Source: Malacoraja senta (Eukaryota). From it: 64,000 nt of DNA. Below the pieces are notes generated by a model. That model was not told where the DNA came from and searched no databases. It saw nothing but the letters and a program-made list of their open reading frames with translations. The stretch is from NCBI GenBank assembly GCA_038087875.1, contig CM075992.1, positions 4,280,001 to 4,344,000 on the forward strand. The letters are read 5' to 3'. This document shows positions 1-64,000 of the stretch, in pieces; position 1 is the stretch's first letter; every line of letters starts with the position of its first letter. A program made the translations under genes and the position numbers.

Positions 1-494
1 CAACTAGCCCACACCGACCAACAAGCCCCAGAGATCTGTACACAACACAGCAAGGGGTTTCATTATCATAGTCATAGTGATACAGTATGGAAACAGGTCC
101 TTTGGCCCAACTTTCCCACACCAAACAACAGGTCCCAGCTACACTAGTCCCACCTGCCTGCGCTTGGTCCATATCCCTCCAAACCTGTCCTATCCATGTA
201 CCTGTCCAACTGCTTCTTAAATGTTGGGATAGTCCCAGCCTCAACTACCTCCTCTGGCAGCTCGTTCCATACACACACCACCCTCTGTGTGATTACAATT
301 AGCAAAGAGTGCACTATATGCCAATTCTGTTAATGGGCCATTAGACTTGAAAGAATAACTCATATTCTCTCTCCAAGATGCTGGCCAACACTATGAGTAT
401 TTCTAGCACTTTCAGCTTTCACTAGAGTATCCAAGGCCTTGGTTCAATGTGCCATCTGAATGCCGACAGTGTGAAAGACCCATCCTTTTTTTTT

Positions 495-807
495 TAGTTT
501 AGTTTAGTTTAGAGATACAGTGCGGAAACAGGCCTTTCGGCCCACCGAGTCCGCACCGACCAGTGGTCGCCATATACTAACATTATCTTACACACACGAT
601 GGACAATTCACAATTCACAGAAACCGAATTAGCCTACAAATCTGCAGGTCTTTGGAGTGTGGGAGGAAACCGAAGATCTCGGAGAAAACCCAAACAGTCA
701 TGGGGAGAACGTGCAAACTCCGTACAGACAGCACCTGTAGTCAGGATCGAACCCGGGTCTCCGGCACTGCAATGCAGCAACTCTACCGCTGCACCACCCT
801 GCCGCCC
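495..807 (-). mobile_element. tRNA-derived V-SINE (chondrichthyan HE1-like); representative of many copies (e.g. 5029-5300 +, 11489-11795 +, 12168-12482 -, 13449-13750 +, 19600-19772 -, 37135-37430 +, 39297-39590 +, 57070-57360 -)
   Basis: Family copies show A box TGGCGCAGCGG and B box GGTTCGATCC, the V-domain core GGAGTTTGTACGTTCTCCCC...GGTTTCCTCCCAC and a (CTAAA)n tail. Confidence 0.85.
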
Positions 808-3800
808 CAGAGATTTTTCTCCAGAGATGTTGCCTGACCCGCTGAGTTACTCCAGCACTTTGTGTCTATCTTCAAGTCAAGTTGACATCATTGTTGGATG
901 TATACGTAGGTGAGGTACAAATACATTGAAAAGCTTGCCTTTGGCAGCATCATGGGCACATAAGCAACATGCAAAAACATAAATCGTACATAAATCGCAC
1001 ATAAGTTCAAAAAGATAATGGAAAATTACTGGTAAAAAAAAAAAGACAATATTGCAAAAATGCACAATAAGAAAACAAGTCCATGATAGTGCAAGAGGTA
1101 GTCCGTAGTGTTCTGTTGCCAAGATAGAAACATAGAAAATTGGTGCAGGAGTAGGCCATTCAGCCCTTTGAGCCAGCACTGCCATTCAATATGATCATGG
1201 CTGATCATCCAAAATCAGTACCTCGTTCCTGCTGTCTCCCCCATATCTCTTGATTCCGTTAGCCCTAAGAGCTATATCAAACTCTCTTTTTGAAAGCATC
1301 CAGTGAATTGGCCTCCACTGCCTTCTGTGGCAGAGAATAAAACAGATTCGCAAAGTTTTTCCTCATCTCAGTCCTAAATGGCTGAGTTCTGGCCTAGGGT
1401 AGTGCAGGATGAGGGTTGTGTAGGTCGGATCAAGAACCTGGTGGTTACCGCAACACTGACGCAAAATTTTGCACAGATTCTAAACCAACATAAGCGACGG
1501 AAGAGTACAGAAGTTATTAGCTGTCTAATTCTTTTTAAAGTTAGCGTAGCTACATATTAAATTATGATTAGTTCCATGCAATATCTTCCAACAGGAAGGA
1601 GAAGATGCAAAATATCGCAAAGGAAACAACAGAGGAAACAATATAATACAAATCATTTCTGTGGGGCTCCTTTCCTTCCCGATGTTTATTCTACTGCAGA
1701 GTTATTTTAACTTATCACAAACTAATGAAAAGTTGCAGATAAGTTTATGGACATTAGATAACATTCCTCCTTTGAACTCTACACAACTATAATCTTTCTA
1801 ATCAAATACAATGTGGCATACAGTTAGGGTCCAGAATCAATATGCTTTCATGATGGTAGCTTGCTCGATACACACAACCTTATGTCAGGTATTCTTAGCA
1901 GGTTTGGAAGCCTGTGGGCATCTATCACTTGTCTAGGGAGGAACTGCAGATGCTGGTTTAAACTGAAGATAGACACAAAATGCTGGAGTAACTCAGTTGG
2001 GCAGGCAGCATCTCTGGATAGAAGGAATGGGTAACGTTTCAGGTCGAGACCCATTCCTTCTCTCCAGGGATGCTGCCTGTCCCGCTGACTTACTCCGGCA
2101 TTTTGCGTCTACCTTTGGCATCTTTCACTTGTTGTCTGTGCCAACCCAGCTATCGGGCATCAAAGGCAAAGTGCTCCCAATGCACAGATTCATTTTTGTT
2201 TTAGTTTCGTTAGTTTATTGTCACGTGTACCGAGGTTCAGTAAAAAGTTTTTTTGTTGTGTGATATCCAGTCTGCGAAAAGACTATACACGATTATCATC
2301 AGGCCATCCACGGTGTATAGATACAGGACTATGAAAATAACATTTGGTGCAACATAAAGTCCAGTAACATCCAATTCAAGATAGTTTGTGGGTCTCCAAT
2401 GAGATAGAACAGCTGGAAAGAAGCTGTCCCTAAATCTGGAGGTAGGCATTTTCACACTTCTCTGCCTCTTGCCTGATGGGAGAGGGGAGAAGAGGGAGTG
2501 GACAGGGTGCGACTTGTCCTTGATTATGCTGCTGGCCTTGCCGAGGCGTAGTGAAGATAGATGGAATTATTGGAAGGGAGGTTGGTTTGTGTGAAGGGCT
2601 GGGTTACGTCCACAGCCCTGCAAATTTCTTGCGGTCTTGGATGGAGCTGTTCCCAAACCATGATGTGATGCATCCTGATAAAATGCTTTCTACGGCGCAT
2701 CTGTAGAAGCTTGTGAGAGGTGTTGGGGAAATGCCGAACTTCCTAAGCCTTCGATGGAAATAGAGGCATTAGTGTGCTTTTTTGGCCATTGCTTCGATAT
2801 GACTGGTCCAGGACAAGTTGATGGCAATATTTACTCCTGTGAATGTTTGCAGTGTTTTGCATTTGTCAGCTGGTCCAGCAGAGATGACCCATACCTGAAT
2901 CCCCTTGAGGAGTTACTGTTGAACCAAAGCAGTCTTTTTAGAAAAGGTCCTGTCATGGAATTGTTTGGGAAGTGAGTTTAGGGATTTAGTCCCAGCGACA
3001 ATCAGGGATCGTTCATATATTTCCAAACAGATGATATGCATGGTAGGACTATTCCTTGGAGTGCAGGAGGTTGAGGGGTGATCTTATAGAGGTGTATAAA
3101 ATCATGAGGGGAATAGATACAGCAAATCCTCTGTAAATTGCCCCAAGTGTGTAGGAGTGGATACTAAAGTGGGATAACATAGAATTAGTGTGAATGATTG
3201 ATCGGTAGTCAGCATGGACTTGAGGGACCGGAAAACCCGTATCAATAAAGCTAAATAAATTTAACTGGGGCTATGAAGAAATCCCATAAGTGCAGGGTAC
3301 GTTTATGGGCATTGTGAATATTAGGGTGAATATATTTTACCCAGAGGGAATCAAGAACCAGAGGACATAAGTTTAAGTGAGAGAGAAAAATGTAATAGGA
3401 ACCTGAGGGGGAATTTTCTCACATAGTGGGTGGTGGGTATATGGAATGAGCTGCCCGAGGAAGTACTATAATAACATTTTAATGATATGTGGACAGGTGC
3501 ACGGATAGGAAAGGTTTAGAGGGATATTAGCCAAATGCTAGATAGTGGGATTAGTGTAGAAAGTGTATCTTGGTTTGGCCTAAGGGCTTGTTTCCGTGCT
3601 GTATGACTCACCGACTCTATGTAACTTAAACTTGGATATTGTTGTCTTCCGAGGCATTTGCTGTCACTGTCTCTCTGAGGCAGTTGTTGTCTACCTGGAC
3701 TTTTGAAGGCCTTTCACAAGGCATCATCAATGTTTCAACTTTGTAGATACACTTCACAGAGTCATACAGTGTGGAAACAGGCCCTTCGGCCCACGAAGTC

Positions 3801-5028
3801 CATGCCGCCCAGCGATCACCCTTTCACACTAGTTCAATGTTATTTTCTCATCCACTCATTGTTCGAAAATTATTTTCTCATCCACTCTTGGTACACTTGG
3901 GCAGCTTACAGTGTGCAGGATTGAAGTAGTATATGGGTGATCGCTCAGTGGGCCGAAGGGCCTGTTTCCACTCTGTATCTCTGAATAAACTAAACTAAAC
4001 CATCCCTCTCCACACTCACTCATCTCTCCATATGTTCTGTATGGAAAATACCAACCCACTGTCCATGTTCAAGACTCCAGATTACAGTTTATAATCAGAA
4101 GTGGGACGATTTGTAATGTGGAACAAAGAATGGGCAGAGCAATCAAAAAGTTACTTTGGTTAGGTCTTCACAGAAGAAGATACAACTACATTCCCAGAAA
4201 TGGCAGGGAGTTGTGAATATAACGGAGATTGGTGAAAAGAAAATGTGTTCAAAAATTAAATGAACACAAGCCAATACATTCCATCTGGCTGATACTGTGC
4301 TTCCAGGGGTAGTCAGAGAGGCGACTCGGTGCAAACAGGCCCTTCGGCCCTTCGGCCCGCGGAGTCTGCGCCACCCAGCGATTCCCCTGTACTATCCTAT
4401 AACCTATGGGCAATTTACAATTTTTACCGAAGCCAATTATCCGACAAACCTATACATCTTTGGAGTGTGGGAGGAAACCGGAGCATCCGGGAAAACCTCA
4501 CCTGGTCACAGGGAGAACGTACAACTCTGTACAGACAGCACCCAAGGGCAGGATCGAACCCTGATGTCTGCTGCTCTAAGGCAGCAACTCTACCACAGCT
4601 CCACTGTGTCACTCTACGAAAAATTCTCATTATTGTCTGCAGATTTAGTTTAGTTTAGTTTAGTTTAAACACCTCTCAGCAGCCGAAGGGCCGGTTTCTG
4701 CGCTGTATCTTTAAAATCTAAAAGTCTAAAGTCCAAATGTGTCCATGGTAATGGTGGATGCAATGATTGGCATTCTGTAGATTTCGGAGACGTCCTTGCA
4801 GATTGGAGATACTGTAGACACAAAATGCTGGAGTAACTCAGCGGGACAGGCAGCATCTCTGGAGAGAAGGAATCGGTGATGTTTCGGGTCGAGACCCTTC
4901 TTCAGACTCATGCAGAATCAAAATCAGTCAAGAATCTTGCAGATTGGAGGATTAAAAATATCACTCACTCTTTGAAAAAGGAATGAGAGAACCATGGATT
5001 ACATATCAGTTAGAGCATAACTAATTGT

Positions 5029-5300
5029 GGGCGGCACGGTGGCACAGCGGTAGAGCTGCTGCCTTACAACACTAGAGACCCGGGTTCGATCCTGACCACG
5101 GGTGCTGTCTGTACGGAGTTTGTACGTTCTCCCCGTGACCACGTGGGTTTTCTCCGGGTGCTCTGGTTTCCTCCCACATGTGGATTTGCCGGTTACTTGG
5201 CTTCTGTAAATAGTTCCTAGCGCATAGGATGGAACTATGGTCAATGGTCGGTGCAGACTGTGTGGGCCGAAGGGCCTGTATCCATGCTATATCTCTAAAC
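5029..5300 (+). mobile_element. V-SINE copy
   Basis: GGCGGCACGGTGGCACAGCGGTAGAG...GGTTCGATCC head and V core. Confidence 0.85.
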
Positions 5301-5544
5301 TATATAGTAAACCCTCATTATAGTGGACCTGGGGGGGGGGGGGGCAATGGTGTCCATTATTGCCAATTATCCTCTCTAACCAAGTATGGGGATGTTAGTT
5401 CATATATCTAAACTTGAATATGAAAGATAAAATGGATACTGAAAGCATAATAATGAAGCAGATTTCCTGCAATATTTCACATATCCCATTATGGACTACA
5501 TTGTATTTGCAAAGAGCTTCATACAAACAGTGACAGTAGCACAC

Positions 5545-6490
5545 TTTACCGGTGTTCCCCGATTTACGATGCTTCGACCGGCGCCCCCACTAACCAGGGG
5601 GGCGCCATTGAGTATGGCAGCCTTGCCTGCAGCTGTTCATCCTTTTATTCTTTTTTTTTTATTTTTTAGTTTGTCAAAAGGTTTTCTTTTGGAGGTCTTT
5701 TAGTCTTTTTATGTGAGGGATGGGGGATTGGGGTGGGGGGGGAAACAGTCACTTCCATGTCGAGGGTGTGTTTGTCCTCCGAGCCGCATCTTCGCCCCCA
5801 CCTCGCGGCCTACCATCTGGATTGGCGCGGCCTTTCCTGCCGGAGACCGGACAGAGCTTCAAGTTCAGCAGCGGCACAGCACTGAAATACCATCGCGGAG
5901 CGGGCGGTGCCATACCGGGGTCACCGTGTAGGAGCACCGGAGTGCTGGGACTGCCGACTTTAACATCGTGGAGTTGTGGTCTGTGGAGCTTCCAGCCGCG
6001 GGCGGCGCTGACTTTAACAATGCCGAGGATCGCCGTGTGGCGCTCCGCCCAGCTCGGCCTGTGGACTCCGGGAGCCGCGGTCTCCGGTAGGAAGCGGCTG
6101 TTTCGGAACTCCAAGCCGCTGAGAGTGTTCTTCCGACGCCGGAGTTCCATAATCAGGCGAGAGGGCCTGAACATCGGGCCTCCGTTACGGCGACTGCAGA
6201 GGCCTCAATAGGCCCCGACCATGGGTGAACATAGAGAAAGAGGACTGGACTTTGTTGCCTTCCCTCACTGTGGGAAACGTTGATTCCTCTGTGTGGGGAT
6301 GTTCATGTTATATTAGACAATAGACAATAGGTGCAGGAGTAGGCCATTTGGCCCTTCGAGCCAGCACCACCATTCAATGTGATCATGGCTGATCATATTC
6401 TATTGTGTGTTGTGTTCTTTCTAATTGTATGGCTGTATCGCAACCCAAATCGTGTTGTACCAATTGGTACAGTGACAATAAATAAATGTA
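5545..6490 (+). mobile_element. GC/CpG-rich interspersed repeat, related to the inverted copy at ~37465-38340
   Basis: 6170-6290 (GAACATCGGGCCTCCGT...GGACTGGAC...GCCTTCCC...GTGG) matches the reverse complement of 37770-37870. Confidence 0.6.
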
Positions 6491-8076
6491 AACTTGAACT
6501 TTACCAGCGGCAAACGCTCGGCAATGGCAGCGAGCCGCCGTCACTTCCGGCACGTGATCGCAATGTATTTAAATGCGTTTTCGACTTGCGATATGTTTGG
6601 TTCTTCTTCTTCTTGCGTATGGCGTGCACAGCCTAAAGTTGGAGGACAACTTGTTCTATATTTTTGGTTTATGATGGGTTTATCAGAACATAATCCCATC
6701 GTAGGTCGAGGACCCCTGTATTCTTTACAAATGAGTGGTGTTGTCCTTGCCGATTGCCGCCACTTAGTGGCCTCTGTCTGCTATAACCAAAGTCTGTGAT
6801 AAGACTACTGTTGATGGTGCGTTTTGGTTGGCTTTGATAAACTGGGTTGAAGAACCTGTTTGCACGCTGCATGACTTCATGGCCTTTAGGTATATACTTG
6901 CGAGAGATGGGGAGAAACAAGGACTGACCGGACTGATTCCTAAATCTGGTGGGACTATCATATTAGGAGAGATTGGATTATGTAGGCCTACGTTCTAACT
7001 AGAAGTTAGGAGAAATGAAGCAAATCTCACTAAAATTCTGACAGGGTTTAAGTTCGCCTGGCTTGGGTAGTCTCGAACAAGAAGGCAGAGGCTTCAGGTA
7101 GAGCGTTTTTCCAGAACACCTGTTCTTCATCTAGAATGCTTCTTCTAGAATTTTCCACGACAGAACGCAGTGGAGGCCCAGTCACGGAATATTTTAAAGA
7201 TGAAGATATTTGTCTTATCAAGGAATGCATTGATCAAGAGGCCAGGAATATGGTATTGAGATTAATCAGCATGACCGTATTCAATAATGGTACAGGCTCA
7301 AAGGGCTAAATAGTCAACTCCTTCTCCTGTTTATTGATGGTTCCCATATTTGCACCCACACCCTGGGCACCTGGATATGACCCCATGAGACACCTTCCGT
7401 AGAGATATAGCTGGCATCTAAAGCAGAGCATGTGGTGAATTTGCAGAGCCCGCTGAGTTGTGGTGACCAACGCCATAATATCAGTAAGGTCTGAATAAAC
7501 CAATATAATCTAGTAGCACAATGGCGCAGCTGGTAAAGCTGCAGTCTCACAGCCAGAGACCCAAGTTCGATCCTGACCTCAATTGCTGTCTATGTGGGGT
7601 TTGCACGTTCTCCCTGAGACTGTGTGGGTTTTCTCTGGGTGTTCTGGTTTCCTCCCACAACCCAAAGACAGGTGGGTTTATAGGTTATTTCTGCCGGTTA
7701 ACATAACCGCCCCCACCAACTACAGTGCAGCGCTGACCTCCCATTGACCTCATTGGAGACTCTTGAACTATCTGTAATTGGCCTTTATCTTGCACTAAAT
7801 GTTATTCCCTATATCGTTTACCTGTTCACTGTGGACAGCATGATTGTAAATATGTAGTATTTTCTTTGACTGGAAAGCAAACAACAACAAGCTTTCCACT
7901 GTACCAAGGTACACATGACAATAATAAATTAAACCAAACTAAACTAAACTAATTGGCCTCTATAAATTGCCCCTTGTCTTTCGGGAGAGGATGAGAAAGT
8001 GGAGCAACACAAAACTAGTGTGGACGGGTGGTCGATGGTCGGCATGGACTGGGTGGTTGAAAGGTCTGTATCCATG

Positions 8077-8540
8077 CTTCTTCTTCTTCTGTCGTACGTC
8101 TTTTAGACCTGCAGCTCCGTTGAGGCGAGCCAGAGCCAACGTGTCATCGTCCAGGTCAATCAGACCTCGTTCACCATTCGGTGGCCGGTTTTTGGCGGCA
8201 ACTGGTGACTATGTGCTCCACTGTCAGTGTTGGTGTCCCCACACTCGCAGGAGGCGCTGTCCACGAGGCCCCACCTCTTCATCGCCACTCCATAGCGTCC
8301 GATGCCTGTCCTCAAGCGGCTTGAGGGTTGTCCACTGCTTTCGGGGCAGGTCCTGGCCAGGGACGTCCATGGGGTCATTGATGTACTGGTGTAGCCCTAG
8401 ATGGTTCTGCTGACTTCCACTGGTCTCTCCATCTCGTCTTGACCCAGGCGGCCTTAGAAGCGTCAGCCGGTGTTGTGCAGAGCAGCTCTTGGGCTTGCGT
8501 GGCAAAGGGGTGCTGTGACTGAGGCGCACTCATCGTGGTA
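8077..8540 (-). mobile_element. RTE-like LINE 3' fragment
   Basis: Minus-strand peptide RLRTGIGRYGVAMKRWGLVDSASCECGD and a (GAA)n tail. Confidence 0.6.
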
Positions 8541-9007
8541 TCCATGCTGTATATGAATGAATGAATAAGTTTATTGGCCAAGTATTCACATACAAGGAAT
8601 TTGCCTTGGTGCTCCGCCCGCAAGTGACAACATGACATACAGTGACAGTTAGGAACGACACATAAAACATTAAACATTAATCATAAAATATGGTTTATGT
8701 TTATCTAAAACTGAACCTCGAGTGATGGCAAAATAGCCATGGTAAAAAACTGACAGGGTTAATGAGTTAGTACTAGAGCCCCTGTAAGTGCTGTCACTTA
8801 TTTTCCAACCCTTTGGATGATAAGGAAGGAGTTAGAGTGGGCCAGTCAGCATGTCCAGTCCATAGGTTGTCTCTGTTCCTCCTCCCCCTTCCTGTGGATG
8901 CTTTCAGCGCACTGCCTGAGGGCTCACCACAGTTGCTTCAGAGCAGTGCTAACTGTGCACTGTATCCCCAGGAGCGTGTACCTAACCAACAGCCTGGAGC
9001 TTTGACA

Positions 9008-9084
9008 ATGCTGCCAGATGTAGACACCGAAACCAACTTCCTCTACATTCAGGATTCAGGATCAGATCAAATTGTTGCTACAAA
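9008..9084 (+). CDS. NR5A putative first coding exon (MLPDVDTETNFLYIQDSGSDQIVAT)
   Basis: Resembles the NR5A2 N-terminal segment MLPKVETE. Ends at a strong donor AA|GTGAGT (9085). 77 nt, phase 2. Confidence 0.65.
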
Positions 9085-11488
9085 GTGAGTACGGGAAAAC
9101 TAACGCAATGTTTCTTTTCTTTAATTGTGCAGCTGGTAATTTAAATCTCTGGAAATATTTTACTCGCAGGATTCCATATTCATTCATTCATCCCTTAAAT
9201 CATTACATCATTTCACGCAGAAGACCCCAAAAGGATCTTTACAAATTTAGGATTGTCTTAAATTGCTCTATGAGCGGCAGAGTCACTGCCTCGCAGCGCC
9301 GGAGACCCTGGTTCGATCCTGACCTCGGGTGTTGTCTGTGTGGAGTTTGTACGTTCTCCCCGTGACCGCGTGGGTTTTCTCCGGGTGCTCCGGTTCTCTC
9401 CCACATCCCAAAGTCATGCGGGTTTGTTGGTTATTTGGCCTCTGTAAATTGCCCCAGTGTGTAGGGAGTGGAGGCGAAAGTAGGATAACCTAGAACTAGT
9501 GTTAACAGGTGATCGATGGTCGGCTTGGACTCGGAGGGCTGAAATGCATGTTTCCATGCTGTATCTAACCTAAACTAATTAACTTGCCTTTAAATAGGCC
9601 AGTACAGCACAGGAACAGGCCCTTCAGCCCGCAATTTCTGTGCCGTACATGGTTCCAAGATAAACTAATCTACTCTGCCCTGCACATAATCCATATCCCC
9701 CCATTCCTTGCATGTACTTGCGCATCTAAAAGTCTCTTGAATGCCACCATCATATCTGCCCTCCACCACCACCCTTGTCAGTGTGTTCCAAGCATTCTCG
9801 GTGTAAGAAAATTCCCCTGCATGTCTCTTTGAAATGTTTCCCCTCTCACCTTAAAACTGTTCCCTCCACTCTTTCAACAAATACTAATGGTGAGAACCTC
9901 AGTCCTCTAGACACTGTTTCAGGAGTTGGGCTGGGCCAAGGTTTGGATGGTGGTCGCTGGGCGTGCGACAATATTTAAACAGGCTCCCCTCACTCAACCC
10001 CACGCTCGCTCGCTCACTCACTCACGCGCTCATACACCCACGACACTTTTGATCAGCAATCAATAAATAAATAAGTTACCGCACAAGTTGTTCTGTTTAC
10101 GGCATAGACACTCAGTGTTCCGCTGAATATTTCTGTATCTCTGAAAAGTTTGCACTTTCAGGGAGCCGAGGGCATGTTCCTGGGACCTGTTTGTCATTTG
10201 CTACAATGAATTTGGCAAAGAGTCATCTCTCTTGCAGAGCCGTCAATTGCTGTTAGTTTCCTCCACATAGGTTCACGATGTCTCATTCACAAGGGATTTC
10301 CTGGTTTCGTTCAGTTTAGTTTAGTTTAATGTAGAAAAAATGCTGGAGAAACTCAGCGGGCACAGCAGCATCTATGGATGCGAAGGAAATAGGCAACGTT
10401 TCGGCCGAAACGTTGCCTATTTCCTTCGCTCCATAGATGCTGCTGCACCCGCTGAGTTTCTCCACATTTTCGTCTACCTTCGATTTTCCAGCATCTGCAG
10501 TTCCTTCTTAAATAGTTTAGTTCTAATGTACTCTAATTTAGTTTAGTTCAGTTTAGTTTAGTTAAATTCAGAGATATGGCATTGAAACAGGTCATTCAGC
10601 TCACTGAGTCCGAGGCCCACCCTGATCAGCCTCATACAAGTGCTATCCTCCACACTAGGGTCATTATACAGAAGCCAATTAACTTCAAACCTGCACGTCT
10701 TTGGAATAAGGGACGAAGCAGGAATGCATGGAGAAAGTCCATGTGGTCACGGGTGCCACCGTGCCACCTTGACAAATCCCATGCCAGCTCAAACTGTATT
10801 CAGTAAAATAAGAATAGTTGGGAGCAAAAGAACAGAAGGAATAGTCATTCAGCATCACAGTGGTTCTGCTAATCGGTAAAACTCATGGTTTAGCATTCAT
10901 CTCAGAGCCATATGCCCACTGTAACCAACACCCTCTGATTCCAAAGATCTGTCGATCTGTGTCTTGATCAGATGAACCTCAGTGAACAGAAAATTCCAAA
11001 GTTTCGCTACTTCTGAGTGAAGACATTTCTTCTCATCTCAGACTTGAATGGCGGACCCTTTTCTTTAAGGTGGTTACGCATGGGTCCAGTCACCCCAGTC
11101 GTGAAAAATCTAGCGTCTGCCACATCAATGTCTTAGTCCCGCCTGGATCTTTCAGTTCATCTTCAATTAAGGGGCACAAGGAATTATTTGAACTAAGTTA
11201 GAGCACGGAGTTTTGGGATCGCATATAAGGTAGAGAGCAGAGTGTAGGTTATGTTAGTGTTGGCCGAAGTAGCACTATAGGGGTCAGTTCTGTTAACACT
11301 CAAGAACAGTGATCTGGATGATGGAATCAATGATAACTGATTTTGGATGATCACCCATGATCATATTGAATGGATCGAAGGCTGAAAGGCCTACTGCACC
11401 TATTTCTATGTTTCTATATTTCAATGATACTATATCCAAATTTGCTGATGATGAACAAAATTTGTTTGCTGTTGAAGGGTGGGCACAG

Positions 11489-11795
11489 CGGCACGGTGGC
11501 GCAACGGTAGAGTTGCTGCCTTACAGCGCCAGGGATGCAGGTTCAAACCTGACTACGGGTGCAGTCTGAATGGAGTTTGCACGTTCTCCCCGTGACCTGC
11601 GTGAGTTTTCTCTGGATGCTCCGGTTTTCTCCCACACTCCAAATACGTACAGGTTTGTAGGTTAATTGGCTTGGTAAAATTGTAAAATTGTCCTGAGGGT
11701 ATGTAGGATGATGTTGGTGTGCAGGGATCGCTGGTTGGCATGGGCTCGATGGGCCAAAGGGCCTGTTTCCATGTTGTATCTCTAAACTAAACTAA
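11489..11795 (+). mobile_element. V-SINE copy
   Basis: tRNA head, V core and (CTAAA)n tail. Confidence 0.85.
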
Positions 11796-12602
11796 AAGCC
11801 ATTAATCCTATCTATTCCTTCATGCTGTATGTTATTTTTCAGAAGTTGGTATTCTTTTTTTGAGGTTGATAGTGTGCATACAAGCCCCTACCCCAGAGGA
11901 CTGGCGTTCACAGACTCTAGGCTCACTATACTGAGGGAGTGCTGTAATCAGCCTAGAGTTTGGCCCTTCAGCCCAACTTGCCCATACCAACCAACATGCC
12001 CCACCTACACTACGCCCACCTGCCTATGGTAGCCAATATCCTATACTATCCTAACCATGTACTTGTCCAAAGATATATATATATTTTTTAATTTGTGGGA
12101 GTTTGCTATACAGAAATTAGCTTTTTTAAATTCTCTTTTTATAAAATCATCTCGTAATAATTTTATTTTTAGTTTAGAGATACAGCACGGAAACAGGCCC
12201 TTCGGCCCATCGAGTCCACGCCAACCAGCGATCCCCACACATTAACACTATCACTACACACACATGGACAAATTTACATATACACCAAGCCAATTAACAC
12301 TACTAACCTGTACATCTTTGGAGTGTGGATGGAACCGAAGGGTCTCGGAGAAAACCCACACGGTCACGGGGAAAACATACAAACTGCGTACAGACAGCAC
12401 CCGTAATCAGGATCGAACCCGGTTTTCCGGCGCTGCAAGCGCTGTAAGGCAACAACTCTACCGCTGTGCCACCATGCCGCCCAAACATTTTGTTCAAACA
12501 TTTTGCCTCGACAGGGCAAGCATGGGATGAAGGGATAATTAAAAGAAGGGACTGCAACGTCAGATGCAGCAATCAATGACATTTTGTTTCTTTGAATCAT
12601 AG

Positions 12603-12725
12603 ATTCCCAGGTTAAGATGGAGTATCCTGTTGAATCGATGTGTGAGGAGTTGTGTCCGATTTGCGGAGACAAGGTCTAAGGTCTCTGGATACCACTATGG
12701 ACTCCTAACTTGCGAAAGTTGTAAG
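12603..12725 (+). CDS. NR5A exon, zinc finger 1 (SQVKMEY...EELCPICGDKV / SGYHYGLLTCESCK), frameshifted by a 7-bp duplication
   Basis: Acceptor ...AATCATAG (12602), ATG at 12617, donor AAG|GTATGA (12726). AAGGTCT repeated at 12671-12677 and 12678-12684 gives TAA at 12677-12679. Confidence 0.92.
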
Positions 12726-14464
12726 GTATGAAGCCTTGTCAGCCAGTTCTTGAGGATATGATTATAGTTGAAACCAGCCTTCAACCTCTCTAACCCTAGA
12801 TGCTGCCTCCCAATAGCTTTTAAGCTAAACAGTGGCACAGCGGCCAGTGGTAATGTTGCTTCGATGATATTGTAAATTGGCTCCAGTGTGAAAGACAGCG
12901 TTTGTGATTGGGGTGATTGCAGGTCGGGAGAATTTGGGGTTTAGGAACAGAGAAAAGCTTTGTTTTATGTGCTATTCAAATAGATAGATAGATACAATCA
13001 ATTCAAACTCTTTAAGGTGAGAGGGGGAATGTTTAAAGGAGTTGTGAGGAGGAGGTAATTTGCACAGAGTGATGGGTATCTGGAAAGTGATGCTGGGGTG
13101 GTGGTGGAGGAAGTTAAGACTATAGAACCAAGGACCTGCAGAGTCTGGAGAACATGAATAGGTGACCTTTCGGGTCAAGACTCCTCTTCAGCCGAAACTA
13201 AGAGGCTTTTACCCAGATACAGTACATGGATATATGATGAATGAGGGATATAGATCATGTGAAGGCGGAAGCTATTGGTTTAATTTGGCATCATGTTCAG
13301 CACAGACATTATGGGCCGAAGGGCCTGTTCCTGTTCCGTACTGTCCTATGTTCCACGTTCTGAATGGTGGGGTGGGCTTGAAGAGCCTGGTGACTTATCC
13401 CTGATCCTATTTTCAGGCATTCTTGTTCTTATGGCCACCAACAAGTGGGGTGGCAGGGTGGTGCAGTGGTAGAGTTGCTGCCTTATACACCGCCAGAGAC
13501 CCAGGTTCGATCCTGACTAAGGGTGCTGGCTGTACGGAGTTTGTATGTTCTCCCCGTGACCGCGTGGGTTTTCTCCTGATGCTCCGGTTTCCTACCACAC
13601 TCCAAAGACGTACTAGTTTGTAGGTTAATTGGCTCGGGTAAAATTGCATATTGGTCCCTAGTGTGTAGGATAGAACTAGTGCATGTGGTGTTCGCTGGTC
13701 GGCACGGACTGTATCTCCACACTATATCTCCAAAGTGTAAAGTCTAAAGTGGCACAGTCCAACTAGTGATTCATTGCAAGAATAACAGAGAAGAATGAGG
13801 AATAGATTGGTTAGACAGACTACCCAGAGTAGGCAAATTGAGAACTAGGTAAGGGAAGAAAGATTTAATAGGAACTTGAGTGGTAACATTTTCACACAAA
13901 GGGCGGTGGGTGTATGGAACAAGTTGCCTGAAGAGGTAGTTGAGGCAGGTACTAGCACAATGTTAAAGAGACATTTAGACAGGAACATGGATAGGACAGG
14001 TTTAGAGGGATATGGAGCAAATGCAGGCAGGTGGGACTAGTATGGATGGGACAAGTTAGTCTGTGTGGGCAAGTTGGGCCGAACAATGTGTTTCCATGTT
14101 GTATGACTCTATGACTCTAATGTACTAAACACCAGTAATCGCTGGATTGGACACAGTGCTTTTCAAGATCAGGCAGTTCAGTCCCTAATGAAAACCAAGT
14201 GTTTTGAAGATATGTTGTAACCGTCAAGTGAATAGAGAAGCGATACATTGGTGTACATGGGGCTATAAAGGCAACAAGTATTGTTTTAGAATGAGGAAGT
14301 GTTGTAGTGAGGGCGTCCTTGTGAAAGTAAACAGGAGCAACAAAGTTTACTGTTTATTCTGTTATTTATAGTCAATCCTCAAACCCCTTTGATTTTGTAA
14401 CAAGCCTTTGTAGATCACAATGTTCCTCTGGCTGGTTACAAACAAGTTGTCTTGTACTTAATTA

Positions 14465-14486
14465 TGTATATATATCTATATATATA

Positions 14487-14527
<41 letters not shown>

Positions 14528-14535
14528 TGTATACA
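14465..14535. repeat. (TA)n(TG)n microsatellite
   Basis: Direct reading. Confidence 0.9.
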
Positions 14536-14771
14536 TATGTCTATTGCAACTGTTACACCTTGTGCAGTAATTGATACATTTTCTCAATATTGCTGGAAGC
14601 AGCTGTAATTTAGTTTAGTTTAGAGATACAGCACGGAAACAGGCCCTTCGGCCCACTGAGTCCACGCCGACCAGTACACTAACTATCCTACACACTAAGC
14701 ACCTTCTGTAACGCGGAAACAGGCCCTTTGGTACACCAAGTCCGCGCCGACCAGCGATCCCCGCAGACTAA

Positions 14772-15177
14772 TGGGCCTGTCCCACGTGCATGCGACTACA
14801 TGCGACAAGCGTGACCTAACGTGGTCGCTTGAGCCGTACGGCCTCGCGGGGCCGGTCCCACTTCGATCGCCGGAGCCGTATGGAGTTGTGCGGAGCTGGT
14901 CCCGACACCGCGCGGGGCTCCGAAAAACTGACACTGTTCAAAAATCCCGCGCGGCAACGGCCTGCCAGCCCGCGGCCGCATCGAGGCCGTGCACACCGCC
15001 TCGACAGGCGTGCGCAGCGTCTCGACGGCGTATGCAGCGTCTCGACGGCGTACGCAGCGTCTTGACGCCGTACGTCAGGCACGAACTTCCCGCGGACTTC
15101 GCTCGAACTTCACGTCAATCACTCGACCTCCGCGCGGCCCCCGCTTCCGGTTAGGTCGCGCTTGCCGCATGCAGTCG
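14772..15177. mobile_element. PIF/Harbinger-like MITE, right end truncated, inserted in a V-SINE
   Basis: Starts GGGCCTGTCCCAC. Subterminal inverted repeat CGACTACATGCGACAAGCGTGACCTAAC / GTTAGGTCGCGCTTGCCGCATGCAGTCG. Confidence 0.65.
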
Positions 15178-15844
15178 TTTGACACTATCCTGCACACACT
15201 AGGGACAATTTACAATTTTACCAAAGTCAATTATCCTACAAACCAGTACATCTTTGGAGTGTGGGAGGAAACCGAGGCACCCAGAGAAAGCCCACGTGGG
15301 TCACGGGGAGAAAGTATAAACTCCGTACAGAGTGCACCCGTAGTCAGAATTAAACCCGGGTCTCTGGCGCTGTGAGGCAGTAACTCTACCGCTGCGCCAC
15401 TGTGCAGCCCGATGGAGCACTGTGCTAATAATGAATGAACACTGGTCATCTCAGATACTCTCCTAGTGGAAAGGCTGGTGGGGGTGACATCCTTTATCAT
15501 ATCCAGGAACAATCTGCTCAAAAAGAGGGTTTTTTTGCGCTCCTGAACAGGATTTGTTTACTGACAAACGAACACAGAGGTTGGTGAGGGGAGATATGAC
15601 ACCGTCAGAAAATGTTCATAAACAGGAAGCTCCTTTCTAGTTCATTCTGATATATGGAGAAAACAATGGCAACGAGCCCTTGAAAGACACATTCATTAGT
15701 TAGAAAGTTATTTTTAAGAAAAATGCTTTGCGATTTTCTTTGCAATGTTCTACATTGTTGAGGAATAAACATTTGTTTCTACTTCTCTGCTCAAGAGTCT
15801 CAAGCCTATTATAATATAACAAGTGCCCAGATTATATAAGGGTT

Positions 15845-16330
15845 CTGGTTCTCACAAGGTTAATTCCCAGGATGGCGGGACTGTCATATGCTGAGAGAAT
15901 GGAGCGGCTGGGCTTGTACACTCTGGAGTTTAGGATGAGAGGGGATATTATTGAAACATATAAGATTGTTAAGGGTTTGGACACGCTAGAGGCAGGAAAC
16001 ATGTTCCCGATGTTGGGGGAGTCCAGAACCAGGGGCCACAGTTTAAGAATAAGGAGTAAGCCATTTAGAACGGAGAAGAGGAAACTTTTTCTCACAGAGA
16101 GTGGTGAGCCTGTGGAATTCTCTGCCTCAGAGGGGGGTGGAGGCAGGTTCTCTGGATTCTTTCAAGAGAGAGATAGAAAGGGTTCTTAAAGGTAAGATGG
16201 TCATGGGATATGGGGAGAAGGCAGGAACGGGGGAACTGATTGGGGATGATCAGCCATGATCACATCGAATGGACGTGCTGGCTCGAAGGGCCGAATGGCC
16301 TACTTCCGCACCTATTGTCTATTGTCTATT
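15845..16330 (+). mobile_element. CR1-type LINE 3' fragment (others at 21358-21790, 29247-29680, 41880-42380 -, 56340-57600)
   Basis: LSYAERMERLGLYTLE...TYKIVKG...SRTRGHSL peptide and a (CTATTGT)n tail. Confidence 0.85.
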
Positions 16331-18311
16331 GGTCCAGAGACTTGTCCGTAAAATTATTCCTCCATGAATCTGGAATGTCCACTTTTCCACAGTAACCCCG
16401 GTCATGTTATTCTACACACATTGGCTGCAATCTTTTCATTTCACCGAGCAGTCACTTTAACATCACCCAGAATGAAGCGGCACGGTGGCGCTGCGGTACA
16501 GTTGCTGCCTTACAGCTCCAGAGACCCAGTTCGATCCTGACTACGGATGCTGCCTGCACGGGGGTTTGTACATCCTTCCTGTGAGCTGCAGTAACTCAGT
16601 GCGGCAGGCAACATCTCTGGAGGGAAGGTGTAGGCAAGAACTGCAGATGCTGGTTTAAATCAAAGGTAGACACAAAATGCTGGTGCAACTCAGCGGAATC
16701 AGGCAGCATATCTGGAGTGGTTTTCTCTCCAGAGATGCTGCCTGTCTGTCCCGCTGAGTTACTCCAGCATTTTGTGTCTATCTTCTCAAGTCAAGTCAAG
16801 TCAAGTCAAGTCACATTTATTTATATAGCACATTTAAAAAACAACTCTCGTTGGCCAAAGTGCTTTACATTTGTTATAAGAATAGCACAAACAAAACAAA
16901 CTACATACATGTAGCCCTCACTCAGAGGACATCTGGAAAGGCTTGGGAGTATATATACGTTTTTAGTCTTGACTTAAAAGAGTCGATGGAGGGGGCAGTT
17001 CTGATGGAAAAGGGGATGCTGTTCCACAGTCTAGGGGCTGCAACTGCCTGGCCTTCTGGAGAGAAGCAATGGGTGATGTTTTGGGTCATGGCAGAATTCC
17101 TCTGTGTCCCAGTGTTAAGTTGCCAGGAAGACTTTGTACCATGCAGTGACATTCAAAGTGCTGAAGAAAATAAAAATTCCAAGCCTATCATATATAATCA
17201 ACTTAATTATCTTCTCAGAATCAAAGGTCTCTGGGTAGGTTCTCTGCACAGTGATAATGAGTGTCATTAAGCAAAGTTCAAAAGGACACAGTGTGGATTA
17301 GTTTGTGTAAATAAACTGATGGAAAATGATCACCATCCCACTACCTCACCATTCCTCAGCACTGTCCGCCAACCCAGACACTGGATCGACAATTGCAGCA
17401 CTTTTACAAAACCAACATCTGCAGTTCCTTGTTTTCTGCATTGAACAGTACAGCACAGGGATAGGCTGTTCAGCCAACAATGTCCATGACAAAAATGATG
17501 TCCGTGGAATGTAGAGGCAAGCCCTGTGTTTAGAGATACGAAAAACAAGACACAAAGTGCTGGAGTAACTCAGCAGGTCAGGCAACAACTCTGGAGAACA
17601 CGGATAGGTGGCTTCAGGTCAAGACCTTTCTTCAGGGTTACTCCAGCACTTTGTGTCTACACTGCAATACGTTCTATTGAATTCACAATGTGTTAAGGCA
17701 CGATTTAATCTCATGTTGGCTAATGGTAATGTCTGGTATGCTCCCATGCCCAATCGTTCTCTGTTGAACAACCTACATGCATGTTGGTAAGGCTAATGAT
17801 AAGGTCTGCTATGATCCCATGCACAATGGTCCTCAGTTCAACAATCTACGTACATGTCGATAAGGCCAATGGTAAGGTCTGCTATGGTCCCAACCCAATT
17901 ATTCTCCGTACAACAACCTATGTCCACGTTGACAAGTCTCATTGTCTGTACTCATTCTCACCTAACAAACAGCCTGTTTCCTTTATCATCATTACTTTTT
18001 TGCATATCTTTCATTCGTTTGTTCTAATCTCTCTACATCACCGTCTATATCTCTCGTTTCCCTTTTCCCCTGACTCTCAGTCTGAAGAAGGGTCTTGATG
18101 CGAAACATCACCTATTCCTTTTCTCCAGAGATCCTGCCTGACCCACTGAGTTACTCCATCTTTTTGTGTCTATCTTCAGTTTAAACCAGCATCTGCAGTC
18201 CTTTCCTCCACAAGGCCAATTGTAAGGTCTGCTATGGTCTTATCCACAATTGTCTTCCGTTCACCAGCCAACAGGTATTGCGAAGAGCAAGTATGTTCCG
18301 AGCAGAAGCAA

Positions 18312-18342
18312 ACACACACACACACACACACACAAACACACA
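18312..18342. repeat. (CA)n microsatellite
   Basis: Direct reading. Confidence 0.9.
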
Positions 18343-18551
18343 GAGGTTGGCCAATAAATGATGTCATGGGCTGAAACAGCCTCATGGAGGCCAGGCGGAA
18401 ACGGTCAAAATCTCTGGCTGGGATACGAGAGGTCAGAGCACGACTTCCTCGCCTGATGTATCTCTTGTCAAGCCAGCTGCCTCTCCAGAGCTCGGAGGAA
18501 ATGCCGCTGATTAGCTAAAGTAAGAAGTCATGTGCACTCTTCTATTTTTAG

Positions 18552-18693
18552 GGCTTTTTTAAGCGCACGGTCCAGAACAACAAGCACTACACCTGTGTGG
18601 AAAACCAGAACTGTCCGATTGACAAAACGCAGAGGAAGCGCTGTCCTTACTGCCGATTTCAGAAGTGCCTGACAGTGGGGATGAAGTTGGAAG
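18552..18693 (+). CDS. NR5A exon, zinc finger 2 ([47 protein letters not shown])
   Basis: 142 bp, acceptor TTTTTAG, donor G|GTATTT. All DBD cysteines are present. Confidence 0.96.
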
Positions 18694-19924
18694 GTATTTG
18701 GACATCTCCCACTTGCTTTTGCATGCACCTGTAACCGTGAATGTGGTGATAGACACAAAAAGCTGGCGTAACTCAGCGGGACAGGCAGCGTCTCTGGAGG
18801 GAAGGAATGGGTGACGTTTTTCGGTTCGAGACCCTTCTTCAGACTGGTTAGAGATAAGGGAAACAAGAGATGTAGACAGTGATGTGGAGCGAGAAATAAC
18901 AATGTATGAAATATGCAAAAAAGTAACGATGATGAAGGAAACAGGCCATTGTTAGCTGTTTGTAGGATGAAAATGAGAAGCTGGTGCGACTTGGGTGGGG
19001 GAGTGATAGAGAGAGAGGGAATACGCTGATGGTTCATTTACTAGACCAGTAGCCATAGTTCTGGACCATTAACTCAGACATAGATTTGTCACATCATTGC
19101 ACCTGAGGAATTTATGATCAAATAATCAGTTTTGTTTCGAGTTACTGCATGGAAACAGGGCCTTTCAGCCCAACAAGCCCATGCCAACCATCGTCCACCC
19201 ATACACAAGTTCATGAAGTCACAAGCGATAGGAGCAGAATTAGGCCATTCGACCCATCAAGTCTACTCCGCCATTCAATCATGACTGGTCTATCTTTCCC
19301 TCTCAACCCCATTCTCCTCCGCATGGCACCCCCGCCCCAACAAAGTTCTATGTCATCCCATAGCTCATCCACTCACGACACACTAGTGGAAATGTACAGA
19401 ACCCAATTAGCCTACAAACCTAAGATAGACACAAAATGCTGGAGTAACTCAGCGGGACAGGCAGCATCTCTGGAGAGAAGGAATGGGTGACGTTTTGGGT
19501 CTCGAAACGTCATTCCTCGTCTCCAGAGATGCTGCCTGTGCCGCTGAGATGCTCCAGCTTTTTGTGTCTATATTTGCATCTGTAGTTCCTTCCTACAATT
19601 AACCTACAAACCTGCCGTCTTTGGAGTGTGGGAGGAAACTGGAGCATCCGGAGAAAACGCACGTGGTCACTGGGATAACGTGCAAACTCCACGTTGAAAG
19701 CACCCGTCGACATCAAACCCGGGTCTTTGGCGCTGTAAGGCAGCAGCTCTACTGCTGTGCCACTGTGCTGCCTATAAATTTATTTAAGCTAATTTAACTT
19801 TAATTAATTAAAATTAAACTGGAATTTAAGGAAAAAAGCAAGTTTGGTCAATCTTGATCAGGTTGCTTTGGAATCTCAATTGAAGTATTTTGGAGAGGAA
19901 GTTTCCATCTTTACCTAGTCTGCT

Positions 19925-20585
19925 TTATATGCAGCTCAGAAACTGGCCCTTCAGCAGTAGGTTAGATTCAAAGCAGGCCTCTGTCAGGGAGCTGGGATGA
20001 AGGATACTGCCCCGAGGTGTCCCGTGCAACTTGTTTCTCTCGCGGTTCACAGACTCGCCAGCCGCCTGCCACCTTTGCGGGCTGGAAGAGTCTGTGTACC
20101 ACGTGTATGTGGAGTGTGTGAGGTTGCAGCCCCTGTTGCAATACCTAAAGGGGCTGCTCCTTGCCTTCTGGCTGCCCTTCACACCCACCATCCTCATCTT
20201 TGGCCACCCTGTGCGTAGGGGAGAGGGTGGGCTGAAGATGTCCTGGTTGGGTTGCTCCTGGGCCTGGCCAAGCTGGCCATCCGCGAGTCATGGAGCCAGG
20301 CGGAAGAGGGCTCTGCCCGAGCCGGCTGCCTGCCCCTTTTCCGGGGTTACGTCCACGCCCGGGTGGTGTTAGAGAGGGACTACGCCCTGTCCACGGGCTC
20401 CCTGGGGGATTTCCGGGACCGCTGGGCACTGCAGGGGGTGGAATGTATCCTCAATAAGGATTGTATTACAATTATCTGAAAATTTAGTGTCTTAGATAAT
20501 TAGGTGATTTTTGTTCTTTGGTGATGGGTGTGTAACCATGGTTTGGTTTAGTGTTATTTTGTACGTCATTGAATAAAATATTTTT
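19925..20585 (+). mobile_element. Tx1/L1-clade LINE 3' end (C-terminal zinc-binding region)
   Basis: CHLCGLEESVYHVYVECVRLQPL motif and 3' AATAAA at 20572-20577. Confidence 0.7.
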
Positions 20586-20614
20586 GTTCTAACTGGACAC
20601 GTTTTGTTTCGCAG

Positions 20615-21258
20615 CGGTGAGGGCAGATCGCATGCGGGGAGGCCGCAACAAGTTTGGGCCCTTGTACAAGCAGGACAGGGCATTGAAGCAACAGAAGAAG
20701 GCTCTGGTCCATGGCAGCAGGGTCAAATTGGATCCCACGGCATATGTGATGCAAAGCTTGTCGGCGGACCTGAATGGGCCCATCTCCGGTGAAGGTCTAC
20801 ACTCAGCCTCCAGATGCCTATCCTTGAGTTACAACAGCCTGTCGTCGCCGACGGGAGACCAGGACGCCTCTCTGCCGGTCAACATGTCCATTGGGGCTCA
20901 CGGCTCCATAGCAGGGTACCAAGTGTGCAGCCCCTTCCCCAGTTGCCACGTCAAGTCGGAGTACATGGAAGCCGGCTGCTCCGGCACGCAGGAGTCGCTG
21001 CTGGGAAACCCGTACGTTGTGGCCTACAGGTCTGCCTCCAGCGCCGCCGTGCCGCAGTTGATGCAGGAGCTGGTGAAGTGTGAGCCGGACGAGGCGCAGG
21101 TCCGGGCCAAGATCTTGAACTACCTGCAGCAAGAGCAGATGTCCAGAGGGAAGCACGAGAGGCTCAACACTTTTGGGATCATGTGCAAGATGGCCGACCA
21201 AACCTTGTTCTCCTTGGTGGAGTGGGCCAGAAGCAGCATCTACTTCAAGGAGCTGAAG
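20615..21258 (+). CDS. NR5A exon: FTZ-F1 box, hinge and LBD helices 1-3 (copy 1)
   Basis: Acceptor TTTCGCAG, donor AAG|GTAACG. Translates [29 protein letters not shown]...[23 protein letters not shown]. Confidence 0.93.
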
Positions 21259-21884
21259 GTAACGCACGGACAAAACAACTCTGTCGTGTTAACCATGTTA
21301 CTCATTCACAAAATGTACATAACACTGACAAGAAACACTAACAAGAAACACTAACAACATGCTGAGAGAATGGAGCGGCTGGGCTTGTACACTCTGGAGT
21401 TTAGAAGGATGAGAGGATATCTCATTGAAACATATAAGATTGTTAAGGGTTTGGACACGCTAGAGGCAGGAAGCATGTTCCCGATGTTGGGGGAATCCAG
21501 AACCAGGGGCCACAATTTAAGAATAAGGAGTAAGCCATTTAGGAGACGAGGAAACACTTTTTCTCACAGAGATTTGTGAGTCTGTGGAATTCTCTGCCTC
21601 AGAGGGCGGCGGAGGCCGGTTCTCTGGATACTTTCAAGATAGGGCTCTTAAAAATAGCGGAGTCAGGGGAAATGGGGAGAAGGCAGGAACGGGGTAGTGA
21701 TTGGGGATGATCAGCCATGATCACATTGAATGGCGGTGCTGGCTCGAAGGGCCGAATGGCCTACTCCTGCATCTATTGTCTATTGTCTATTGAAAGACTC
21801 ACAAATAACTGTCCTGCACAAGTACAAATGGTATATCTGCCCTTATGGTACTATTTTAGCAAAAGACAGCAAAGCTTCTCACTC

Positions 21885-22425
21885 TGTCCAGGGATCCCAA
21901 CAGTCCTTTCAGGTTAGGTAGAGGTTCACTTGCACCTCCTCTAACCTCATCTACTGTATCCGTTGTGGACTTTTATACATTGGCGAGACCAAACGTAGAC
22001 TGGCCGATCATTTGGCGGAACACCTTCGCTCAGTCCTGGACCTACCTGATGTCCAGGTTGCCAAACACTTTAATTCCCCTTCCCATTCGCACACTGACAT
22101 TTCTGTCCTCGGCCTCCTCCATTTCAAGTAACCCCTGCATTCCGTCTCTCTCCATCCCTCTCCCATCCAAATCGCACCAGATTCTCGTTCTCACCTTGCA
22201 AACAGCTAACAATGGCCAGTTTCCTTTATCATCGTTACATTTCACATATCTTATATTCATTTGTTCTACAGTATATCTCTCTACATCCCCATTTATATCT
22301 CTCGTTTCCTTTTCCCCCGATTTTCAGTCTGAAGAAGGGTCTCGACCCGAAACGTCACCCATTCCTTCTCTCCAGAGATGCTGCCTGTCCCGCTGAGTTA
22401 CTCAAGCATTTTGTGTCTATCTTCT
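21885..22425 (+). mobile_element. Penelope-like element fragment (GIY-YIG remnant plus pLTR with hammerhead motif); duplicate at 29774-30314
   Basis: FTCTSSNLIYCIRC...YIGETKRRL remnant followed by CTGAAGAAGGGTCTCGACCCGAAACGTC. Confidence 0.8.
22326..22360 (+). ncRNA. Minimal type I hammerhead ribozyme motif in a Penelope pLTR
   Basis: CUGAAGA (22329-35), helix II GGGUC-UC-GACCC, GAAA, palindromic ACGU helix III, GUC cleavage triplet (22354-56). Confidence 0.6.
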
Positions 22426-23839
22426 AGAAATGATTAGCTGGCTAGAATTTTCTGCACAACACCGTGACTCATTCTTTGCACTTTAGAGATACAGTGTGGA
22501 AACAGGCCCTTCGGCCCACCCAGACAGCATTGACCAGCAACCACCCATACACTAGCACTATCCTACACACTAGGGGCAATTTATAATTTTTTACCAAATC
22601 CAATTAACCTACAAACCTGTACAACTTTGGAGTGTGGGAGGAAACAGGAGCACCCCGGGAAAACCCACGCAGTCACAGGGGGAACGTACAAACTCCATAC
22701 AGACAGCATCCGTAGTGAGGATTGAACCAGGTCTCTGGCGCTGTAAGGCAGCAAGTCTACTGCCCCGCCACAGTGCTGCCCTGGGAGGAGACCAACAGCT
22801 TGCTCTCACCATGACCTGATGGGGTGGAGTGGGACTTGAGGTGATGTGAAAGGTCCCAAAGAGTCTGATCCTGTGCTGTACTGTTCTATGTAGAAACAAT
22901 GAACTGCGGATGCTGTTTTTTTTTTTTTTTAAAGGCACAAGGTGCTGGAGTAACTCAGCGGGTCATGCAGCATCTCTGGAGAACATGGATAGGTGACATT
23001 TCAGGGCACATTACCGCCCACACTTTGCCCTGCCTCTTTGCTCTTCTAGCTTTCTTCCTCCACCCCCACCTGCGATCAGTCAGAAGAAGAGTGCTGACCC
23101 ACAATGTCACCCATCCATGTTCTCCAGAGATGCTGCCTGATCCGCTGAGTTAATCCTGCACTTTGTGCCCTTAAGTTGCAGATTGTGATCTTCCGTAGAT
23201 TTGTTTGTGTCAGCAGGTTAATTTTTTGTCTTTGTGTCTTTCCTTTCTGATCCAGCATCTGCAGTTCTTTATGTTTCCGGCGCAATGAGTGATCAGTTTC
23301 TTTAAGCGTGATGTTTGAGGGATACGTTTACTGCCTCTCAATCAAGAGGTGGTCTAGAATCATGTACGCCAGGTTAAGGAGAGAAAGACTGGGGTTTAAA
23401 ATCACCTCTGAGAAATATCTGGAGCTTCGGCTGGATCGAGCAGCTACTGTACGTTGCTCGATGATATAATAGGCATTGTTTTAAGCCATGGGCACCAACA
23501 ACACAGTGGTACAGCAGCCAGCCCTGCAACCTCATAGCTCCAGTTTCAGTGCTGACTTTAGATGCTGTTGGTGTGGAGTTTGCAAGTCTCACTGTGACCA
23601 AGTGGGTTTCCCTGGAGTGTTTCCTCCCACATCGGTGGGATTGATATCGGTTTATTACTGCTGTGTGCACTGAGGTACAGTGAAGCGCTATGTCTGCATG
23701 CTCTGCATAAATACATTCAAACTATACACAAATATAATGGGCGATGCAACGAGAAAAATTCCATAGTGCAGAATATGGTGTTATAGCTTAATGTTGTCAC
23801 AGTTAAAGAGGAGCGAGTTTGAAGGGTAATTGGCCTCCA

Positions 23840-24870
23840 TAAAATAGTAAGATTAAACGAGAACTTACCAGTTTGAAGTTTGATCTTTATTTTATGAGGA
23901 GTTACGTCGAGGGATTACGTGAAGACCCCACCAGCACGCATGCGTGACATTCTTCAAAGCAACGGTGTGGAATCACAGTAATAGTAATGAAATAAACATA
24001 GTAAGATAAGAAGAACTAGGATACCAGTTGATCTTTACAAGAGGGTGGGCGTGGAGGGCACGTAATCCCTCGACGTAACTCCTCATAAAATAAAGATCAA
24101 ACTTCAAACTGGTAAGTTCTCATTTAATCTTACTATTTTACTTCGGAGTCACGTGAGTGACTACGTGAAGATTTTAAAGATTTGTGATTTCATGCCATGG
24201 AAACGAGTCCATGCTTCACACACTGCATCAGTTGACTACTGATGAGTGATCATTAATAATGCATTCAGACATGACTTAGATATAGACATGTTGATGCTTT
24301 TAATAAACAAACAATGATAATAGTAACCTCACTCAACCGAGAGGGAACTATGAAACAGAACTAGCATAGAGTTGGCAACTACCCCCAATCTGGTAATGGG
24401 TTGTTATAAATGATTGGAAAGATTGTTAGTTTGACCACCCTGCAGTCCCTAGGATGTGGTCCCCCTAACGTCCATACCCTGCTGCTGTGGTAGTTGCAGC
24501 CCTGGTGGAGTGAGACTTGAATATTAGTGTTCACTCCTGTATAAGCCAGCCCCTTTAAAACCACCTGGAGATGGTCTGTAGTGATCCCTGCTTACAAGGC
24601 TAATGTAACTAACAATATTGCTAGTTCAGAGTCTTTAATGCTCTAGTGACCTACATTCTGGTGTAGATGTGTGACTACACACAACCAAAGGTCCATGAAA
24701 TATATGAACAATCTAGTTAGACCTGATGCCCCTAGTCTATTCTGCTTGACTAAGTCATAAACATAATGTTATTTAGCCCGCAGATATTATCATCGTGTCC
24801 AGTCACTGCTAATGCCATGTCTGGAACCGTTGTGCTGAACTCAGTGCCATGGGCATAACCACTTGTAGGC
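23840..24870 (-). mobile_element. DIRS-type tyrosine-recombinase retrotransposon 3' relic; duplicate at 31729-32760
   Basis: Decayed YR motifs on the - strand (QTISRW, FKSHSTRAATT, HILGTAGWS, YNNP) plus an 82-bp inverted repeat at 23840-23921 / 24059-24140. Confidence 0.75.
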
Positions 24871-27800
24871 GATTCCTTCGCTCCAGAAACGCTGCCTGTC
24901 CTGCTGAGTTGCTCCAGCATTTTGTGTCGATCTTAAATGTTTCTGCTTATCATCAAACTATCAATATGTTGACAGAACATTTGATTTATTTCCATCAAAG
25001 AAGATACAAACATTCAAAGTGAAAACTTCCTGCTCAGATTAGGTAAAAAGTATACATTCCTATACTAATATTGAGATGTTATCACTACTTTGTATCTTAG
25101 ACAAGTTGCTAAAGTGACTTTTATCAAATTCCACATGTTATTTCATACAAATGTTACGACTTCGCTGGTTTAAAACAAAGAAGTTTACTATAGTTTATGA
25201 TGACCATTTTAAAATAACCAACACTTCTGAAAATAGATGGGTGACGTTACAGGTTAGGACCTTACTTCACACTGAAGATTTTAATCTCCACTGATTCAAG
25301 CAGAACTTAAAGCTCCAATTAGTCAGGACACTTTGAATGTAAGAGCACAGTATTGAATGTGTAGGAAGGAACTGCAGATGCTGGTTTACACTGAAGATAG
25401 ATGCAAAATGCTAGCGGGACAGGCAGCACCTCTGGATAGAAGGAATGGATGGCGTTTTGGTTCAAGACACTTTTTCAGAAGAAAGGTCTCGACTGGAAAC
25501 GCTGCCCATTCCTATCCAGAGAGGCTGCCTGTCCCGCTGAGTTACTCCAGCATTTCTGCATCTCGCACAATCCTGAATGTGTGCAACATCTGCCAAATGT
25601 GTACAGGATCCATCCTATTTTTCCAGAGATGCTGCCTGACCCGATAAGTTACTCCAGCACTCTGTGTCCCACTTTGTATAAACCGGCATCTGCAGTTCAT
25701 TGTTTAGAAGGCAGTCTCCTGCCTGCCTGTGATTGTTTGGATGTTAGGAAGCACCAGTTGTGTGTTGTGGGGGAGGGAGGGAGGGAGGGAGCTGCGGAAG
25801 AGAACAGTCACAGGAAGAACATTCTTTGTAGAGGGCTCATCTGCTCAGGAGGACACGGTGGCTCATCTCCTTTCAGGAACTGGCCTGACCGGCCAAATAA
25901 ACAGGATGGAGGGTCCTGTGTTCCCGGGGATAGGGAATCCCTTTGGTTCACGCTGTCTTTATCACCAAGCCGAGACTGAACGCACTTCCTGATGCATGCC
26001 ATGTGTTTTCAACAAATTTTCCCAAATCTTACTTGATGCTGCCTCATATGACTTTGATTAGGCCAATTTAGAGTAATAATGACGTGCAGGAAGGAACTGC
26101 AGATGTTTTAAAACAAAGAAAGACACAAAATGCTGGAGTAACTCAGCGGGACAGGCAGCATCTCTGGAGAGTAATGGGTGATGTTTCCAGTCGAGACCCT
26201 TCGGAAGAAGGATCTCGACCCGAAACATCACCCTTTCAGAAGAAGGGTCTCGACCACGAAACTTCACCCATTCCTTCTCTCCAGAGATGCCGCCTGTCCC
26301 GCTGAGTTACTCCAGCATTCTGTGTCTATCTTTAGAGTAAAGATGACCATCGTTATAATGCACCATGATGGTGGGGAGTGGAGGGAACGGTGTCCGTTAT
26401 TACCGATTGTCCGCTATAACAGTCTGCTTTTCTGTATGGGGTTTCCTCCCGCACTGCAAATATGTACAGGTTTGTAGGTTAATTGGCTTGGTAGAAATAT
26501 TTGCATAAATTGTCCCTAGTGTGTGTAGGATAGTGTTAGTGTGGATCGCTGGTCGGTGCGGACTCGGTGGGCCGAATGCCCTGTTTCCGCTCTGTATCTA
26601 TAAACTAAAACCGAGTAAGGGATTCGTTCAAACCACCTAGCGATCACTCTGTGAAACAAAACTTGTTGTTTTCAATGTTGAAGAAGGAACTGCAGATGCT
26701 GGAAAATCGAAGGTGGACAAAAGTGCTGGAGAAACTCAGCGGGTGCGGCAGCAACTATGGAGCGAAGGAAAAAGGCAACGTTTCGGCCGAAACCTTGCCT
26801 ATTTCCTTCGCTCCATAGATGCTGCCGCACCCGCTGAGTTTCTCCAGCACTTTTGTCTACCTTAGTTGCTTTCAATGACTTTTAACAGCTAAAAATGTTT
26901 TTTTTTGTTGTTACTGCAAGCTAAACCTGCTAAAGGTTGTTTGTTACATAGTTTGATAGAGTATCATTGCACATGTGTAGACTGAAACAATTGCTTGTCA
27001 ATTTCCAGCACTCCCACAGTGTAACCAGCAGCCTGTGGTCTTAAAGAGACTGGTGTCTTATTACTGTGGGGAAACTCTTTCCACTATAACCAAAATCCGT
27101 CATAAAGAGGTCCGTAATAACAAGTGCAGACTGCATTGTGTACAGTTCTGGTCGGCCCTTTAAAGGAAGGATATGGAGGACGAGTTGCACCCTGGCCGCT
27201 CCCTCTTCTCCCCTCTCCCATCAGGCAGAAGGCATAGAAGTGTGAAAACGCACACCTCCAGATTCAGGGACAGTTTTGTTCTCAGGGCAGCTATTATCAG
27301 GCAACAAAACCATCCTACCACAACTGGAGAGCAGTCCTGAACTACTATCTACCTCATTGGTGACCCTCGGACTATCTTTGATTGGACTTTATTGGCTTCA
27401 CCTTGTCATGCAGCTCAGAAACGGGTCTTTGGCCCAACTCGTCCACGCCAGCCAAAATAGCCCATCTAAGCTAGCTCCATTTGCCTATGTGTGGCTCACA
27501 TCCCCTCAAACCTTCCCTATACATGTACCTGTCAAAGTGTTATTTAAATACTGTCATAGTACCTGCCTCAACTACCTCCTCTGGCAGCTCATTCCATATA
27601 TCATCCGCTGAGTGAAAAAGTTGCACCACAGGTTCCTATTAATGTTTTCCCTTCTCTCACCTTAAACCTATGTTCTGTGGTTCTTGATTTCTCCACCCTG
27701 GGCAAAATACTCTGTGCACTCACTTTATCTATTCCCCTCATGATTTTATACAGTTCCATGAGACATCCCTCATCCTCCTTGACACCAAGAAATAAAATCC

Positions 27801-27993
27801 TAGCCTGCCCGAACTCTCCCTATAACTCAGGCCCTCGAGTCCTGGGAACATCCTCGTAAATTTCTGAACTCTTTCCAGTTTAATGACATATTTCCAGCTT
27901 AGGACCTGCGATTGTTCTCTTGTACATCGGAGGGCGTATTAACATTAAACTACTTTGCTCAGCTGAAAGTATTTTAAACTCTAGGCTGACTTG

Positions 27994-28193
27994 NNNNNNN
28001 NNNNNNNNNNNNNNNNNNNNNNNNNNNNNNNNNNNNNNNNNNNNNNNNNNNNNNNNNNNNNNNNNNNNNNNNNNNNNNNNNNNNNNNNNNNNNNNNNNNN
28101 NNNNNNNNNNNNNNNNNNNNNNNNNNNNNNNNNNNNNNNNNNNNNNNNNNNNNNNNNNNNNNNNNNNNNNNNNNNNNNNNNNNNNNNNNNNNN
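27994..28193. other. Assembly gap (200 N)
   Basis: Run of N. Confidence 1.
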
Positions 28194-28503
28194 AGAGGGC
28201 TCTGCCCGAGCCGGCTGCCTGCCCCTTTTCCGGGGTTACGTCCACGCCCGGGTGGTGTTAGAGAGGGACTACGCCCTGTCCACGGGCTCCCTGGGGGATT
28301 TCCGGGACCGCTGGGCACTGCAGGGGGTGGAATGTATCCTCAATAAGGATTGTATTACAATTATCTGAAAATTTAGTGTCTTAGATAATTAGGTGATTTT
28401 TGTTCTTTGGTGATGGGTGTGTAACCATGGTTTGGTTTAGTGTTATTTTGTACGTCATTGAATAAAATATTTTTGTTCTAACTGGACACGTTTTGTTTCG
28501 CAG

Positions 28504-29147
28504 CGGTGAGGGCAGATCGCATGCGGGGAGGCCGCAACAAGTTTGGGCCCTTGTACAAGCAGGACAGGGCATTGAAGCAACAGAAGAAGGCTCTGGTCCA
28601 TGGCAGCAGGGTCAAATTGGATCCCACGGCATATGTGATGCAAAGCTTGTCGGCGGACCTGAATGGGCCCATCTCCGGTGAAGGTCTACACTCAGCCTCC
28701 AGATGCCTATCCTTGAGTTACAACAGCCTGTCGTCGCCGACGGGAGACCAGGACGCCTCTCTGCCGGTCAACATGTCCATTGGGGCTCACGGCTCCATAG
28801 CAGGGTACCAAGTGTGCAGCCCCTTCCCCAGTTGCCACGTCAAGTCGGAGTACATGGAAGCCGGCTGCTCCGGCACGCAGGAGTCGCTGCTGGGAAACCC
28901 GTACGTTGTGGCCTACAGGTCTGCCTCCAGCGCCGCCGTGCCGCAGTTGATGCAGGAGCTGGTGAAGTGTGAGCCGGACGAGGCGCAGGTCCGGGCCAAG
29001 ATCTTGAACTACCTGCAGCAAGAGCAGATGTCCAGAGGGAAGCACGAGAGGCTCAACACTTTTGGGATCATGTGCAAGATGGCCGACCAAACCTTGTTCT
29101 CCTTGGTGGAGTGGGCCAGAAGCAGCATCTACTTCAAGGAGCTGAAG
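28504..29147 (+). CDS. NR5A FTZ-F1/hinge/LBD exon, copy 2 (within the probable false duplication)
   Basis: Same translation as 20615-21258 at offset 7889. Confidence 0.85.
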
Positions 29148-32100
29148 GTAACGCACGGACAAAACAACTCTGTCGTGTTAACCATGTTACTCATTCACAA
29201 AATGTACATAACACTGACAAGAAACACTAACAAGAAACACTAACAACATGCTGAGAGAATGGAGCGGCTGGGCTTGTACACTCTGGAGTTTAGAAGGATG
29301 AGAGGATATCTCATTGAAACATATAAGATTGTTAAGGGTTTGGACACGCTAGAGGCAGGAAGCATGTTCCCGATGTTGGGGGAATCCAGAACCAGGGGCC
29401 ACAATTTAAGAATAAGGAGTAAGCCATTTAGGAGACGAGGAAACACTTTTTCTCACAGAGATTTGTGAGTCTGTGGAATTCTCTGCCTCAGAGGGCGGCG
29501 GAGGCCGGTTCTCTGGATACTTTCAAGATAGGGCTCTTAAAAATAGCGGAGTCAGGGGAAATGGGGAGAAGGCAGGAACGGGGTAGTGATTGGGGATGAT
29601 CAGCCATGATCACATTGAATGGCGGTGCTGGCTCGAAGGGCCGAATGGCCTACTCCTGCATCTATTGTCTATTGTCTATTGAAAGACTCACAAATAACTG
29701 TCCTGCACAAGTACAAATGGTATATCTGCCCTTATGGTACTATTTTAGCAAAAGACAGCAAAGCTTCTCACTCTGTCCAGGGATCCCAACAGTCCTTTCA
29801 GGTTAGGTAGAGGTTCACTTGCACCTCCTCTAACCTCATCTACTGTATCCGTTGTGGACTTTTATACATTGGCGAGACCAAACGTAGACTGGCCGATCAT
29901 TTGGCGGAACACCTTCGCTCAGTCCTGGACCTACCTGATGTCCAGGTTGCCAAACACTTTAATTCCCCTTCCCATTCGCACACTGACATTTCTGTCCTCG
30001 GCCTCCTCCATTTCAAGTAACCCCTGCATTCCGTCTCTCTCCATCCCTCTCCCATCCAAATCGCACCAGATTCTCGTTCTCACCTTGCAAACAGCTAACA
30101 ATGGCCAGTTTCCTTTATCATCGTTACATTTCACATATCTTATATTCATTTGTTCTACAGTATATCTCTCTACATCCTCATTTATATCTCTCGTTTCCTT
30201 TTCCCCCGATTTTCAGTCTGAAGAAGGGTCTCGACCCGAAACGTCACCCATTCCTTCTCTCCAGAGATGCTGCCTGTCCCGCTGAGTTACTCAAGCATTT
30301 TGTGTCTATCTTCTAGAAATGATTAGCTGGCTAGAATTTTCTGCACAACACCGTGACTCATTCTTTGCACTTTAGAGATACAGTGTGGAAACAGGCCCTT
30401 CGGCCCACCCAGACAGCATTGACCAGCAACCACCCATACACTAGCACTATCCTACACACTAGGGGCAATTTATAATTTTTTACCAAATCCAATTAACCTA
30501 CAAACCTGTACAACTTTGGAGTGTGGGAGGAAACAGGAGCACCCCGGGAAAACCCACACAGTCACAGGGGGAACGTACAAACTCCATACAGACAGCATCC
30601 GTAGTGAGGATTGAACCGGGTCTCTGGCGCTGTAAGGCAGCAAGTCTACTGCCCCGCCACAGTGCTGCCCTGGGAGGAGACCAACAGCTTGCTCTCACCA
30701 TGACCTGATGGGGTGGAGTGGGACTTGAGGTGATGTGAAAGGTCCCAAAGAGTCTGATCCTGTGCTGTACTGTTCTATGTAGAAACAATGAACTGCGGAT
30801 GCTGTTTTTTTTTTTTTTTAAAGGCACAAGGTGCTGGAGTAACTCAGCGGGTCATGCAGCATCTCTGGAGAACATGGATAGGTGACATTTCAGGGCACAT
30901 TACCGCCCACACTTTGCCCTGCCTCTTTGCTCTTCTAGCTTTCTTCCTCCACCCCCACCTGCGATCAGTCAGAAGAAGAGTGCTGACCCACAATGTCACC
31001 CATCCATGTTCTCCAGAGATGCTGCCTGATCCGCTGAGTTAATCCTGCACTTTGTGCCCTTAAGTTGCAGATTGTGATCTTCCGTAGATTTGTTTGTGTC
31101 AGCAGGTTAATTTTTTGTCTTTGTGTCTTTCCTTTCTGATCCAGCATCTGCAGTTCTTTATGTTTCCGGCGCAATGAGTGATCAGTTTCTTTAAGCGTGA
31201 TGTTTGAGGGATACGTTTACTGCCTCTCAATCAAGAGGTGGTCTAGAATCATGTACGCCAGGTTAAGGAGAGAAAGACTGGGGTTTAAAATCACCTCTGA
31301 GAAATATCTGGAGCTTCGGCTGGATCGAGCAGCTACTGTACGTTGCTCGATGATATAATAGGCATTGTTTTAAGCCATGGGCACCAACAACACAGTGGTA
31401 CAGCAGCCAGCCCTGCAACCTCATAGCTCCAGTTTCAGTGCTGACTTTAGATGCTGTTGGTGTGGAGTTTGCAAGTCTCACTGTGACCAAGTGGGTTTCC
31501 CTGGAGTGTTTCCTCCCACATCGGTGGGATTGATATCGGTTTATTACTGCTGTGTGCACTGAGGTACAGTGAAGCGCTATGTCTGCATGCTCTGCATAAA
31601 TACATTCAAACTATACACAAATATAATGGGCGATGCAACGAGAAAAATTCCATAGTGCAGAATATGGTGTTATAGCTTAATGTTGTCACAGTTAAAGAGG
31701 AGCGAGTTTGAAGGGTAATTGGCCTCCATAAAATAGTAAGATTAAACGAGAACTTACCAGTTTGAAGTTTGATCTTTATTTTATGAGGAGTTACGTCGAG
31801 GGATTACGTGAAGACCCCACCAGCACGCATGCGTGACATTCTTCAAAGCAACGGTGTGGAATCACAGTAATAGTAATGAAATAAACATAGTAAGATAAGA
31901 AGAACTAGGATACCAGTTGATCTTTACAAGAGGGTGGGCGTGGAGGGCACGTAATCCCTCGACGTAACTCCTCATAAAATAAAGATCAAACTTCAAACTG
32001 GTAAGTTCTCGTTTAATCTTACTATTTTACTTCGGAGTCACGTGAGTGACTACGTGAAGATTTTAAAGATTTGTGATTTCATGCCATGGAAACGAGTCCA

Positions 32101-35100
32101 TGCTTCACACACTGCATCAGTTGACTACTGATGAGTGATCATTAATAATGCATTCAGACATGACTTAGATATAGACATGTTGATGCTTTTAATAAACAAA
32201 CAATGATAATAGTAACCTCACTCAACCGAGAGGGAACTATGAAACAGAACTAGCATAGAGTTGGCAACTACCCCCAATCTGGTAATGGGTTGTTATAAAT
32301 GATTGGAAAGATTGTTAGTTTGACCACCCTGCAGTCCCTAGGATGTGGTCCCCCTAACGTCCATACCCTGCTGCTGTGGTAGTTGCAGCCCTGGTGGAGT
32401 GAGACTTGAATATTAGTGTTCACTCCTGTATAAGCCAGCCCCTTTAAAACCACCTGGAGATGGTCTGTAGTGATCCCTGCTTACAAGGCTAATGTAACTA
32501 ACAATATTGCTAGTTCAGAGTCTTTAATGCTCTAGTGACCTACATTCTGGTGTAGATGTGTGACTACACACAACCAAAGGTCCATGAAATATATGAACAA
32601 TCTAGTTAGACCTGATGCCCCTAGTCTATTCTGCTTGACTAAGTCATAAACATAATGTTATTTAGCCCGCAGATATTATCATCGTGTCCAGTCACTGCTA
32701 ATGCCATGTCTGGAACCGTTGTGCTGAACTCAGTGCCATGGGCATAACCACTTGTAGGCGATTCCTTCGCTCCAGAAACGCTGCCTGTCCTGCTGAGTTG
32801 CTCCAGCATTTTGTGTCGATCTTAAATGTTTCTGCTTATCATCAAACTATCAATATGTTGACAGAACATTTGATTTATTTCCATCAAAGAAGATACAAAC
32901 ATTCAAAGTGAAAACTTCCTGCTCAGATTAGGTAAAAAGTATACATTCCTATACTAATATTGAGATGTTATCACTACTTTGTATCTTAGACAAGTTGCTA
33001 AAGTGACTTTTATCAAATTCCACATGTTATTTCATACAAATGTTACGACTTCGCTGGTTTAAAACAAAGAAGTTTACTATAGTTTATGATGACCATTTTA
33101 AAATAACCAACACTTCTGAAAATAGATGGGTGACGTTACAGGTTAGGACCTTACTTCACACTGAAGATTTTAATCTCCACTGATTCAAGCAGAACTTAAA
33201 GCTCCAATTAGTCAGGACACTTTGAATGTAAGAGCACAGTATTGAATGTGTAGGAAGGAACTGCAGATGCTGGTTTACACTGAAGATAGATGCAAAATGC
33301 TAGCGGGACAGGCAGCACCTCTGGATAGAAGGAATGGATGGCGTTTTGGTTCAAGACACTTTTTCAGAAGAAAGGTCTCGACTGGAAACGCTGCCCATTC
33401 CTATCCAGAGAGGCTGCCTGTCCCGCTGAGTTACTCCAGCATTTCTGCATCTCGCACAATCCTGAATGTGTGCAACATCTGCCAAATGTGTACAGGATCC
33501 ATCCTATTTTTCCAGAGATGCTGCCTGACCCGATAAGTTACTCCAGCACTCTGTGTCCCACTTTGTATAAACCGGCATCTGCAGTTCATTGTTTAGAAGG
33601 CAGTCTCCTGCCTGCCTGTGATTGTTTGGATGTTAGGAAGCACCAGTTGTGTGTTGTGGGGGAGGGAGGGAGGGAGGGAGCTGCGGAAGAGAACAGTCAC
33701 AGGAAGAACATTCTTTGTAGAGGGCTCATCTGCTCAGGAGGACACGGTGGCTCATCTCCTTTCAGGAACTGGCCTGACCGGCCAAATAAACAGGATGGAG
33801 GGTCCTGTGTTCCCGGGGATAGGGAATCCCTTTGGTTCACGCTGTCTTTATCACCAAGCCGAGACTGAACGCACTTCCTGATGCATGCCATGTGTTTTCA
33901 ACAAATTTTCCCAAATCTTACTTGATGCTGCCTCATATGACTTTGATTAGGCCAATTTAGAGTAATAATGACGTGCAGGAAGGAACTGCAGATGTTTTAA
34001 AACAAAGAAAGACACAAAATGCTGGAGTAACTCAGCGGGACAGGCAGCATCTCTGGAGAGTAATGGGTGATGTTTCCAGTCGAGACCCTTCGGAAGAAGG
34101 ATCTCGACCCGAAACATCACCCTTTCAGAAGAAGGGTCTCGACCACGAAACTTCACCCATTCCTTCTCTCCAGAGATGCCGCCTGTCCCGCTGAGTTACT
34201 CCAGCATTCTGTGTCTATCTTTAGAGTAAAGATGACCATCGTTATAATGCACCATGATGGTGGGGAGTGGAGGGAACGGTGTCCGTTATTACCGATTGTC
34301 CGCTATAACAGTCTGCTTTTCTGTATGGGGTTTCCTCCCGCACTGCAAATATGTACAGGTTTGTAGGTTAATTGGCTTGGTAGAAATATTTGCATAAATT
34401 GTCCCTAGTGTGTGTAGGATAGTGTTAGTGTGGATCGCTGGTCGGTGCGGACTCGGTGGGCCGAATGCCCTGTTTCCGCTCTGTATCTATAAACTAAAAC
34501 CGAGTAAGGGATTCGTTCAAACCACCTAGCGATCACTCTGTGAAACAAAACTTGTTGTTTTCAATGTTGAAGAAGGAACTGCAGATGCTGGAAAATCGAA
34601 GGTGGACAAAAGTGCTGGAGAAACTCAGCGGGTGCGGCAGCATCTATGGAGCGAAGGAAAAAGGCAACGTTTCGGCCGAAACCTTGCCTATTTCCTTCGC
34701 TCCATAGATGCTGCCGCACCCGCTGAGTTTCTCCAGCACTTTTGTCTACCTTAGTTGCTTTCAATGACTTTTAACAGCTAAAAATGTTTTTTTTGTTGTT
34801 ACTGCAAGCTAAACCTGCTAAAGGTTGTTTGTTACATAGTTTGATAGAGTATCATTGCACATGTGTAGACTGAAACAATTGCTTGTCAATTTCCAGCACT
34901 CCCACAGTGTAACCAGCAGCCTGTGGTCTTAAAGAGACTGGTGTCTTATTACTGTGGGGAAACTCTTTCCACTATAACCAAAATCCGTCATAAAGAGGTC
35001 CGTAATAACAAGTGCAGACTGCATTGTGTACAGTTCTGGTCGGCCCTTTAAAGGAAGGATATGGAGGACGAGTTGCACCCTGGCCGCTCCCTCTTCTCCC

Positions 35101-36703
35101 CTCTCCCATCAGGCAGAAGGCATAGAAGTGTGAAAACGCACACCTCCAGATTCAGGGACAGTTTTGTTCTCAGGGCAGCTATTATCAGGCAACAAAACCA
35201 TCCTACCACAACTGGAGAGCAGTCCTGAACTACTATCTACCTCATTGGTGACCCTCGGACTATCTTTGATTGGACTTTATTGGCTTCACCTTGTCATGCA
35301 GCTCAGAAACGGGTCTTTGGCCCAACTCGTCCACGCCAGCCAAAATAGCCCATCTAAGCTAGCTCCATTTGCCTATGTGTGGCTCACATCCCCTCAAACC
35401 TTCCCTATACATGTACCTGTCAAAGTGTTATTTAAATACTGTCATAGTACCTGCCTCAACTACCTCCTCTGGCAGCTCATTCCATATATCATCCGCTGAG
35501 TGAAAAAGTTGCACCACAGGTTCCTATTAATGTTTTCCCTTCTCTCACCTTAAACCTATGTTCTGTGGTTCTTGATTTCTCCACCCTGGGCAAAATACTC
35601 TGTGCACTCACTTTATCTATTCCCCTCATGATTTTATACAGTTCCATGAGACATCCCTCATCCTCCTTGACACCAAGAAATAAAATCCTAGCCTGCCCGA
35701 ACTCTCCCTATAACTCAGGCCCTCGAGTCCTGGGAACATCCTCGTAAATTTCTGAACTCTTTCCAGTTTAATGACATATTTCCAGCTTAGGACCTGCGAT
35801 TGTTCTCTTGTACATCGGAGGGCGTATTAACATTAAACTACTTTGCTCAGCTGAAAGTATTTTAAACTCTAGGCTGACTTGGTGTGAAGACTTTAAGCCG
35901 AATATCTGTTGCCTTTAGCAGTGGAATGGGACAAAATGCTGAAGTGATTTATCAGCAAGATTTTTTTACGCGTGCATTCTCGGCAAAGGATCTGTTGATT
36001 TCCTGAAACCACGTTTGTCAAGCTTAGAATATCAAGCGCTTGTTTACTGGCACAGCTGTAATGATGCATTGCAACAGGCTTGCTCCCCTTTATGGGATGC
36101 ATGTGCTCGAGAGATTGTGTGAAACAGGATGATGGGAGCACATCGCACTGTGAACAGAAAAATGACAGGAAAGTGCCCACGTTTTTCTGACGAGATGTTT
36201 GTGTGTGATGATTGCTGGACTTCCTCACTAATCCACGGAGACGCATACAGGAAAAGCCCTTGCAATATATCATTCAGCATCCCATCCTGCTTCCTCTCCT
36301 CCCCCATCGTTCAGCCTGACCCCATAGTGCAGAGTAAGATTTTACGCTGTCATTGCTCTCCTCACCTGTGGGTCACCAGTCACCTCATCTTTGTAGTAGG
36401 TGGGGGATCTGTGCAACTCATTGTCAGTGGAGGCCAAGTCCAGTTTAAGTTTAGTTTAGAGATACAGTGCAGAAACAGGCCCATCGGCCCACTGACCAGC
36501 GATCCCCACACACTAACACTATCCTACACACACTGGGGACAATTTACACTTATACCAAGCCAATTAACCTACAAACCTCTGCGTCCTTGGAGCGTGGGAG
36601 GAAAACCTAAGATCTCGGAGAAACCCCATGCAGGTCACAGGGAGAATATACAAACTTCATACAGACAGCACCCGTGGTCAGGATCTAACACGGGTCTCTG
36701 TAA

Positions 36704-36895
36704 AGGGCGTCATTTGCGCGTCATTTACGCGCCATCCTAAAAATTGGTTGGCGCGTCGTGATGCGTGCATGGTGAGACGTGGTGGCGTATGCAGTGACGC
36801 GCGGTAGCGCACGGCTCACCAGGATTTTGGAATGCTCAAAATCCTCGCACGCCACCTGCTTGACGCGCAAATGACGCCCAAGTGGGACAGGCCCT
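36704..36895. mobile_element. PIF/Harbinger-like MITE with TAA TSD inside a V-SINE
   Basis: TAA at 36701-36703 and 36896-36898. Right TIR AAGTGGGACAGGCCCT. Confidence 0.8.
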
Positions 36896-37464
36896 TAAGG
36901 CAGCAACTCTACCGCTACGTCACCGTGCCGCCATTGGGCATTGTTTAAGCGGAGATTCAAAGGTTCTTGATTAGGAAGGGCATTAAAGGTTACTGGGAGA
37001 AGGCAGAATAATGGGATTGAGAGGGGAAGATAGATCAATATTGAAAGGCGGAGTAGAGTATGGGTTGAATGGTCTACCTCTGCACCTTTGATTTTTGGTC
37101 TTTGTCTGTTCATTTGATGCCACTTCTTTGAACTGGCACAGAGTGGTGCAGTGGTAGAGTTACTGCCTTCCAGCGCCAGAGACACGTGTTCAATCCTGAC
37201 TACAAGCGCTGTCTGTACGGAGTTTGTACATTCTCCCTGTGCCACATTGATTTTCTCCGGGTGCTCCGGTTTCCTCCCACACTCCAAAGACGTGCAGGTT
37301 TCTAGTTTGATTGGCTTTGGTTAAGTTATAAATGTGTAGGATAGTGCTAGTGCAAACAGGGTGATCGCTGATCGGCACGGGCTCAGTGGGCCGAAGGGCC
37401 TGTTTCCGTGCTGTAACCAAACTACGCTAAACACTGAGAAGCTGCCTTGCACAGGACTCGGTAT

Positions 37465-38340
37465 AATAATAATAATTAATAATCATTTTATTTGCTGGCG
37501 CCTTTCTAAAACCCAAGGACACCTTACAAGGCATTGAATCACAAAAATACAAAACACATAATTGGAATAAATTAAATATAAAAACACCACAGTACACAAA
37601 TCAAGGACAGAATTCAATTTCAAAAGCACAAAAAGAAAATAAGAAACACAATTTGAGGAGAGAGCAGCGGCGACCAATTCGCGCCAGCGTCCACTCTCCC
37701 CTCCGACCGCCATCTTGTACACAGACTAACAGGCACAGCACACAACAATCATCCCCCCACAATGACCACCACTGTGGGGGAAGGCACAATGTCCAGTCCC
37801 CAACCCAGTTCTCCCCAGAGTCAGGCCCAATGAGGCCTCCACAGTTGCCTCTACGGAGGCCCGATGTTCCTGGCCGTCGGGAGAGTCCTCGCAGCGGCTG
37901 GAACGGCCGGTTTCCCAGCGGAGTCGATGGCACCTGAAGCCGACAGGGCCGCGCCGATTTGGAGCCACGAGGCTCCCGATGTTGGAGTCGGCGCCGCCGC
38001 CCGCGGCTGGTCGCTCCGCAGTCCCGCAGCCCGGAGGTGTTGATCTCGGCGGTCACCGCATACCGGAGCTCCAGTGCGTCGATCCAGCGCGGCGACCCAG
38101 GCAAGGCATCGCCCGCTATGCTCCCCGATAGCGCTCCAGCGCTGTGCTGCCACCGAAGCTGAAGGTGCTGGGCGGTCCCCATCAGGAAACGGCGCTCCAT
38201 GCCCGCTGGTAGGCCACGAGGACGGGCCGACGAGGCAGCCTGGAGAAAAAGCTGCCTCACCGACCAGGTAGGGACCCAGAAATAGTTTCCCCCTTACCCC
38301 CCCACATTAAAAGTCAAAATCCCCCAAACAAACAAAGAAA
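37465..38340 (-). mobile_element. GC/CpG-rich interspersed repeat, same family as 5545-6490
   Basis: Shared ~110-bp segment and an (ATT)n tail at 37465-37483. Confidence 0.6.
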
Positions 38341-38878
38341 TAAAAAAAGCTAAAACTAAAGAAAAAGTGAATTTGACGTTCCTCCAAGATGGCGGCTCCT
38401 CTATGACTCTGCACTCAACATACAGATGGAGAATAAAAACAAGCTGCTGGAGGAAGCTAGCAGGTGAGGCAGCATTGTCCGTGCCGACCTAGATGTTGCA
38501 ACTTTGCTAATCCCACCTGCCCGCATTTGTCCCATACCCCTCCAAACCTATGCTATGCATGTACCTGTCCAAATGTATTTTAAATTTTGTTATCGTACCT
38601 GCCTCAACTAGCTTAGTTTAGTTTAGTTTAGTTTAGTGTAGTTCAGTTTAGTTTAGTATATTGTCATGTGTACCGAAGTACAGTGAAAAGCTTGGTGCAT
38701 GCTAACCTCCTCTGGCAGCTCGTTCCATCTACCCACTACCCTATATACAGGTCAGAGTGGAAGATTCAAGTTCCAGATGTGCACTGCGGGAGGCAATAGA
38801 AAATTGAAGTCAGAAATCTCCACCTTGATCCTCCATGTAATTACAGCAGAGATGTTCTTTGCCCTGTGTTTGTGACAG

Positions 38879-38998
38879 GTTGACGATCAGATGAAACTTC
38901 TTCAGAACTGCTGGAGCGAACTTCTAATCATGGACCACATCTACCGGCAGATGGCTCACGGAAAGGAGTCAAATATCCTCCTTGTCACTGGGCAACAG
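38879..38998 (+). CDS. NR5A LBD exon ([40 protein letters not shown])
   Basis: 120 bp, phase 0/0, acceptor TGTGACAG, donor CAG|GTAAAT. Confidence 0.95.
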
Positions 38999-40297
38999 GT
39001 AAATAACTTGGCTTGGACCAAGGTAGTCACCAACAATGTTTGTGCTTCTAGTGAGTTTGCTGACGAAGTATGTTTTGTAATGTGGACAAAAATGCTGGAG
39101 AAACTCAGCGGGTGAGGCATCTTCTATGGAGCGAAGGAAATAGGCGACATTTCGGGTCGAGACCCTTCTTCAGACTGACGTGAGGGTGGGGGGTTTTGTA
39201 ATGTGTTCACTTTTATTGTGCAGCGGTCAATATGACACAGAAGGATCTCAAAAGTAATAATGTAATCTTAGTTTATTATATTTTTGCTATAGTTATGCAC
39301 GGTGGCTCAGCGGTAGAGTTGCTGCCTTACCGTGCCAAGACTCGGGTTCGATCCTGACTACGGGTTCTGTCTCTATGTTGTTTGTACGTTCTCCCCGCGA
39401 CTTGCGTGGGTTTTCTCCATGTGCTCCGCTTTCCTCCCACACTCCCACACAACAGACGTGTAGGTTTGTTGGTTAGTTGGCTTGGTATAAGTGTAAATTG
39501 GCCCTAGTGTGTAGGTTGGTACGGGGTGATTGTTGGTCGGTGTGGACTCAGTGGGCCGAAGGGCCTGTTTTCACGCTATATCTCTAAATTCATGCTATGT
39601 GTCATTCAGCACATAAACAGACCCTTTGGCCCGACTTGCCCATGCTGACCAACATGCTCCATCTACATTAGTTCCACATGCCCATGTTTGGCCCATATTC
39701 CGCTAAACCTTTCCTCTCCATGTACCTGCTGGAGGAGGTAGTTGAGGCAGGTACTACTGTGATCATTGAAAAGACATTTGGACAGGAACAATGGATCAGT
39801 GTGTGGATTTGTTGGGCTACAGGGCCTGTCTCCGAGCTGTACCGATCGATCGAACGGCCAATCAATCACTCAATCAATCAATCGATCGGCCAATCGATCA
39901 ATTATTATTCTTTTAGATGGGCACATGGATGTGCAGAGAATGCAGGGATATGGATCATATGTAGGTAGATGAAGTTACTTTAACTTGACAGTGGAGTTGC
40001 AGTCCTACCCATCTGAGAATGGGTTCGATCCTGACAATGGGTGCTGTCTGTACAGAGTTTGTACGTTCTCCCTGTAACCTGCGTAGGTTTTCTCCGAGAT
40101 CTTCAGTTTCCTCCCACACTCCAAAGAGTGTGGTTAATTGCCCTGGTAAAATTGTAAGTTGTCCCTAGTGTGTGTAGGATAATGTTAGTGTACGGGAATC
40201 GCTGGTTGATGCAGAATTGGTTTGCGAAGGTCCTGTTTCCACTCTGTACCTCTACACTAAAGTAAAAAAAACTGAACTCTGGTCTCCGCTCTCTCAG

Positions 40298-40445
40298 ATC
40301 GACTTGTCGACCATCCCTTCACAATCTGGAGCCGCGTTGAATAATCTGGTGAACCGCACCCAGGAATTGGTAGCCAAGTTCCGGTCTCTGCAAACAGATC
40401 ATCACGAGTTTGTCTGCTTGAAGTTCCTGGTCCTCTTCAGCCCAG
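40298..40445 (+). CDS. NR5A LBD exon ([49 protein letters not shown])
   Basis: 148 bp, acceptor CTCTCTCAG, donor G|GTAAGC. Confidence 0.95.
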
Positions 40446-41256
40446 GTAAGCCATGAGTATTCAAGAGACTTCCTTCCCACCTCTTTGTTGGCCACGACTG
40501 TTACCAGCTCTCTGGGGTCGCTGGACCAAGGTCCAGAAACCTGAGCTCCCAGAGGGAACACAGACACAGCGTGAACGTGAAAACTCCACTCCGCCAGCAC
40601 CTGAGGACAGGATCGAACCCGGCTCTCTGGCACTGTGAGGCAGCAGCTTTACCAGTGGTGTCACCATGCCACTGTTAAAAGGCAGATGATCAGTTTTATG
40701 AACAGTTTTATGAACAGCGCCATCCACGACCGCATGAAATTTCAGAGAAATGTGGACGCAGTCCAGACCATCATGCAAACCAAACTCCCTTCCATTGACA
40801 CCATCTACACCAGTTTGCCTTGGCAAGACTACCAGCTTAATCATGGACCAGTCTCAACCTGGTTACAACTTCTTCTCCCCTCTCCCGTCAGGCAAGAGCC
40901 ACAGTTTTCACGCATTTGAACCATCCTATCACCAACTAGAGGGCGGTCCTGACCTACCATCTACCTCATTGGAGACCCTCGATCTATCTTTAATCAGACC
41001 TTGTGTTTACGAAGGAACTGCAGATGCTGGAAAATCGAAGGGAGAAAAAAGTGCCAGAGACACGTGTTCAATCCTGACTACAAGCGCTCGGGCCCGAAAC
41101 GTTGCCTATTTCCTTCGCTCCATAGATGCTGCTGCACCCGCTGAGTTTCTCCAGCACTTTTGTCTACCTTACTGGACTTTATCTTGCACCAAATGTTATT
41201 CCCTTTATCCTGTATCTGGGGACTGTGGACGGCTTAGTTGTAATCAGGTATAGTCT

Positions 41257-41391
41257 GGGGTGGAAGATTGCAACCTTCACGTGGTCCGCCCTGTTTCGAC
41301 TAATGCAATCAACTCGACGTGCACAAACGGAAGATCAAATAGAACAAGTTGTCCTACAACTTTAGGCTGTGCACGCCACACGAAAGAAGAT
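41257..41391 (+). mobile_element. Short retroposed element with GAA-rich tail; its 3' end is shared with the minus-strand copy at 6601-6660
   Basis: 9-bp TSD GTATAGTCT at 41248-41256 and 41392-41400. Shared tail AGAACAAGTTGTCC..AACTTTAGGCTGTGCACGCCA. Confidence 0.75.
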
Positions 41392-41879
41392 GTATAGTCT
41401 TCCCACTGACTGGATATCACACAACAAAAAAACTTTTGAGTTTGAGTTGAGTTTATTGCCATGTGTAACGAGGTACAGTGAAAAGCTTTTGTTGCATGCT
41501 AACCCGTCAGCGGAAAGACAATACGTGACTACAATCAACCCCATCACAGTGCCCAGATACATGCTGGTGTTGGAGTCTAGATTTAAAAGAGTGAAACATG
41601 GAAACATAGAGAATAGATGCAGGACTAGGCCATTCGGCCCTTCGACTCAGCACCGCCATTCAATATGATCATGGCTGATCATCCAGAATCAGTACCCCGT
41701 TCCTGCTTTCTCCCCATATCCCTTGATTCCGTGAGCCCTAAGAGCTATATCTAACTCTCAGGATAGGCAAAAGTGCTGGAGAAACTCAGCGGGTGAGGCA
41801 GCATCTATGGAGCGAAGGAAATAGGCAAAGTTTCGGGCTGAAACCCTTCTTCAGACTCTATATCTAAACTCTCTCTTAA

Positions 41880-42380
41880 ATACATCCAGTGAATTGGCCA
41901 CTGCCTTCTGTGGCAGAGAATTCCACAGATTCACAACTCTCTGGCTGAAATTTGGTTTCCTCATCTCAGTCCTAAATGGCCTATCCCTAATTCTTCAACT
42001 GTGACCCCTGGTTCTGGAATCTCCCAACATGGGGAACATTTTTTTTGCATCTACCCTGTCCAATCCCTTAAGAATTGTATATGTTTCCATAATATGCCCT
42101 CCAATCCCTCCATCTAAATTCCAGTGAATATAAACCAGTCGATCCATTCTTTCATCATATGCCAGTCCCACCATCCCGGGAATTAAAGTGGTGAACCTAC
42201 GCTGCACTCCCTCAATTGCAAGAATGTCCTTCCTCAAATTAGGAGACCAAAACTGCACACAATAATCCAGGTACGTTCTTACCAGTGCCCTGTACAACTG
42301 CAGTAGGACCTCCTTGCTCCTATACTCAAATCCTCTTGCTGCGAAGGCCAACATGCCATTAGTTTTCTTCACTGCCTGAG
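41880..42380 (-). mobile_element. CR1-type LINE fragment
   Basis: ANGMLAF-like start followed by LLQLYRALVRTYLDYCVQFWSP. Confidence 0.85.
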
Positions 42381-42427
42381 TGGAATGATTGTAATGCGTG
42401 ATTGCAGATCCACTTCAGTGTCTAGCA

Positions 42428-42737
42428 CAGGGGTCAGCAACCTTGTTCAGCATAGGGGCCAGGACGCATGCCTGTGAGCGGATGGCGGGCCACATCTATC
42501 ACTTGTACACATGGATCCCACCCCCATCCCGCCCTGGATGGCAGGCATCAAATCACGTGTTCACGGAAGGAGCGCGGTCGTGCCGGCGGCTTTGCGCAGG
42601 ATGCGGTACAGCCAGAGCTCGGCGCTAGGCGGCGCTCAGCGGGCCGGATGATTACGGGGGGAAAATCTGCCTGCGATCTGGATGATTTTGGGTTACAGGC
42701 CGCATTCGGCCCGGGGGCCATAGGTTGCCGACCCCTG
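42428..42737. mobile_element. hAT (Charlie-like) MITE
   Basis: TIRs CAGGGGTCAGCAACCT / AGGTTGCCGACCCCTG and an exact 8-bp TSD GTCTAGCA (42420-42427, 42738-42745). Confidence 0.88.
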
Positions 42738-42915
42738 GTCTAGCACACAAAGACTTGTCATGTGTAATGAGGTAGCGATGTTTGGTCCAAAGCTTGGGTG
42801 CCATCTTCACTATACCTCGGTACACGTAACAATAAACTAAACTAAACTTACTGTTAACTGCAAACTTCCATTAGGGTTCATCCGCAGAGTTGTCAACTCT
42901 TCTTTGTTTCCACAG

Positions 42916-43160
42916 ATGTGAAGAACCTGGAGAATCGTCCCTTTGTGGAAAGTGTCCAGGAGAAGGTGAACAGGACTCTCATGGACTACACCATGTGCTT
43001 CCCCCAGCAGGTTGATCAGTTCAGGCAGCTCCTCCTACGGCTCCCGGAGATACGTGCCATCAGCATGCAAGCGGAGGAGTACCTCTACCTCAAGCACTTG
43101 AATGGAGATGTGCCTTGTAACAACCTGCTGATTGAAATGCTCCATGCCAAGCACGTGTGA
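42916..43160 (+). CDS. NR5A terminal coding exon with AF-2 ([12 protein letters not shown]...LLLRLPEIR...[13 protein letters not shown])
   Basis: Acceptor TTTCCACAG, stop TGA at 43158-43160. Phase matches the previous exon. Confidence 0.96.
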
Positions 43161-43283
43161 AGGGCAAAAGAGAGCCAGAGAATGAACCAAACATCCTTGC
43201 ACTTCCAATGGAGAACAACAATGGAATCAAATTTGCACATTGACGACCAGATAGAAAAGACAGCACAAGGCAGCAGGCTAAAT

Positions 43284-43289
43284 AATAAA
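43284..43289 (+). terminator. Candidate polyadenylation signal of the NR5A gene
   Basis: First AATAAA after the stop codon (~125 nt downstream). Confidence 0.45.
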
Positions 43290-46200
43290 TACAGACCCTT
43301 TTTCTAATGATTCCAATTTCTTCAGGGTTCTATTGATAATGGAACCATTCGAGATATTGTTATTTCATCGCAAGGTGAACTGCGATCTACCACCATACTT
43401 GAGTGGAACACCAATCACTTATTGAAGTCCTCCTGTCAAAGCAAGAACATTCAAGCTGGTGAAGATGCGAGTGGATTCCCAGTCATTGTGCATGCCCAGT
43501 AATCCAGAGGCATGATCTCATGTTAGAAAGATGTCCAAATCCAACCATGTAGACTCATACAGCACAAACTCTGCAGCCCAATGTCGATACTGACCTATAT
43601 GCCCCATCTACGCTTGTCCCACCTGCCCACATTTTCTCCCTATTCTTCTAAACCTTTCCTATCCATGCACTTGTCCAAATGTCTTTTAAAAGTTGTTATA
43701 CTGTAGCACCTGCCTTAACTATGTTCTATGGCAGGTCAATCCATACACCCACCATACTCTGTGTGAAAGAGTTGCCACTTGGGTTCCTATTAAATCTTTC
43801 TTCTCCCACCTTATGACCTCAGGTCTATTCTTTCAAGTGCTTGTAAAATATTCCAGGACTCACCTCAGGTCCTTGATTTCCCCTATCCTGTGTCAAAGGC
43901 TGTGCATTCACCATATCTACTCCCCTCAATATTTTATATACTTTGATTTACCCTATCTATTCCTCTCATGATCTTATTCACCTCTATAAGATTATCCTTC
44001 ATCCTCCTGCTCTCCCAGGAATAAAGTCCTAGCCTGCCCAACCTCTCCCTGTATCTCAGGCCTTTAAGTCTTGGCAACGTCAATTCTCGTGAATCATCCC
44101 CCCACTCTTAACCAGATCAATGGCATCTTTCCTATAGTAGGATGATCGAAACTGAATACAATACTCTCAGCGTGGCCTCAGCAACTTGTTATAGAACCGC
44201 AGTTGGGAGGGGGTGGGGGGGATATCAATGGGGTAGATTAAAAGTGAATGGACATGCAGAGCTAGTAAGTGGTGAGCATGAGAATACAAGGTTGCCCTGA
44301 AAGCCCATCTGGTCAATTTTAGTGAAGCTAAGTGATTTATATGTGACTCCAGCCCATGGTGATGGAGGTGGTTGAGAAACATGTTGTTTGAGCTGGTTGC
44401 CCGGTCAGCCCAAGTCAAGAGAAATTAGTGACGGACAGCAACTGTTGCTCCACCATCCAATGCTGACATTTCGTTAGGGGACGGGATCACCATTGGGTTT
44501 ACAGAACCAGATGGATGTGTAGAGACGCGAAACTGCAGATGCTGGTTTACTAAAGAGGACACAAAGTTACGGAGTAACTCAACAGGTCAGGCAGCATCCC
44601 TGGAGAACATGGATATGTGACGCTTCAGGTCGGGACACTTCTCAGTCTTCCTCAGGTGGATGTGTGTGTGCGCGTTAGAATTAAAATGCCTGCACAATTT
44701 TTACTCAGCTTCTGGTGGAATGATACTCGTGACACTAAGTTCATAAGTTGTAGGGGCAGAATTAGGCCATTCGGCCCATCAATTCTACTCTGCCATTCAT
44801 CATGGCTGATCTATCTTTCCCTCTCAACCTCATTTGCCTGCCGTCTCACAATCTCCCCCGACACCCGTATTAATCAAGAATCTATCTATCTCTGCCTAAA
44901 AAATATTAATTCACTTGGCCTCCACAGCCTTCTGTGACAACGAATTCCACAGATTCACCACCCTCTGACTAAAGAAATTCCTCCGCGTCTCCATTCCAAA
45001 GGTACATCCTTTAATTCTGAAGCTATGGCCTCTGGTCCTATACTCTCCCACAAGTGGAAACATTCTCTCCCCTTCCACTCTATCCAGGCCTTTCACCATT
45101 CCTTTCATTAATAACCTTGTACTAATATGGCAGTGCCAAATGACTTTTAACCATCCAAATCCTCACTTTCCAGAAGGAATTTCTTTAGTCAGACGGTGGT
45201 GAATCTGTGGAATTCATTGCCACAGACGGCTGTGGAGGCCAAGTCAATGGATATTTTTAAGGTGGAGATTGACATAGTCTTGATCAGTACGGATGTCAGG
45301 CGTTAAGGGGAGAAGGCTGGGGAACGGGATTGAGAGGGAAAGATAGATCGGCCATGATTGAATGGCAGAGTGCACTTGATAGGCCGGATGGTCTAATTCT
45401 GCTCCTAGAACATGAACTTATGAAGGCAAGGGTCCGATGAACACTCTCTACTTGACTGAATGAGTGTAGTTACAACAGCGCTCAAGAAGGTCCACATGGT
45501 CCACTACAAGGCAGTCTCCTCTCATGGTGGTCCAGGATACATCTCAGCACATTGTCCATGAAAATTGTTCATAGCAAAGCCACCACCCCAACCTCTATCC
45601 TAAGAAGCAACAGGGTAAATCAGAAAGATGAACTTCTTCTCCAACATGTCCTCCAACATTCTGCGAGAGCTTCCAGTGGAGGACCTCATCCTTCTTTATG
45701 AAATCAAGGTTGGGATTGGTGAAACAACTGCAGATGCTGGAAGTCTGAAATAAAAACAAATGAAACATGCTGGAAATACTCAGCAGATGAGGTAAGCTGT
45801 AGGTGAGATACCAGCTGAGGTTGGAAGATAGGTAAGTTCAAAGCAAATTAGTTGATCAGTGCGGGCGTCAGGGGTTACGGGGAGAAGGCAGGAGAATGGG
45901 GTTAGGAGGGAGAGATAGATCAGCCATGATTGAATGGGGATGAGAAAGAAAGGTAGATCAGCCATGATTGAATGGCAGACTTAATGGGCCAAATGGCCTA
46001 ATTCTGCTCCTATATGTTATGAACTTATGAACATCTGTGGAAAGAGAACCACAATTAATGTTTCAGAAGGGAGACCGCTACTGATTGTTGATAGGTTAAT
46101 AAAAAAATACTCCAAAAATGATAGTGTGGTGATATCCTGACTCTCCCTATTCTTTCCACTTGGAATGATGCAATATAGCTACCAGTAAGTCCTAGAGTCC

Positions 46201-47699
46201 CAATCCAAAACATCACCTCTCCATGTTCTCCAGAGATGCTGCCTGACCCACTGAATTACTGCAGCATTGTGTCCTTACCAGGAAGGTCTGTTTGCTGCAA
46301 TACACTCCCAATGACTCTTGTAGACCAATTCTTTGTGTTCATTTTTCTCTTACGAATCATCACGCTGCGGTTGGGATGTCCTGTCAATACTACATGAGGC
46401 TGCCTCAGCAGGAACAGCAGTGGTGAAATATGCAGAACCAAGCAAATGCAGATGCTGGTTTATGCTGGAGGATACAAAGTGCTAGGTCAGGCAGTATCTG
46501 GAGAACATGCATAGGTGACATTTTGGGTCGGGACCCTCCTATAGACTGATTGTAGGGGGGGGAGGTGGGGGGGAAGGAAAGCTGGAAGAGAGGAGAGGTA
46601 GGACAAAGTGTGGCACATATGCTTGCCCAGAGTAGGGGAATCGAGAACCAGAGGACATAGGTTTAAGGTGAGGGGGTAGAGATTTAATAGGAACTGGAAG
46701 AACAACTTTTTTACACAAAGGATGGTGAGTGTATGGAATGAGCTGCCAGAGGAGGTAGTTGAGGCAGGGACTATCGTAACTTTTAAGAAACATTTAGACA
46801 GGTTCATGGATAGGATAGGTTTAGAGGGCTATGGGCCAAACATAGGCAGGTGGGACTAGTGTAGATGGGACATATCGGTGTGGGCAAATTAGGCTGAAAG
46901 ACTTGTTTCCACGTTGTATGACTCTATGACTCTACAGGTGGACACAGGCAAGGGAGATTTGATGGGCAAATTGCTGGGACAAAAGCCAGTGATAAAAGCA
47001 GAAGGTGTGAGACAGGATTGAAGAGTAGTGAATAGTGAAGCCAGAGGAAGGAATGTAGGAGATGGGGGGAGGGGGAGAAACGTACATGGGGGAGGACAAG
47101 GGGGAGGGAAAGGGGGGTGTGGGGGACAAAGGGGGTAGATAGTGGGTTGCTAGATGTTACCTAAATTGGAGGAATATGCATGTGATACACAGGAGAAAGT
47201 TGACATGACTTAAGTCATTGAAGTGCCGAGTTGGAAAGCAAATGTAAGAGTGTGGATTGAGGATACTGGTAGCAGAACCAAATGCCTTTCACAGTTAATG
47301 AGTGCTCTGACAACTCATTGCTATCTGGAAATTCTCTTGTAGGCAGTAGGCACTACATACTCAACCAAAATCAATGGAAGCACTGGCATTACATGTGAAA
47401 GTAGTGGTACAATGTTAACAACGTGAGCTCATTGCACCAAAACATTTTCAAAGTATAAGTAGTTCACTGATTGATCTCATTTCTGGATGTTCTCAGAGTT
47501 GATCACCAGCTGATAATCGAGTGTAGCTTGCAATTTCAATTAATCTCACCAATGATATCACTGGGACAATCTGTCGCACCCTGCATCAGAAATTCAATCC
47601 CATTTACTCCACTGAGATTAAAGTAAGAAGCAAAAACTAATTGCATGCTGAATCCTTGCAACTGGGGATAACTACAGTACATTCAATCATCCGTACACA

Positions 47700-47985
47700 C
47701 ACACACCCTCCCCTCCTCCCCTGCCCCTCCACCCCACATCCCCCTTCCCTCCCCTCCTCCCCTCCCCACACATGAAGAGGAGGGGCGGGAGTGCTGGGGA
47801 ATGAGGGGAAATGAGCCGCGCCTGCACAGTTAGGGGCTATGGGTGAGTGGTGGAATATTGCGTTGGGGGAACAGGTTGCGTTGGGGGTACAGGTGAGTGG
47901 TAGAATATTGCGTTGGGGGAACGGGTTGCGTTGGCGGTACAGGCCTCCCGTGTGACTGGGACCCAACAGGTCCCACTTAGTCTAG
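47700..47985 (+). mobile_element. Helitron-like non-autonomous element, 3' end
   Basis: Hairpin TGGGACC-CAACA-GGTCCCA (47957-47975) followed by CTAG|T (47982-47986), with an internal ~50-bp tandem repeat. Confidence 0.5.
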
Positions 47986-48260
47986 TCTTAACTATGCTTC
48001 TAATCTGCATCCTCACTGCTTGCTGAATATCATTCCTCTCAACTCCTCTCAACCTCACAAACACTTGAGTGGATGCGTGCGGACATGGGTGTATATGTGC
48101 ACAAGCCTTTGAAAATGACAGGGTATGCCAAGGAAGTAGTTGGTAAAGCAGATGGCATCCTGAAACCTATGAAGTATAAAAGCCAGGAGGTCATATTGAA
48201 TCAGTATGAGATAATCTGTGCAGGCGCGGCTCATTCCCCTCATTCCCAGCACTCCCTCCT

Positions 48261-49393
48261 CAGTTGGAGCTATTGGGGGTTGATGCTGGCACATGTAACT
48301 GGGTCCTGAACTTTCTATCGCAATGGCAGCAGACAGTCAGGGTGGGCAGTAGGACATCAAAACCATAGCCGTGAGCACTGGCTCGCCCCAAGGCTGTGTC
48401 CTAAGCCCCCTGCTGTTTAGTCTGCTAACACACGACTGTACTGCTAGACTCAACAACAACTTCATCAACAAGTTCGCTGATGACACAACAGTGGTGGGTC
48501 TCATCAGTGACAGTGATGAGTCGGCGTACAGGATGGAGGTGGAGCTGCTCACAGGATGGTGCAAATCCCACAACCTCATTCTCAACGTGGGAAAAACTAA
48601 GGAGATGGTGGTTGACTTCAGGAGGGCGGGAAAACAACACCATACACCTCTGCACATCGATGGAGCTGATGTGGAAAGGGTCAACAGCGTGAAGTTCCTA
48701 GGACTCCACCTGTCAGATGACCTGACGTCCACGACCAACACCACAGCACTGGTCAAGAGAGCCCAGCAGCGACTACACCCTCTCCGAAGACTACGTAAAG
48801 CAGGTCTCCCCACTACTCCTACGAACTTTTTATAGGGGGACAATCGAGAGCACATTAACCTACGGCATCACTTCCTGGTTCGGGAGCTGCAAGGCGTACG
48901 AACGGCACCAACTAGACAGGATTGTGAAGACCGCCAGCAGGATTATTGGTGCTCCACTCCCTTTCCTGCTGGACATATACAGGAAGAGATGTATCAGCAG
49001 AGCCATCTCCATCATCAAAGACCCCTACCACCCATCCCATCACATATTCTCCATCCTGCCATCTGGGAAGAGGTACCGGAGCATTAGGTGCAAAACCAGC
49101 AGGATGCTCCTCAGCTTCTTCCCGCAGGTTATAAGATTGATAAACGGACTTTGTGCCCTGCCAAAGTATCGTGCACCAACCACCAACCTGGACACACTGC
49201 AGCAGAGCCACTGTCGTGCCGCTGTTGAACGCCTGTTGATGTTTAGTAGAGTAGAGTGTTAATTTGTTCATGATATATGTATTTTTACTTCTATTTATTT
49301 TTTACTGCACACTGGAATGGACACTGGTTGAGGAACGCTTTTTTGTTTCCTCTGGGTATGTGAATACTCAGGAAATGACAATAAAGATATACA
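48261..49393 (+). mobile_element. Rex1/Babar-type LINE, 5'-truncated, with reverse-transcriptase C-terminal region
   Basis: CNWVLNFL...STGSPQGCVLSPLLFSLLTHDC...KFADDTTVVGLI, a few frameshifts, AATAAA near 49380 and TSD ATAATCTG. Confidence 0.85.
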
Positions 49394-50059
49394 ATAATCT
49401 GAGTGTCCTAGGTAGAGTTCTTCATCCATTTATGGGCACCCCGCTTTGGTAAGGATATGAAAGTCCCTGAGATAGTTCAGAAAATATTTACTTGAACGGC
49501 AAGAAGTTGCAGCTTCAAGATTATATTAAAAAAGCTGAAGTTACTTTCCTCAGTATAAAAATGATTGACCGATTTGATAGGGTTGTACAAGATTATGAAT
49601 GATTAAATTGTAGTAAATAGAAGGGACCTATTCCCATCACCATATGATTCAATGAATGGGAGGATTAATTTAGTTTTGCACAGAAGATTCTGAAGTCTTA
49701 ATTTTGAGATTGGACTTCAGTTATTGCACCATATGTAAATATTGAATGAAGTGGCCCACTCTATCTCTCTGATAAAAAGAACAAATTATTTCATAAAGCA
49801 TTGATGGTACAGTAAACAGCAAATAGAATTGGCTCCTCATAATACCTGAGACCTGGGTTTGAACTTGACCTGTGGGGTCTCTATGTGAGGTTTGTATGTT
49901 CTCCCTGTAACCACTTGGTTTTCTCCTGGGAACTCCAGTTTCCCCCCAGAAATCAAGGACATGCAGTTGTGTGGGTTAATTGACTTCTGTAAGTCGCCTC
50001 TAGTGTGTAGGTGCTGGATGCAAAAGTGAGATAACATAGAACTAGTGTGAACCGTGTGC

Positions 50060-51913
50060 GGACTTGGCGTCGAAGGACGAGAAGCCGAAGCAAAGAAGTG
50101 GAAGCCAAATAACCGAACTGAAACGCCAAATAAGCGAAAGCATACGAAGCCGAAACGCCAACTAACCGAAAGGGTGGGACGTCTAAAAGCAAACTAACTG
50201 AAAGGGCGGGACGCCTAAAAGCCAACTAACCGAAAGGGTGGGACGCCTAAAAGCCAACTAACCAAAAGGGAAGGACACCTAAAAGCAAACACACCGAAAG
50301 GCCGCTCTGCCGAAACGCCAACTCACCGGAAGGCTGCATCGCCTACAAGCCAACTCGCCGAATGGCCGCTCTGCTGAAAAGTCATATAACGGACATGACG
50401 TCGCCGGGGGCGGGACTTGTAAGCGATTGGTCCAGACCCCCGCGTCCATCACATCACTGGCCGGTGGAGACGGGAGGGTGGGGGTCATTTTCCCACACAA
50501 GCCATACGTGACTGGGCACTCTGAACCCGAGCACAAAGTTGTAAGCGGTCGAAGGAGCGCATCCCTCAGGACAGCCCCCACTCTCCCACGGCCACCCTCC
50601 GCCTCGTCTCCCCCGCGCGGCTGCACTGTGACGGGCTGTGTGTCGGTCGGATGATGGCGACGGTCGACTGATTGCCGGCGGTCTGGATTAATGCACCGCA
50701 TCGGCTGCTGAGCCAGGGTCACCCCCGAAACACCTCCAGCAATGAGCTGGATATTCCCGCTGTCAAAGAGCGGCAGCGGCGGCGGCAACGGTCACCTGCC
50801 GCCTCTGACCAACTTGCAGCAGCAACGCCAGCGGCAGATCGAGTCGGTGAAGAGATCGCACAGTGGGTGAGTGCGGCGCTCCGCTGCTGGGCGGCATCAC
50901 CCCTGCTATCTCCCCCCCCCGGCGGCATTGCCCCCGCTATTTCCCCCTCCCCCAGCGGCATCGCCACCGCCACCCCCGCTAATCCCCCTCCCCCGGGCGG
51001 CATCACCGCCGCTAATCTCCCCTCCCCCGGGCGGCATCACCCCCCGCTATTCCTCCCTCCCCCCGGCAGCATCGCCCCCGCTACCTCCCCTTCCACCCCT
51101 GGGCGGCATTGCCACCGCCACCGCCACCCCCGCTATCCATCCCCCCACTTAATTAATCAGGTTCCTGAATGTAAGAACTATTTATACATGTAACATTTTT
51201 GTTTTTAAATCAGTAACTCTTTTTTGAGTTTTAATGCCGATCCCGTCCTGTGGGAAGGGCTTGCGGCAGCTGGTTTCATAGTGCCTTCATTGTTGGTAGG
51301 TGCTGATCTTTCACCTCTGCTCCACCCAGCGCTGCCGACACACAGCCCCTCACAGTGCGGCTGCATGGGGGAGACGAGGCGGAGGGCGGTCGTGGGAGAG
51401 TGGGGGCTGTCCCGAGGGATGCGCTCCTTCGGCCGCTTACAACTTGATGCTTCGGTTCAGAGTGCCCAGTCACCTATGGCTTGTGTGGGAAAATGACCCC
51501 ACCCTCTCGTCTCCATTGGCCAGTGATGTGAGGGATGCGGGGGTCTGGACCAATCGTGACAAGTCCCGCCCCCCGGCATCATCATGTCTGTTATTTGACT
51601 TTTCAGCAGAGTGGCCATTCGGTGAGTTGGCTTGTAGGCGATGCAGCCTTTCGGTGAGTTGGCTTGTACGGTGAGTTGGCGTTTCGGCAGATAGGCCTTT
51701 CGGTGAGTTTGCTTTTAGGCGTCCCACCCTTTCGGTTAGTTGGCTTTTAGGCTTCCAGCCCTTTCGGTGAGTTTGCTTTTAGGCGTCCCACCCTTTCGGT
51801 TAGTTGCCGTTTCGGTTTCAGACGCTTTCGGTTATTTTGCGTTTCGGCTTCGTTTCCGTTCAGTTATTTGGTTTCCACTTCTTTGCTACGGCTTCTCATC
51901 CTTCAACGTCCGG
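50060..51913. mobile_element. Foldback-type DNA element with ~580-bp inverted arms built from short tandem units
   Basis: 50060-50646 is the reverse complement of 51335-51913. Units AAAGCCAACTAACCGAAAGGGTGGGACGCCT. Confidence 0.75.
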
Positions 51914-54900
51914 GTACCAAAGATTTTCTTCCTTCAGTTAATGTTGGGCTACATAATCGCCATTGCCTTATTGATGAATAATTTTCTTTCCCCACCCACG
52001 TTAAATTTGTGCCCTCTAATTTTACACACCCCTAACCTGGGAAAAAATCTGTCGCTATTCACCTAATTTATGCTCCTTGTGATATTATATACCTCTATAA
52101 GGTCACCCATCTGCCTCAGAGAATGTCCAAACTCTCCATATAGCTGAGACCCTCCACATCACGTAACATCCTTGTAAATCTTTTTTGCACTCTTTCCAGT
52201 TTAATGGCATCCTTCCTAAAACTGGGCAACCAGAACTTACGACACAGTACTCTATTGCTTTACCAGTGTATTCTACAGCTGTAATATGATGTCCCCACTC
52301 CTGTACTCAATACATATCCAATGAAGGTAAGCATGACAAACATCGTCTGCACCATTATCTTCCTGAAATGATGTACTGGTGACCCCGGGTCTTGCTACAC
52401 TCAGTATACCATAACACTCTTAAACGCCACACCATTTTCTCTGTGCCTTCCTGGTTTGTTCTACCAAAATGCAACACCTAACATTTATTCAAATAAACTT
52501 CATCTACCATTCATGTGGCCCAGTTGCCTTCCTTAGAAGACTCAGGAAGTTCGGCATGTCCCCAACAGTTCTCACCAACTTCTACAAGCACATCGTAGAA
52601 AGCATCACGATACATCACAGCTTAGTTTGGGAATAGCCCCATCTAAGTCCGCTAGAGATTGCAGAAAATTGTTGACACAACCTAGACCATCACACAAACT
52701 AACCTCCCTTCCGTTGACTCGTCAAGACCAGCAGCATAATCAAGGACTAGTCTCATCCCGGTCACTACCCATTCTCCCCTCTCCCATCAGGCAAGAGGTA
52801 GAGAAGTGTGAACAAGTACACATTCAGATTCAGGGAGATGGGTAATGAAGGCAAGCATCCAATTTTATAATATTGCCGAACAGTGCTCATGGCTGTGGAT
52901 GCTGAAGGAGTGTCCCAAACAAACATTTTGGTGTGTTCCGGCAGATGCTCCTCACAGACGATCGGGGAAGACTGACTGAGGACGTGAGCCGTCGATGGTC
53001 AACATGGCGGCCACGGCTTCACCAACCGTCACTTCGCCTTTGCCGCAGGTGGAACCATGGCTCACGTGCGGCAGCAAACAAAGCAGAGATCGAATCGCCT
53101 GCGGGAACAGGTGGGTCGCGTCGTGTAACAACAGTGGAGGTAAAGGGGTGTTGCACTCCTTGCGTCGGGGACTCTGTTAAGGTGGAGGCATTAACCATTG
53201 TCTCACATAACTATGAAGATGCTTCAAATCAGTAAGGAAGTGGCAAATATTTTTAGATGTCAAGTTTAGTTTTAGAGATACAGCAAGGAAACATGCCCTT
53301 CGGCAGTGAGAGCAGGTTTTGTGTCGCCAAGATGCTCTTGTGTTTTTTTCTGAAATTGAAACAGCCAATATATCACAGCCCAGATTTTTGGGTGGGGAAT
53401 AGTTTTCTGAGCTTTAGTTTAGAGTCTAAATCTTGACTTTTCCTGCTGCCGTTAGCATCTTCCTGAATTAAAACTCCAAAGCACATACAATTAAGTCCAA
53501 GCTAATTCCCTCACTTTAGAAAGCTCATGGATTGCCTGCACGTTCAACTGCAATAACACAACTTTGCCCAATTTCTCCTTGTAAAAATATAGGCCTCTCG
53601 GGTCCCAGATTCAATTGTGACCAATTGCTGTTTGTGTGGAGTTTCTATGTTCTTTCTGTGGTTGCAGGTATTTGACCCTAGTACTCCAGTTTTGTCCCAA
53701 TCCAAAGATGTGCGGGTTGTGTAGTTGTGAACTGTGTGTTTAGCCCATAGCGTGTAGTGTGGGGGAGATTAATGCATTGGGTGATCAATGGTCATCGCAG
53801 TCAGTGGGCTGAAGAGCCTGATTCTCTACCGTATTTCTTCTGAATTGCTGACTCAACTTTTTTGAGGCAGTGAGAGTTGCAGATATCCACAGTGAAGGAC
53901 TGCTTGCATAATACTGCTGGAAGAGTTTGAGAGACTTCATTTACCTGCAATGTACTTTCCCTAGTTTGAAGGAGGGCAAGACAATTCTCTAACTATCAGG
54001 TGGGAACCAGAGAATCCTCGCAAAAGAATCACAACCCAAGAGCTTGCACCTGGATTTCTGATTGATCCTTGGTGATGGGATGCATGGTAGGGAAGTGTAG
54101 TGATTGCTTCACTGATAAATCACTAATCATTTGTTGGTCACACTGGGCAAGTTATCCATTCCTCCAGCTGTTGACTTGTTTGTTTCACATCATCTCCTTT
54201 ATGTTGCAGCAAGGGGTAGCCTTCCAGATTCCATCTTTGTACCCTTCAGCTTCACATTTCATAAGATCTTGCTTGCACAAAATCTGGAATCCGTAACAGG
54301 TAGCAATAATAACCATGAAAGTACTAGAGCTCTTTTTAAAATATGTTCTCTTCACCTTGTCTACTCTGGACCCACAACAAGAGGATCATATCATAACTAA
54401 TCTCTGACTTTAACTAATCTCAGCAAGGTTCATGATAATTAGTCATGGGCGCTATGCTGTCCCCTCTTCAAACATCAAGATTGTAGGTTTCAAGGAGTGA
54501 TGTTAAATTACGAAATAGACTTTAGGATGGGAATTCCAGGGCTTGGGAATCTTTGCAGCTGAAGCTTGAATGTACACATTCCACGAGTGGTAGAATATTC
54601 AAGATTATCAAGAGGCCAGAATAGCCTTGTAAATATAGAGCTGGAGATGATACAGACGAAGAGGGATGAGATGCAAAATCTCTGATGATGGATTTTACAA
54701 TAAAAGTGCAGCTTATCCAAGAGTCAGCGTAGTCAGCAACCTGCGGGAAGACGAGAGTTGAACTGGACTCTGCAAGTTTCGGCACTGGTTGCAGGATTTT
54801 GGATGGCCTTAAGATTATGGAGGGTAGAAGGAGGGAGCTGAGCAAGGAGTGCAATGGGATAGTCTAATCTAGAGGGAACATAGGAACAAGAGGGAGAAAT

Positions 54901-55465
54901 TGCTAATCTTTGTGATGCCATTGATATAAATTCCATGGCTACAAAATCTTACTGCGTGCTTGAAATAATAAGAGAAATGTCCTTTCCTCTCTTTCTTGTT
55001 CTAGTTGCGCACAATTTCTAATCAGTAAATTTGCCTTCATTTGCATCCTTGAGCTTCTCCCCAATTTTCTATACAGCAAGCAATGTAGTGATTCCGTTCT
55101 TAGTTGCTCACTCAGACCCCCTCCCTGAACTCTTTACCAGTCACATAGATGACTATGTTGGTGTTGCTTCTGACATTCATCCAGGAGCCAAATGCCATTA
55201 ACTCTGTTGCCAATTTCTGCCCTGCTCTTATGCCCTTCCCTTTCCTGTCATGATTTTCTAACTTCATTTTGAAGGATAGGTTAGCAATCTGACTCCGTTA
55301 TCTCAACTGCATTTCCCAGCCTAGGAAATCTGCTTCATTCCTTGTTTCATTGTCTCCATTGTACCTGCTCTGGTGACAAGATTTTCCATGTTATTGCCTT
55401 TTAAAATACTGCAATGAAGAAAAAATAAATCAATTTTGACATTTTTTAAAATTTGATTATTTGTC

Positions 55466-55475
55466 TTTATTTATT
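55466..55475 (-). terminator. Overlapping AATAAA polyadenylation signals of the C3-like gene
   Basis: TTTATTTATT on the + strand, 35-45 nt past the stop codon. Confidence 0.65.
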
Positions 55476-55509
55476 GAAAATTGTTGTGCCTAAATAAGCT
55501 GCAATGTAA

Positions 55510-55651
55510 TTAGTTATCGCACCCGAAGATCCCAAGGTTGTCGGCAAACACCCTCAGGTCTTTACAGAGGTTTCTGAACATCTCCTGTTGGCATTCTGCA
55601 TTGCTTGGCCACCTTTCTATCCATGTATTTTCTCCAATCAGATATCTCACT
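55510..55651 (-). CDS. C3: Complement C3-like terminal exon (RVRYLIGENTWIERWPSNAECQQEMFRNLCKDLRVFADNLGIFGCDN*)
   Basis: Acceptor ATATTTCAG. Matches the C3 C-terminus YIIGKDTWVEHWP...C...C...FGCPN. Phase is compatible with the previous exon. Confidence 0.92.
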
Positions 55652-58600
55652 CTGAAATATTGAAACGCCAGTAAAAATGAGGACAAGCATAGGGAACAGA
55701 TAACAGACATTTTCTAAATGGATTTTAAAACGACAAGAGGGCCGTTAAGACCTTTGAAATTATCAAGGGTTCATATGGGGCTGATACTGAGAAGATATTT
55801 TCACCTGCAGTGAACCCTGTAGTTGGAAACCACCAATGTAAAATAATCACCAATGGGAAATAGTGGAAATCGCAGGGAGCAGTTGAGGTGAACAGTACAG
55901 TATATTTGAATGGAAGCGTGAAAAACGAGGATGAATTGAACAGATTATATTAATGGAGAAAAATGGAGTGGAAGGAAGCTCATGTGGACTAGTTCAGCTG
56001 GATTGCCTATTTCTTGCTCCTTTGTTGCATCCAACAGTTATGCAAAATTCATCTGCAATTGGTCAGATTATTCATGTTGAAGATGAGGGGATTTGTGCTT
56101 TTCCATCATTCACTTTATTCTATAGATTCACTCATCACTAAAATGGTCAAAACGATCTACTGGAATTTTCATTGGTGTATTGGCAGTGGATAGAATTAAC
56201 AACTTGAAATTCCCAGAAGTTCTTAGTTTAAAAAAGTACAGCAATTCACAGAATGGTCTAACAAACTCATGCAGATGGTCTGTATGAAGTGTCCTGACTA
56301 ATTGTATCATATTTTGGTACAGCAATTGCAACACATAGGATAGTAAGGGGTTGCAGAGAATGGTCTGCTCAGCCATGCCCATCTTATGTACAGCACCGGC
56401 CACTCATCAAAAGCAGTTACATGAGGTGCAGTGTTACTCTGGTTGGAGATCAGTGGTGTTGTGCTGGAACCTTTGTTGTTTGTTTTATATGTCAATGACT
56501 TGGAAGGAAATGTAGATTAGATAGTTGAGTAAGTTTGCAGAGGGCACAAAAATTAATGAATGCGGACAGTGAAGTAGGCTGTCAAAGGATAGAGAGGAGG
56601 CAGATCAGTTACAACTCTGCAGAGAAATGGCAGATGGACAATCTGGGCAAGTGTGAGTTGTTGCAATTTGGGATTTGAAATGCGTGGAGAAAGTACAGTT
56701 CATGGGAGGATCCTTAACTGTACTGATGTACAGAGGCATTTTGCCATCCGTTAAAGTGACAACACAAATAGATGGAGTGGGAAAAAAGGCATATCGTATG
56801 CTTGTGGTTGTGACATTGAACATAAGAGTTAGAAAGTCATATTGAAGCTTTATAAAACTCTGGTTTGGTCACATTTGGAATATTATGTACAATTCTGGTT
56901 GCCACATCACAGTAAGGATGTGAAAGACTATGGTGAGAGTCAGAGGGTGTATAGCTACTGTATAAGGTTGGACAAACTTGGACTGATTTTTTTCTGGAGC
57001 TTTGGAAGTTGAGAGGAGACCTGAAATAAGTAGATAAAATTATGTGAATATATAAAATATAGCGTAATTTAATTTAGAGAAACATCATGGGAACAGACCC
57101 TTCAGCCAGCTGGGTTGACACTGGCCAGCAATCACCCTGTACACTAGTTCTGTCCTAAACGCTAGGGACAATTTAACAAATCCAATCAACCTACAAACCT
57201 GCATTTCTTTGGAATGTGGGAAGAAACCGGAGCACCCAGAGAAAACCCATGAAAACCAAGGGAAAACGTACAAACTCCGTAGAGACAGCACCTGTAGTCA
57301 GAATCGAACCCGAGTCTCTGGCACTGTAAAGCAGCAACCCCACCTCCGTACCACAGTGTCGTCCTTCTGTGCCACTCCTTGGATTGGATGACAATCAGGA
57401 CTTTTTTGCCAGGGTGAAAATGTCAAATAGGAGAGGGCAAATTGTGGGGTAAATTGTTTTACACATGGTGGTTTACGCTGCCAGGGGTGCAGGTGGAAAC
57501 AGAATAGCTAGTGGCATTTAAGAGAGTTTTAATAGACACATGAATATGCAGGAATGGAGGAAGATGGATCATATGCAGGGCAGAGGGAATAATCTAATTC
57601 ACTATCATGTTCAGCAGAGATTGTGGCCTGCTGAGCCTATTGGTGTGCCATTCTGTTTTATGTTCTTCCGATATGGTCTCCTTATTCAGAATAGATGAAG
57701 TGCAAAAAGATTGAACAGATTCATAGGGTCTGAGTCTTACAGCATGGAACCAGGCCCTTCGGCCCACCTTGTCCACGCTGTACTAGATAGGGCTCTTAAA
57801 AATAGCGGAGTCAGGGGATATGGGGAGAAGGCAGGAACGGGGTACTGATTGGGGATGATCAGCCATGATCACATTGAATGGCGGTGCTGGCTCGAAGGGC
57901 CGAATGGTCTACTCCTGCACCTATTGTCTATTGTATATTGTCTATTGTACCAGTGCCTTCTGTCCGGGCTTAGCCCATGACCCTCTAAACCTATCCTATC
58001 CATGTAATTGTCCAATTCTTGCAAAGGCTTTACGATGTTGTCCAAGAGGATAGAGTTAAACTAGGCCTATACTCTCCAGAGTTTACAACAATGAAGGGTA
58101 ATCTCAGAAATATTCAATTTCTCATGGATTTTGACAAGGGAGATGCAGGTCCAATTCCCTAGAGGAGGATTTGTCATAAAAGAGAAGGTAAGTAGGTAAC
58201 GTGTAGGAAGTAATTGCAGATGCTGGTTTAAATCAAAGATAGACACAAAATGCTGGAGAAACTCAGTGGGGCAGGCAGCATCTCTGGAGAAAAGAAATGG
58301 GTGACATTTCAGGTCTGAAGAAGGATCTCGACCCGAAACATCACCCATTCCTTCTCTCCAGAGATACCGCCTGTCTCGCTGAGTTACTCCAGTAGGTAAG
58401 TAGGTAAGGCCTGCATCCCTTGAGCTTTAAAATGTACATTTGTCTTTGAACGCATGTCAGTGTGGGTGATGAGAAATTAATTCTCTGCCTGGAATAACTA
58501 GAACCAGGAATCCCAGTCTTGAAACAAAGATTTGGCCATACATGCCAGAGATGAGAAGAAATGTCTGCACTAAGGTTGAATATCTTTCTTCTGCCATAGT

Positions 58601-59127
58601 AAGGAGGGGTGTGGGTATATTCAAGGCAGAGTGAAAATGTTTTGAGTTATGAAGTAACTCCAGATGTGATGTTAGTGCAGGAAGATAGGGCTGAGGTAAA
58701 AGATCAGTCTTTAAGTAGCTGAACGGGTGTGAAGAGACTCGCTGCAGTCAATTGTTTTTATTTCACCTCTTGTTTCCCTGGGATCCTGTAACATACGATT
58801 GGTTTCTTATCAATTAGGGCATTGATCCCAGAGAACTCAAATGTAGCATTGACTGAATTTCATTGACTGGAAAACATTGGGATATTTTGACCAGGTGAAA
58901 TTTGCTGCAGGAATGCAAGCCCCATTCCATCTTTTGTGTTTCAATTGTCTGTAAATTATCTAGGTACTTCACGCCTATTTGTAATATCTCTGAAATTGTT
59001 AAACCTCAATTTTATAATATTTATTAAAGTAATGATTTAATTTAAGTTAGTTTCTCCTATATCCAAATGTTAATTGAGCCAGAAAGCTGGAGAATGAACA
59101 CGAGTTGCATCAGATTTTGCAGCTTAC

Positions 59128-59263
59128 CTCTCCTTATCATCCCACAGATCTGAGCCCTGTCCCATTATTAGATAATCTTGGTTCAGTTCCACGTTAAATA
59201 TATCATTACAGTTGGCTTGTGTGATTAGTTCCCTCACATCATCTTGAGCGACTGCATCGCTTC
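59128..59263 (-). CDS. C3: Complement C3-like exon (GSDAVAQDDVRELITQANCNDIFNVELNQDYLIMGQGSDLWDDKE)
   Basis: 136 bp, phase 1/2, acceptor TTTTCATTTTAG, donor AG|GTAAGC. Matches C3 GSDEV...C...HYLMWGLSSDFW. Confidence 0.9.
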
Positions 59264-60572
59264 CTAAAATGAAAATTCACACAATTACATGATAGACCAA
59301 TCTTATCCACCATTGTTCAATGCCATGAAATTTGGTGCTAAATTGTCACTAATTAACTCTTGATGCCTAATATGTTTATGACAAACTGTATGTGACTTAA
59401 ATGGCTAATGTTGTCCTGTAACTCATCACTTGCAATGAATTGGGAATCTTCATTTTGCTAATTAGAAAATATTTTTTGAGTCATATAGCCTTCTGTTGGG
59501 TGTATGATCTCAAGGCTATGAATGTGAACTCAGCAACTTTGCCATTTTGTGATTATAATGATGAAATGTAAGGCAATGTGTGAGAATGGTCTTGCTGTTT
59601 AGATTTTAATTCCTTAGTTATTGATTGGTAGTAGATGTTCGTTCAGTAAGTATGCATGCAAGATACATTTATCTGCATAATGTGGAGTATCTATAATATC
59701 CTTCTGTTCAAGTGAATCCATGTGACACAACAATGCAATTGTGGCAATAAAGAAATCATGTTGTGGGTAACACTTTCACAGCTGTACATTCTGGATCAGA
59801 ACCATATTCTGTGTTCACAATTCAGATCAGGCCTCTACTGCATCCTCTAGCAGTTCATTCTACGTTGTTGTCAACCTAAATGTGAAAATGTCTTTCAGCT
59901 CCTTTTAAAATATTTCTCCTCCTAACTGAAACCTATGTCCTCTTATTTTTAGATTCCTCTTTCCTGGGTAAAAGACTGTGACCACGCACTTTATCTGTGA
60001 CCCTGATGATTTTATATGTCTCTATAAGGTCACTCCTCAGCTTCCTACACTCCAGGGGAAAAATCCAGCTTCCCCTTATAACTCAACCCCAATGACTTGT
60101 GGAAATGCGCAAAAGCTGTCCAGTACAAATATTCTATTCCAACAATGCAAATACTCTTTGTCTTCAATTATTAGAGGGTGTGTAGAGCCAGTCCTGTCAG
60201 GGATGTGTGACCAGCTCTGCTAAGTGGGTTATTTCCCAGACATGGTCCAGTTTTCTTAATCTTGCTACTTCACTTCCTCTTTTAAACTATTTGCTTTGAT
60301 CATGCTTTTGCTATAATTCTACACAAACGTTTTCAAAGATACCCCAAAAAATCATGTGCATGTCAAATAAGAGTTCAGACGACAGTAAAACATGCTTTAC
60401 AAGTGTACATTCTCAGGATAAAACTATCCAGATACTTGTACAAACTTTGTAATCTATTCCAAACCCTGTATGACTAAAAATGTGCACTTCACATGTAGAA
60501 CTTTGCCCATGGAGGTGTATATATCCTTATACCTCTGTGCTGCCATGGTCCTCAGGTATAGGAATTACTCAC

Positions 60573-60656
60573 CTTGTTTGATAAGAGCCAGAATTTTCAT
60601 TGCGTAGTATATGTAACTGTCTCTCTTTTCCTTTCCAGTAAATGTCACTTTGTAAA
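60573..60656 (-). CDS. C3: Complement C3-like exon (VYKVTFTGKEKRDSYIYYAMKILALIKQ)
   Basis: 84 bp, phase 1/1, acceptor TTTTCTTTTTTAG, donor AAG|GTGAGT. Matches C3 VYKTRL...YIMAIEQTIKSG. Confidence 0.88.
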
Positions 60657-61997
60657 CTAAAAAAGAAAATTGTTTAAAAAAATGATGGAGTGAACGATGG
60701 CCAAATCCAATTTGAAATGACAATAGTATGATCTATATCCAGTTCCAGAATTGGACACTTATGATTCCCGGGGGACATTTCCCATTCTGTATATCGCTCG
60801 CCTCTCTGCGGTGAATCATCCTTCAAAATACACAGCCAACAGCCTCCGTGGAGGTGACAATGACAACAAGAAAGAACAGGATAGTTCTGATATTTACATA
60901 AAATATGGCAGTTCTGGTCAACGTGATACATGTCAGGAGGGAGACCAGAAGACCCACAAGGCCCATTGTAAATATCTGGCCATAGAAGACTGTACTAACT
61001 TCCTGTAGAATGTGAACCCTTATACAATTGGGCAATGCTGAAAGAAATGTCATTCTCTCTGAAGATGCACCAGGGTGATGTTCTTGCCACTGTCTACATG
61101 TGAAGAGTGGAGATGTTTCCAAAAATATATTTCATGCAAAAATCTCAGTTGTTTAACTCAGATGCAGGAACACAGAAATGTCGTAGCAATCCATTAACAA
61201 AAATGGAGTGTGAATTTATTTGCTCATGTATTATATTCAGTGTCGGGTGATTTGGACAGTAAGATGCAAGGGCACCTGGCCCTTCCTGGCTGTTAACTGG
61301 TTTGCCGTATGTGTGGAAAGGATCATTAGGGATATTTTGGTGACTGCTTTTAAAAAACCTCTCTCTCTCTGTGTTATGGAAACCATTATATTGCATGTGC
61401 CCAATGTCTGTTGACTGAATGCACCTGGAATGCATTGCTATTTATGGAGCACATTCTTACAGTAACCTTTCTCTTCTAACTGCTGCTCTCTGGATAAGAA
61501 CAATGGCCCATGTTTAAAAGAACATTTGGGTTTACAATAATCCAGTAGTTCAAGATTTATCATTACTCATTTTTATTTAGTCCCTCATCTGCAGTGATAG
61601 GATTTGAAAAAGTCTGCACAATTTGTGATCAACAGTTCAGTTGTTTGAATATGGCTGCAGTAACTTAACCATTGTCATCTAAACACTGACAGAATTAAAA
61701 TGTGTTAATCAACATATTGGCCAAACACCAAAAATAATGAAATATGCATAAATCTGTGAGATCCATCAGCAGATAGACACAAAGTGCTGGAGTAACACAA
61801 ACAGTTACATCTCTGATAAAAAGGATGGACCCGACCCGAAATGTCACCCATCCTTTCTTCACCAGAGATGCTGCCTGACCCACTGAGTTATTCCAGCACT
61901 TTTTGTCTATCTGTGGTATAAACTAGCATTTGTAATTCTTTGTTTCTACAGATTAATCAGCAGACTTAGAACATAGTTTGATTAAAGATAGCTTTAC

Positions 61998-62078
61998 CAT
62001 AATCAGTTCCTGGGGCGCATGAAAAGTCATCACGTTTTTCAAGTTCTCTTTGATCTGTCTTTATTGGAACACAGCTTC
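61998..62078 (-). CDS. C3: Complement C3-like exon, start of C345C domain (GSCVPIKTDQRELEKRDDFSCAPGTDY)
   Basis: 81 bp, phase 1/1, acceptor TTCTGCATCTGCAG, donor G|GTAAAG. Aligns by eye to human C3 ENCFIQK...LDKACEPGVDY. Confidence 0.88.
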
Positions 62079-63802
62079 CTGCAGATGCAGAAGAAATGAA
62101 AATGTATGTTCAGTATTCATGCATTTAATGCTTCATTTCTTCTCAGTGAATGCTCATTGGTCAACTCTCCAACTCCTTTCTTCAATAGACTATCAATATT
62201 ACTTGATTACTTGATCCAGTGAGTGCTTAAACCAGCAACCACTTTTCTAGAACACACAAATAAAATACTAGATTCTGTCTGCATTTTGCTTGTTATAAGC
62301 AAGTTACAGTGAAAGGTTTGTGACGGCAAAGATCTAGCAAAACCTTAATGCATGGACAACAAAAGCAACAAAAAAAAATTTAATCTGTTGCATATCTTCA
62401 TTAAGCAGAGAATTGGGTCCAATAAATTAAAAAATATCTGGTTTAATAAATGCTGCAAATCCATAATATTTAATTATATTTCCACTAATTGCTCAACCAA
62501 ATACTCTTCTTTCTCCTCCTTCCTCCATAACACTTGCTCTTTCAGTTATCTGCGCAAATAAATCTCTTTTACCAGTTCTCGGCAAGATCATGTTTAATAT
62601 ACCAAAAAAGTATATTCATGCATTTTTTCTTGAATCTTAAATCATTATGATGTATCTAGTAAAGTATTTTAGTAGCCTTTAGAGTTAAAGTGTCCTTGTC
62701 ATAGAGTCATACAGCATGGATAGCATGGGAACAGGCCCAGCAGTTCAACTTGCCCACACTGATCAAGATGCCCTACATACACTAGTCACACCTGCCTGCA
62801 TTAGGCCCATATCCTTCTAAAGCTTTCCTATCCATGTACCTGTCCAAATGTCTTTTAAATTACTTGCCTTACAACCTTGTCTGACAGCTCGTTCCATTTA
62901 CCCACCATTCTTTGTGTGATAAAGATGCCCTTCAGGTTCCTATTACATCTTTCCCCTCTCGCCTTAAACTTATGTCCTCTGATTCTTGATTCCACTACTA
63001 TGGATAAAAGGCTCTGAGCCGTTACCCTATCCATTTCCACCCCATGATATTATATACCTCTGTAAGATCACCCCTCATTCTATGGCACTCCAAGGAATAA
63101 AGTCTCAGCCTGATGAACCTCGTAGCTTAGGCCCTTAACTCCTGTCAACATCCTCGTAAATCTTCTCTGCTCCCTGATAAACACAAAGTGCTGGAGTAAC
63201 TCAGCGGGTCAGGCAGCATCTCTGGAGAAAAAGGATTTGTGATTTGTTGGGGATGGTCCTGATCTGAAACGTCACCCTTCCTTTTCTCCAGAGATGCTGT
63301 TTGATCCATTGAGTTACTCCAGCACTTTGAGTCTATCTTTGGTATAAACCAGCGTCGGCAGTTCTTTGTTTCTACATTTTCTCTCACCATTTCACCATTA
63401 ACAACGTCTTTCCTATAACAGGATGACCAAAATTAAACACAATACTCCAAATGTGGTTTCACCGCTGTCTTGTACAAAATGTTTTGACAGATCCAATTTT
63501 AATTCAGGTTCAATTTCAGTGTGTGCGAATGTACCAAATTGAGTTGATTGACTGGTGGTAGTTCTGTAAGGAATCACCCGCTGCTGCCCATTCATGGCTC
63601 AGTTCTCCTTGGACATTTGGTAAAACATGGAACTTCTGATCTTATACAATCATAGAAATCGTTGACACAAAATGCTTTCATAAGAATATTTTGCATTGGA
63701 TAAAAAATATAGGCTAGGCATTATCATTTTATGACATCGGGCAACTGCTTTCCATGCAGGAAGTCAGTGAAAACCTGCGGTTAACATGAAACTCTATTCT
63801 TA

Positions 63803-64000
63803 AGGGCCTGTCCCACTTTCACGACCTAATTCATGACATTTTTTACTCGTGGACATTATTCATCACGTTGAAAAAACGCCCTGATCTACTTGATGCCACG
63901 ACTAGCATCACGACCTGCTACGACCTACCTACGACCTTGTGACGACCGTGCTGCGAGTATGTCAAGGGCAAACTCGGTAGAGGTCGTGAAATTGGGACAG
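63803..64000. mobile_element. PIF/Harbinger-like MITE running off the window end
   Basis: TTA|AGGGCCTGTCCCACTTTCACGACCT ... AGGTCGTGAAATTGGGACAG. Confidence 0.75.

Follow-up and report, generated by a model that had tools for sequence, protein, structure and literature searches.

The NR5A receptor gene in the window (the whole 64,000-nucleotide stretch of Malacoraja senta DNA that was analysed) carries a 7-bp tandem duplication in its zinc finger 1 exon, and this broken copy is likely private to the individual, or a slip of the assembly, and not a species-wide loss. The reading we favour, at a probability of about one in two, is a real null allele, young and unfixed, that lies on the assembled haplotype and is likely heterozygous. 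Judged from sequence, the gene is NR5A5, an elasmobranch paralog annotated as 'NR5A2-like' and distinct from both NR5A1 and NR5A2. As a feature of the assembly it is real but unremarkable, either a frameshift private to the animal or an assembly error, and the NR5A5 model has two further defects.

A sequence-only reading of this DNA had described two adjacent copies of AAGGTCT at 12671-12684 (context GAC AAGGTCT AAGGTCT CT GGA, 12668-12689) and a frame that begins at ATG 12617 and ends after 20 codons at TAA 12677-12679 in an exon ending at 12725; the assembly letters (GGA GAC AAGGTCT AAGGTCT CT GGA TAC at 12665-12692) bear all of this out. The lesion removes the second CxxC pair of finger 1. 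Translation from ATG 12617 gives MEYPVESMCEELCPICGDKV, terminated by that TAA, and the remainder of finger 1 (SGYHYGLLTCESCK) is encoded in the next frame, after the +7 frameshift. Reads of the duplicated allele would contain AAGGTCTAAGGTCT. Perfect 7-bp tandem duplications were more frequent in 56 kb of this DNA than in simulation (16 observed vs 2.4 simulated), an excess to be expected, as most short insertions, and short tandem ones usually, come from slippage. A clean 7-bp tandem copy fits a common natural type of insertion.

Rescue of the frame by removal of a 7-base 'intron' (AG/GTCTAAG/GT) was rejected, 7 nt lying far under the minimum size of spliceosomal introns. Nor can the +1 in exon 1a be offset by the +7 in exon 2, since the net change is +8 and the exon-1a frame stops ahead of the second lesion. 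An alternative acceptor in exon 2 (CCCAG/GTT) was also rejected, being out of frame with exon 1a as assembled.

Downstream of the lesion, the frames of exons 3-7 are open, with GT-AG splice sites, all four finger-2 cysteines and AF-2 in place, just as the sequence-only reading had stated. Finger 2 of the C4 double finger is recognised by the Pfam model, finger 1, though encoded, is interrupted by the +7, and a 25-residue stretch after the fingers, which we take to be the FTZ-F1 box, aligns with NR5A1 and NR5A2. The ligand-binding domain with AF-2 is present (Hormone_recep match on exon 7 and on the ortholog P0126). The description of the receptor as 'otherwise pristine' is contradicted by a +1 frameshift in exon 1a and by the presence of exon 4 twice (Table 1). 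In exon 1a, the letters ATTG (9071-9074) take the place of a Met of the orthologous proteins, and the long isoform that starts in this exon meets, as assembled, a stop after 29 residues, in exon 2. Another conserved first exon, exon 1b (MSACVVGAV..., L021:9141-9204), lies a short way upstream, outside the window; it is intact and has a phase-1 donor, and the exon 1a lesion alone would thus be no null. Mouse NR5A2 without its N-terminal extension works normally (PMC3594184), which by analogy supports the view that the exon-1a lesion would be tolerable.

Table 1. Features of the NR5A5 gene and of the duplication around the scaffold gap, in window coordinates.
Feature	Position	Strand	Remarks
Exon 1a, coding part of alternative first exon (MLPDVDTETNFLYIQDSGSDQ...)	9008..9084	+	+1 frameshift near 9071-9074; 77 nt, one more than the 76 of phase 1
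Exon 2, zinc finger 1 with the second start (ATG 12617)	12603..12725	+	exon begins at 12603
AAGGTCT twice (7-bp tandem duplication), TAA 12677-12679	12671..12684	+	missing from 4/4 runs compared
Exon 3, zinc finger 2, in-frame ATG 18681 (MKLE)	18552..18693	+	Pfam zf-C4 positions 25-69
Copy A of 7,689-bp near-perfect duplication	20305..27993		99.92%; ends exactly at gap
Exon 4 copy A, C-terminal extension, hinge, LBD start	20615..21258	+
200-N scaffold gap	27994..28193		between contigs of ~128 and ~125 kb
Copy B of the duplication, carries exon 4 copy B (28504-29147)	28194..35881		starts exactly at gap; likely false duplication
Exon 5 (LBD)	38879..38998	+
Exon 6 (LBD)	40298..40445	+
Exon 7, LBD end, AF-2 LLIEML, stop	42916..43160	+

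The two copies that adjoin the gap differ by 5 substitutions and 1 homopolymer indel, their copies of exon 4 are identical, and splicing in both of these would meet a stop. The junction that a true tandem duplication would have is nowhere seen in the sequence (20305-35881). A gap between near-identical copies is described as a primary mark of false duplication, half read depth being among the others (PMC9516828). By that signature, 20305-35881 is likely a false (heterotype) assembly duplication, and the doubled exon 4 an unmerged overlap of contigs; the 6 differences between the overlap copies suggest that two haplotypes are represented at the locus. Near-identical copies of genes were also found elsewhere in the assembly (L006/L007, 100%, 0/3,138; L041/L042, 99.89%, 4/3,747; L062/L063, 99.79%, 8/3,774), which suggests unpurged haplotype duplications. 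A V-ATPase G exon is duplicated beside another 200-N gap (L108/L109, G000:C11:10752638-10759101), here at 97.5% and with 30 gaps in 2.8 kb, likely a second false duplication with a noisy consensus. Head-to-tail duplications of 98-99% with no gap adjoining lie at G000:C16:4192249-4196888 (~2.3 kb) and 4437965-4442061 (~2.1 kb), and a GC-rich stretch of the window contains a pair of inverted repeats (50068-50646 and 51335-51908; ~590 bp, 85% identity).

That the gene is NR5A5 follows from several comparisons. In exon 4, identity to Leucoraja 'NR5A2-like' is 95%, against 58% to Leucoraja NR5A2. In a tree of 22 rows from which the hinge was removed, the window gene and five 'NR5A2-like' proteins of sharks and rays join teleost nr5a5 (ff1c; e.g. 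Hippocampus XP_051904381.1) in one clade at 97/95, with nr5a5 represented by only two seahorse sequences on a long branch (0.51). The AU test rejected a placement with NR5A2 (p 0.012) or with NR5A1 (p 0.011). The diagnostic columns are split 8 vs 8: eight are shared with nr5a5 against NR5A1 and NR5A2, whereas eight others are common to the shark genes and NR5A2, which, like the long branch, sets teleost nr5a5 apart from the shark genes. The closest proteins, from Amblyraja radiata (XP_032868096.1) and Leucoraja erinacea (XP_055520084.1), differ from the window gene at 10 and 15 of 495 residues, respectively, and have the same alternative first exons. The elasmobranch 'NR5A2-like' models are intact, whereas the window gene has two frameshifts (+7 in exon 2, +1 in exon 1a) and a doubled exon 4. 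That RefSeq 'NR5A2-like' genes of sharks and rays group with teleost nr5a5 is a side result of modest use. NR5A evolution was reportedly treated by Kuo et al. 2005. Zebrafish nr5a5 is expressed in liver and intestine (PMC1298332), the gene appears in cichlid expression tables (PMC3773371), and it is reported to be positively selected in planktivorous fishes (PMC13385881). In the literature searched, which included few subscription titles, no paper turned up that deals with NR5A5 in elasmobranchs or with its loss there.

The surroundings of the gene consist of a keratin-like gene and a complement C3-like gene, with a CAMSAP gene on the same scaffold. The type I keratin-like gene lies upstream of the receptor on the minus strand (L024, G000:C16:4240357-4249089). 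The C3-like gene, also on the minus strand, extends from 55513-62097 on to G000:C16:4429117, its last four exons lying inside the window, and a second C3-like piece is found beyond a gap (G000:C16:4446782-4449618). Among elasmobranchs, scaffolds that match the receptor's scaffold in length carry C3-like genes in 6 species and keratin-like genes in 2. The side of the genome with NR5A5 and C3 is presumably linked to human 19p13. A second NR5A gene is present on C11 with an intact finger-1 exon, groups with NR5A1 in the tree and lies beside an NR6A1-like exon, a neighbour that belongs to this copy and not to the window gene. Protein searches of the assembly did not find a canonical NR5A2; only NR5A1 on C11 and the window gene matched. 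A third CAMSAP gene (partial) and a second V-ATPase G gene were seen on small contigs (660 and 243 kb); in human, we take it that paralogs of CAMSAP and V-ATPase G genes flank NR5A2. For the missing NR5A2, an assembly gap or a stretch outside the search is likelier than loss.

Whether the duplication is shared was assessed with sequencing runs of four organisms (4 of 23 listed) over 12480-12960: the 7 bases were missing from 4/4. None of the runs listed was marked as RNA, although X19, X20 and X23 may be of that kind. The sequences compared are Logan contigs, from which minor alleles are dropped; they establish the existence of intact alleles, but the animals concerned may still carry the duplication. 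Run X1, which could be compared from 12633 on only, has a single AAGGTCT and just 1 other letter in 321 that differs from the window (99.7% identical), whereas X2, X4 and X7 have 13, 18 and 18 other letters in ~445. X1 agrees with the window at 12746 and 12806, where the three other runs differ. In the ~450 bp compared, the 7-bp difference is the only indel that all runs have in common against the window. X1 accounts for 0.39 of the sampled words, its piece explaining ~0.23, and its divergence comes near that of duplicate copies within the assembly (0-0.2%); it may stem from the same species or from a sister species. Since X1 is near-identical and intact, the change is either younger than the split from X1 or still segregating. 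The X1 contig starts exactly at 12633, inside exon 2 and with no loose end, a start that a graph branch from a variant near 12632, a record left unread or a filter could equally explain.

Alignment of the orthologous exon 2, which the sequence-only reading had proposed as a check, found it intact in 16/16 elasmobranch orthologs aligned. Once its frame breaks are bridged, the protein of the window gene shows 0 private changes across the 310 columns that do not vary among the orthologs; a loss of constraint, if there is one, must be very young. The lineage changes number 4 in the window gene (I>V, P>S, T>M, A>P) vs 6 in Leucoraja and 1 in Amblyraja, and no sign of relaxed selection in the other exons was seen at the protein level over the 310 invariant columns. 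The ortholog of Rhinoraja longicauda (P0127) has 7 private changes at otherwise invariant columns, three of them at the start of finger 1 (EEL>EDS, DK>DR), a sign of faster evolution of NR5A5 in this other skate. An intact haplotig of exon 2 or of exon 1a was not found in the assembly, each having one match, and the intact partner called for by the favoured reading is thus not seen there.

The reliability of the consensus can be gauged from other genes. On the same contig, the keratin-like gene has no frameshift in 6 exons. In the C3-like gene (1,611/1,651 residues covered), a single -1 frameshift was seen; it affects exon 2 and lies near G000:C16:4428993, 4.5 kb from a gap. Among 147 GPCR matches scored (of 3,368 candidates), 5 had frame changes when the 20 most suspect were inspected; 2 further matches among these 20 were split in frame where a stop had been listed. 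The resulting background of ~1 frameshift per 20 kb is a lower bound in which errors and true pseudogenes are counted together. If the rate lies between 1 per 20 kb and 1 per 5 kb, the chance of one frameshift in the 1.56-kb coding region is 7-27% and that of two in NR5A5 0.3-4%, and the latter hints at a shared cause, either poor local consensus or an older dead allele.

The sequence-only reading had offered a recent gene loss, a segregating null allele or a consensus error. The set was right, and the recent loss is its weakest member because the 7 bases were absent from 4/4 runs compared; overlooked were the second frameshift, the exon-4 duplication flanking the gap and the identity of the gene as NR5A5, with NR5A1 separately present. 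On the unlikely side is an artefact, in which NR5A5 would be intact in the animal, with AAGGTCT only once, and all three defects (the extra 7 bases, the exon-1a +1 and the doubled exon 4) would stem from the assembly process. The gene already contains one probable artefact (the gap-abutting duplication that matches the signature in PMC9516828), the assembly is fragmentary (contigs of ~125 kb here) and holds other near-identical gene copies as well as the second, noisier exon duplication at a gap (97.5%, 30 gaps), an indel-rich contig end, frameshifts occur in other genes (C3-like exon 2; 5/147 GPCR matches), the 7 bases were seen in 0/4 runs, and the gene has two indels yet no damaging substitutions. 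However, 15 kb separate the site from the contig end, the two independently ended contigs agree at 99.92% in their overlap, with 1 indel in 7,689 bp, which supports a real allele, and the 7-bp difference is the sole indel that all runs share against the window. The other frameshifts, where their size can be told, appear to be 1-2 base events, unlike a clean 7-bp copy.

A very recent loss, in which NR5A5 would be a homozygous or fixed pseudogene of the skate species, too young for other decay, is improbable. It is favoured by two frame breaks in cis, by the lack of an intact copy in the assembly and by the possibility that X1 (share 0.39) comes from a sister species; in addition, none of the tetrapod matches listed bears the name nr5a5 and, to our knowledge, NR5A5 has been lost in mammals. 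A fixed loss requires X1 to be another species, despite its intact sequence at 99.7% identity over the piece compared, and it has to be reconciled with 16/16 intact elasmobranch orthologs, 310 untouched invariant columns, an intact exon 1b and intact splice sites throughout. That the skate, within the history of its species, has lost its DNA-binding NR5A5, a gene kept by the other sharks and rays examined, through two homozygous frameshifts in cis is given a low probability; if true, a gene loss would have been caught before decay, possibly leaving a zinc-finger-less product of 389 aa, and, with NR5A2 also not found in the assembly, NR5A1 could be the only intact NR5A. Very improbable is a functional switch, in which a 389-aa zinc-finger-less NR5A5, made by reinitiation at 18681, or only exon-2-skipping forms, would bind cofactors and in this way modulate NR5A1 and NR5A2. 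The product from ATG 18681 had been suggested to be confined to the LBD; the ATG is indeed in frame, 175 nt past the stop and with G at -3, but the 389-aa protein would keep the C-terminal extension (FTZ-F1 box) and the hinge. RefSeq predicts an isoform starting with MKLE in Heptranchias, a sevengill shark (P0005); for Leucoraja and Amblyraja (P0123, P0124) it predicts MQGFFK isoforms that skip exon 2. Yet both kinds are predicted from intact genes, the mutation being unneeded, and an MKLE product would thus be no new consequence of it. An out-of-frame ATG in strong context (12697) precedes 18681, the change is present in none of the relatives compared, and the MQ exon was not placed in the genome, where three ATGCAG-GT candidates lie upstream, at least one of them in a repeat-like context. 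No paper on an LRH-1 start that lacks the DNA-binding domain turned up in a literature search that took in few subscription titles. In Pogona vitticeps, nr5a1 transcripts have premature stops, as here, and an inhibitory product is proposed; these truncated transcripts arise by splicing and their products keep the DNA-binding domain, which the skate lesion loses (PMC8795496).

For the favoured reading, a young and likely heterozygous null allele, replication slippage would have made the tandem copy. Translation would be halted inside zinc finger 1, exon-2 transcripts would give peptides of 20 to 46 residues, and these transcripts would likely be degraded by nonsense-mediated decay, given that five more exons follow exon 2; stops very near the start can escape this decay. 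The animal would likely depend on its other haplotype, with the gene intact, and the exon-1a +1 would be a consensus error or a tolerated second hit. The case resembles segregating loss-of-function alleles, in which a single frameshift likewise sits in a gene otherwise under purifying selection and relatives lack the change. It also resembles false gene losses in haploid references, likewise marked by gap-separated near-identical duplicates (PMC9516828). If the lesion is private or an artefact, it serves as a warning only: the NR5A5 model would be called a pseudogene or be mis-annotated, and a single gene with three defects illustrates how a haploid assembly mimics the loss of a gene. If the lesion is fixed, the skate would offer a natural knockout of NR5A5, the NR5A paralog that has been least studied in vertebrates, with close relatives intact, and NR5A5 function would become testable.
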